Assembly: GCA_011109175.1 (NCBI GenBank)
Contig: RDEW01000029.1
Coordinates: 34,158 to 98,157, forward strand
DNA: 64,000 nucleotides
Source of the DNA: Dicyema japonicum
Lineage: Eukaryota > Animalia > Dicyemida
Reading direction: 5' to 3'
Positions 1 through 64,000 of this stretch are shown piece after piece (position 1 is the stretch's first letter; the number at the start of each line of letters is the position of its first letter). The notes under the pieces are model-generated. The model did no database searches, had not been told where the DNA came from, and worked only from the letters and a program-made list of their open reading frames with translations. Both the position numbers and the translations under genes were made by a program.

Positions 1-300
1 CTTCTCTTACACCGACTTTCATGTGTATAGAGTTTCCTCTTATACACCATTATTGCCCCCTCTAACTCCACCTTTGCCCTACTCAACTCTTTGAGGTCCC
101 AGTTGGGAACACGGAGTTTACTAATTAGCCCCTTTACTATAGGCGGTGCTTTTTCTCTAACCCCTCTCGCCACACTACTTATGTGCCCCTCCAGTGCTTC
201 CAGCTCAGTCTGTCTCCAAGCAATCTTGGCACAGATCTGCCCCCTCCATTTACTGGGTGGTCTGGGCTTGTCCGTCAATTCCTCAATTTTTCTAATCACT
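1..300 (-). CDS. Open frame of about 100 codons running off the window start; unknown product (host exon or retroelement ORF1)
   Basis: The reverse strand reads stop-free (..IRKIEELTDKPRPPSKWRGQICAKIAWRQTELEALEGH..YKRKLYTHESRCKR). I could not resolve a start codon or splice junction and recognise no domain. Confidence 0.3.
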
Positions 301-559
301 GTGGGTTGAGTTTTTAATCAACTATACTCATAACTGATTCTGATGTTCAGAGAGACTTGTCACTGTATCTCCCACGTTTATATTATTGTTGAAAATTGCA
401 TACTTCGTATGAAGAAACAATTTTTCTAATCACTGTGGGTTGAGTTTTTAATCATTCGCAGATTTATATTAAATTGCGATTCCTGCTCAAATTTTAATTC
501 TCTAAACACATCTGAAGAAATTAAAATGCTCACTGTTTCTAAAAATTATGAACGATTTA

Positions 560-1340
560 TGGCTGATTGCTTCGATCTTAGAAGATATCTTCGAAAAATA
601 ATGAATTCAAATGGATTTTAACAATGATCGATTGTTTTTCCAAGTATGCCTCGGCATTTCCGCTTTTAATAAAACGGCGGAAAATGTAAAAACTTCATTG
701 GAACATCTTTTTTTGACGGTTGGTCCACCAGTGTCATTACATACTGATAACGGAAAAGAATTCCGTAATTCAATTATGACTAATTTTCTCAGCGATTGGA
801 AAGTCAACTCAATTCACGGAAAACCTAGAAATCCTAAATTACAGGGTCAAGTCGAATGTATAACCAAACGCTTAAACATTTGTTAGCAAAAACAATCTTC
901 GAAACAAGATCAACAAAGTGGGTTAATATTAAAAAAACCGTTTACAAATGTAATGTGTCTTGCCATCGTGCGACGGGAAAATCGCCGTTTAAATTATTTC
1001 GTGCCAAGTTTCAATGTTGGTGAAGTATCTGACTTGAAACTGTCAGATGAGTCAACTGAGGAATGTAGTAAGGAGGTACATTGGAGAAATATAAGAACAA
1101 AACAAAAGAAAACGCCAATAAAAATTTCAGAAAGGAAGATATAAATATTGGGAACTTTATACGTACAAAAAGAGACTTTGATAACAATCAACTGACAAGA
1201 AAATTCCCATTGGAGAGTTTTTTTGAGAGAGAATACCAAGTGATTAAAGAGCAATTGCACTCTCTCATAGTCGAAGATTCTACAAAAAACAAACAAAAAA
1301 TATCAAAGACCCGAATTAAAAAATTCAACAACAATTAGAT
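560..1340 (+). mobile_element. Degenerate DDE (rve-type) integrase remnant, Ginger/Gypsy-like
   Basis: ORF 611-886 has GPPVSLHTDNGKEF..IHGKPRNPKLQGQVE, the integrase core around the second Asp and the Glu. The C-terminal part continues in ORF 1081-1338. Frameshifted. Confidence 0.7.
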
Positions 1341-1418
1341 ATGTTTTTTACATTCTCTTATTTTCTATTATGGATTTGGTTAAAGTCAATTTCTTGAATG
1401 GGTTAGGATGAATTACAG

Positions 1419-2416
1419 CAGCGGTTCTCAACCTGGGGTCGATTCGACCCCCAGGGGTCTAAAATCAATCCAGATCGATCGTAAGGGGGTCAAAAATGAA
1501 ATATTTGGGGGTCGAAAATAAATTTAATACATTTAATTTTTTCATTTTAAATTAAGTTAGTCTATTTTTAAAGTGGTAAACCTTTGTTCTTTAGAATTTT
1601 TAAAATTACCATGCTTGTTTTTGTTCGTGTATGAGTCGTCCTTCTACAGTAAAAATTCGTCAATATAAAAATGAATTTTTGGCATTTGGATTTATAAAAA
1701 ATTCTTTTGATGATTGACCATATGCTTACTGTGTTATAAGTCATTATCAAATGATGCAATGAAACTGTCCAAATTGTTGGATCATCTTAGGAGAAAACAT
1801 TCGAATAAAAAAGATAAACCATTAGAGTATTTTGAAGAATTAAAGGATTTTTCCGTAAACAAAAAACGATTGACACTGTTTTTACAAAAAGTAATGAAAG
1901 AAACAATAGTTGTTATTTTAAATTATATTTAGGAGGACTAATTGCATCCTATAAAATTGCAATGAGAGTTATCCAAAATTGTGGACAGAAATAGCACAAT
2001 TGCTACTATATTTTCCGACATCATACTGTGTTGAATGCGGATTTAGCATTCTACATCGAATTGTAAATAAAGAACGAAACAGATTGGATGTGTCCATTAG
2101 AGGAGATATTCGTTTAAAAATAACACAAATAGTGCTAAATACCGAATCTTTGGTGAAAAAATATCAATCACATGGATCCCATTGATATTTAATTCTTTTT
2201 TTTATTATAGATTTATTCAAAGATACCAACTTGATATCGAGTATATACTTTTTTTGTTTGATTTAATTATTAACAATGAATTGATTTTAGATAGTTAACT
2301 AATTTTACTTAGAATTGTCTGTTCTAAATAAAAAAATTTTAAGGGATCAATTAAATATTAGGGGGGTCGAAAAAAAGTCAAGGGGTCGACGAGTAAAAAA
2401 AGGTTGAGAACCCCTG
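1419..2416 (+). mobile_element. Internally deleted hAT (Charlie/Buster-like) DNA transposon, about 1 kb
   Basis: TIRs CAGCGGTTCTCAACCT (1419) and AGGTTGAGAACCCCTG (ends 2416). 8-bp TSD AATTACAG / AATTAGAG. Internal fragments match the transposase N-terminus (SNDAMKLSKLLDHLRRKH) and C-terminus (FPTSYCVECGFS..RNRLD..GDIRLK). Confidence 0.9.
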
Positions 2417-2639
2417 AATTAGAGCATCGGTTGTTTTTGACAGAATACAATGTTTGAACTCTAATTAAATTGATTGTAATTTTTATCCATAAATTCTCTT
2501 TTTATTTTTGATATTAATATATTACTACTATAAATAAATCCTTAGTTAAAAGCTATCCAAATTTTATTATACATAATTCAAATATGAATTTTTTAGGGTT
2601 TCTGTGTTATGCAAGCGACAGATTTTTGAACTTTTGTCT

Positions 2640-4960
2640 TATGGATAAAAATTACTGGTGGGAGATTTGAACGCCAAGAACAGGACCTATGGATGCTATG
2701 GAAACAACAGGGACGGTCAACTACTAGCAGATTTGGTCGGGGAAATTGGAGTCGAAGTCTTAACGACCGAAGAACCTAACCACTTCTCATACTACGGGGG
2801 TGATATGCTGGGATTGGCCTTAGTATCTCCACAACTACTAGACCATGTAAACAGGCCAAGGTTACTCTGGGATATAGGGAGTGACCATATCCCTATGGAG
2901 ATGACTATAAATCTTGAACCGGATATTATTGAAGACATTTTTCTGTATTATGATACCTCGTCGGTAGACTGGGAACATTATCGTCATTATTTATCGAAGA
3001 GTATGTTAATGAAGATTAATTATTCCTTTTCTACACATAATGAGTTGGATTATTTCAATCAAGATTTATCCAATACTATTACGATGTATCTGCGATTATA
3101 TGCAAAGAAGATTTACTCAAAAATCCTTCCGAAAACGAATCAGTCCTGCCCTCCCTCTATTCGGGGTCTTATTCGCGAGAGGAATACTCTAAAGACGAAA
3201 CACAGACGATGTGTGGACATGTGGGATAGGATAACTTTGAAAAACAATATCGATGCTAACCAAAAAGTTATACAAAGAGCCTGGAAGTTGTATTCCGAAA
3301 ACCAAGTTAGGAAAGCAGCCTCGAAAGTGCACCGGAAGAATCCTTGCTTCTGGAAATTGTACTCCAGACTGACCAACAAAAATTTGAGAGCAAAGAACAT
3401 TGTACTGGCGGATCAAGATGGAAGAACAATTCCCCTGGACAGAGTACCGTCAGTATTCAGGAAACAATTAGAAAACATACAGGGAGTAGACCCAGTCAGT
3501 ATTATATCTGAAAAATTCTCAGAGGATATATCTAGCTCTATGGATTACTCCATAGACGATCTGAATAGTATGGTAGAGGAAATCACATTGGCAGAAGTCA
3601 AGACTGCTATACGGGAGTGCAAAAACAAGGCTCCTGGTTTTGATAGCATTCCGATGACTATGTTTAAAGAAGGATCCGATGAATTTCTATCTGTTCTACA
3701 AAAGATGTATAACGCAAGTTTCAAGCTCGGACATTCCCCTTCACTATGGAAGCACTCAATTGTAAAGATGATCCCTAAACCTGGAAAGTCGAGGAAAGAT
3801 CCTCTTAGTTATAGGCCTATAAGCCTTATCTGTTCTACATCGAAGATTATGGAACGGATTATTTTCAAGAAATTGAATCAATATATAGAAAAGATTAATT
3901 TTCTACAGTGTTACCAATGGGGTTTTCGGCCAGGGAGATCGTGCGGAAATTGCATTTACTCTCTAAACTATGAGATTGCAAATGCTTTTGAGAAGAGGAG
4001 CCAGTTGAGCCTTGTCTGCCTTGACATCTCTAAGGCTTTCGACAGTGTATGGCACGAGGCCTTATTCTGTCAATTGGTTCGATCAAAAATTTCAAGACAA
4101 ATGTTCCTATGGCTGAAGAACCTGTTGACTGGGAGGATATCAAACGTGGTGGTTGGTGGAAGATATTCCGAAGATATATTGTTTAAAAGAGGAGTGCCGC
4201 AGGGGTCTATTCTAAGCCCTCTATTATTCAACATATTTATGGAAGATTTTCCTTCTCCACAAAACGTTAGGACCAAGCTGATGATTTATGCGGATGACAT
4301 CTTAATCCTAGACTCATCTCTGAAGGCCTACATCTCTGAGCGACGAATCGGGGCTTTTGTCGACAGAGTTCGGACATGGTGCGATAGGAGAGGGATGAAA
4401 CTATCCACAGAAAAATCCAGTTACTTGCGAATATGCAGGCTGGGTCGACACCAGAGAGAGATGTATACGCTACGGATACCGAGAGTCTCTAGCCTGAAAT
4501 ACCTGGGGATTGCAGTGGATGGAAGAGGATCGTATCGGAAGGACATCGAGGAGCGGAGAAAGAAGGCCGTTCAAGCGATGTTCTGCTCCAGAAAACTTAT
4601 GCTGGACGCCGATACAATGCTCTATATCTTCCGAACTGTGATTCTCCCAAGACTGATATACGGATGCGAGGGATGGTATTATACTCCCTCGAGAGAAAGG
4701 ATTCTCGCTCGCCTGGAGAAAATAAGGCGAGCGGCGATAAAAATATCTCTGGGGAGGAAATTACATGAAAGCCTCTCCGAGGAAGAGAATAGCCTTGTCA
4801 GGCCGGTAAAAATAGATATCGAAGTAAGGTTGGGTAACCAGCTTCTCAATGCGTACTAAATGGACGACTACAATGGAGATGGGATACGTGTGAAGTGTCC
4901 AGGCCGCTAAGGCGGACACGATTAAAATCCCTTTAATTAACTCCCTACTTACTTTGGAAT
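2640..4960 (+). mobile_element. 5'-truncated LINE (I/Jockey-like); uninterrupted 733-aa ORF with APE C-terminal part and RT
   Basis: ORF 2658-4859 carries GDLNA and GSDHIP (endonuclease) plus YRPISL, DISKAFD, GVPQGSILSPLLFN and YADD (RT). The 3' UTR has a hairpin and an AT-rich tail. Confidence 0.93.
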
Positions 4961-5249
4961 AAATTTGATTTGATTTTGAACTTTTGTCGCGTTTTCAATT
5001 CTTTTGATAATGTTGCAATTGTTCAATACTTGTGGTCATTATGGATATATTGTGATTCCTTTGGTTTCATTAAGACTCCTGTAACCATATGTTTTGGACT
5101 GATAAGTTTGACTTATTGAAAAAGTGCTCCAAAGCGGGGTTTTGTATTTTAAATTTAGGCTTCCTATTGGTCAAAAAATGTAAAAATCATTCAAAATAAT
5201 ATTTATTAAAAAATCGCCCCCAAAACAGAGGGTGCCCGAAGGCCGGGGT

Positions 5250-5965
5250 CGTACTGTATATAAATTCCAAAAGAGGAAGATTGATTTTCAAAAATAATTA
5301 CAATTTCAATGGAAAAAAAAAGCTCAATTACAATCCTTCTGTCATTGTTGATCCAAGGAACTGAGTGCTCTTAACGGATGAACAGGTGAATAGAACTAAA
5401 AAGAGATTATTTGACCTTGAACTAAAAATCAAGAATCACAAAACATATAAGAATGTGGGGATACATTACACATAATATTGACATTCACATTGAACCCATT
5501 ACCTCATCGTCGAATGACGAATTCGAAAATTATTTGAACAAAATTGAAAGAGCAAAACGAATTAAAACCGACCACTTAAGACCTTTGAATTCAAATTGCA
5601 ACTTTTAAAACAGAAATTCGATTCCTGGACTGATGTTATACTTCAATACGATCGTTCTTGGCAAATACCACTTTATGGTCTTATTGAGTATTACCCTGAA
5701 ACTATCAAAAAATCAGCTATGATATCTCTTGCTCTACCTCCTACACAAGTCGGCGTAAAAAGAATGTTTTCTGGGCTAAAATTTATCAAATCAGACCTTC
5801 GAGCTTCTATGAAGGAAGACCTGGTCGAAGCTATATTATTTCTAAAAAATAATAGTTAAATTTTCTTTTCTAAATGTTTTTTCTGTTATTCTTACAACGT
5901 CTGAATTTTTTTGTATAATAACCGGAGTCGGAGTCGTGCTATATTTTACCGAATCCACAGCCCTG
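5250..5965 (+). mobile_element. 3' remnant of a hAT transposon (dimerisation domain plus right TIR)
   Basis: ORF 5596-5859 has LALPPTQVGVKRMFSGLKFIKSDLRASM (hATC-like). The end CCGGAGTCGGAGTC..GAATCCACAGCCCTG reads as a CAGGGCTGTGGA-type TIR on the reverse strand. Confidence 0.75.
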
Positions 5966-6539
5966 GATAGAATGAATGAATCTTTAACTACAAACCAACA
6001 GAACAGCGTGTATCACTTTTGTTTATTTTAAATATTTTTTTTAAATAAATAATTTGTAAATTTATTTAGTGAACTAAAAATTTACTATTTTAATCATCTC
6101 TACATAAAGGAACCTCCAATTCTAAAACGAACTGGAATCGTTTTCATTTTCATAAATACACTCTCTTTTCATTTTCGAATCGTTTTCATTAATATAAATT
6201 TTGTTTTCATAAATATAAATTTTTAAAGAATTTTTTAGGTTTTAAAAATCAAAAATAACATCAAAAATTGATTATTCTGCCTTAATTTCCAGATAATGGA
6301 AATAATATTTCATATAAAATCATTATAATTGCATTCTTAACAATAGCCAATCATCCATAAAATCAATAATATTCTCATGCAACTGATTAGTCTAATTCTC
6401 TCTAATTTTATCAATTCTCGTTAACATTCTTATATCAAAGCTTAAGGAATATTGATAAAACTAATCTACAAATTGTTGTTAGAGTAGAATAAATGAACAG
6501 ATTAGTAAATTAAATAAAAATCCAGTTATAAATAATATA

Positions 6540-9500
6540 CTAAAGGACAGTGACTGATGGTCGTTGACTTAGGTTAGGGTCCTTTTTATCTTGTGCCAAA
6601 CATTCATTGAATGCTCGTATTACTCTCAGTTGAGAACGAATACGCTGGGCAGATCTTATCCACAAGATTTGTCCGTGGGATTTGCTTAGGACACTCATTC
6701 GTTCCTCAGTAATTATTTGGATCTCTTCGCTGGGCATTCTCCCTACAGCAATTCCCCTGGGAAGTCTTTTCGTGGGAATGAATATGAGGATCTATAATAA
6801 CAAGTCCAGTCCACCTGCTCCCATATAAGTGACCCCAATCCAAACACAAAGCAAATTATCCAATCAACGAATGTCAAATGTCGTGTTTTAAACACATACG
6901 ATCCAAATTCCACAATAATCACGTGCACAAAAAACGTGGATAACCAAATTACTGAAAACATAGGATTCTTGAGTATATTTTCGAACACGTTTCTCTCTCC
7001 GTGAATTTTTCTACAGTTTATTTCATTCATTAAGGTCATCAGTACAAACACGTTAAAAATAATGGTAAAATCCCCCTCTGGAGACTCAGAAAAGTGGAAC
7101 ATTGGCTCTACGATAACAAAATCGACCCACCGAGGTATAAAATGACAAATATGACCACAAGCTGGTAGAATGAATGACCAAGTATGGACTTCATCATATT
7201 CCTCGATATTAGGGCTTTCGTCCTTCCGTAAGGCCGTCTGTTAAGCAAAGCCTCCGTCGGTTTTTCGGTGGCCAAGGCCAAAGAAGCGAAGGTGTCCATG
7301 ATCAGATTAACCCACAGCATTTGGATGGCAGAAAGGGGACTTGACTGGCAATAAATTCAGAAGGAACCAGAAAAACAGCCGATCCAACAAAGGCGACGAT
7401 TACAGCCACCATGTTTACTGTGAGCTGAAACTTGAGGAATTTTGAAATGTTGTCGTATACATTCCTCCCCCACATTACAGCCTTCACTATACTGGAAAAG
7501 TTATCATCCGTTATGATTATGTCAGAAGCCTTCTTGGCCACGTCAGTACCAGCCATCCCCTAAAATAAGTCCCCCCATACCATAGAAAACCCGACGTCAG
7601 CCTTCTTTAGTGCAGGGGCGTCGTTGGTTCCGTCTCCGGTCACGGCGACTACTTGACGGTTCTTAGACAAATTGCTGTTAATGATCCCATTAATGAGAGT
7701 GTATTTATCCGCGGGGGATGACCGAGCCAGAACCATCAGTTTGGGCCATATTTTGTCCAATAATCTTTGGTCGACCTTCCAATAAGCCAATATAGACCTT
7801 GTTATCAGGGGTTCTGATCATGAGATTAAATTTGGCACTGTCCATGATAAGAGAGTTATCGTTGGGGGTTATAATACCACATTTGAGGGCGATTGACTGA
7901 GCTGTGTTGATATTGTCCCCAGTAATCATCCTCACAACGATTCCTGCTTTTTTGACCTTTCTTATGGCTTCAGGGACCTCATCTCTAATCGGGTCCTCAA
8001 TCCCCGTAATAGCCACACAGGTCAAATCCTTGAAAACCGAATCCTCGTCATCCCAGTCAGGCTCTACAATAAAGACACCCAACTACCTTCATCAAGGGGG
8101 AAATCCCTGTAGGCCAAACAAAGAGTCCTCAGTCCAGACTTGGCCATTTGAGATATCACATTCTCAAAGATATACTTAATATCAGATGTCTTTAGAAAAT
8201 GGATCTGTCCCTTGGTGTTAAACGTGGAGGAACACCTAAGAATATATGGAAACAGTCACTTATAGAGGATCAACTCGGTAGCACCCTTGCAATACAGTCT
8301 AAAAGAGTTGTCAGTCCTAATGACAGTGGACATTGACTTTCTGATAGAATTGAAGGTGTAAAGCTTATAGAAGGATTGCTGAGGATAATCAGTTCTTATT
8401 TGTTTATAATTTACGTTAAATCGACCCAACAATCCCAACAAGGCACATTCCGTCTTGTTGCCCATCTGTTTGGGTCTTCCAGAGACATCATCCACCAAGA
8501 CAGACGTATAGGATGAGTTTACTGCTATACAAGGTTTGAGGACCTTCATGATCTCTGTGGGAATGATCTCCACTCTCGGCACAAATTTAAAGTACTTTCC
8601 TGAAATGAAAAAAAAGTGAACCAGCAATAAAAAGTTCGACCACAGTCATCCTATTCGTAGTAAGAGTACCCGTTTTATCAGAACAAATGGTCGTGGCACT
8701 CCCCATTGTCTCACAGGCGTCCAAATGACGAACCAAATTGTTGTCATAAATCATTTTCTTCACAGAATAAGCCAGAGACAATGTCACAGCCAGTGGAAGT
8801 CCCTCGGGCAGGGCAACCACAAGAACAGTGACACCTGTGATGAAATGTCCTATCAAAAGGTGAAGGTGCATTCCACTGTCCCATGGCTTATTCTCAACAG
8901 CGTAGGTCTTTACACAGAAACGGATCAGTAGAGTAATGGTGGTGAGAACTGCCATTATGAGTCCTGGGAGTAATTTACACTAAAACCGAAAACTCCGATC
9001 TTCAAAGTCAGTTTTGACAGTTTACTTTGAAGAATTGATTGCTGACTGCCTTTAATCTCCTCCATGTTGTTATTCTGGTAAGTTTGGACTACAAATGAGC
9101 ATAATCAAACGTAGATCCATAGTCTCCCCTTTTTCGTGGTTTTCTGCAATAACAAGAATAATCACCAATTTCGACCCCCTTATTTTTCTTGGATTTTTTC
9201 TTGACAACTCCCAATAGAGAAGCAATAATTCCCGACTGAGAATTAACACCAACAGCGAGGACCAGCATGGTTCCACTCCCCTCCATCACGTGGGTTCCTT
9301 AGGGTGAATCATTGGGTTTACCAGAGAAAACAAGGGGGTTACGAGTCTTGCTCTTTTTGACAATATCAGACTCACCAGTGAGGGAACTCTCATCAATCTT
9401 TAGGTCGGATGAGTAAATGATGACTCCATCAGCGGGGATGAGATCCCCATATTTGAGAGAACAGAGATCACCCACTACGATTTGATCCACGTTTATGTTG

Positions 9501-10033
9501 GTGATCTTTCCACCTCGAGTCACACTGAAGTTGCTTTCCTGACTGATTTGACCGTAAAGTCCCTGAAACTGTTTCTCCTTCTGGTAGTCGTTAACAGCTG
9601 TCACCAAAACGACTAGAAAAACAGCAATCACAATCGCCAAGGACTCAATCCACTGCAAGTTGTGGTCCCCATCTTAATAGAAATGTCATGGATACCGTTA
9701 CTGGGTACAAACGACACACCGAACGAAACAACGGCAGCTCCCAACAGAATCAGTAAAATTGTATCATTGAAGGCCTCCAAGAGTAGTTGTATAAATTTTT
9801 TTGGGGGCTTAGAAGGGATCACGTTTTCCCCGAAAAGATCTCGGTGACGTTCAATGATAACGGAATCGTCGGGGAGACCTAAACTAAATTCAGTTATAAC
9901 CAGAATCCACTGAAGAGTTGAGTAAACTACAAAGCCTCTCCACTGATTGAAACTCCTCCTCAATATATTTGACAGCATCAACAGATCTGTACTTGAGAAT
10001 ATTTGCGAGTTGAGGGACAGTAAGATTCGTCAT
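6540..10033 (-). CDS. ATP2B: Plasma-membrane calcium-transporting P2B ATPase (PMCA), 15 exons
   Basis: Motifs: [45 protein letters not shown], and the C-terminal calmodulin-binding [22 protein letters not shown]. Removing 14 GT-AG introns of 21-24 nt (e.g. 9879-9900, 9673-9695, 9298-9321, 8600-8621, 7560-7580) gives one ORF from the ATG at 10033. Confidence 0.96.
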
Positions 10034-10859
10034 TATGATATTTTATCTGTAATCGTATTTATGTGAGAATTTAATCGCAGTGCAAGACTAACAGCGATGG
10101 ATAATAAGTCGGATGGAAATTATAAATGTAAGAATATTGATCACAGCTTGGTATGCATTATTGATGACAATTAAACCTATTCATAAATGACAGGTAAATA
10201 AAAAATAATCATTTACTACGAGAATCAACTTAATTATAATTTTTAAATTATTTATTTTTTGAATAAAAATTTGAATAAACGCGCCAATTTTAAACAATTT
10301 TTACGACCTTGTGTACCATCTACAAGATAACAAGCATTCATTTAAGTGAGGTCAATTAAGATTGATTAATGACTTGATGCTAATTCAGCTGATCAACTGT
10401 TTCTATTAAATGAACATTAATCAATTAGGCAATTAGCAATTGGCATTTCAGACAAATTATCCTGTCTACAAATCACTGTTAAATCATCCATGTCAATCCA
10501 TTTAAAATTATATTAGCGTTGCTTTTCTGACTTTTTACATATTTTTTATTATCAAAAGCAAAAAATCAATTAAAAATGATCCCCACTGATATATCGACGT
10601 TGCTTTTCCTAATCGATTCTTACAAATTTGTAGAAAATTAGTATCTATGATTATTATTATTAAAAGTCTAAAAGATCGTGCTTCAGTTGTTAAATTAAAA
10701 ATACATCTTTTTTCTATAAAAAGAACATGGTTTAATTGTTGTGGTGTTTTTATATTTCAATTAGAAATTAATGTCTAAAGCTTCACTGCCAACCGCAAAA
10801 CAATTTCCGGCTATTCTATTTAAAAATCTTGGAAACGGGGATTTACTTTTCTAACGTCG

Positions 10860-13130
10860 ATTTTCAACCATTAGATTAATCACAATGTAAATCTCTTGAA
10901 AACAGGCACTAATACGGCCAATACCGGAACCTGGAAGACCAAGAGATGACCCTTTTAGACTTGTGTCACTACTATGTTTCATGTCTTGTGCTCGGGAGAA
11001 TAAAAAATTTTACCAGATAGGCCTTTTCAACATGGATTCAAAAATGAGAAATCTACATACAAACATTGACAGATTTCACTCGATTCGAATTTGTAAATAA
11101 GCAGAAGCACTTAACAGCAGTCCACTGTTCGATCGACATTAACAAAGTGTTAGACTCAGTCTCGAGGATGATACTATTCTGCTCTGTTTAATTTTTTTCT
11201 GCCCGATCTCCCGAATCTGGAATTCGATAATGATGTTTTACTCTTTTGGCTCCGCGAGATTGGGACATCCAGAAGGCCACAGGAAGAATACAAATTAACC
11301 TGGACCAGCTTAACGCCTGGATAATGGAAAACTGACTCATGGTAATGCAAAGAAGTCATCTACCTTGGACAAAGGATTTGGAAGGAAGACAGTCACCTTG
11401 AGTTAAACAATGTCGATATCTTTTTCAACAGATGTTCGGGAAAAGATAAGGTCACTAATGGAATGCATCGGGTGATAATTATAATTAGTTTGCATAATTA
11501 GTTTGCTTATATCGTGGTCTTGGGTTGTTAAATAAATCTTTATTTTTCTCTGCAACGCGGTTTCAGTTCTTTGAGTGCTTGTGGGTTTCTTATTGTCTTA
11601 ATGGTTTGAATAACAAGAGCTGATGGAAGTATTCTGCATGTTTGGTAGTGGAATCCTCTAGGAAGTTTTCTATCACTTAAGAGTTTCAGTCGACTGAAAG
11701 AATCAAAAATTATTGAAATAAAAATTCCTAGAATTGTTGCCCCCGTTTTGAATTTTTGTTTTCCTTCAATATGTATTCACAAAGCATAGTTTTTTGGAAA
11801 TCGTTATGACATACTTTACTTTTCCTTGACCTTATCATCAATATGTTCGAAAACNTCTGTTTAACCTTTTTCTGCCCGATCTCCCGAATCTGGAATTCGA
11901 TAATGATGTTTTACTCTTTTGGCTCCGCGAAATTGGGACATCCAGAAGGCCACAGAAAGAATACAAATTAACCTGGACCAGCTTAACGCCTGGATAATGG
12001 AAAACTGACTCATGGTGAATGCAAAGAAGTCGTCTACCTTGGACAAAGGATTTGGAAGGAAGACAGTCACCTTGGGTTAAACAATGTCGATATCTTTTTC
12101 AACAGATGTTCGGGAAAAGATAAGGTCACTAATGGAATGCATCGGGTGATATTATAATTAGTTTGCATAATTAGTTTGCTTTTATCGTGGTCTTGGGTTG
12201 TTAAATAAATCTTTATTTTTCTCTGCAACGCGGTTTCAGTTCTTTGAGTGCTTGTGGGTTTCTTATTGTCTTAATGGTTTGAATAACAAGAGCTGATGTA
12301 AGTATTCTGCATGTGTGGTACTGGAATCCTCTAGGAAGTTTTCTATCACTTAAGAGTTTCAGTCGACTGAAAGAATCAAAAATTATTGAAATAAAAATTC
12401 CTAGAATTGTTGCCCCCGTTTTGAATTTTTGTTTTCCTTCAATATGTATTCACAAAGCATAGTTTTTTGGAAATCGTTATGACATACTTTACTTTTCCTT
12501 GACCTTATCATCAATATGTTCGAAAACTATATAAGTTCTGTATTTGAAGAGTTCCTTCTAGTCTATCTGGGCTTTTGCTGTTTTTAAGTTTCAAAGACGC
12601 AAGCTGTAATTCTGTTATTGTCTCTTTCAGTTCTCGTTGTTCAGCAGTAAATGCTATAATCACAGGATATCTGATGTAATGTCTATTTGTCTTTTATGAT
12701 TTCCGATATTTCATTCTGATGAGCAATTTGTCTCTCATGTCATTGAGAGTTATTGAAGGTTTATACAAGCAACCACTAACGTAAAACTTTTTTATCTTTA
12801 GGTTATCGATATGTTTGATATATGACTCCTGTCAACGAACTTCTTTATTTTTTCTTAATGTATGCTTGTTTCATGCAGATTGTCTGTTAGGGTGTCATTA
12901 TTTTATGAATTAGTCCTCACGATTTGGAGGTGGCAACTTTATAGTCATGTCGTTGAGTTCCAGATATTTCATGTACCCATAACCACAGTTTGTGTCAATC
13001 TTTAAGCTTACCTGATGTCTAGAATGTAAAATAGCCTCGTCTACAATGTGGACAATACTCCTATCTAATAGCATACGTATATAAACTGGATGACGGGAAG
13101 ATGTCCTCTTCATTTAGCTACTTCTCCAAG
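10860..13130 (-). mobile_element. Degraded LINE remnants, including a ~685-bp tandem duplication joined at an N (11856)
   Basis: Short broken frames are LINE-like. 11170-11855 is nearly identical to 11856-12540. Each copy contains a GTGGTCTTGGGTTGTTAAATAAA 3' tail shared with other LINE ends in the window. Confidence 0.55.
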
Positions 13131-13885
13131 TTGAATCATTTATTTCGAGTTGTCGCGCTCCAATTCTGTCGTTAATGCTCCAGTATCAGGAAATATGCAA
13201 ATCATCCCCATTGATTCGGCCCACTGAAAGGAAGATTAAATAATAATCCCCATGACGTTATTCTATAGTTTAGTCTTCTGAAGGTATCAAAACTATATCC
13301 CTCCAAATAACTAGCTGATTGAGTTTTACATATTTATTTTAAGAAATAATCTTATAATTGTCACTATGGTAATATTTTACAGTCCTTTACTTTATTTCTC
13401 TTCATCTAGTGGCGAAATCGGATCCACCTTACTCAGCGGACCCCCAATGACTGACAGGCATTCAAAAGGATCTATCTTTTAATTCAACCATGAAGACTAT
13501 TTCGTTCCCTGGCGACGAGTTCTGGTTTCGACCTCAGCTTCCCGAACAATGTCCTTTGGATGAATGTACTTGGATATACCGCTCTACTGTAGCGTATCAG
13601 AGGATTAGTTAGTTTTATCCTTGGTCTTTGGAACACTTTCATTTCACGAGGACAATAAGACATCTAGGAGTATTCATCAAAGGAGACACAAACTGAATAT
13701 TCAGAAGGGTTAATACAACCATTAACAATTATGTCATAGTTTCGTATACTTGTTGAGACAAATTATCAATCATTTCACTAAGGGTACCCTTTGCACAGAA
13801 TATATAACTATTTGGGTGTGATTGGTAGTTGAATCCCCGAACTAATGAAATATAACCATAAATAATAAAATTATAACAACCAAAG

Positions 13886-14886
13886 TTAGCCAAGTCTTAG
13901 TCTCCTGGCCACAAAGTAGGGGAAGATATTAGTAAAATATATGAAGATTCTATATTTCAAGGGTGCCACTATGATATGGGAGTCATTCCCTCTAAGTATT
14001 GCGTCTTCAATCACTGACGAGACTTGTTCTACGTTCAATCCGGGGGCATAGGGTGATTCATGTTCTCCTAATATCAAAAAAGTACAACCATGATTTATAC
14101 TCCCATCAGGCAGCATCGCATTAAACGTAACATCAGTCTTCGCATAGGAGGGACAAATGACGGAAACTTTGATCCCATTTCGACTCTCTTCTGCCCTGAG
14201 AGAATCAAGGAACGCCTCTAAGGCGTATTTCGAGGCGCAGTCTAAAGTTTGAGAATATTCCACCAACAAGGTCCTCGTTCAGGGACAGCATATTTTCCAC
14301 AAACACTACTGACCCCCAAAATGTGGGATCCACCATTTTTTATCATCTTATCGAGGAAAGCTTGGTTTTAACGTAAATAGACTACATTTGATAAGAATGA
14401 CGTTGGAAGTAAAGTTGACGGTCATAAGATGACGATAAACCCCCAAATTAGTGTTCGCAGTCATGGCGGATCTACAGCTAAGTCCTGCATTACAAATGAG
14501 GACGTCAATCTGTCCGCTGGTCAGCTCAATTATTTTTTTGGAGGCAGATATTATCTCCTCTTCCTCTGAAAGATCAAATGGAACACAGATTGGCTGACTG
14601 CTGGAATTTGATATTTTCAGGCATTCTCGTTTAGTCCGTTGTAGTTTCTCAATGTCTCGTCCACATAGGATCAAATTACAGTTGTGGTTTGATAAATTCA
14701 TAGCAATAGCTGATAATTTACTCAAATTTACAGCGGCCAATTCCACTGCTGGCACCAGTAATTACAATGTTGAGATTTTGAAGGTCTCGCTTTTTGTTGG
14801 AATTATAAAAGTAAATAAATGTCAGAAATAGAACAATCAGTACAATTAATCTATATTTTAAGATATCGGTAATACATTGTTAACAT
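13886..14886 (-). CDS. Classical short-chain dehydrogenase/reductase (DHRS7/DHRS7B-like) with N-terminal membrane anchor, 6 exons
   Basis: The spliced model gives a hydrophobic N-terminus, VITGASSGIG (Rossmann), NAG, VSSVCGK and catalytic YCASK. Introns are 25, 22, 25, 26 and 21 nt; the last is in-frame and stopless, so uncertain. Confidence 0.9.
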
Positions 14887-14959
14887 AGTAAAAATTATTG
14901 ATTTTAATTTAATTTAATTTTATAAAAAGTAATTCAAATTTAATTTATTAAATATGTCT

Positions 14960-17080
14960 AGTTTTAGCCTGGCGTAATGTGGCTCACCGGATGCAACAAC
15001 TCTGGAGGCACTCAAAATGCTCATAAAGCATTTCCAAAAAGAGCCATTAGCTCTCTTCCACCGGTGGTACATGTCGCCTCCGGTCGATGGATCACTGGTC
15101 TGGCTACAGCTTCTCCGATTCGCAACCTACACAAGTCAAAGGACCGGATCTCCGTTATACAACTGAATGTGAACGGAATAAAAGGCAAAATTATTGAACT
15201 TAGAGCGCTGATTGTTAAACTTAAAGCTGACATCGTGCTCGTCCAAGAATCGAAGCTATCAGCAAAAGATCCCCGGATACAACACAATACGTGGCAATTG
15301 CACTAAGAAACGTGGAGGAGGACTACTTACATTAATCAGAAAAGGCACAAAGTATGAGGACCATGCACTCGAAGCGAAGAAACTTTTGGGGAGTGATGAA
15401 ACTACGGAGACAATCGGAATATCTGTTGGCACAACAAAAGGAAGACTATATTTTGTAAACATCTCATTCCGCCTCCTGGCTCATGTCCGAAATATTGCAC
15501 TATGCCGGACTTATCAGCACTGGAGATTTGGGACGAAGTCGTGATTTGTGGCTATTTGAATGCTAAACACCCTCTCTGTCTGTTAAATCATTCTGCATAT
15601 AAATAGGAAATTTGCTGTTCACGCAGTCTGACAATCATCAATTACTCCTCAAAAAACACAAGAACAGCTCAAAGGAACTCTGACAATCCAACCTTCCCAG
15701 ATATCACACTCTGTTCACCACAGCTTTCAAAAACGATTAATTGGTCCTTCATCTACGACACCTGAAGTGATCACAACTCTATTCTGCTAAAAATCAAAAG
15801 CGAAATTACCAGTGGAAAAAAGAAACCTGCATATATATAATCTTGCAAATTGGGAATTATTCCGATCAGTTACCAACATTTGGCTAATATACAGATGGAA
15901 AACTTTAACTCCCTTGATGTAGTAGTCGTTTATTTCAACAAAGTCATCCTGGAAGCAAGAACAACGGCTGTTCCTAAAAGATATGTCGTTTACACGAGAG
16001 TACGGAAGGAAGGCTCTGGTCAAGGAACGAAACTGTCTCAAAAAAGCAGGGATTCGTTCCTTTGAAGCAAGAATCCGTCTAAACGTGCTGAACGAGGAAA
16101 TAAAAGCCAATGAATTCAAAATACAGAGAGCTAAATGGAAGATGGTCCTTACATCATTAAATCGTAACCGATCAACATCCGAAGTCTGAAAGACAATTCG
16201 AAAAATTTCGAAGAGAGGACACTCGGAAATGACGAATTCAGCCAAAAGGACCTAAACGCCCTAATAAAATACTACGCGAAAATCTCTCACTAAAACCACA
16301 TGAGGACTGACTCACCCAAACCGCCGCTAAGAAAACCGAAAAGGGATCAATTAACTTTAGAGTGTGCATTGGAGACATTCATTCTGTCTCCCGTTTATTT
16401 CCAAATGGATTACCCCAGGGCTCGCCGCTATCACAATTACTATTCAACCTGTTTACGGCTGACATTCTGACGCCGAATGGAGAAGACGACCTGCTTTTGG
16501 CTTATACAGACGATATCGTCTTAGTCTCACGGGATCAGAACACCGAAACAGCGACGGAAAGAATACAACACCACATGGATCGACTACTCGAGTGGCTTAA
16601 AGAAAATTGGATATCTATACAGAAAAATCTGTTACAACTCTCTATACCTCGGACAAAAGATTGTCGAACAGGACAATATAGTTACTGCGGAGGGAAGAGA
16701 ATTGCCGTTCAGCAAATGGCATAAAATATTGAGTCTGACTTTCGATACATGAACTTTTCGAGACATGTCACTAACGTGCTTAACAAATGTGAGAAGAAAA
16801 TCAACTTTCTGAAATGCCTAACAGGTCTATGAAAATTGGACATGCGTGTACTTCATGGGGACCACTGGCCTCTTATACAAACAATTTCCGCAACCCAGAA
16901 AAGGGCCTTCAAGCTAACGGAGAGATGGTACACAAGGGAAAACATTAAATCACTGACGCCCATGGAGAAACTAATCGAAAAAAACAAGAATGGACACCAA
17001 TGCCAAAAAGAAAGTGCTCGTCCGCAACGAACTTGTGTAGGCTCAAGGGATTAACATCGAGAAAAGATGAGAGCCTTGAT
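14960..17080 (+). mobile_element. Degenerate I-clade LINE (APE and RT fragments)
   Basis: IQLNVNGI..VLVQESKL and RGGGLLTLI (APE); NGLPQGSPLSQLLFN..AYTDD (RT). Multiple stops and frameshifts. Confidence 0.85.
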
Positions 17081-17119
17081 CCAATTCGTCTGGATCACTT
17101 AGTTTAGTTCTTTAGTTCA

Positions 17120-17345
17120 ACAGTTGTCTTTGGAATTTTATTTAATCATCGGGAGCCGTTGGTCCAATGACGGCTGAGTTCTTGCGAAAACTCTGAGGAT
17201 TGCTTGCCAGAAAGAAAAGGGATCAACGAATGGGTTATGGCTAAGACAAAAGATTGGAATAGCCATACTCCGAGGGAACTCGTTCGCAATCCACGCAGCA
17301 GGCTTCCTCAACTGACATTTGTTTAATTGTTAAAAAAATTAAAAT
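17120..17345 (+). mobile_element. 3' end of a CRE-like (RT + restriction-like endonuclease) retrotransposon
   Basis: Translates to ..LRQKIGIAILRGNSFAIHAAGFLN*, the typical RLE-element C-terminus. Similar to 62815-63050. Confidence 0.75.
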
Positions 17346-18439
17346 TTAGTTAACTCCCCGGGGACATGCTTGACGATAGCAAAGGTAGCAGGAAAAATCA
17401 CTGGGTCTCACGAACGACTCCAGATGTCTAGTTTATTGAGAAAAGACACTGACTTTTCGTTTATACATCCAATTTCTTCGACAGCAATAGCACGGAACGT
17501 GTTTTTTCGGCAGACCCCAGTAAATGTTTTATATTTTATATTGGATTATGTCTCAGGTATTTTTCTGCGGTTTTTCGTCAGGAGTATGAAGTCCATAAAT
17601 ATTAACGGTTTACCCATTAACGCTTTGTGTTTCGCATGATAAAATTAATTTAAAATTTAAATTAGTCTGATCAATTTGTTCTATCACTTTATTAAGGGAA
17701 CCAAAGTCTTTGTAGGATTGTTTCCGGATATTCTTTTGTACTAAAAATAGAATTCTGACCAAACTCTTCTTGGAAGATTTATGAGAGTGTCCGGGAATTA
17801 TGATTCTACGGTCTAAGCTAGCAGTGGATAAAGCGAGTTGTATACAGCGAGTTGTATACACTCGTGAGAGTAAAGTAAAATGCTGTCAGCTCTTCGATAT
17901 TTATTGAGACTCGCGCTCCCCGGTTGGGGAAATGACTGAGTTGCACTGCGACACGTCAGATGCTTCCCACACTCTTTTAACACAGTGAGTCAGGTCCTGA
18001 TGGACTGCAAATCCGAGACCATAATGTCGGAAGGAGAGGGTAAAAAGATGGAATTTGCCAAACAGTTATGTACATTGTACTATCGTTTTTGTCTCTTGTA
18101 GACAGCAGACAGAGATGTTGTATTTTGTTAAAGCTTCCAAACGACAGTGGAGAGCTTGTTAATGAAGGTGAAGAAGACAAATGTACAAGAGAGGCACGCC
18201 ACCACCTCAACCAAAAGACATGAATTTTTTTATAGGCCATGTGACCAACTCATGTGACCAACTCTTCCAAACAAAAATTAACATAAGGTCAACCACGTGA
18301 TATTATTGATTGGCACAATTAATATTGAAATCAGGTTTAAATATTCACCAAAATTTCAATTATACATTTTATGAACTAAAAGAAAAAAGACAAGAATTTT
18401 CATTTATCACAAAGCAAATTAACCATTACCAACCTAACT

Positions 18440-19290
18440 GACAAATATAGTCATTTGTATTTTTCACCCAAGATCACTGGAATAAAAAAAGTTAACTACT
18501 AAATGATCCCGGTTTTCCGGGTTCTGGCTTTCGTTGGTAAAAATGGAGACGGTCTCATTCTCCATAGATTCACATCATTTTCTAGATAGTCGGATATAGA
18601 GAGTGAAAGCGGACAGCCGGTTTTCATTGCCCACTGTAGAAATGACTTCACTCTCCACCTTAGATGTTCTTTAACATTCAATACGTTATCCACAGTTTCT
18701 TATTAATTATTTTGCAAGGCAGCAAGTTGTGCGGCTTCTAATTTTTGAGACGACGATTCAGAAATCATCAAGCTCCAGGAAGGACATGCGTACTCGATTA
18801 CTGGAAGTATGTATTGTCTGTAAATTTTCTGTAGTAAGAAGGTGTTGCGCCCGATTGGTGATCGGGACAAAATTTTCAATATGTTGGTCCTCCTCCTAAC
18901 CTTGGTAATAACTTCATTGACGTGTTGGCCGAATGTCAGGAGAGCATCCAACTTTAATCCTAGTATTGTTGGAGACTTATTCATAGGAATTTCATATCCA
19001 AATAATTTGATTTCGGTAGAGTATAATGATCTTCTCTTCCTCCTAACCTTGGTAATAACTTCATTGACGTGTTGGCCGAATGTAGGAGAGCATCCAACTT
19101 TAATCCTAGTATTGTTGGAGACTTTTTCGTAAGAATTTCATATCCAAACAATTTGATTTCGGTAGAGTATAATGATCTTCTATATGTAGAGAAAATTGTT
19201 ATAAATGACTTTCCTGTAGAATTTTCCAGTCGATTTGATATGAGCCAATGTTCCAATGTAACTTTGAAGTTTCATCCCTGCCTTATAGAA
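18440..19290 (-). mobile_element. LINE RT C-terminal fragment with an internal ~147-nt imperfect duplication
   Basis: SPTILGLKLDALLTF..YILPVIEYACPSWS..KLEAAQLAAL; the segment is repeated. Confidence 0.8.
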
Positions 19291-19929
19291 CACATTTACA
19301 ATTAAATATTGTTATATTAAACTACTTTTATTAATCAACCACATAATATTATATTAGTTATTTGAATTTGAATCTCAATCCTCGTTTGTATTTATATCTT
19401 TTATAATATTTAATTGTGACAATTATAATTCCAGAAAGTCCTACCAATACTGCTATTACCGTAAAACATGTAACTCCAATTTTACTCAATACTTTAGATG
19501 AATCTCAGTCCTCGTTTGTATTTATATCTTTTATAATATTTAATTGTGACAATTATAATTCCAGAAAGTCCTACCAATACTGCTATTACCGTAAAACATG
19601 TAACTCCAATTTTACTCAATACTTTAGAAACACTTCGAAGGGTCACAGATGAATAAATTGTAAGAGTAGTGGGAGTACTAGTCACTGGGTGGTTGTAGAA
19701 ATAGTGGATAAAGTAGTCATTTTACATTCAGTAGCTAAAATTTATACCATCGGATAACCCTTACCGACAAAGTTTGTGATGACTCCGCCTCTAACAATCT
19801 GTGCCTTCATTTGTAATATTTGAATGCTAAATTCTCCTAATGACAAAATTGTTGAATTGTTGCATTCCAAATGATCTTTATTTTCCCACAAATAATTACC
19901 TTTCTACCTTAGTCTGACTAAAAAAATAC

Positions 19930-22745
19930 AAATCAAATGAACTTTTTGCATTTCTAACTTCCCACAAACTTGATATTGCCATGCTAAAGGAAACGAAACT
20001 ATCAAGAAAGTCAGCGCTTCCACACTACAAAGACTACTCAATTGTCCGCCGTGATCGACCGAATTCAAACAGAGGAGGCGGTGTTCTCATACACAAATCT
20101 ATTCCATTCTCCGATACTTTCGCTCAGACACAAGCTCTGTTTGAAGATGACAATCACATCGAACTTACTTCCGTCTTGGTGAAAATAAACCACACAAGGT
20201 ATACATTTGTAAATATTTACATTCAGCCACCGAGTCCCAGTATGAAACATTACTCCCAAAAACTAACCGAATTGCAAAAGATTGAAAATGTGATAATCTG
20301 CGAAGACCTAAATGCAAAAGATCCTTTCTGGCTAATCGGAGTAATGAGAGGGGGTTTCAGGTCCTCTCTCAACTAGAACAATTAGTTATCCTCAATGACA
20401 GGAAATCACATACTCGAACAACTTCCAGACCTGGAGACTCTAATACATCACCCGACCTCACACTATGTTCTTCATCACTATCTTCGGTGATATCTTGGAG
20501 AATTGTATATGACCTACACTCACCATAATCCAATTCTACTGTCAATCGAACTACTCTCGCCTATTGTTTGCATCGGAAAACTATAACGAATTACAAACGT
20601 GCAAAATGGGATTCATTCAGAGAAGAAACAGAAAAATTTCTATCCGACTTTTCCGTCGAGAATTTCAAATCGCTTGACGCCGCAATGAAATTTTTAATGA
20701 GGTCATCCTCAGTGCCGACAAGAAATACATTCCAAGAGGACTCGTTGCAGACTATAATCCCAATTTCACTAAGAAAATTATCGAACAGATTCATACAAGA
20801 CGTCGACTCAAAAAATCAAAAATTTATACGGCCGAACTATCCAACCTTAATAGCGAAATTACAGAATCAATCAACAAGAGGAAATTAGACCGTTGGAACA
20901 ATTTCATCACAAAAATTAACCATCGAACAAAACTAAAGGATTTTTGGGGCACTTCACGTGGAATTAAATCGAAACAAAATAGAATGGAGACAACCCACGC
21001 CACCAGTATTGACAAGAATCATAGATATGAACAAATGCTCTCGTCCATCCAAATTGAAAAACGTTAAACTCCTCAAGAGAAACCGATTGAAATCAGTACT
21101 TCGGATTCGAAAAACTCCAAAAACTCCAAAAACTCTCCTGCCAAAGGGCTTGATGGAATCTGCATTTAAAGCACCTGGGAACGCAAAGACTCAAAGAATA
21201 ACAGACATAATTTCTGTGTCCATCAACACATGCAGAATTCCTGCACTATGGAAAAAATCCAAAATAATCTTAATCCTGAAGCCCAAGAAAGATCCTTTGG
21301 ATCCGGAATCTTTCAGACCAATTTCACTACTATCTGTAGTATCGAAAATTGTTGAACGTGTTGTACTATTTTCCCTTCCCTGAATTTCAACATGGCTTTC
21401 GTCCACAATACTCAACATTAACACATCTACCCTAACTCAATATATCGCTGATGGTGTTAACAATTATAATCTTCCCAAACGGACTATCCTCGCATCGATC
21501 GACCTAACCAAGGCCTTCGATCGAACATCAAGGCGCATGCTAAGTAACAAAATTCTTGTATCTGGAATTCCTCCACGTCTACAGAATTGGTTAACAAATT
21601 TCCTCTCTGGAAGAATTGGTCGAGCTGAAATTATGTCTATCTCATTACAGACTTCTTCCAATTGGAGTTCCCCAAGGCTCCGTTTTATCACCCACCTTAT
21701 TCAACTTACACCTAAGCGACATTCCAATCAATTCCAAGACACTTCTACTATTGTATGCGGATGGCATGATTGTTGCCTCTAAAGACATAGTAAAGCAAAC
21801 CACCTATCCCCCTCTCCATCGAAATCCACCGTCACTGTATTCACGTACCGCCTAACTAAATTTTCAACCAATTTCAACAATTCATAGACAACAACTCACC
21901 GTTACGAAACATCCCGAAATACTTGGAGTTATTTATGACCAACTACTAACTTTTTCTAAACATGTGGCTGAACAATGTACAAAGGCCTCTCACAAGATCA
22001 ACATACTGTGTCAGGTCATTCCTTTGGTCAAAGCAAAAAGGCCCTAACCATCATAAACAATTCATTCGAAAAACTATTAACTATGCAAGCCTCTGCTGGT
22101 CAACCTCTGCCTCTCTTACTTCTATTGACAAACTACAAAAATTACAAAACATCGCGCTCAGGACAATTACTGGATGTCTCAGATCAACTTCTGTCGATCA
22201 TCTACATTGGAAGTCAAAGATCCTTCCAATTGCAGTTCTTCTCCCAAGCCTACAGTCTAGAACATCCCTGCCACTTCCTATGCAAGCCGCAAAACAAAAG
22301 GAAAATTATTATGACAACCAGTGACCTGTCTCGGATGTTGTCATCAATTCCTTCCATCTCCAATGACAAAAGTCGTCTGAAACAGATACACGATTTTGTT
22401 CCTGCGAGAAGCATCCGAAGACTCAGAGACAATAAAATATGACAGCGACTCCCTCCTCCAATAAACCAATCAGAATCCTCTCTTTCAAGAGACGTGCGAG
22501 TAAACCTGGCTCGTCTACGATGTGGGCACCACCCATATCTACCAGCTTATGATGTACTCTGCCCCTTTTGAAACCTCCACGTGCTGATAAACAAATAATC
22601 TATTTCAATGTCATGAATTGGCACAACGTTTCTCCACAATGCCGGAACTGACTGATCTATGGGAGCACCAACATCTGCTGCGTACTACTTAATAGCTGCT
22701 GGCCTCCTACAAGTTAGTGAGGCTGGGGTTACTTAACTAACTAAC
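19930..22745 (+). mobile_element. Degenerate, near full-length I-clade LINE
   Basis: MLKETKL..RRDRPNSNRGGGV (APE), FRPISLLS, GVPQGSVLSPTLFN..YAD (RT), LARLRCGHHP (C-terminal). Ends in a TAAC-repeat tail. Confidence 0.88.
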
Positions 22746-22929
22746 ATGACATCCTTTCAATTATAGCCATGGAAGACATATATTTGTAAAGATAGCTGCT
22801 TTTATGGAAGGCTAATAAATAATGCCATATAAAAACTGAAAATGGAATGAAAGGATCTGAAATCTATAAAATCTCTAGATAATAATCGAAAAAGAGGTTA
22901 ATATTTTTAACTTTTAATACTTTTTATTA

Positions 22930-24170
22930 TTTTATTTAACACCCAAGACCATGGTAAAACCAAAACTAACTATCACGTAATCCAGATGCGTTCCGCCAAA
23001 ATCCTCATTCTTTTCCGGTGCTCCTCAGTCATCTTCCCCAACCTTTTGTCAGAAGTAAACATAGACGTGACCGACTTTCTGGAATTCTCGGTTCTTCACT
23101 ACCCAGGCGTTGAGTCTGTGCAGGTTAATTTGTAATCTTTCTGTAGCATTTTGGATATCCCGATCAGCGAGGCCAAAACAATGTCGTCCGCATATGTGAG
23201 TAGAACATCGTTATTGGATTCCGGTGTCTGCCAGGTATAAATTGAATAAGGCGGGGGATAAAGGAGATCCTTGGGGGACACCGTTTGGGAGAAGACGTGA
23301 GACTGATTTCAGTCCTCCGAGGCATACACGTCCCCTTCGTCCACTTAAGAAATTTGTTATCCAAAGTTTAAGCTTCCCCGGGATCTCGGACTGAAAAATT
23401 TATCCTTGGGGGACACCGTTTGGGAGAAGACGTGAGACTGATTTCAGTCCTCCGAGGCATACACGTCCCCTTCGTCCACTTAAGAAATTTGTTATCCAAA
23501 GTTTAAGCTTCCCCGGGATCTCGGACTGGAAAATTTTCTTTGATAATATTTTTCTCGAAATAGAATCAAAGTCCTTGTTAATATAAATGGAACATGAGAC
23601 TGTCTTCAAATGCCTTGGTTTGTTTAAAAATCCATCTCTAATGAAGTTGGTTAATTTCTGTAGGTACGTTGATGTAGAACGAGAATCCGCGTTGAAAATC
23701 CTTTTCTGGTAAGAAAGCCTTGATTCTCCCAAGCACAAGCCTCTCCAGGATTTTGGATACGGAACATAACAATGACACAGGTCTAAATGATGCCGGATCT
23801 TACTTAGGTTTTCCAAATTTCAGTATAGGTCGGATGTTGGCTTGCTTCCATAACAACAGTATTACAATTAATTGAATAGTTAAAATCGAAGATAGAAAAC
23901 TAACTCCCATATCTCCAAGGTTTTTCAATGACACTACTGGAATGTTGTCGTGACCGGCAGAGTACGTTGTTTTTGTAAAACGCAGCGCATTCTTCACTTT
24001 TTCATCCGAGAAGTAAACTGGGTTAGAATTTTTCTTCAGTTTTCTGCGTGGGACCGGCAGATTACGTTGTTTTTGTTAAACGCAGCGCATTCTTCACTTT
24101 TTCATCCGAGAAGTAAACTGGGTTAGAATTTTTCTTCAGTTTTCTGCATGAAGAGAGAAGCACTTCCGAC
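22930..24170 (-). mobile_element. LINE RT and 3' end fragments with internal duplications
   Basis: RLLPNGVPQG and LLTYADDIVL. The 3' UTR (GAGGATTTTGGCGGAACGCATC..GGTCTTGGGTGTTAAATAAA) is shared with 58830-58920. Confidence 0.8.
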
Positions 24171-24556
24171 TTGCTGTGTTCTTTGTACGAAATTTTTGTG
24201 TAGAATTTTATCAAATTGTTGACGCTCGTTGAGTATAGTCATCCTCGGTGGAAGTTTCTTCGTCTTTTAATTCTAATTTTATAAAGAAAATTCCTTGTGT
24301 CACAAATGTGGATTCAATTTAATTTTTGTGAACTGATGGTGTCACTGAAAGGTTAAAATGCTAAGTTGATCACCTCTTTTGTATAAATAGGGACCAAATT
24401 TTATTAGGTAGATCATGAATTAAGTATTCCTGTTCGACATATTCTTGGAAAATTGTTTCAGAAGCTGAACCGACGTTATCGTGGTGACATGTGGCTACTT
24501 TATTCGAGATTTCTGTTTGTTTTGTCTCTTCCCCATCTTTTCTTTTCTACTAGATT

Positions 24557-24618
24557 GTCGTCATGTGATCCACCTCTCTCACGTGGGCCCAGTGGCAGGA
24601 TGGCACGAAAAAGGATCA
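24557..24618 (+). repeat. 62-nt structured dispersed repeat, copy 1 (3' part tandemly repeated to about 24780)
   Basis: Aligns at equal length with the reverse complement of 38151-38212. Shared blocks are CGTCATGTGATC, GCCCAGTG and GCACGAAAAAGGATCA. Confidence 0.75.
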
Positions 24619-25039
24619 TATGGTCAAGGAAAAGGTAGGATGATCCTTTTCAACTACTGTCGCCTCACAGGTGGGATTTGTTTGAAGTGGCAGGATGGCA
24701 CGAAAAAGGATCATATGGTCAAGGAAAAGGTAGGATGATCCTTTTCAACTTGTCGCCTCACAGGTGGGATTTGTTTGACATGAATTGACCTTCGCTGAAA
24801 CCTCTATAAATGAATTAAAATGTGATATATCAAGAACTCCCATATGGATAATAGTTAACATGATTCTATAATAATATTAATAAATTATTACTAATTGATT
24901 ATCTATTCAATAAAGAATGGGAGTTACTTTTCAATGTCACTGTCCTTTGACTCATCCACGTGCAATAGTGGTTAATGCTGTCGTTCATGTCCGTTTAGCT
25001 GCTAGATTTCCACATTGCTACCTATTTGGTCAAAAAAAT

Positions 25040-25436
25040 NNNNNNNNNNNNNNNNNNNNNNNNNNNNNNNNNNNNNNNNNNNNNNNNNNNNNNNNNNNNN
25101 NNNNNNNNNNNNNNNNNNNNNNNNNNNNNNNNNNNNNNNNNNNNNNNNNNNNNNNNNNNNNNNNNNNNNNNNNNNNNNNNNNNNNNNNNNNNNNNNNNNN
25201 NNNNNNNNNNNNNNNNNNNNNNNNNNNNNNNNNNNNNNNNNNNNNNNNNNNNNNNNNNNNNNNNNNNNNNNNNNNNNNNNNNNNNNNNNNNNNNNNNNNN
25301 NNNNNNNNNNNNNNNNNNNNNNNNNNNNNNNNNNNNNNNNNNNNNNNNNNNNNNNNNNNNNNNNNNNNNNNNNNNNNNNNNNNNNNNNNNNNNNNNNNNN
25401 NNNNNNNNNNNNNNNNNNNNNNNNNNNNNNNNNNNN
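25040..25436. other. Assembly gap (397 N)
   Basis: Run of N. The left flank (about 24850-25039) recurs at about 25800-25995. Confidence 0.99.
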
Positions 25437-25800
25437 GCTCCGACTGTGATCCCACGCATTTTCTATACGGACGGGGGTCTTTTTCCTTTTCTCTTCTGAA
25501 ATTGCCTCCAGTTGCCTCTATGATAGACTCGAGTGCTCTGGGGGCAATTTCTTTATCTGTATATTTTTCTAGTAACTTTTTTGCTCTTGACTGGAATTTT
25601 CTATACGGACAAGGGTCTTTTTCCTTTTCTCTTCTGAAATTGCCTCCAGTTGCCTCTATGATAGACTCGAGTGCTCTGGGGGCAATTTCTTTATCTGTAT
25701 ATTTTTCTAGTAACTTTTTTGCTCTTGACTGGATCTCTTGAATTTTTGTTAGGTTCGTTGCCGACAGGTTAGATCCCCATGCAGCACATGCATAGCCTAT
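25437..25800 (-). mobile_element. LINE C-terminal fragment, tandemly duplicated
   Basis: The reverse strand reads YACAAWGSNLSATNLTKIQEIQSRA, the post-RT region of I-clade LINEs. A ~140-nt unit is repeated. Confidence 0.65.
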
Positions 25801-27077
25801 TGATAATAGTTAACATGATTCTATAATAATATTAATAAATTATTACTAATTGATTATCTATTCAATAAAGAATGGGAGTTACTTTTCAATGTCACTGTCC
25901 TTTGACTCATCCACGAGCAATAGTGGTTAATGCTGTCGTTCATGTCCGTTTAGCTGCTAGATTTCCACATTGCTACCTATTTGGTCAAAAAATTCTACCA
26001 TTTTCCTTCTTCACTTCATAAGAGGTGTCATAGAATCCATCTAATTCAGGAGAGGTCGACGTCCAACAAAGATCTCTCATCCCTATAAAAACTTTTACTT
26101 AACATGACTAACCAAACATTTCTCCCTTTGACACAATAGATGTACAAGTTCTGGGATGTGTCATAATTCCCGGACAAGATCCAAATGGTTCCCTGTCCGA
26201 ATCCCGCGATTGTCCACTCCAGCTGAAGGTTTCACGCACCCACCATGCTTCTTTGAATGACAACTGGCGGCATTATCGGTGATACATCACTGTGAAACCA
26301 AATTGCCTTTAGTGACTCCACGAAACCAAAGAAAAAAAGTTAAGAACACGCTTGATGTCTTGGTTGCACTCATTATGCTATTTCCTTCTTAAATTGAGTG
26401 TTTTGCCTAGTACAGGTTTAAGTATTAAACTCAAAGGAAAGGCTAATTTGGAAAAATCATCACATAAGAAATTCAGAAATTAAGAGTCGCGCTTCCATGG
26501 TGTGGACATAATTCAAGAAAAACTATCTCTACTCGCCCTGGAGTACTAGGACCTTAAGTAAAAGTGGGAGATCTCTGATGTGACCTGTTTGGGCGGCCTT
26601 TTTAATGGTCCACAACTTGGAGAAACTGAATTTATAAATTTGGGGATTCCAAATTACCACAATTACCTTTACTTCAAGTGTTCCTACTATTATTAGCACA
26701 ACACGACAACTTTTTCAAAATTATACTTTAAATTTAATACCACAGGAACTTGTCTATCAATAACATAGAGCATGTGGCGTGGTAATATATGTGAGTCGTG
26801 GAGACAAAATTATAAACTGAATAAGGAAGTAGTTTTAACATTATGAGTAATACTTTGATGATTCAATATAAATGCTAATGGATACTAAGGAAGCAATAAA
26901 TTAACTTTCCATTAGTTGATTCAAATAAATATAGCTGGTATGGCTATCCTTTGAACATTGTGGTGTTCTTATTAGCATTTTCTTATTTAATTAATCAATT
27001 TGTAATGCTAATATTTCAATTTCCTTTGATTCGTACATTCGCGTTAACTATAAATTACTAATGTCCGCGCAAACTAA

Positions 27078-27722
27078 ATGAATTTTAATAATGGATATAG
27101 CAACGGTCCTAATGGCTCACATCAAAATCCCCACTATCAGGGAATGACCTATTACGGAGATTACTCTAACATGGCATACCAGTGGTGCCCATTGTTATGC
27201 AACGATCAAGTAAATCAGAATGTCATAGAGTTCGCAGATGTTGATGTCACAAAACTTACAACTTACTGCAGACAAGTGAGGATAAGATGTGGATATACCC
27301 AATCTGAGTTTGCGGAATTATTTGTCAAATGTGGATTTGATATATCACAAACAACAATCTGCCGATTTGAGTCAAATAAGTTATCCAAACACTCTATGAT
27401 GAAGATATCTGGCATTATATCTATATTTTTGCGGTTATTAATGAAATACTGGAATACAAGGGACACAAAGGAAACCATAATATTTCTTCTCTGTAATGAA
27501 CTCAAAAAAGAAAGGGATAAGAAAATTCAAACACGACGGAAACGAACAACATTTACTCCATATCAGATTGAATATTTTGAGAATGTATACACCAGCAATA
27601 ATAGACCTAACTACAGGGAAATTATCCAGATCTCTCATGAACTAGTAATCCCAACCGACGTGGTTAAGGTTTGGTTCTGCAATAGAAGACAAAGGGACAG
27701 AAATTTACCTAAAGTGTCTTAA
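27078..27722 (+). CDS. Divergent POU-class homeodomain transcription factor, apparently intronless (214 aa)
   Basis: POU-specific-like RIRCGYTQSE..SQTTICRFE, then a homeodomain RRKRTTFTPYQ..VVKVWFCNRRQR. WFCNRRQ is POU-diagnostic. Confidence 0.9.
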   Translation: MNFNNGYSNGPNGSHQNPHYQGMTYYGDYSNMAYQWCPLLCNDQVNQNVIEFADVDVTKLTTYCRQVRIRCGYTQSEFAELFVKCGFDISQTTICRFESNKLSKHSMMKISGIISIFLRLLMKYWNTRDTKETIIFLLCNELKKERDKKIQTRRKRTTFTPYQIEYFENVYTSNNRPNYREIIQISHELVIPTDVVKVWFCNRRQRDRNLPKVS

Positions 27723-28279
27723 TAGTTTAGTGACATTTGTTATATTGATTCTTTTATTTCTATTTCTTGTAAAATACAATCATAAGGTCATATTACTGGA
27801 AAAGGACTGGCATGGACACTGGGATCACTTAATTAGATGATAACTCTTATCCTTTCTGGTGATTTCAGGTTAATTAAATTAATCCATTACAGTCGTGGCT
27901 TCAGAGAGAGGTGGAGAAATTATGTTGGCATTATAATACGTCGATTATGTCGGAGGTGATCATTTTTATTGATTTTTGTGTTTTTGATAAATAAATTCAT
28001 ATTAGTTTAAAAATAAGATAATAACATGATTTTATATAATAAATTTTTGTTTGTTAATATGTAGGAAGGTTGGTTTAGTCCTTGCTGCACAGAATGTCTT
28101 TATATATGCTTCTGAACGAGGTAGTGTCGGGTACAATATACCCTGGTTTGAAGTCTGTCTTATTAAAGAACGGGGGAATTATTGGTTAAATTATTAATTT
28201 CTGACATTATTATATATGGACATAACTGGATCACTACTGAAACAACTTTAAATTAAATTTTTAATCCAAGTTTAGTTGG

Positions 28280-28770
28280 AAACTGGAGACCATAAAGACT
28301 AAGACAGGGCACTCTCAATGATCCATCACAACAAACTCATGAAAAGTAAAGATTCTGTACTAGTCGCCTGACGAAATTATTGTACAGGAGAGTTAGGCAC
28401 TCCTGGATAATCTACTACTCGAAGGATAATTGTTTTAGTGCAAAGTTGTGCAATGTGTTTGTTAAAGCATAATAAAGTGTCAAAAATGACTCTGAGGATT
28501 TTAGTATGTTTAACCACAGGAAGAAGTCAATTGTTGAAATATATAGTTGGACACATGTTACTAACATCACTTCATAAAGGATAAAGGCTGGTATAGCACT
28601 TACATTCGGCGGTTGGTATGAGACTAACTTTGGTGAACGACCTGGACTACCTAAGAGAACTATCGCGCAACAGATGATCATGGTGGAGGCTGACGGAGAG
28701 GATGATTCGGGTACAAGGGAAACTTAACTAATTTTATGTTTTCTCGGGAGTGCTTTATAATAATAGCACT
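28280..28770 (+). mobile_element. RTE-like LINE 3' fragment
   Basis: The 3' UTR GGAAACTTAACTAATTTTATGTTTTCTCGGGAGTGC with a (TAA)n tail is nearly identical to 43440-43505. Confidence 0.7.
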
Positions 28771-28799
28771 TACATCACACCTTTAGATCCTTTAACATG

Positions 28800-28950
28800 C
28801 CGTAGTGACTGCGAAGATCGAGTCACTTGACCAGTACGTGCTTGCGTGGGGTCGAGGGAGGAGCATCGGGCCAAGATGAGGTCCCTGCTCGAGCGTGCTG
28901 GGATAACGTGATTAGTTAGTTTGTGTAACCGTTGTCTCTGGTGTTATTAT
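28800..28950 (+). mobile_element. Short LINE 3' end
   Basis: GGAGGAGCATCGG..GATAACGTGATTAGTTAGTTTG..GGTGTTATTATT resembles the 3' ends at 22930-23020 and 58810-58920. Confidence 0.55.
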
Positions 28951-28959
28951 TATTTAGGT

Positions 28960-30055
28960 ACCAATGTCACATGGCACTTGCAGAAATAAGATAGTGTTTT
29001 TTTCAGCCTATCTTTGTAGAGACTCTTAGAGTTTTTCGCGCCTTCTCGTTGGTTGGACGCCTTGCTGGTGGAGAACTTATAATAATGACTAAGACCATTC
29101 TAAACACCAAAGAGCTCAAAAGAGAAATATCCATTTTAACGGAAATCAATCTTAGTGAGTCCTTAAAAGTTTCTGATTCCAACTGCTAAGGCTTGACTCT
29201 CGGGAAGAGTGATAAAGGAGTTATCTCCACACGAAGTTATTGTCATCCATACTAAGTAGTTATGATTATCCATACTAATCTATTTATATTCTTAATGTTC
29301 CATGGCTTTTTTTTTGATTACTGGGTCAACACTACCCTGATGGCAACATAAACTTTTTAAAGTCGTTTTCAACGAAAGGTTCACATCACATTGGTGACAG
29401 AGTGAGGATGTGTTCACACTTATATGAAGATTTGCAATGGTATTAAAAGGTCTTCCTTAACATTTACATAACCTCCTTTGCCGAACTCGTGGAAGTTAAA
29501 TGTTAGTCGTAGTTTTTCAACACCTACTATTTTTTTCATAGTTGAATTGGACTCAACTTTCGGCAGTATATTCTATATTCGTCGACTTCATGATTCTCCT
29601 CAGCACTTTACGGATAATAAAATCCATCACTTAGTTGAGGGCTCTCTTATTAACCAGGTGATCCTGGGGCCATAAATAAATGAATAAATGTCGCATGCCA
29701 TAACGGTTATGGTGGTAAATAAAGTCAGTCAGGGAGACTGTATTTACTTTATTTTGTATCAAAATTTGATTTGTTTTCTGACACAAAGTCGACGTCGTCC
29801 GCGTAAGCAATTTTTACGATGTTTCCAACATTGAACTTCCGAAGGTCTCGTAATACAGTCTCCAGATATATGACAAATAGCATGGGTGAGAAGGAATCTC
29901 CCTGGGGAGTACCAACATTGCACGTAAATTCACGGGAAAACGTCTTACCGACGCGCACTCTGAGTTTCGTGTTAGATAGCAACACTTTGATCATACTGAA
30001 AGAATCAGGTCCAAGAATTGTTCCAGTATCTTGGGAAGTAGACCACGGCGGACCG
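28960..30055 (-). mobile_element. RTE-like LINE RT fragment
   Basis: VGTPQGDSFSPMLFVIYLE..IAYADD in ORF 29749-29994. Related to the element at 59005-62385. Confidence 0.8.
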
Positions 30056-30059
30056 TGTC

Positions 30060-33000
30060 AAAGGCCCTATGTTATGCTATGTTGTCTAATTAAATCGTGT
30101 CTGACCCTTGGAGATCTCATGAACGAGTTTCCTCCACTCTCCCCGATCCGTTGCAATTTGGAGTAGCCTTGATATAGGCATTCCCGTGACGTCTTCCACC
30201 GTGGATAGCCACCGAGTCCTTGGTTGGCCAGGTCTTCTCTTCCCAGTAATATTGCTGAGCATAATGGTTCTTTCCAGTGAATCAGAGCGGACAACATGCC
30301 CAAAGAACGCCAATCTGTGTTTTACGATTCTTCCTTCTACCGAAATGTCCGTCTCTACCCGTTTGAGTACATCGATGTTTGTTATTTTGGAAGTCCTCCT
30401 CCAGCACCACAGCTCAAAAGCATCAATTTCCGCCTTTTTCAGTATCAATGATTCTGCGCCGTATAGAAAAACCGGGAACACGATTGCATTAACCAGTTTG
30501 CATTTGGTCCTTAAGCAAATATCTTTGCTTTTCCAAATTCTATTCATTCTCTGGAAGGTGTCTCGTCCCATGACAATTCGCCTCTTGATTTCCAAGCCTC
30601 CGTCACCATTCCGATTAATTAGACATCCCAGAAAAACAACATTATCGCTACTCTCTATTTTCTCATTCCCAATTTTTAGTTCCATTATTAGCAGTCGTCA
30701 TAATTTTGGTCTTTTTGATATTTAGTAATAACGCCTCTTGATTTCCAAGCCTCCGTCACCATTCCGATTAATTAGACATCCCAGAAAAACAACATTATCG
30801 CTACTCTCTATTTTCTCATTCCCAATTTTTAGTTCCATTATTAGCAGTCGTCATAATTTTGGTCTTTTTGATATTTAGTAATAAACCAAAGACGGCGCTC
30901 TCTTCTCTGAATCTTAGAATCAACTCCCTGAGTCCATCCTCTGTTTCAGCCAGTAAGGTTGTATCGTCAGCATAGCGCAAATTATTGATGTTCCTGCCTT
31001 CAATTTTAATCCCTTTGATACAGTATCCAATTTAGTCATGATCATTTCGGCATAAATATTGAATAGGAGATAATAAGCATCCTTGTCTTACTCCACTCCC
31101 TGAGTCCATCCTCTGTTTCAGCCAGTAAGGTTGTATCGTCAGCATAGCGCAAATTATTGATGTTCCTGCCTTCAATTTTAATCCCTTTGATACAGTATCC
31201 AATTTAATCATGATCATTTCGGCATAAATATTGAATAGGAGATAATAAGCATCCTTGTCTTACTCCTCTACCAATTTTGAACCAATCGGTATCTCCATAC
31301 ACTGTTCTAACAGTAGCTTCTTGATTCTTATAAAGAGATTTGATAAGCAATATCAGATGGCCATCGAATCCAAATTCTTTTAAAACAGACCACAGCTTTT
31401 CATGTATAACGGAATCAAAAGCTTTCCGATAGTCAATGAAACACATGTATACATTCTTTTGGGATTCATGGGATTTCTCCATAATCCACCGGACATTTGC
31501 TATATGGTCACGTGTGCCTCGTCCCTTCCTGAATCCTGCTTGGAGATCCGGTAGAATCATTTCGGCATTTGGCATTATCTTTAGAAGTATTTTGCTGACG
31601 TGGGGAATTAAGGCTATTGTACGATAGTTCGAACAGTACTTGCTATCCCATTTTTTTGGTATTGGAATAAATATAGATCTTTTCCACTCACTTGGCCAAA
31701 TACCAGTTTCCCAAATTTTTTGACATAGACTGGTGATAGCTGTCACCGGTATAGCCTTCAACAATTCGCTTGAGATGTCGTCAATCCCTGGTGTCTTGTT
31801 CCCCGTTAATTGCCATTTAGCCCACACGCATTCCTCCTCAAGGATTTTATGCCTCTCACCCAACGTTTTTCATTAACACATATGAGTGGGCACACAGTTT
31901 TTGAATATAGCCGTTCCGTATATTCTCTCCAACGATTTCGGATGTTTTGTTGGCTTAGCAATTCTACACCATCCTTGTCCTTGATTTTGCCCATCATTTT
32001 CGTAAAGGTGGTTCGTAATCTTTTTAGTTGTTAATACGCATTCCTAGTGTGACCTCTCTTATAGTCATCTTACATTTTTTGCAGGGTAACCTCCGGTAAT
32101 CTTCTTTATTTTTCCTGGCTTCCTTTTTGAATTCAGAATTAAGTTTTCTTATCTCGTCTGTATTCCCAGAGACTTTACAACTTTACGAGCCTCAGCAATG
32201 TTTAGGGTGTTGGCAGAGAGCCACTCAGAGCACTTGGCCGGTGTTTTGTATTTATTGCAGCGTTCCTGATAACCAACTGCATATCATTCCATAATTCCGT
32301 TTAAATCCAGTAATCCAATATCCATTGCATATTCTGGTGGTATGTTTGAGACATCGAATTTCTTTACTCGGAGGGTATTCCATGTGTTACTGAATTTCGT
32401 CCTAATTTTTGCAACAAGTAGCTGATGGTCTATTCCACAGTCTGCCCCTGGATATGTTTTGACGGCTGTTATAGAGCTTTTCCAACGTTTGGCGCACAAA
32501 ATATAATCAATCTGGTTCCTAGACATTCCATTTGGCGACGTCCAAGTATATAATCGTCGTTTGTACTGTTTGAACTATGTGTTAGTTATCTGAAATTCAT
32601 TTTCCTGACAGAATTGGACCAGTCGATCCCCAGCATCATTTCTTTTCCACAAACCAAAACTTCCCACAATATCCGTATGCACCCAACCTTTGAATTGAAA
32701 TCCCCCATTATGTAGATTATGTTTTTTTTGGGTTTTAGTGCCTCTTGAAATTCATAATAAAATTGGTCAATTTCGTCATCCTTGGCAATAGATGTTGGGG
32801 CATACACTTGCATGACCGTAATATTCAATAGTCGTCCACGAACGTGGATTAGTATTATCCGATCATTAAATATTCTATGACTTTCAATAGCACGTGCAAT
32901 TTTCTTTGAAGCAATGAAGGCCACTCCATTTCTCTTTGCATTAAGGTTACCAGAATAATATATGACGAAATCATCAGAACGAAAAAACCACTGTCGATTT

Positions 33001-33200
33001 AGTGAAGTTCGCTTACTCCAAGCAGGTCAATATCAAGCCTTCTCATTTCTCTTTTTACGACTTCTAGTTTTCCTTCGTTTAAGTCTCTTACGTACCATGT
33101 TGAAAAAGACTCGAGGTTTGATGTTTTGCAGTAACGTTGCTTCCAATTAGATCGTAGGAGAGTTTGATCATAGGATTTTCTTGGCATTTAAATACAGGGT
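30060..33200 (-). mobile_element. Degenerate full-length RTE-clade (BovB/RTE-1-like) LINE
   Basis: APE: TWYVRDLN..GVSELH, QVYAPTS, MGDFNSKVG, NQIDYIL, CGIDHQLL. RT: YRTIAL, QAGFRKGRG, GVRQGCLLSP. C-terminal RRPGQPRTRW..DRGEWRKLV. Two internal ~150-nt duplications. Confidence 0.92.
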
Positions 33201-33304
33201 AGGTTGTCAGGTCTTTCCCCATCAACATTGGGATAAGTTTCAGAGAATGTACACAACAACACATTTTAACAACACGGCCATAAAATTCAAATTATTGAAT
33301 TTTT

Positions 33305-33327
33305 CGGATTAACGAGGGTTTACTGTA
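33305..33327 (-). mobile_element. Solo Tc1/pogo-type terminal inverted repeat
   Basis: Reverse strand reads TA CAGTAAACCCTCGTTAATCCG, a Tigger/pogo-like TIR with the TA target. No partner TIR found. Confidence 0.45.
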
Positions 33328-33329
33328 TT

Positions 33330-34150
33330 CAGTCTGGTCTTTGAGATTTGTTAATAATCTTCCATTCCCGTCATTGTGCTCGGATTTGTTCGTTTTTTTT
33401 CTGTTGAGCAGACGGATTCTATTCGACAGAGGAAAATGGAAAAGATTAACACTCAATATTGTTTTGAGTGCTGCACATGCGAGGCTATAAACATTATGGC
33501 TTTCGTAAAAGTGCCTTAATAATAAGACAGATTACAGTGAACATTTTTTATGAGTCCTTGAATTGTTCACCTTCTGCAACTCTTAGATCAACCAGGTTAA
33601 TGGCGCTTCTTATTCAAAATCTTGATAGTTTTCTCGGTGGATGTTCTTCTAGACTTCAAGATTTGTTTCCTGTTCGGATCAGACGTATTTTACAGTTAAT
33701 CTTAGTTCCCTTGTTCTCTAACGAGGGCGGACAAATCTAGATGTCGTTTTACGATGAGGGGGTGTTGAAAACCAGTATTACATAGAAACAGATCAAATTC
33801 CTGGCAAAATTCTGCCACGATTATTCCCTGAAAGTTTCTAATTGCTCTTCCGTGCTGGCTAATGATGCGTTCATTTCCTCTATAAGTTCCTACTTTAGCA
33901 TTCCAGTCCCCGGCAATGAACAATGAGTATTATGAACTGAGGTCTGTTTATCTCCTTTTAGATTCCTCGTAAAAAAGTCGAGTTCTTCCAGATTTTTAAA
34001 GCAATTCCACGGTGTGGTGTGTAAACGTAGATGATTGAGATTAGTTTCCTCGAATTTCTGTTTAATCTTGTACGTATTTGTAAGACAATGATTTTCCAAT
34101 AACGATATAATCCGGGAATATAGTGTATTACAAAACCTTGTCCATAGTGC
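33330..34150 (-). mobile_element. RTE-like APE fragments
   Basis: IYVYTPH, FIAGDWNAKVG, FLCNTGFQH. Confidence 0.7.
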
Positions 34151-36250
34151 CTCGATTCCGAGGGAAGCAATATTAAGCGGTACCTGTTGGCCCTCTTTTT
34201 TTGGAGAGGCAGAGGTTCTACAAGCATGAAGTCTGTTCTTACGATAATTGGGGTGAACACTCGATCCTTAAAGAGAAGGCGTTCTGAGATTGTGCATATG
34301 CTATCCACTAATCCCGTTGATATATTAATTGTTAATGAAACCAAGTCAAAGAGTGAGGATAATTTTCAACTTGAGGGATATTTTTTTCTTGATATTAAAT
34401 AAAAGTCTGTTGCAGGAACGGGTACATCTTTGTTCTACAGACTAAATTCAAGGGTTCGTAACCTGAAGATCATATCCCAAGAAATGTATGAGTTTGTTTC
34501 CCTGGGAGTACGAGTGAAAAATCTGAAAATTGGAGGAATGTATTCTAAAAAATTATCTTCGTTTCCTTGTCGTATCAATTTTTTTTCATCATGAAAATGC
34601 ACTTTCTCGATATTTTTTGGGGACTTAAACTCTAAAGATATCTCGTTTGGTTGTCTGGGAACGAACAGAGACGGACTTGTTTTGAAAGATATGTCTTTGT
34701 CTTCCGGGTTTTCTGTTGTGATGTCCTCGACCCCGAATCACTATTTTCAAGTAACTGGGATTATTTGGAAATGGCGTTAATATCGGAATCTGTTCACCAA
34801 TTTTTGGAACGACCGAATACGTTTGTCTTTATAAACTCAACCTAACTCCTTTAGAGGTGAAGCCTCCTCTAGTACGCTATAATCTGACAGGTATAAACTG
34901 GGACCATTACCGAAAAAGTATGGCTAAATAGTTGGAACGTTTTGGGAATTTTTGTAATCCGGAGTCTCCCAAGTTGAATCTTGAGAGTTTGAGTGACTCT
35001 AATTGTTTTTTTAAATCGTACCTCGAAATATATGCGAATAAATTCTATTCGGTTAACAAGAATTCTTCATTGACACCAAAAAATGTTATAGTCCTCTTAA
35101 AAAAAAACAATGCTTGAAAAACAAATTACGTCGATGTCCTGATCCCCATGACCGTAGGTCATGGAGCTAGAAATTATGATGATCACGCAAGAAATAAAAA
35201 GTTAAGAAAAATAATTTTTGGATAGCTCAGTGCAACGAATTGTATCGAAAAAACCCAAACTTTAGGAAAGTCTATAATATAGAAACCGACATAAATCCAG
35301 AAAAGAAATTCCACTGTTGCAATGTCATGATGGGTCTCCTGTATATTTAGAAGAAATTCCTAACCTGTTTGGGGATTAACTCTCGAAATACAGCAGGTTA
35401 ACCCTGATGAGTGACTGTCTCGCTTGGCCCTCAGTTTTCTAAAAGAAAATCAGGAAAAAGGAATTATTTCTTTACCTCTACGTCACAGCCCTATAAATGG
35501 TGGAGATGTTGAAAATGCGGTAAAATGTACTAAAGACAATGCTCCTGGAAAGGACAAGATCGCTATTCGTTTATTCAAGGAAGCACCCAAGGTACGCTAT
35601 GAATATCTGGGATTTCTCTATTCGTGCAGTATCAGGTTGAGTTATATACCTTCGCATTGGAAATTGACGAAGGTCAGGATGATGCGCAAATCTGGGAATC
35701 CTGGGTACTTGACAACCAGTTATAGGCCCATAAGCCTTATACCAACGATCTCAAGAGTTATGGAAAGAATTATATTCAACAGACTTTATGAAAATATAGA
35801 ACGTAATGATATACTAAAAGAACATCAGTAGGGTTTTCGAAAAAATCGGCCTTGTGGAAATTGTTTGTACAGTGTTAACGCGTCTAAAGGGTGTTTGACC
35901 GCAGTCTTCCTTGATATATCCTAAGCTTTCGACAATATGTGGCATCTTGGTCTTTTTATTTGTCTTGTGAAATGTGGTATTGAAAAGAAACTCTATTTTT
36001 GGATACAAAGTTTGCTCTCGGATAGACTTTAATTTTTTAAACTATGAATCTCATGAAATTTGGTTGAGAAAAGGTGTACCTCAGGGTTCAGTGCTCAGTC
36101 CTCTATTATTTAACATTGTAATGAGTGAATTGCCTTCCACAGAAAACCCACGTACAGTAATTTTGAGAAATCTGGTATGCTGAGGATAACTGGAAGCAGG
36201 AGGATGGCTAGCCTAAAGAGCTTGTTACAAGACATACCTCGGAAGAAGAC
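34150..36250 (+). mobile_element. Degenerate LINE related to the 2640-4960 family
   Basis: IIGVNTRSL..IVNETK (APE), YRPISLIPT..MERII, GVPQGSVLSPLLFN (RT). Many disruptions. Confidence 0.85.
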
Positions 36251-36299
36251 TGAAATACCATCCTCCTAATTGATGAGGGAGGTAATTTTATGGAACATG

Positions 36300-36900
36300 C
36301 TAAAATATGAAAGAAAAAAGTTACGAACACTCTTTTCTGCGTTAGAAAATTAAAGCACAAACCAGAGATCTTTGTTTATGTCTTCAACACTGAGTACTAC
36401 CTGCAATTTTATATGGTTAAGAAAGATGGTACGATTCGAAAAAGAGAGACTCTTTTCTCAAGAAATTTGATTTAAAGCTTGCATAAGAGAAAAGTCCTCG
36501 TATGCCAATTCCCTTATAATTGGAAGGAAAAATGCACAAGGTTGCGGAACTATCGAAAATCTTATTTGAGGTTTCAAAAATCGTACTAAAGTATCTGGCA
36601 CATATCTTCAGAGATGACCCTGTGTTTACGGATTTTTTTGGGGAGACTGTAGAAGTCGGTTGGTATGCCCTACCGTTTCATATTACTTCCCCCAGCACTT
36701 AATTTACGGTGTGTTTCTTTATAATAACTTACTATTTTCGTCTTCTGGAAGCAGCATACAGAACCAAATATTTCTCAACATCGGAACATAGAAGCTGCCT
36801 CTTAGACAAATTATTCAGGTCTCTGACATTGAAGGTTAGGATAGTCAGGTCATTAAATTGATACGAATCCTTTGTAGACATAGGTGCAAGAGAGCCACGT
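36300..36900 (-). mobile_element. LINE APE 5' remnant
   Basis: The reverse strand reads LTILTFNVRDLNNLSKRQLL, an APE start motif. The rest is degraded. Confidence 0.5.
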
Positions 36901-38150
36901 CACCACTTCAACCAAAATGTTAGCCTTAAAATTATTTAATCACAAATTAAGAATATGTCTCCTACATTAACATCTCTTAGTTTTTTCAAGTGATGGAAAC
37001 TGGTGACTAACAATAACGTAAATACAATGACGAACGTTCCCGGAAATCCAAAAGGTTGATCCCGTGCGGGGAAGACACAGGAGACCGTCCAGGACACGAG
37101 AAAATGTGATTTGTCCAGTAGTCATCAAGTGCACATGAATGGCAGAGTGGAAACTTTGTCCGGTCTTGTAAGGTAAGCGTTGAGACCCACAAGGTGACCG
37201 CATCGGAGGCGCACCAGGTTTACCCTAATATCCAGAGGGAAATAGGATTCACTGATATCGATGCTTGTTAGATGGCAACCAAGAAACTTTTTCAATTCAA
37301 GTGTTCTTTTTCAATTCAATTCTTAGACACCCATTCATGTATAGTTTCATAATAAACTCTCAATCCCTTTCGAGATGGACAGAAAACCGAGATGGAAAAA
37401 AACCGATGGACAAGGTTTATTGTGTAAAGGCAGAAATGGCTTATAAGTATTATGTTTTTGAGTATTATAATCTGTATACCCTCTAGGTCGGAATAATAAA
37501 TGTTTCAACTTTTGGATAGTACTTTTCACTTTTCTTTGACCTATTTGGAGGAAGAAAAAGGAAACTCTCAAATTTCCTAGGTGGAATAAAACTAATACCT
37601 ACATAATATTTTAGTTTATTTTGGTTTTCATGATACTCGTTTACCGGACTTTTTTAAGATTGGTAAAATGAAGAAGCGTTCTCCTCATTCTTGAATGAAA
37701 TTTAAGTTATCAAAGTAGTTTGGAAATCATAGGCGGTCATCGCAATAATATTGACAATTTCAAAACCTTTGAAGCTTTTGGGACGATTTCTTAAAGAGCC
37801 ATTACCTGGATTAAAGAACCTATCACGGCACCAGAAATCTACGATGACTTAGAAAATTTCATCCTCAGTGGAAATTCTCAATGTTTCTTGAAAAATAAGG
37901 CAAAAGCGGAAAGATCCTTATTCGAAAATTATAGAGGGTCGTTAAAGCTCAAGAAAATACACCTACTCTTATTAATTTGTATAATTTAATTTATTAACCC
38001 CAGATACACCGAGAAAGAAGTTAAAGTAAACAACTAATTAAGTGTATCCAGTTTCCACTTATACAGAGTCCATCCGGAATCAGCATAAAGGGTGAGACGT
38101 CCATTACATGTAGTTGTGAAAACCACTCCAGTGGAGTGGGAGAGAGCAAA

Positions 38151-38212
38151 TGATCCTTTTTCGTGCAGGCCTGGCACTGGGCGCCACCTAGACAGGTAGA
38201 TCACATGACGCC
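38151..38212 (-). repeat. 62-nt structured dispersed repeat, copy 2
   Basis: Homologous to 24557-24618. It follows a ..RAAWRHLV.. frame that resembles a LINE ORF C-terminus. Confidence 0.7.
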
Positions 38213-38406
38213 ATTCTAACAGGGAACAGACAAAAAAAACAGAAACTTCAACCAATTAGCCACGAAGAACCAAATGACGCCACGCGGCTCTCAAACACTA
38301 TCCTAGTCTCATGAAGTTACTCACATTCTCAACGATCATTTGAGATTGAAATTATTAAAGAAAATAAAAAATAGTAAAAATTTAAATAAATATTTTTAAA
38401 TTGGAA

Positions 38407-39145
38407 ATGACCGACAAGAGGTTTGTGATGATTAATTTATGCTCAGACAATATGGACTTTTAATACCCGATAAAAAGACAAAAAAGCTGTCAAAGAGCTG
38501 TGTATTCGATGAAGATGACGATGAAGTCAAAAAACTTACTTTAAAGTCTACCAGTGCTTCCAAATATTTCATCTCAAAAGAGGTAATATTCATATCTAAG
38601 TTAAACAGTCCCAATGTGAGATTGAGTCAGCTTTAAAGGACGACCCTGATGTCTTTGAGTACGATGCCGTGTTTGAGAAGATTAACAAGACTACTGTTTC
38701 CACTAAGGAGAAGACGAGGCCCGTCAAATATATGCACAGAATCCTGGAGGCAGCGAAGGAGCGGAAGATCGAGCAGGATCGCAGGAATGAACGTAAGGCC
38801 CAGAAGGACCTGGATAAGGATAGCTGTGAAGAGGCCTTCATAACATCGGGGTACAAACGAAGACTAGAGGAGATGAGAGTTGAAGAAGAAAGACTAAGAG
38901 TACATAAGGATAGCTGTGAAGAGGCCTTCATAACATCGGGGTACAAACGAAGACTAGAGGAGATGAGAGTTGAAGAAGAAAGACTAAGAGTACAAGATGA
39001 GGAAGACGGTGAGGGTTTGTGTGATATCCTAGCCAAATATGATATTAGAGGGACCAAGGACATATCGGCCATATATAAGCATCTCTATAGCACTGATGCG
39101 GCACAGATGAGTAGGCATAATACTAAAAGGCGGACAAATTTATGA
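38407..39145 (+). CDS. NSRP1: Nuclear speckle splicing regulatory protein 1 (CCDC55/NSRP1), 3 exons
   Basis: Spliced model MTDKR|QYGLLIP..ALKDDPDVFEYDAVF..KYMHRILEAAKERKIEQ..EEAFITSGYKRRLEE matches the DUF2040 pattern. Two 26-nt introns. Confidence 0.88.
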
Positions 39146-39500
39146 TTTATTTGTTTTTTATATATTTTGCATTTCTATTGTCGTTTTTATGTGAGAATGA
39201 GTGTTGGGAGGTGGTCATATAGTCAAGGATTTAATCTCGGTGTGAGTTTTCCCCTCACTTTTGAATTCTTATCGACTAAAAAAAGACTTTAACGGAAGGG
39301 AGATGGAACCTGATTAGACATGGACGATTTGTTTAGGTCGCTAGATTATCTCTTAAATTAGTTTTATCATGTTGATATGTCACTTTTTTGTGTCAAATGG
39401 TGGTTATCATAGTTTATTCTATCCTAAATAATAGCACTCTGTGAATATAATTTGTGTTTGTTTTATNTGATGAACTTATCCAAAACCTGAGAAATTTAAT

Positions 39501-39611
39501 TGGAGGCCATTTTGAATGGAGGCCATTTTGAATGGAGGCCGTTTTGAATGGAGGCCGTTTTGAATGGAGGCCATTTTGAATGGAGGCCATTTTGAAAGAG
39601 GCCATTTTGAA
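39501..39611 (+). repeat. Minisatellite, 7 x 16-nt unit TGGAGGCCATTTTGAA
   Basis: Read directly; two units carry A>G and the last is partial. Confidence 0.95.
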
Positions 39612-39952
39612 TGGGAACCCTTTTTTGTGTCAAATGGTGGTTATCATAGTTTATTCTATCCTAAATAATAGCACTCTGTGAATCTAATTTGTGTTTGTTT
39701 TATCCATTTTTGCTATTAATGATAGTGCATAAGAATCCGCCATGCCTCAACTCCTGCAGTAGTTTCCTATTTCTTTTTAAAGTTTCGGTCTTGACTCATG
39801 AATAAGTAGTTGTCAGACAATATTGAATGAGAAATTATCAACACAGGGTATTTCCACCTTTCCACTGGAAGAGACAGGTGTTTTGTTAAAGTCCAATAGG
39901 TTCCACATGATATCCAGAAATATCAAATCCTTTAAAATAATTTTTTTTCCAG

Positions 39953-40330
39953 CACTCTGTTGGCAAATGTGAAGTCCTCTAACGTCAACCGTCTTTCTGC
40001 ATCTGCTTTGGATCACGCAGAAATGGAGTCAGGCACAAACTTTTATTTTCGTTGTGTCGTTGTCCATAACTGTCCTTATGGACGTGCAGAGAGGAGTCTT
40101 GGTTCCTTTCTCATTCATCGGAAAGTCATGCAAGGCGATGTTAGTTTAGTAAAAATTTGATAGCATAATGATTTTGAGCACAGAAATCTGTTCATTCATC
40201 CAATCTCCATCATTGGTGAAATACAGGTCGTTCATCGGTTCTTTGATCTTGAAAACAGTAGAGTCTATTCCCAAAGAGAAGAGTATGGAGCCGAAGTGGT
40301 CATCATGTTATACTCCGGATCTGGTCAATG
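39953..40330 (+). CDS. Candidate spliced gene fragment, unknown product
   Basis: ORF 39960-40160 joins a further open frame (HNDFEHRNLFIHPISII..YSGSGQ*) on removal of the 24-nt GT-AG segment gttagtttagtaaaaatttgatag. No start codon or domain resolved. Confidence 0.3.
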
Positions 40331-41736
40331 AATTTACAAACCGGAATTCCAATCTAAAGTATAGTTGGCTTATAGACCTAATATATTTGCTAAGATAATG
40401 GAAGTAATATCCGAATCCCTGATAAACTGGATCAGTGTATTAAAGATGTTTTGAGGACAAAAAATATTTTCTAACTGGTGTCACTCTTGTAAGAAAAGAT
40501 AAGCCATAAGTAAGCCAAAAGTAACCCTGATTACCTTAGTTAACGCCTTTTTGATCATCATAATCTGAGATTTACGTGCTTTAAGTGAATTGGTGAAATT
40601 CTATAAAAACTCAGTCTGATGAAGAGAATTCAAAGTGTTCCATCAATTTGAGTAAACGGGGATTGACTTGTGAAGGTAATGGAACTTGATGCCTATTTGC
40701 AACCATCACAAAGGTTATCATGATTTATTGGAAACAGAAGATAACAATAAGGTTTGCATTTTTGACATGAGGACTTATTTACTATAAATATTCAGAATTT
40801 TAATTTAATGAAAATATATAATAAATACCCACGTGACACTCTTAGAGAAGGTCTAGTGTAGAGCTATCCTTTCACGTAAACAGTGTGTGGTAGATGTCGT
40901 CACTGGCTGCACATTTAGCTTTGATTCCTACACCTAGTTGGTCTAAGGACCTCTTTTCTGTTCTTTGCATTATTCATTCACATAAAGCCACGATGAATAC
41001 TTATTGCCAGAATTTAAGAAAACTTAATTTAAATTTTTAATCAAAGGTGACTAGAATGGATTCATCAGTTTCCTCGAGTATGCAACAAATAATCATTCAA
41101 TGTAAATAAATTCTACTTTCCTTTCACTACGACAGTATGAATTCATTACTCTTTATATGGGTTAATAAATAAATGGGAAAAAGAATAAGTTTGAGGAAAC
41201 TGGCGGAAAAAAATATTAACTGGAGGTCATTCAATTGAATTTGAAGAGACCAAGTCGAAAGTTGGCTTTTGCAAGAGAGAAGACGGATTGTTTGTGATGA
41301 GAAACCAAAGTAAAGACGTAAGAGCTGCAAAGTGACGAGAAATCAAAGTAAGGTTAATTAATATCGATATTTTTGAATATTAATTTCACAATAATCAATA
41401 ATTGAAAAATTAACATTATGAGTTTTATTCATTTTGTCGGTGATTCTTGGTTTTAAAATAAATTCTTTATATTAACCGATATAACTACGACTTGCAAACA
41501 CTAAATATAGTTTGAGAGTGACACCATATAGTCTCTAAGAACACCTGTTACGGATGAAGAACTCTGTTTTGTCTTCGTAAAAATGAAACCTAAATCAATT
41601 TGACAACAAAATAAAAAAATATTTGAAATTCAAATTTTTATTAATAATTAAAAAATTCATTTATTTTATTAAAATATTCAAATTATTGTGGTTTTCTTAT
41701 GATTAAATAACTCAAATATTGCCTGACTTATACTTA

Positions 41737-42891
41737 ATGGACAATCAAAAGATTCATTGCATCAACTTTGGCCTGTGCTCAAGGTACCAAATTTAATGAT
41801 CCAGAACTCTCACTGTGGGCTTTACCGGCGGGGTTAGGGTCTTTCTGCTGGGCGGAATTGCATCTCTGGACCTGGTCTACGATTCCAGGGATGGTACCCC
41901 TGTCTATTCTGACGTCCGCTTGGCGGAGTCCGTGGACTCTACTTTGGCCCTCATTCAGTCCCATGTACCCAAACATTTGGTTCTGTACGACTTTGTGGCA
42001 AAGAAGGAAATAAACAAAATCAAATTGAACGAAGAAATCGTCTCCTTTAGTATCAATAAAGCCCACATGATAATTCGACTATCTCATTCCGTGGTCATAT
42101 TCGACCAGAAAACCCATTGTGAACTAAATGTTCAAGGAAATGCCGATCCCCACTGCCCGACCCTCTCTGTATCCTCAACTCACTCCCCCACCTTATTCGC
42201 CTACCACTGTCTCCCCCATTTTGGTTCTGTCTCCGTTTGTTCCTTCTCCAATGACCTCAAATTTGTACCTTACAGTTTTCATATCTTTAAGGAGTCTCTC
42301 AGCATCCTCAGTGTTCCTAATGTGACCGTGGATCAGGTCCAGATAGATTCTACGGGTGATCTGGTTGCTCTAACCTCGAGTGATGTATTAACATGCTAAC
42401 TCACGTGTAGGCGACCACAATTTTCGTGTTCAGAGCGTACACGGGACAAATTGTGTACCAGTTTTGCAGAGGACTGTCGAGACACGTGGCCATAACATCT
42501 CTGTTCTTTTCTGAGGACAAGTACCTCATCTGTTCTTCTGACTATGATACAGCCCATGTTTTCGAATTGATACCCCAATCGGGGTAATATTTAGTTGATT
42601 CTTAGGTCCTTAATTGGTGGATACATCTCAAAGGCTTTGTCTTATTTGCCATTCGGGACCTCGTTTATGATGCAGAGGAGTTCCATTAGAGCCAAGATCC
42701 CGACACGTGGGTATGCTACTCGGTCCTATTATTGGGAGCATGGAGGGATTTCCTGGCTAGCTGTGGCGTCCTACTGTGGGAAATTGCACGTGTTTGTGCT
42801 TGATATCCCCAATAAGCAGTGTATTCTCATCTCTGGGGACTGTAGTCTACTTAAAGTGGAAGGACATGTGAAAATATTTACAAAAAAATGA
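41737..42891 (+). CDS. WIPI2: WIPI1/2 (Atg18)-like PROPPIN beta-propeller, 4 exons
   Basis: The spliced model aligns with remembered WIPI2: ALTSSDATTIFVF..QFCRGLSRHVAITSLFFS..DTAHVFEL, ..KALSYLP.., LAVASYCGKLHVFVLD..C. Introns are 21, 26 (42385-42410) and 22 nt. Confidence 0.85.
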
Positions 42892-42959
42892 TATTTGATT
42901 ATCAAATTTTCAATAATTTATTATTTTTTACTGCCAATAGGTCAATTCGTATTCTTACC

Positions 42960-43505
42960 GACTTTTCCGTTCACTCTGTGAACTTTCAATTGCAGAGGAC
43001 TTAAACAACCTCACACGAAACACAAACTGTTATGCGACCTAGCCACAAGAAGAGGATAGAACTAAACACCAGGTTTAGAATATATAAAGCTTTTGTCATC
43101 CCGGTACTAATCTACAACTCTGGGATTTGGGGAATCTTTAAACTGGAAATGGACCGTCTTGACTCTTTCCACAAAGCTCAGTTCAAATCTGTAATCAAGA
43201 TTATGAAAACCTTGATACAAACCTTTATAATAAATACAACTACGGCGTGCTGTCAGATGATATTTCACAATGGTCAACTACTTCGCACACACAGGATCAA
43301 GAACGACACTTCCGACTATCTTGAACAAAGACCTATTGGCGGTTGGTATGAGACTAACTTAGGCGGACGATCTCGACTACCTAAGAGAACTAGCGCGCAA
43401 CAGAGGATCATGGTCGAGGTTGACGGAGAAGATGATTAGGAATATGGTACAGGGGAAACTTAACTAATTTATGTTTTCTCGGGAGTGCTTTTAATAATAA
43501 TAATA
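42960..43505 (+). mobile_element. RTE-like LINE 3' fragment
   Basis: TRFRIYKAFVIPVLIYNSGIWG..LDSFH; (TAA)n tail. Confidence 0.8.
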
Positions 43506-43509
43506 GGTC

Positions 43510-45010
43510 AAGATGATAGTGCTAGGTTGGTGGGTCTTTTAGAGAATATCTAACTCATCCTATGAATGTCCACATAATTTAGTATCTAAAAACCTTGATG
43601 ATAAAATATGATTTTGAATTAGAATTCCTCGATTAAACGATTCCGGTTCCCCCTATCGCCCTCGCCATTATCATTCTGTGTTTATCGAGTGACCCCACCC
43701 TTTCCCGGGAATTTCTGCGCCTGTGTCCACACCAAAAATGTGATCACCAAAAATGAGGATCTGTTCCTAGAAGTGACATCGTCTGGATGGGACAGAAGTA
43801 ATGTGTTCGAATCATCAATATGGTGTCATGAATTAATTAAATACGTCGGGGAAATCGGAGAGTCCTGTAAAACTCCATTTGGTAACAGTTGAGATCTCGA
43901 CCTGTTGTTATCATACTTCCCCTCGTCAGTCCTGTTTTCTGGTCAGAGTTAGAGGTTAGGGTGGATATTGGAATTAAAAAATACTTTAGTTAGGTGAGTT
44001 CTCCAAACAGGGTCCTTTCGAACATATATAAATTATGGATTACAGCCGTTTATAATAAATTGGGATAGAATTGACAAGTCTGTTATGGTAGATATATTTG
44101 GAAGCAAAGAAAGCGCAAAACGAGAATAATCAGCATAATAGCTAACTTCTCCAACACCTTCGAGAGAATTCAGGGGAATCGGACGATATAAAAGTCTTTC
44201 TTAGGTATTCTGGATTTAGAAAAAAATAACACGTGAACTCCGTATGGAGAAATTTGTTATCCAAACTTGATCGGAAGTAAAAAATACTTTATTATTAATT
44301 GATACTGATCTGAATGGCCGAATGTTTATTCAAAAACCCCAAGACTAAACCCACTAATTACTTAATCCACCATTTAGGTCATCCCAGTCTCCAATAGCGT
44401 CCGAACTCGCCTTTAATATTCCGCCAACGAACTGCTCTCCGGAAGTGCTTTCTTTTGTGTCTGCAGAGGAATTATATCGGGGTGGAATTCATTTACGTGA
44501 GTCACCCTTTCTCTGGATTGGTTTCCTATCTGCTTGGAGAAACACAGGAAACGATGGCCATTTCTTAGTGTCACCTCCTCTAAAAGGAGACGTGATGGAT
44601 GAGTTGTGTCGTTATACGTCTGAGAGAGTTTATACGTTAAATCCACGAGCGTAAATCTTAAGAAGAAACAGGCATATTTAATTGTCGACACAATAATTTG
44701 AAGATAGTGAAAGCTGCAGGTGGGAGGAGGCTTTTCTTTATGATAGCATTTAGGAAGTTCAACTTTCGAACTCATTGATTAAACTCCTGTCCGTAGTTAA
44801 CAGGGTGAACTGAGACTTGGATGAAGATACAGACAACATATTTGCAGATAACCAGTCACACACCTGGTTAAATTGTGACTGAACCACAAAGTGGAGATAA
44901 TTAGGTCCTCCGCGTAAGATAAAAACGTAGTGGAGATAAAAGGGAGTCTTGTGGACCCCATTTGGATCCGGACTCTTCCACGTCGGCCAGTTAGGAATTT
45001 TCTGATCCAT
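43510..45010 (-). mobile_element. Highly degraded LINE (APE/RT remnants)
   Basis: The reverse strand has LLPNGVLQDSPISP and PDDVT (RT-like) plus broken endonuclease-like frames. Confidence 0.55.
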
Positions 45011-45084
45011 TTTCGGATGTAAATTCTAATTTTTATTTTTTAAATAACTTTATGGTTTTATTATGAAATGAATATAAATTAAAT

Positions 45085-48024
45085 TAAGGAATCTGAATGG
45101 CCATGCTATTTCCCCTAACAATAGCCAACGAGATACGTTCTCGGAACTAACCAGTATCTCGCGGATCCTTGGTCACAGCTTGAATCATGTAGCCGATCTT
45201 ACGAACCAACTCATCTGCTTGGGGGCCAAGGATTCCTGACGTTTCCACCGCGAATGGAACAAAAAGATACTCCTCCGAAATTCTCTGGTACTTCCTCCTC
45301 TTTCGTTCCTCGGAACGCTTTGAAGCATGTCCTGGGTCTGAAGCAGAAGAAACCAAATTAGACGGGGAATAAGTATCAACACACGTCGTGTCCCAGATCA
45401 GGTTTCGTCCGATGGCGAATGGAAAAGTCGTCATCCCATCAGGGCGTTTTCCATCGTTTCGGGAAAGACCAGCAGGTTCTAACAGGCAATGGTGTCCAGC
45501 AGAGGCAAGGGAATTCTTTAATGTCATGTTAAGACAGGAGTGCCTGGGGAACGACCCGCATTCATCTTGCATGACAAGGGATGATAACCAAAAGGATCGA
45601 TCCAACGTCCACAGCGGCATTTTCTTTCGACACACAATTTAAGACCAAGACGAAGCGAGGTAGCTATTCTCACAGCCTCATCATCCAACAAATTTCCAAT
45701 TTCGGCAGATGGATAAGCGTTCATCCAGGCCCCCGTCGAGTGACAACTGGCTGTTTTGAGGCAGGCAAGCCTTCTTACATCTTCCGTCTTTTCAAGGGAC
45801 TCTTTCTTCTTTTCGAAGACACAAAACAAATAGGACTTTTGCTTATCACAATTGGCCGGAGCATTCAGGTACAAATTCATCCATTCATCCCAGGCTCCCG
45901 ACGGCGTCAGCGGTACGTTTAGTCCGGAAGTAGAGTGAAGGACCGTATCCACTAAACGCCTTGACGAGCCGAACGAAGATAAATAGGCGCCCAAATCAAC
46001 GTCCGAAGGAAGAGAAAGACCCAAACGACCGCAGGCAACAGGGAGTGAAGCCTGTAACCATCCGAAATCATCAAAACGAACATTAAGAATGGACCCCATC
46101 GTTGACCGGATATCCATATCAATTAACGATAGAAGGTCTTTATCGGCGTAGCATGGGGATCCCCGTAGAATAAAAAGGAGTTTTGGGAGAAGGAGACAAT
46201 TTTTCAGCATAAAAAAGGCGACATGACGGTCCAAAAAACTCATCCTGTCGGCATACTGACGTAAATTAGTCCTCTTGCCTTCCAATAAATCCCTCACCCG
46301 GTTTACCAAAATCCCACACCCAAGGAAGTCGAGAGAATCAATATGAGTCTCCCTAACCCCTGGAATGATATCGCAGATTTTTCTATGAAAAAGGTAGAAT
46401 GAATCGGAACTCAAATTCAGATTAATTGCTTCGCACTTTTCATTGTTAAATTCCAGACCGATTTTTCCACACAAACGTCTGATAGATGCAACTTTGGAGA
46501 GAATATCATCGGGACTTTCACCGAGAATACAATCGTCCAGATACCAGACGTTTAGTGGAGTGCAACGGTCCTGGGCAATATGGTCGATAGACAAGGAAAA
46601 TAGAAGAGGACCGAGTGGGTCCCCCTGTTGAACTCCGGATCCGGATGAAATAATTCCACTGCCAAAAACAAGAGGGGATGGATCCGAATACGCGAGATAT
46701 ACAAAAGGATAAATCTGAGGAATCCTCCTCCTACATGTATCAAGGACGGTGTCCTTTCTGACTGAATTGAAGGCATTCCGGAGGTCCAATTTGAATAAAA
46801 CTCTGTCCTCAACATTCAATTCAGCTGATTGTGACGCAAATTCTCTCACTGCGTGGATCCCAGCTTCACAGCCGCCATTGATTCCGACACCAAGCTGCGA
46901 AGGACAAAATTCGGCTGAAATTTGGGAGATAACAAAACGACAATTTGCGGATAAACGTCGAAATACGTTTCCAATTGCAATGGGGCGAATACTACCATCT
47001 TTTTTTCCAAGGCCCGTTAGATTCCCCGAAAAGAGGAGATTCCGACCAAAATCGGAAACGTTTCCGGAAAGCATGCGAGCTACGAGATCCCGGGTTCGCT
47101 CCAAGAGTAGCGATCCAGGCCTGCCGATAGAATGGGACACCAAGTCTGACAGATGGCCAGGTTTGAGACCGTCAACTCCTCCACTGCTACTTTTTCGGAA
47201 AGAACGAAGAGTGTTGTAAATAACTGAAGGGAAATATCATGCATAGATTGTTCTGGACGAACAGGTTTACAAAAGTCTTCTGGTTCTGGAGGATGTTTCT
47301 TACCCAATATAAAGAGTGTCTCCTGAGTGGCTTTCACTGGGTCAGAATCCGTACAAACAGTTCGAACTGCAGCAGTAAGATCGCCCTCCATCAATTTCCT
47401 CCTGACACGAGAGCGAAGCCTCTCAGGAGCCATACTGGATTGTTTGGAATTGGACTTTGGGAAGTAATCAACTGGGGAAACAAATAATTCTTCAGCCAGG
47501 GACTCCCATGAATCCATAAAGGCACTCACGCGCTTCTTCAGGACATGGGATAGAGAGGGTTTCCGAGAAGATGGGGCAGGCTTACGCTCTAACCCCATAG
47601 CCAGGACAGGGAAAGAGAAAAGAACCATCCAATCCTTTTTCGAGCCATTGGACACAGCTTTCTCAATGCAAGAAGAAAGGGCAGAAGCAATTGAGATCCG
47701 GGAAGCCTTGGGGATCCTGACAGGGATAATCTTCCTTTGTCGCGTGTTTGATAATAAAACCAGAAAATCCTCCGGAGACATGGCTTCCAGAAGGTCTGAT
47801 ACAGATGATGATGACACAAAATGATCATGAGGTTCAATTTTAGTGAGTTCCAGACGGCACGACCACGAGGGAAGTGATCGAGCAATTTTCTTGGATAGTT
47901 TTTCACAACCTATGTGGTAGTAACCAACACATACAGAACATCGAATCCCGCACTTGCGAGAATTAGATACTCTGCACCCTTTGCATGAAGTGTCTTCGTG
48001 TAGTACATCATAAAAAACAGACAT
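45085..48024 (-). mobile_element. Near full-length CRE-clade non-LTR retrotransposon (PHD-like finger, RT, CCHC knuckle, restriction-like endonuclease)
   Basis: N-terminal CxxC..CxxC..HxxC..WxC. RT: GVDGLKPGHL, IRPIAIG, LDLRNAFN, GVQQGDPLGPLLF, WYLDD. C-terminal CRCG..HPLSC..RH and KRPDG..WDTT..KRRKY..PFAVET. Two frameshifts (about 47230 and 45565) and one TAG near the end. Confidence 0.92.
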
Positions 48025-48939
48025 GAATAGATAATAGGAGAGAGGACTGTATATATTAACGACGACAACAACGACCCTCTTAACAATTAACTTGTTAAAA
48101 ATATTAGCAATTGACAAGTGATAACTATTACAGTCCCGTGCAAATGTTACCGCCAGGGTCAAGTAATTTATAAGATAAGCAAATTTAAAAAAATTATTAA
48201 CCCGTGCATATGTTACCGCCACTTTACTCAAAATTCAAGATAAACCGAGATTTTGTTAAATTAATTGTAAAATCAATATTTAGAAATTCCTCCTTTATTG
48301 CAAATAACTTCGTCAATTCTTTTAGGCAGCACTTTTGACAAGATGCAAATTATGAATACAAGGTGGTAGAAGGATAAATCTTCCATGGTGTATGGGAATT
48401 GATTGAATAGCTAACCTCGATAACACGATTTGTGCCTGAGGCCACAGATGCTTGAGGTGAATACAGAGACACCTTTAGAGTCATAGGCAATGGTGGACGT
48501 ATCAATTTAATAGACTTGTCAACATTATGGGAGGTGAAGAAGGCATTATGAGGTTCCTGTTGTGAACCCCATTGTTTGATGTACAGATGAGAAAATTCTT
48601 GTGACTAATCGACAATATTTTATAAAATTACTTTCAAGTTTGCGAGCGGGTTCTGAAGACTAGAGGTAGTGACGGTTTCCACTCCGCTATCGTCCACATT
48701 GAAGACTGTTGATACTTTTTAGTGCTTTCAAGAAGGCGGCGCACAAATTTTATGACAAAGTCGTCCAACAAGACGGCTTCAACTGTGCTTGTGGTTAACT
48801 CGAATTAGTTGCGATTTTCTGGAATCTTTTATTAAGGAAAGACAAAAGAGTAAACGGTTGCTTCCCTGACTGCGTGGCTATTCCTTCTCAGAATAGCAAG
48901 ATTCGCTCAAATAACCAGCAACGCTCACGAGGGTTTCCT

Positions 48940-49325
48940 GTTCGTGTTATGTTATGTTGTCCAATTAAGTCGTTCCGACCCTTGGAGATCTCATGAATGA
49001 GTTTCCTCACTCTCCTCGATCCGTTGCAATTTGGAGTAGCCTTGATATAGGCATTCTCGTGACGTCCTCCACCGTGGATAGCCACCGAGTCCTCGGTCGG
49101 TCAGGTCTGTTCTTCCCAGTAATATTGCTCAGCATAATGGTTCTTTCCAGTAAATCAGAGCGGACAACATGCCCAAAGAACGCCAATCTGTGTTTTACGA
49201 TTCTTCCTTCTACCGAAATGTCCTCCTCTACCCGATTGAGTACATTGATGTTTGTTATTTTGGAAGTCCAAGGGATTCTTAGTAACCTCCTCTAGCACCA
49301 CAGCTCAAAAGCATCAATTTTTCAA
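48940..49325 (-). mobile_element. RTE 3' fragment, same family as 30060-30685
   Basis: Near-identical sequence to 30100-30430. Confidence 0.85.
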
Positions 49326-49975
49326 CCTGTTCATGTAGCGATCCGATTCCCTAGACGACTCAAGAATTTCATCGTCGCAGATGCAAGGGAATCAGACGTC
49401 TCAACGGCGAGTGGAACAAACAAAAAATCCTTGGGTAGGACCGCGTACATTTCCCGTTTCATCTTTCGGCCTTCTCAGCGGCAGAACAGGCTCCAGAGGC
49501 ACTCTGGAGTAGGTTGCAAGAGGCAAATGTGTCGGTGCAGGTAACGTCCCAGACAAGAGGTTTCCCGGCTTCAAAAGGGAAGATTGTCATCCCATCTGGT
49601 CGTTTCCCGTCCCGCCTGCAAAGACCGACTGGTTCGAGCATGGAGGAGTGTTCGGCGGCGTCCAAAGCTCGCCTAACGACTTCGTTCAAGGCCATGTGTC
49701 TGGGAAATCTGCCTGCACTCTTCCTGCAGGAGAGAGGGTGTAGGCCAAAACAGTCGATCTGGTCTCCGCATCGGCACGAATGTGGAACACAGACTTTTAA
49801 TCCCAGTCGCAATGAGATCCCAATACGGACGCATTCATCATCCAGGAAGGTACCCAGAACTCCATTGGAAATGGTGTTGAGCCAGACACCGCTCTCAGAA
49901 GACGCCCCCGACAACAAACAGGCACTGGAATTGAGGGAACATAAAAACGATGCAGTCATAAAATTGCATTCTGTT
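49325..49975 (-). mobile_element. CRE-like element, 3' (endonuclease) fragment
   Basis: CRCGDQIDCFGLHPLSCRKSAGRFPRH..KRPDGMTIFPFEAGKPLVWDVTCTDT. Confidence 0.88.
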
Positions 49976-49989
49976 TTTTAAGGTATCCT

Positions 49990-50460
49990 GACAAATTGAG
50001 TACCACGGGGCTCTCCTCTATTAATTATTCTGTTCAACCTTTTCCTAGCAACATACCAGCCAGTACCAGCGATAAAACACTATTTCTCACACATATACGA
50101 ATTTTGGTCACTCTGGAAGTTGCTTCAACTAATCAACAAACTCAGTCTACACTCACCAACATCAGCTATGATGCATGGAGTACAGGCCTATCTAAAACAA
50201 ACCTAAAGAAGATCGCTGACTTCCAAGCAACAGTTACAAAACCCTCCAACGTTTCTCAACTATCCTGTTACGTCCGACACAATTCAAGATCCTTTTGAAG
50301 AGAATGGGCGCTCAAATGATATCCCAAATCACCGGTGTGTTCACTCAGTTTATAGGAGAGACATCAAGAAAAGCTGAGAAAGATACTAAGGGAAGCTGGA
50401 ATCACCTAGTGGGCATGTTTTCTCCAAAACTTAGTGGTTATTTTAATTTTTAAATAAAAA
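49990..50460 (+). mobile_element. LINE 3' fragment
   Basis: SYDAWSTGLSKTNLKKIADFQ is a post-RT motif; A-rich tail. Confidence 0.55.
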
Positions 50461-50888
50461 TAAATCCCAATATAAAATGAACAAGTGGTTCGATTCACAA
50501 AAAACTGACAATGTTGGATATTTGACGTGGTACTCGGAAAGGATTCGTCTCACTCTTAATGTGAGAACAGAATATAGGACGTTAATTAACTAAAGATTAT
50601 ATTTCCGTGACTCCCCCAGTTCATTCATTCTAGTAAACTATATTTAGTGATTAGGGACAAAAGTGGATTCTTCAATCATTCCTTAACTGAATTCTTTACT
50701 TATAGAATCTCCCTAATGAATTTTTAACTCCTAGGCATAAGTTAATTCTCTTTCATTCGAATAATCCCTATAAGAAATGAATTCCCTTTATTAGTGGATT
50801 CTATTAATCATCATATTACACTATGAATTAGGATTATGTTCAATGACGCAGAAATAAGATATAATAATCAAAATTTACCGATAGCATA

Positions 50889-52894
50889 ATGGATAAGGGA
50901 ATCACCAGTCTTGATGCTATTTTTCATAATACCCTTTCATCTATGAAGGTTACTATAGTAACCATGTTAGGATTCTTCTCATTTGTGGGAAGACTTTATA
51001 TCCAACTCGAACAAACTCAGTACTTTTCGTTATTGATTTAGGTGCCGCCCTTATTTCCATCCGTCCGACGATTATGTCCTACAATTTATCCTTGCAGACG
51101 ATTGGGAATTACTTCTACTCATTCCAAGGTCATTGATTGAATTATTCAAGGATCCAAGGACATTGGGTGTATAACTCTTCAGATTACGTCTGAGATTGAG
51201 AACATTTGTGACGAGATCGACACTCTCGCAACGTTAGAATTACTTTAATGCAGATCCCTGTCCCTGGATTCCTCCAAGATGCTCCAGGGGATCATCACCC
51301 TATGGAAGGAGAATTTTCAGCTTACCGAAAAGGATTACGCAAGTCAAATGAAAATCAAAATTCAAGAATACAAAAACATCAATTACACAGCAAATAAGCT
51401 CAGAAAAATGGCTAATAAAGGTCATCCACGTGTTCTATAAGTTAAAGGGAATAATATCTCAGACTACAACAGAGTGATAGAAGAGAGGAATTCGTGTCTG
51501 GAGAACATTCTGGAGGTACAAGAGATCTTCATATACGATTTATTCAAAAAATTTCGCTACATTGCCTGCGTCTTCACAAAATTCACAAAACCTACAATGG
51601 TAGAGACTTTACTTACCCAGAATGCCTTCACCAATATTTTGGAAATCTACGATCGCTTCGTCGATTACAAGGAGGAGATTTTAAAAAATAGCAACAATAT
51701 GTCCTTCATCCCCAAAGAACTCATAGACTACGTAAGCACTTCAAGGGAAGATTCCGAATGGGGAGAACCACTTAGTGTTTGTATTATAATAAATATTAGT
51801 CTCCCGTATCAAGTCTCAGCAAGATCTCGGTTAGTGTACTTTTATAACCCATAGACTTGTTCACAATCCAAACCAAGATCCAAAATGTAATTTATTGTAA
51901 TATGTTAGTGGTGATTGTAGTAGCAGACACAGTATTATTTCTTTGAGAGACTCCATGTAATTTACTGATATATTTAGGAACCGTCAGAGTGAACCTAAAG
52001 AAGAACAAAAGGGAGAGAACTCAAAAACCAAAGAAATGAGGAAATCTAATGATAAGGGGAAAATGAAAGACAGAGTGAAAAAGCATGGGAATGAGGAGAA
52101 TAAAACAGAAAAGTCTAAAGCGATTGACTGCGGGGTAGAAAATAGCAAAGAGAAGGTCAAAGAGTCAAAGCAGAGAATAAACAACTGCATAAAGACCCAG
52201 GAGATAGCCGCCTATGAGAATTCGATTGACATTGAACAAATGAACATCCTTGAAAGACCCCCTGGCATGATTATAAGTTATTCCGTAGAATTACCACCAC
52301 GGGAGAATGTCAAAAGGACCCTAAATAAGATAAACTCTGAGCCATCTTCTAATTTCAATCAAACTAGAAGTTCTATTGCAAGTTCTATCTTTATGGAAAA
52401 TATGCAATCTCAGACAAGTACCCACATGGCTAGTCCCAAGACTAACCCCCTGTCCTCGCAAAGGACATTCCAAGAGTGACCCACGCTGTTTAATTCCTAG
52501 TACACTCAAAAGGGAAAGCAAAATCCCTCAAAACTCATGGTCAGGTAGTTCCAACAAGACAGCCGAGTTCCCCCTCAAACAGACTGAAAGTGAAAGAAAG
52601 AACATCAATTTCCTTCAAAACTCACCAATATTTGAGAATAAAAGATCTAATCGTGAACAGACTTCTAACATTAACTCTCCAAAGAATAAATCTAACTTTC
52701 TCCAGGAAAGCCCATTCGAAGACCAGAAGAGTACCTCCAGAATCAATTTAAGACAACAAAATGAAATTCCACAAAGGAAGAATAATATTGAAAGCAGAGT
52801 CATTGACCCGGAATTAGCAAAGGCTTTTAAAAAATTAAAATTTTGTAAATTTAAAAATAATTTTTTAGAATTATTTCATAAATATTTGATATAA
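50889..52894 (+). CDS. MTSS1: I-BAR (IMD) domain protein, MTSS1/MIM-like, about 11 exons
   Basis: The spliced N-terminus SLDAIFHNTLSSMKDSSHLWEDFISNSNKLSAAL..GSKDIG matches the MIM IMD helix 1-2 pattern. A Ser-rich linker and low-complexity tail follow. Ten introns of 21-25 nt; the exact C-terminus is uncertain. Confidence 0.82.
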
Positions 52895-52919
52895 CTTTAA
52901 CACATTTATTTTAAATAAA

Positions 52920-53505
52920 ATGGTTCTTTATGAAGATTTAGATTCATTGAATAATACACTATCCACTAGAACTTATATTTCTGGGTCGCTGTTTCATTAT
53001 ATTGCAGAGATCAGCTGTCCTCACTCGATTTTGAGGCCTTTCAGATAATGGCCTTGAACCCTCCGACTTCTCAGTACCCTCATATTCTGCGTTGGTACAA
53101 CCAGATTTCAGCACTTTCTCCCCGAACGGAGGATCGCGAAAACGACACTCAAGAATTGCCAGTATACATGAGTAAAGACTTGTTCTCACTCTAGACGGCA
53201 AAACAGAGAAATACATGGCCGTTATAGTAGTAAAATCCAGAAACCATGACTTAGACATGTCGCATGTGGACGCCTTCGTTCGTGGAATAAATAAAGTAGG
53301 ACTAGAATGGGGAGAGAGTTGTTCTTAGCTTAACCCAGGCATGATAGAAGAGGAAATCTACGGGCTACTGACCTATAAGATAGCATGTGTGGTAAACGAT
53401 GCCGTGGATATCAACGACGTAGTGTTCGAAATCATGTACAACGAAGAATTGGTAGTCTAATACTAATTCCAGGAGGCAGAGTTGTCATCATTCCAAACTT
53501 TTTAA
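52920..53505 (+). CDS. Divergent elongation factor 1-beta (eEF1B)-like protein, 5 exons
   Basis: N-terminal LNNTLSTRTYISG..PPTSQYPHILRWYNQI (eEF1B GST-like). C-terminal VRGINKVGLEWGES..YGLLTYKIACVVND..SSFQTF (GEF-domain pattern). Introns are 23, 23, 21 and about 21 nt. Confidence 0.78.
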
Positions 53506-53566
53506 ATCGATTAACCTGTTTAACGTCACATTACGTAGTAAAAAGTGTTCATTGGCTAAATTAGTG

Positions 53567-56500
53567 TTAGGCTAACACACTGCGACAGTGAAGGCATAAC
53601 TGAGAATCGGGGATAGCTGTGAACCTCCGACATCTCTGACATTTCACATTTCTTGTTCTCTCATAGGAGACAAAAATGTCTAGGAATGAGAGAATAATAA
53701 ACTATCAACACTGAAAGAGAATTGGGAGGGAGTACCCCCAGCTTGTGTTCTTGCACATCGGAGAAACTCGGTAAGGGGAGAGTAGGTGTCCCCGTCCACC
53801 ACACGTGCAAGATCCTATAATATAAAAGACTAGTCTAACAGAAAATGAAGAGTCATGGACACGCACATCCATACAAGATAGGTCAGGGACCTTCTCAGCA
53901 AGCACTCTTCTTATCTTCTGCAAAATACCGATCTTCACTAGCAAGTCATCGTCAATGGTAAAGTCAAAGGATGGCCATTCCTTTTGGAAGAATGAAAATC
54001 CTGAATATGGGAGACCTTCCCTCACGGGGTGGTGTAGATAGACCTCATCAACAAGATGAGGGGCGATTGGAGCAAGGGCAACCATAAAGAGGTTGAGACA
54101 GTGACTCAGGCATATTTGAACTGATCGGCGGTATTCAGAGTCACTTGGGAAACAGTATAGCCTTGTAAAGGACCAATCCTACCTGTGCTTTTGAAGGGGA
54201 AAGAAACTGGTGGAGGCTAGTCGACTATAGTCCTCCAGTAGTTGCAACACGAAGGAGTACTTGTGAGACTCATAAGCTGATATAATCTAAGTCAAGGACA
54301 AATATTACAGATTCATTCCAGGTTTTGATAATGTGCATAAAATGGAGGTCAAGTGGCCATAGACTGGGGACGGGGGAAGCACTGTCAAAGTCGTGGAGGC
54401 ATCCCAACATGAAACGGAGAAATTTCCTCATCTACAATAATGGACATTAAAGAACATGAAAAACACGGTTATAGCAATCTTTGAATATGTTAGACGAGCA
54501 CGTGGCATCTGATTGAAATGATGTGGATGCCACCCACCACCTTAGAGTAGTGGCACCCATCTTTTCCGTGATATCCCATGGATCAATCACGTTGCCCAAT
54601 GATTTGGACATCTTCTGCCCCTTCTGGTCCCTCGTAAATCCGTGAATCAACAGATTACTGCAATGAGGATGTTTGATACTCGTATGGAGCACGTGACTCT
54701 AGAGCGGTGCTTGTCAACAAAGAAGACTGAAACCATCCCCTTATCTGGTCTACTCCTTCAAGATATATATCGGCTTTTCCTCTAACATCTGATAGCACGT
54801 GGATCCAGGACAGTCCACTGTCCATCCAGATGTCCATGATATCGTCCCCTTTCTTCAGTTTTGAGTGGTCAATTCCAAGCCTGTGACATATTTCACTAGG
54901 AATCAGGTCATTCAGGTCTCCAGTCCACCAAATATCAGCCCCACGTGCTCTAAATAGGCCTTCTAAGTGCTCAATTATTTCACTAAACCATTAATATCAA
55001 TAAAACCTGTTAACTACGGGGTCTCCAGTTTCAATGTTGTAGAAAATTGGAATAGGCAGTCCCCAGGACCTCTGTCTAGAAATACACCACATGGGACGTT
55101 TATCCACGAGATTTCTAAACTCCTTGGCGAGATTAGGGGGTTGAATGTCCATTTTATCAATAATTTCCTTAATTACTCACAATCCTCTACCAAAGCTCGG
55201 TCCCGAACGGCGGCACAATCAAAGAACCACTGAAAACTCGGCTTTTGTATAACTGGTTGTTTACTTCTCCAATCGTATGGATACACGTGGTCATACTCTA
55301 CCACTGATATCACCATGTCCCCCAATCTATCAATAACTTACATCATCAACGTTTCTTACTCTCTTTGATGTCTACGAATACGTCCAATCCTCCCAGACCG
55401 AACACGTGTCTGAACCTACCATCGTCATCAACATAGTCGCTCTGAGTGAATATATCAAGGTACCATTTTAAGTGAGTGACTGACTCCAATAAGGAAGTCT
55501 TCGTAACCATGGGAAGGGGCACAATGGACGAGACCGGTCCCCACATCGTTAGCCACATGGGTCGATTTGATCATTGATCTATTTCCCTCAAACGGGTGCT
55601 GGTATACACATCCATCCAAACTGACTGAATTTTTGATAAATTCAAGGACCAGTCCAGTCTGTTCAACCACAGAAGGAACCAAGTCGACTGAGATGACGTA
55701 ATAAACACAATGATCTGGAGAATAGTACAGCCCATAGCTCGAATTAGACTAACATGTACTCAAAATTTGGATTATAGAGTATAGCCTCGTTACTTGGGAG
55801 AGTCCATGGAGTTGTAGTCCATATAATCACGTATATCGGTCCCATATGGCATTCGATTGGGGGATTCTTGAGTAGGCATCGCAAATAGAGGGATTGACTG
55901 CATATAAGCAAACCACAACCTCACGTGCTGGGAGTATTCTAACTCTGACTCAGCAAGGGCGGTCCTTTAGTGAACAAAACGACTACTTTGTAGAGGGCGA
56001 CCAATAAACAGGCATCATCTTTCGAAATATGATCCCCTGTTGTTATAGTAACCACAACCTTCTCGTACAGCAGCCTAAAGGCCCTGATTTGGTCTCCCTG
56101 ATAGTCAAAGTCCATAGTTCTATATGGAGTGCTCCAATCTGCCATGACCCCCCACCGTTTGAAGGCCGTCATCTGTCTTTTAATTGCCTCCTCTGCAAAA
56201 TTTCTGGCTTTAATAATAAGTCACGTGTGTTACCTTTGATTCTGATCTCTAAGTTGGAAAGGAAATGGTCAGTAAAGCAATCTTTGATCTTCCACTCAAT
56301 GGGAAGTCCGTGACAATCCCATCCGGGGATATAATGGATTCTGTGGCCCCTCAGTAGCTTATATCGGTTAGTTATGTCTTTGAGAATCTACCACGTGCTA
56401 CAACACCTACTTTATTAAGAGCATGGCCCACATGAACGTCTCCGTTGGCGTAAGGAGGTCCATCGTGAAGCACGAAGGTAGACCTGTTCCTTAACTTTGA

Positions 56501-56705
56501 CTGCCACTTGTACAAGGAGTCGAATTGACATTTCTGGAAATAATTTATTCAAAATTACTTCATGGACCTGCTCTTCTATTTTTGGTAAATCCACCTGAGA
56601 TAACGGAAAAGACGTTATCGGAAAATGCAGAGAATCCGAAAGCTTGGATGAAAAACGGAAAAAATTTGCTTTGGGAATATTTCTGATTAAAATATTAATT
56701 GACAT
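53567..56705 (-). CDS. IARS2: Mitochondrial isoleucyl-tRNA synthetase, 18 exons
   Basis: [15 protein letters not shown] (HIGH), [59 protein letters not shown], and C-terminal CQRC..CLHC zinc finger. Basic presequence-like N-terminus. 17 introns of 21-26 nt. Confidence 0.96.
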
Positions 56706-56899
56706 TTCAATAAGAATTCATGTGTTTTTAATTAATTTTAAATTAATTTTTGATAAAAAATATTTTTATAATATTACAATGAATATTAAATTTAAAATTT
56801 TTACATTCTTGTTGAATTTTTTACAAAAACATGAATTTTTACGTCAGCAAACCCTCAATATGTTCCTTCCGCAAGCCTAGAATTCTCCTCATTCTGCAC

Positions 56900-58320
56900 C
56901 ATTTATACGAATTATAGTCGTTTCTTAATGACAAAATAAAAGTAACAAATGGTCGTATAGAATGTCTACCGCGCTCCCGAAAATGTTGGATGGGCAGAGT
57001 GGATCGACACAAGTAGCCTCCCAGACCAAAGGTTTTCTTTCTTCGGATGGGAAAATTGTGATTCCGTCAGGACGTTTTCCCTCTTCTCTGTCCAGGCCAA
57101 TAGGTTCAAGTATGGCGTGGTATCCTGCAGACTTCAGGGCTCCCTTGACAATTCCTTTGATCGCCTTGTGTTTTGGGAATCGCCCTCACTTTTTTGACAC
57201 GAGAAGGCATGGTTTGTGTCCACAACAATCCACGGTGGCGCCACACCGGCATTTGTGAGTCTGGCAAATCTCCAGTCCAAGTATGGTGGCGATGCCGATG
57301 CGGAAGTATCGTCGTCAAAGTAGGTCACGACACTACCAACGTGCATTGATCCAAGCACCTCTTTATTCGCATCTTTCAGTGACTAGACAGGCACGTCTGT
57401 GTTGGTTTGATTGGTTCAGAAGTTTCTCATATTTATCCTCGCAGATGGTCCTGTAACGGTCTTAATGCTCAGGCATCATCTCCTTCAAATGCTCCATATC
57501 TGTGATTTCAGATGATTTTGTTTGGATTTGGAGAATCATCCTGATCAGCAGTTAGCTGGAGCACAAAGAGGATAGATACGCAGGGCAAGTTAGATTTTTC
57601 GGTGAAGGGATTCCCAGTCCGCCCAGGCTAACGCGTAGGGTCGCTTGGTCGTCAAATTTCACATTTGTGATACGTTCAATTTTGGTCCGGAAGAGGGAAT
57701 CGATAGCATCGAGCTGTTGCATTTTCAGGTAGCAGGGTGCCCCCCGAAGAACGTAGTTCAGTTTCTGTGCTGATAAGGCGTTTCTCAGGAGGAATAGGAA
57801 GGTAAATGCGTCCAGCATCTCCCGACGTCTGAATGTTGTTTTTAGTTGATGTTCTTTTGTTCTTAGAGTGTTACTGATTCCAGCATCAGTAAGAGGGCAT
57901 CCAAGTATTTCCAGTTGTTCTGATTTGGTTTCTGTGACTTTCGGAATGATCTCTTTGAACATACCAAGGATCAGATTCCATTCAGACTGCGAAAATCCAA
58001 AATTGGTAACTTCACACTTATTGGTGTTTAGAGTTAGGCATAGGGATTCCAGTTGTACTATCAGACTTTTCAAACAATCTAGTACATATTTCAGATGACC
58101 ACCCATGGAGCAATCATCCAAATACCATACTCTCAGAGGAGTAGAACAATATCCTGTGATACGGGCAATTCCCAGGCTAAAATGGGCAGGCCCCAGTGGG
58201 TCTCCTTGTTGGACTCCAGAAGATGAAATGTAATATTGGCCGTGTACCAGACTGGATGGTTATCCATCGAGCTATGAATATAGCTGTACACTGATGGGTA
58301 GTATATGGAGCAATCCTCCA
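56900..58320 (-). mobile_element. Degenerate CRE-like element (RT C-terminal part and endonuclease)
   Basis: ..LGCPL..LLRNAL..LNYVLRGAPCY..LGGLGIP and KRPDG..WEATCVD-like frames, broken. Confidence 0.8.
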
Positions 58321-58324
58321 AATT

Positions 58325-58920
58325 GTGTCGGTCACGTCTATGTTTACTTCGGACAAAAGGTTGGGGAAGATGACTGTCAAGTTAAAATTGGACATTGAAA
58401 TCCCCTTCACCAAATATCAAAAGATCCTGGGCGTGACACTGGATACACACTTATGTTTGTCACCACACGTGGCAAACATTGTTCTGAAGTGCGAGAAGAG
58501 AATCAATGTATTAGAATGTTTATCTGGAATATGGAAGACAGGTACCCACCCGGTCTTGATGAACATTTACAAGCAATACATCGAACCATGCTTATCGTAC
58601 GCGTGTGCTTCGTGGGGACCTTCATTATCATGGACGAACACGAAATCGAGGACGTTCAAAAGAAGGCTTTCAGAATGACGGAGCGGTGGTCTTGTGGGAG
58701 ACACAGAACTGGACCGACTACTCTGGAGGCCCTCATTAAACAAAACTCCGGCATGCATGACAGTGACCCTGCAAATACAGTTAGCCACCCTGTACTACTT
58801 GTGTGGGTACGAGGGAGGAGCACCAGGAAAGAATGAGGATTTTGGCGGAACGCATCGGGATCACGTGATAGTTAGTTTTGGTTTTACCGTGGTCTTGGGT
58901 GTTAAATAAATAAAATAAAT
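58325..58920 (+). mobile_element. I-clade LINE 3' fragment
   Basis: KILGVTLDTHL..YIEPCLSYACASWG; 3' UTR shared with 22930-23020. Confidence 0.8.
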
Positions 58921-59004
58921 CAGAAACAACAAAGAAACGAATTATACGGTGAATGATCTGAACGAAACTTGAAGAGGTTGACAGAGTAACAGGGACTCAA
59001 GTTA

Positions 59005-62000
59005 TTATTATTATTAATAGCACTTTCGAAGAACCAAAAATGTAATTTATTTAATTATGGTTCCGCTTGTGCCGTATTTTTCTTCAGGTTATTTTTTTTC
59101 CACAATTATCTTGACCAACTTTCTCCATGCTCTGCGGTTACAGGCAGTTATTCCGAGCGTATCCAGATCATCTCCAGTTTTCAGTTTTCGTCTTATATTG
59201 GTCAGGTCCTTGTGTAGAACCTCTGGCAAAGTTATGCGAAGTCTTCCACGGAACGAGAGCAGAAATAGTTATCCATTGCTATTTTAGCAAACGTCATCTG
59301 GTTCATTTGAAGGATGTGACAAAACAGACAACATCTTGATTCCAGGATATCCAGACTCAATGGTCTTGTATTACATACTTTGTATAGATTCTTGTTTGTA
59401 ATTTTTTTTCGGCCAGTTGATGCCAAGCAACAGTCGAGTTGAGTTTTTTTTTCGGCCAGTTGATGCCAAGCAACAGTCGGAGTTGCTTACGATGGAAGGC
59501 ATCTAGTTTGTCCATTACCGCTTCTGAGACACCCCAGGTTGCAGCGTTGTACATTAGGACTGGTTTCACGAAGGCATTGTATAGTCTCACACGTAATTGT
59601 GTGCTAATTTGTTTACGATGATTCCAGACTACTCCCATTTTTCTAAAATCCGCGATGGCCAACATCTTCCTGTTAGTGATATCCTCAGCGTCTCCGAGCA
59701 ACGACCCCAATTTTTTACAGTATTTCCATTTTTCATCAGTTCGGGTTAGTTCACGGCGCATGATAGTTGTCTCCGTCTTTTCCGTATTGATTTTGATGAA
59801 CCATTTTTCTAGGACATCTGGCATCCGTATATAGTTTAATGTTTTCTCGTCGCTGGATATATAGTCGATATCTGCATAAATCACTTCAGTTTGAGGTAGA
59901 ACGCCAATTAATAGTCTGAAGTCTCTGAGTGCCGCCTCCAGATATGTCACAAAAAGTACCGGTGACAAGGAATCTCCCTGCGGTACCCCGAACATTGTCT
60001 CGAATGAGACAGACTCCAAATTTCCAAAACGTACACTTAGATGCGTTGTTCCAAGTAATAGACGGATCATTCTGACACTGTCCTCGTCAACCAACTTCTC
60101 CAAGATATCCAAAAGTCTCCCTCTGTGTATAAAGTCAAAGGCTTTGGACATGTCCATGCCAAGGATGCCAATAGCCCCTTTGTACTTTTGATGTGTTGCA
60201 CAAAGCTATCGATGTCCCCAGACCACATCAGCTGTAGATCTCCCTGACATGAATCCGCTTTGACCGTGAGAGAGAAAGTTATCGATGTCAGATCCAATCC
60301 TGTTCAGCACTATAAGTGATAGTGTCTTGCGTAGAGTCGTCAATAGTACGATGGGTCTTAAATTCGTTAAGGGGTCTTTAGCTTTGCCCGGCTTTTGTAG
60401 TGCAATTAGTGTGCCATTACCCACATCCAGTGGTGAGTTGTATTTGAATGTTTTGTTGTATATCTCAGTTAATAGTTCAGAGATCTCGGTCGGTGCATAT
60501 TTGAGAAGTTCTGCATTTATGTCGTCAGGGCCAGCAGCTCTATTGTTGTTCAGTTTGTCCAGGGCTTTTTTTGTTTCCAGAATCGTTATCGGAATATTTA
60601 GTTCTCGTGCTTCAACATCGAATTGTTTGATTTTTCCCCGTGGTTTTGAATGAAGGCCTGCTGATAATGGCTGGATATGGCCGATGGAATTTCATTTTTG
60701 TTTAACATAGTCTTTCCAAACTGGTCATGTATTATGATTTTTGATGACTGCGTGTCTCTATGTAATAGGTGAACAGCCTTGAACATCTGCGCTCCGTTTT
60801 TGAGTCTTTCTACTTCTTTAGCCATTCCAGCAAGTTTATTTTCCTTTATTTCCCTCGTTCTTTTCTTTATTTTATACAGGGTTTGGTTCCGCATGACTCT
60901 TTGAGTGTGTTCCTTTGCCTGGTCCTGACAGGTTTCGACCTGTAAACGTAGGTTCCTCTGCAATTTGGATAGTTCTTCAAGCTCTTAGTCATANTATTTA
61001 GTTCTCGTGCTTCACCATCGAATTGTTTGATTTTTTCCCCGTGGTTATGATTGAAGGCCTGCTGATAATGGCTGGATATGGCCGATAGAATTTCATTTTT
61101 GTTTAACATAGTCTTTCCAAACTAATCATGTATTGTGATTTTTGATGACTGCGTTTCTCTATGTAGTAGGTGAACAGCCTTGAACATCTGCGCTCCGTTT
61201 TTGAGTCTTTGTACTTCTTTAGCCATTCCAACAAATTTATTATCCTTTATTTCCATCGTTCTTTTCTTTATTTTATACAGGGTTTGGTTCCGCATGACTC
61301 TTATAGTGTGTTCCTTTGCCTGGTCCTGACAGGTTTCGACTTGTAAACGTAGGTTCCTCTGCAATTTGGATAGTTCTTCAAGCTCGTGGTCATAGTGCCC
61401 GTTGAAATGCTTCGGTTTTACTCCAACTGCTGAATGGGCCGCGCACTTTATTGCATCGATGGTGTCTTGCCACAGCTTCCCAGGCATTTTTTCTTTATTC
61501 CACTGTCTGATCTTTTCTCTCAATGTATTTTGATAGCTTTCCCGAGTCGGTCCCACCATGCAGAGTTGCTCTACTGCGAACCTCCCCTCAGATATCCTCA
61601 TGCCAGCCGCTTTGGAAACCCCAAAATATCGTTTGAAAAGGAAACGTGCCACAACCAATCTGTGATCATTATCTACTAGTGTCCCACTGTAGCCCTGAGA
61701 ATCTGTTAGCAGTGCCTTGTAGGCTTGTTTGCAGATAATGTAATCTATTTGGTTATATATAGGCTTGATAGTCCCAGATTTGTCCTTTCGGTAGCAGCTC
61801 CATGTCGTCTTATGTCTTGCTGAGTGCCTGAAAGCAGTGTTGCATAGAAATAGTTTGAATGTATTGCAAAATTCGATAAGCGATTCTCCTGAATGGTTCC
61901 TGATCCCCCTTCCATGGCTTCCCATGAATTCTTCGTTACTACTCCCACGTCCTGCCTTTGCGTTCCAATCCCTGGCGATGTATGTCATGAACGATGTTTC

Positions 62001-62385
62001 CAAAGATGCATATAGTTGCGACAGGGAGGAATAGAAGTCGTCTAGTTCGTCTCCATTGATTAATACTCTCACCTTAGTTGGTGCATATACATTAATAATG
62101 AAGATTATGGAATTGTTCCTTTCACCGTATTTTAATTGTAAAACACATATTCTATCACCCTCCACGTCTTGTGGATTCGATTGTTGAGTTCTTTTTGTAT
62201 TGCAAATCCCATGCCGTAGTGTGGGCAATTCGAAGGGTGCAGAATCAGGCGGAAATCATTGTTGATTTCATCTAGTCCGCCTTTTACTTTCGTTTCCTGT
62301 AACCACGGTTACCTTGTACGATCCAAGCATAAATTTCTTCTTTTAGTATCCGACTTTAATCCTCTTACATTGAACGAGCTAATAG
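59005..62385 (-). mobile_element. RTE-like LINE, near full length, with a ~390-bp duplication at an N join (60994)
   Basis: APE: FNVRGL, INVYAPT, DWNAK, NQIDYI, DNDHRLV (ORF 61122-62228). RT: LRPIVLL, DMSKAFD, GVPQGDSLSPVLF, YAD. (TAA)n tail. Confidence 0.92.
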
Positions 62386-62814
62386 TGAAAGATCAAAAGC
62401 ACGAAAATTGGGTAAATCCATATTGAATATAAGAATCAATCCATTTGCGATTAACCATTACAATCAAATAACAAAAAAACACGTGGAATAAAATTAATTA
62501 AATATTCTAATGCTAAGACCTGCTTTCCGAGGTTAAACCAACAAACCTTTTGTTTAATTGTTTAAAAAATTCAGGGACTGTGGTAACTCGATGTCTATTA
62601 TTAACTTGCTTTTCAGTGTGTTAAAACATACTTCCATAATCATGCTACAGAATTCTCATCAACTATAAGAGACCAAGGTCAGAAAGCTATCTTATATTCC
62701 TTCGACTTACTCTGCTGCATAAACTCGAGTTTTTTCAAATTATGCAACGAAGTAAAAAATTATTCCATGATAATCGGTAATATTAAAAAATTTTTCTAAA
62801 AAACCCAGGTTTTC

Positions 62815-63050
62815 CGGTACCGATTTACTCCTGTTGCGGTCGAGTCATCGGGAGCCGTGGTCCAATGACTACTGAGTTTTTGCGCGAACTCGGAGGAATG
62901 CTTGCCAGAAAGGAAGGGATCAACGAGAAGGGTTATGACTGAGACAAAAGATTGGAATGGTTACACTCCGAAGGAACTCGTTTGCGATTCATGCAGCCGG
63001 CTTCCTCAACTAACATTTGTTTCTTTGTTAAAGGAACATAAAAAATAATT
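62815..63050 (+). mobile_element. 3' end of a CRE-like element
   Basis: VAVESSGAVV..RQKIGMVTLRRNSFAIHAAGFLN*; similar to 17120-17345. Confidence 0.75.
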
Positions 63051-63229
63051 TTTATAAAATATTCTTAATTTCATTAGTTTCAAAATGTTCTTTTAGCCAA
63101 AAAATATATTTACCCTCATCCAACTTCAATGACTAGAAAGTGAGGCTCTGATCGGGAAAGTGACGTTAATGATCGGGAAGCCCAATAATCAAATTAAAAT
63201 TTAAGCATTAACATTAGGCCTTTCTAATG

Positions 63230-63900
63230 GACAGGAGTTTTTTATGATTGTTATGAGACAAGTTATCGTGTCTCATGTTGACTAGTGACCTATTGGATCA
63301 TTGATCGGACTAACAAGGTCGTCCACTTATGGCCCAAGGATTCCCGACGTTTCTTCACTATAAAAAACGTAGTCTTCAAAATATTTAATAAAAAGTTCTA
63401 TTCTTTCGTTGTGATACTTACGCTGTGCCTGGAATCGAAGCCTACTCCTTTTGAAAATCGTCGACCCGAATGAAAGCAAAGTTGATTAGATTTATGGAAT
63501 CTTTGGAGGTATTTGCCTCAGAGTTATTTGTACCTTTGGAAACTGCAACAACCTTATCGTCCTCGGGGCTTGAAAGTCTTCATTCATTGATGGAAGGAAA
63601 TCTTCCGCAGTTCTCACTGTGTATCGAGACAAACGAAATACGCAGCTGAGACATTCTTTTGAGGGAAAAACAATCTCCAAGCTATTCGTTTCTGTACATC
63701 TAACGACATCACTTGTCATACAGGAACCTTCAGCTGAAGCATACATAGAAAGATTCGAACCCTGGCCATCAGGACTTTGTCCAGCACTTATGACACTACA
63801 CCATCCCGACTTAAACGACATTACAACGCATTTAAGAGCGGTCCTCGAGATTCCATAATCGAAGCTTGCCTTCTCAGGACCTCAAAAATTATCATAATTG
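63230..63900 (-). mobile_element. Very degraded CRE-like remnant
   Basis: The reverse strand has EETSGILGP*VDDLV, compared with VETSGILGPQADELV in the 45-kb element. The remainder is only weakly similar. Confidence 0.4.
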
Positions 63901-64000
63901 TAAACTCTTGTATGAGCATCCATGTGCAGTGATCTTCGGATTGTGTACGGAATTCCTACTTAGCTCCATGTAGCCCTTGTCCTCTTCCTTGAACAAGTTG

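Follow-up and report, generated by a model that had tools for sequence, protein, structure and literature searches.

The cause of the hyper-abundant palindromes of cyanobacteria has been disputed for 30 years. HIP1 (GCGATCGC) and the alternate highly iterated palindromes (PMC5861425, PMC4390886) are the closest described counterparts of the CACGTG motif of Dicyema japonicum reported here. Both are short palindromes at least 10-fold over composition, both occur in all reading frames as well as outside genes and are scattered instead of being copies of a repeat element, and both are open to the same competing explanations, biased repair and selection. In contrast to HIP1, the Dicyema motif belongs to an animal nuclear genome, is a 6-mer (HIP1 is an 8-mer) with a CpG centre (GATC in HIP1), has no known cognate methyltransferase, and is contrasted between host genes and LINE retrotransposons. 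The papers found on 'highly iterated palindrome' all concerned cyanobacteria, and no paper joining CACGTG with Dicyema was found. The motif looks like a DNA-level pressure on an animal's own genes, previous descriptions of such pressure being confined to bacteria.

Other known systems resemble the motif in part. In E. coli, very-short-patch repair (Dcm/Vsr) raises CCWGG; in that system a sequence-specific repair bias turns near-cognate into cognate sites as a neutral by-product. However, this model predicts depletion of T:G-derived neighbours, whereas in Dicyema CATGTG and CACATG are the main leftover. Clusters of bHLH-ZIP E-boxes (Myc/Max, USF, MiT/TFE CLEAR elements) have a core identical to the Dicyema motif, but known modules lie in promoters and enhancers, show flank preferences and define regulons, whereas the Dicyema sites are mostly exonic, flank-neutral, codon-saturating and present in more than one gene. 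Finally, C. elegans has periodic An/Tn clusters (PATCs) by which its germline genes are licensed, and the HS4 insulator of chicken has an E-box at which bound USF acts as a barrier against heterochromatin. Both are signatures in or near native genes, as opposed to silenced transposons or foreign DNA. PATCs differ in being intronic, AT-rich and periodic, and Dicyema CACGTG is a candidate analogue of these systems as a sequence signature.

We analysed a 64-kb stretch of DNA (the window) of D. japonicum, a parasite of octopuses, in which the motif is most numerous in a gene for a mitochondrial/bacterial-type isoleucyl-tRNA synthetase (IleRS, IARS2-like). Profile-guided spliced alignment gave an ORF of 915 aa from an ATG at 56705 to a TAA at 53567, with 18 exons and 17 GT..AG introns of 21–26 nt each, defined by homology and GT..AG only. 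A minimal-intron version of the gene model was dropped because of frame errors. The protein has the HVGH and KMSKS signatures, an N-terminal extension and a Cys cluster at the C-terminus; both signatures and an end-to-end colinear profile alignment place it in type 1 (bacterial/mitochondrial) IleRS, and the closest solved structures are bacterial-type IleRS (PDB 8c9e and 1ffy). A search for the same protein or that of a congener yielded best relatives with just 52–67% identity, and exact look-ups of IleRS exon 1 and of a LINE reading frame matched no recorded protein. The region is reproduced by contigs of another sample (runs X1–X4), which are DNA contigs without splice joints. Compared to this sample, 14 synonymous and 7 non-synonymous SNPs were observed, indicating that the gene is live.

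The first-pass annotation had reported ten copies of CACGTG in this gene, all of which we recovered at the same coordinates (Table 1). It had also stated that the copies fall in all three codon phases, two of them within introns, and the exonic sites indeed divide 4/3/1 among phases 0/1/2, with two further copies in introns of 23 and 26 nt. Its hand count of ACGT tetramers proved exact (18 in the gene, 10 of which have both C and G flanks). Nine of the ten sites are identical within the species, in a comparison without statistical power, and a G>A change at 56225 is the sole listed difference within a motif.

Table 1. CACGTG sites of the IleRS gene and related features of the window
Feature	Position	Strand	Remarks
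IARS2-like gene, mitochondrial/bacterial-type isoleucyl-tRNA synthetase	53567..56705	-	profile-to-genome alignment, 20 full-length homologues
CACGTG	56392..56397		within 23-nt intron 56388-56410
CACGTG	56222..56227		within 26-nt intron 56208-56233; polymorphic (56225 G>A), runs X2-X4 having CACATG
CACGTG	55922..55927		phase 0, His221-Val222; splice donor 2 nt downstream; HV in 11/47 homologues
CACGTG	55403..55408		phase 0, His372-Val373; variable region; compatible peptide in 0/47 homologues
CACGTG	55284..55289		phase 0, His404-Val405; His invariant among homologues, Val in place of S/R/K
CACGTG	54942..54947		phase 1, Ala-Arg-Gly 502-504; compatible peptide in 2/47 homologues
CACGTG	54796..54801		phase 0, His551-Val552; compatible peptide in 3/47 homologues
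CACGTG	54690..54695		phase 1, Ser-Arg-Ala 586-588; compatible peptide in 0/47 homologues
CACGTG	54499..54504		phase 2, Ala-Thr-Cys 642-644; compatible peptide in 0/47 homologues
CACGTG	53802..53807		phase 1, Ala-Arg-Val 844-846; compatible peptide in 0/47 homologues
CATGTG, unfilled His-Val of HVGH signature	56429..56434	-	one CpG transition short of CACGTG
CATGTG, unfilled conserved His-Val, aa 329-330	55554..55559	-	HV in 30/47 homologues
Second CACGTG cluster, PROPPIN (WIPI/Atg18-like) gene	42402..42792		four in 390 nt, three in coding frames
Intact LINE reading frame, endonuclease + reverse transcriptase	2649..4856	+	CACGTG 0; opportunities filled 0/4
Intact LINE reading frames	45527..48234	-	CACGTG 0; opportunities filled 0/7

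The number of copies in the IleRS gene is far above chance. In 2000 dinucleotide shuffles of the gene body, 0.38 +/- 0.61 copies (maximum 3) were expected compared to the ten present, an enrichment of about 20–26-fold. Synonymous-codon shuffles gave 1.68 +/- 1.13 coding copies (maximum 6), and none of 5000 shuffles reached the observed eight; under codon permutation the expectation was 0.75. The introns hold two copies versus 0.024 expected (P = 2.7e-4), in 2 of 17 introns. The gene, which makes up 4.9% of the window, carries 10 of its 29 copies (binomial P = 7e-7). A part of the count might be sought in the composition of the protein, since it has six His-Val pairs versus 2.3 expected and synonymous shuffling alone yields 1.7 copies. 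Nevertheless, the shuffles, the intronic excess and the share of the window together reject chance, codon usage and dipeptide composition, whose probability we regard as negligible. The annotation had allowed that codon- or dinucleotide-aware nulls might account for the count; both kinds of shuffle fell far below it.

The excess is not limited to this gene. No other hexamer is as over-represented in the window as CACGTG (29 versus 6.2 expected), with 16 copies versus 1.34 expected in host genes (12-fold), 5 versus 1.6 in decayed LINEs and 8 versus 2.8 in the remaining DNA (about 3-fold in each), including spacers, AT-rich ones among them. No copy was found in two intact LINEs (0.43 expected). 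In the PROPPIN cluster, the copy at 42402 lies within a probable 26-nt intron (42385-42410). The annotation had envisaged IARS2 as a possible lone outlier, which does not apply here, as the excess extends over the window. It was right that the SDR, NSRP1 and POU genes contain no CACGTG; these are short genes with 0, 0 and 1 positions at which the peptide is compatible with the motif, so their zeros carry little information. The eEF1B-like gene that it also listed was not located. All of these statistics describe one 64-kb window.

Peptide positions able to encode CACGTG offered a more direct comparison, with the limitation that reading frames of genes other than IARS2 were approximated from stop-free segments and counts there are small. 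Such positions were filled by the motif in 8/11 cases in IleRS, 3/9 in PROPPIN, 1/9 in a P-type ATPase and 3/36 in LINEs, or 12/30 in the host genes combined versus 3/36 in LINE frames. When CACGTG was compared with hexamers one synonymous step away, the ratio was 12:3 in host genes and 3:12 in LINE frames (Fisher P = 0.0028). It was 8:2 in IleRS alone, for which shuffling predicted 1.6:4.1. Nearly all hexamers in synonymous reach have been driven to CACGTG. This pressure is blind to reading frame and to exon/intron boundaries; it acts strongly on host genes, shows only weakly in decayed LINEs and in other DNA, and is not seen in the intact (young) LINEs. The difference between IleRS (8/11) and the ATPase (1/9; P = 0.01) might have indicated gene-specific targeting, but this was weakened by the ATPase having no synonymous one-offs left; its low count therefore reflects few compatible peptides. 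There was also no association of LINE insertion with CACGTG at element ends within the window.

All three synonymous one-offs remaining in host genes are CATGTG, the product of CpG decay, and the sole polymorphic motif in IARS2 (CACGTG/CACATG) is again a CpG-transition change. The visible exit from CACGTG is a CpG transition to CATGTG or CACATG. Neither of these two hexamers was depleted in the window, and T:G-specific repair of the Vsr type was rejected on this ground. One-mismatch neighbours as a whole numbered 25 versus 32.5 expected in host genes and were not clearly depleted. GC-biased gene conversion was also considered, but its general signature was absent, third-position GC being alike (0.46–0.48) in IleRS, ATPase and PROPPIN, that is, in motif-rich and motif-poor genes.

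Taken together, the motif resembles highly iterated palindromes in its excess of at least 10-fold (26-fold in the gene body, 12-fold in host genes), its independence of reading frame and its presence in both coding and non-coding DNA. We propose that a HIP1-like pressure at the DNA level pushes resident DNA toward CACGTG and reaches a local peak in the ten copies of IARS2, and put the probability of this reading at about 0.45. We suggest that a dimeric protein recognises this 6-bp palindrome in double-stranded DNA; it may be a Max/USF-like bHLH-ZIP protein or a modification or repair enzyme. Such a reader would skew repair or gene conversion so that changes creating the motif are fixed more often than those destroying it, and motif density would rise with residence time up to a ceiling set by protein constraint and CpG decay. 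On this reading, IARS2 owes its high count to a fast-evolving protein that offers as many as 11 compatible peptides, almost every one of them filled, and not to membership of a special regulon.

Whether such pressure arises from biased repair or gene-conversion drive, or from selection of a mark on host genes, is a question for which drive appears somewhat more likely. Fragments of dead LINEs and other DNA are enriched approximately 3-fold, as a function-free, time-dependent accumulation would have it. By established population genetics, selection on any one of thousands of marks is weak in a parasite of small population size. This consideration, together with the repeat content of the D. japonicum genome (49%, PMC6736024), favours drive. 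On the other hand, conservation analysis of cyanobacterial HIP1 favoured selection over biased repair (PMC5861425), and CACGTG in Dicyema could likewise be selected. If so, dense gene-body copies would be held as sites for Max/USF-like bHLH-ZIP proteins, by which native genes are kept active or retained amid LINEs. This reading, which we consider somewhat unlikely, agrees with the sharp contrast between host genes and LINEs in both ratio and occupancy, with the extremely high-copy repeat (56940) that lies ~235 nt from the IleRS ATG, with the 14 HLH genes that D. japonicum reportedly keeps (PMC6736024, supplementary table S5), and with its analogues, a barrier element or licensing signal with transposons lacking the mark. 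It has difficulty with the enrichment in decayed LINEs and remaining DNA, the expected weakness of selection at each of thousands of sites, the absence of flank preference, the polymorphism at one of ten sites and the decayed CATGTG state of two conserved His-Val pairs. In a stronger version, CACGTG would be an animal 'self-DNA' mark with a predicted dimeric reader of bHLH-ZIP type (Max/USF-like) that would keep native genes active or retained in a genome half made up of LINEs. Selection would have brought the motif near saturation in genes and excluded it from retrotransposons; this we regard as unlikely.

The annotation itself had offered two interpretations. It had recognized CACGTG as the canonical bHLH-ZIP site, which is correct, and had suggested that cis-regulatory elements moved into exons as introns and spacers shrank. 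Under this hypothesis, IARS2 and a few co-regulated genes, such as an MiT/TFE mitochondrial/autophagy regulon, would carry relocated exonic enhancers. Introns and spacers are truly tiny, and the window's two highest counts belong to the genes for a mitochondrial aminoacyl-tRNA synthetase and an autophagy-type PROPPIN. However, gene-specific exonic enhancers do not fit the tests: synonymous opportunities are filled to saturation instead of at a handful of sites, the motif is also found in micro-introns, decayed LINEs and remaining DNA, and the ATPase, too, is saturated at the one-step synonymous level. E-box modules are located in non-coding promoters or enhancers, whereas eight sites here are exonic and two micro-intronic, and no CACGTG occurs in the ~235 nt that separate the ATG from the upstream repeat. 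The 29 window sites showed no factor-specific flank such as TCACGTGA or CCACGTGG (symmetrised -1 base: C17, T14, A14, G13). The exonic-enhancer reading is thus poorly supported and improbable. The second interpretation, a possible DNA mark for a chromatin, methylation or retention process, fits better than enhancers. The motif might also act in RNA, with CACGUG serving micro-intron or exon definition in pre-mRNA, or RNA-RNA pairing. CACGUG is self-complementary and hence present in transcripts of either strand, 13 of the 14 IleRS and PROPPIN sites are in transcribed DNA, three sites are in micro-introns and three exonic ones have a splice site no more than 10 nt away. As most exonic sites are 33–116 nt from the nearest splice site, 15 of 17 IARS2 introns lack the motif, and decayed LINEs and AT-rich spacers are enriched too, such a signal is very improbable.

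If an animal genome bears a HIP signature, drive and selection can be compared in a second system independent of cyanobacteria, and Dicyema has internal controls in its micro-introns, in CpG decay and in host genes versus LINEs. A reader protein, should there be one, would represent a new way of discriminating self from invader genes in an extremely compact, transposon-rich genome; if repair or gene conversion is biased, this would be a motif-specific drive powerful enough to remodel the codon choice of a whole animal genome. Were CACGTG a true self-DNA mark, cyanobacterial HIP1 would have a eukaryotic counterpart that is functionally read.

We also considered whether CACGTG overwrites conserved residues. 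This was not demonstrated in IleRS, whose 11 compatible peptides in total fall inside the range of homologues (6.5 +/- 3.5), and nine non-synonymous one-offs, some in variable columns, are still unconverted and do not occupy more conserved columns. Six of the eight exonic CACGTG sites in IleRS encode peptides that are absent from homologues.

All ten CACGTG palindromes that the first-pass annotation placed in IARS2, the gene for a mitochondrial/bacterial-type isoleucyl-tRNA synthetase (IleRS), were found at the reported positions, and its hand count of 18 ACGT tetramers, 10 of them CACGTG, was exact. Dinucleotide shuffles predicted only 0.38 copies for this gene body. Within the coding sequence, 8 copies were present versus 1.68 expected from synonymous-codon shuffles (at least 8 in 0 of 5000) and 0.75 under codon permutation. 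The proposed independence of reading frame also held (4, 3 and 1 copies in codon phases 0, 1 and 2), as did the location of the other two copies in introns of 23 and 26 nt (0.024 expected in IARS2 introns, P = 2.7e-4).

For the IleRS gene model (see table), one exon served to retrieve full-length homologues, and their profile was aligned to the genomic sequence, allowing introns of 17-45 nt with GT..AG ends; a minimal-intron model was dropped because of frame errors. The 17 predicted introns, placed by homology, would be 21-26 nt each. The protein was colinear end-to-end with bacterial/mitochondrial-type IleRS in the profile alignment and carried the HVGH and KMSKS signatures as well as a C-terminal cluster of Cys residues; 8c9e and 1ffy were the nearest solved structures. 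DNA contigs of a second sample of the same organism (runs X1-X4) were colinear with the region, with ~1% differences. IleRS is a live gene, since 14 coding differences between samples were synonymous and 7 non-synonymous. Within 53000-57062 the differences (~1% of positions) were mostly transitions. At 56148, 56155 and 56225 the reference base was retained in X1 and not in X2-X4, so the pooled sample was polymorphic.

Features of the window, with positions in window coordinates
Feature	Position	Strand	Remarks
IleRS gene (IARS2)	ATG 56705 to TAA 53567	minus	predicted 18 exons, 915 residues
PROPPIN (WIPI/Atg18-like) gene	41738-43889		four CACGTG within 390 nt
Non-LTR retrotransposons and remnants	2649-4856, 45527-48234, 14968-17051, 19918-22439, 30089-33026, 57555-62255, 605-883, 5566-5856		
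Gap-flanking duplicate regions	11183-12527, 24843-25992, 39383-39703, 60595-61394		
Tandem duplications (among others)	30579-30884, 23267-23536, 25458-25733, 19369-19628, 38814-38994		

The CACGTG excess is not special to IARS2. Across the window, 29 copies were observed versus 6.2 +/- 2.7 (maximum 14) in dinucleotide-preserving shuffles, and under a first-order Markov model CACGTG was the top over-represented hexamer (4.8-fold), with other ACGT-core and CANNTG palindromes of ordinary abundance. The sites had unique contexts, and no extended consensus was found around the motif. Pfam scans revealed a LINE-rich window with six host genes (P-type ATPase, SDR, a POU gene, NSRP1, PROPPIN and IleRS). 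Non-LTR retrotransposons predominated, two with long intact endonuclease/reverse-transcriptase frames and four decayed, and other remnants included one integrase and one hAT. Host genes (10.8 kb) contained 16 CACGTG versus 1.34 expected, the two intact LINEs (4.9 kb) 0 versus 0.43, decayed LINEs (12.2 kb) 5 versus 1.6, and the remaining DNA (35.6 kb) 8 versus 2.8. The PROPPIN copy at 42402 was inside a probable 26-nt intron (42385-42410), shortly ahead of its 3' TAG. Directly upstream of IleRS, ~235 nt from its ATG, 56940-58900 belonged to an extremely high-copy repeat family (contig word depth 1,000-600,000 versus ~20-340 for IleRS) with thousands of short variant contigs; it overlapped LINE reverse-transcriptase fragments and held two CACGTG (58466, 58862).

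In IleRS, CACGTG occupied 8 of the 11 peptide positions able to encode it synonymously, and two of the three unfilled ones had CATGTG. Occupancy was 3/9 in PROPPIN, 1/9 in the ATPase and 3/36 in LINE frames. The absence of the motif from SDR, NSRP1 and POU, noted previously, was correct but says little, because these genes offered only 0, 0 and 1 opportunities. As a finer metric, we compared CACGTG copies with hexamers one synonymous substitution away: the ratio was 8:2 in IleRS, where shuffling would give 1.6:4.1, and 4:1 across the remaining host genes, against 3:12 for LINE frames (Fisher P = 0.0028). The ATPase was rejected as an exception, as it retained no synonymous one-off hexamers. 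IARS2 forms a peak because a divergent protein has many compatible peptides, almost all filled. The signal acts at the DNA level, is frame-blind, fills synonymous opportunities to saturation and separates resident genes from LINEs.

All three synonymous one-offs left in host genes were CATGTG, the product of a CpG transition, and the only motif differing in the second sample (56225) was CACGTG/CACATG. Repeat paralogues had one-off variants opposite a copy with CACGTG, and one pair of gap-flanking duplicates differed in the motif (CACGTG at 24957, CACGAG in the duplicate). Once CACGTG was masked, LINE frames had a CpG observed/expected ratio of 0.8-0.95 and the IleRS and P-type ATPase genes one of 0.58-0.60; therefore, a CpG-centred motif is enriched exactly where CpG is otherwise being lost. 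This contrast hints at gene-body CpG decay, possibly via methylation. Third-position GC showed no difference between genes. One-mismatch neighbours of CACGTG in host genes were mildly low overall (25 versus 32.5 expected), with no depletion of CATGTG. Six of the eight exonic IleRS sites were at peptides present in 0-3 of 47 homologues. Rewriting of IleRS amino acids by the motif was unsupported: the compatible-peptide total was inside the homologue range, and columns of unconverted non-synonymous one-offs were not more conserved.

The exonic enhancers suggested initially, a classical E-box cluster in IARS2, fit poorly because there was neither a promoter copy nor a factor-specific flank. Both remaining mechanisms would require a putative dimeric protein reading the palindrome. 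We favor biased repair or a gene-conversion drive, with a probability of roughly 0.45, because dead LINE fragments and other DNA were also enriched 3-fold and because per-site selection should be weak in a parasite so rich in repeats. A host-gene mark maintained by selection, with a putative Max/USF-like bHLH-ZIP protein as its reader, is considered somewhat less likely; 14 HLH genes are reported as retained in the D. japonicum genome (PMC6736024). The nearest described phenomenon is cyanobacterial HIP1, whose cause is still disputed between biased repair (PMC4390886) and selection (PMC5861425). Our literature search found no report joining CACGTG with dicyemids, and none of such a palindrome in any eukaryote.

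Introns <30 nt, GC near 37-39%, LINE-rich DNA and the run dates (2017 and 2019) point to D. japonicum as the most likely source (PMC6736024, PMC13644364). Near-perfect tandem duplications, 90-180 nt long and either real or assembly artefacts, were also numerous, and one of 91 nt lay within the NSRP1 reading frame. Each N gap (11855, 25040-25436, 39467 and 60994) was flanked by direct duplicates, 95-99% identical, probably overlaps or haplotypes that the scaffolder failed to collapse.
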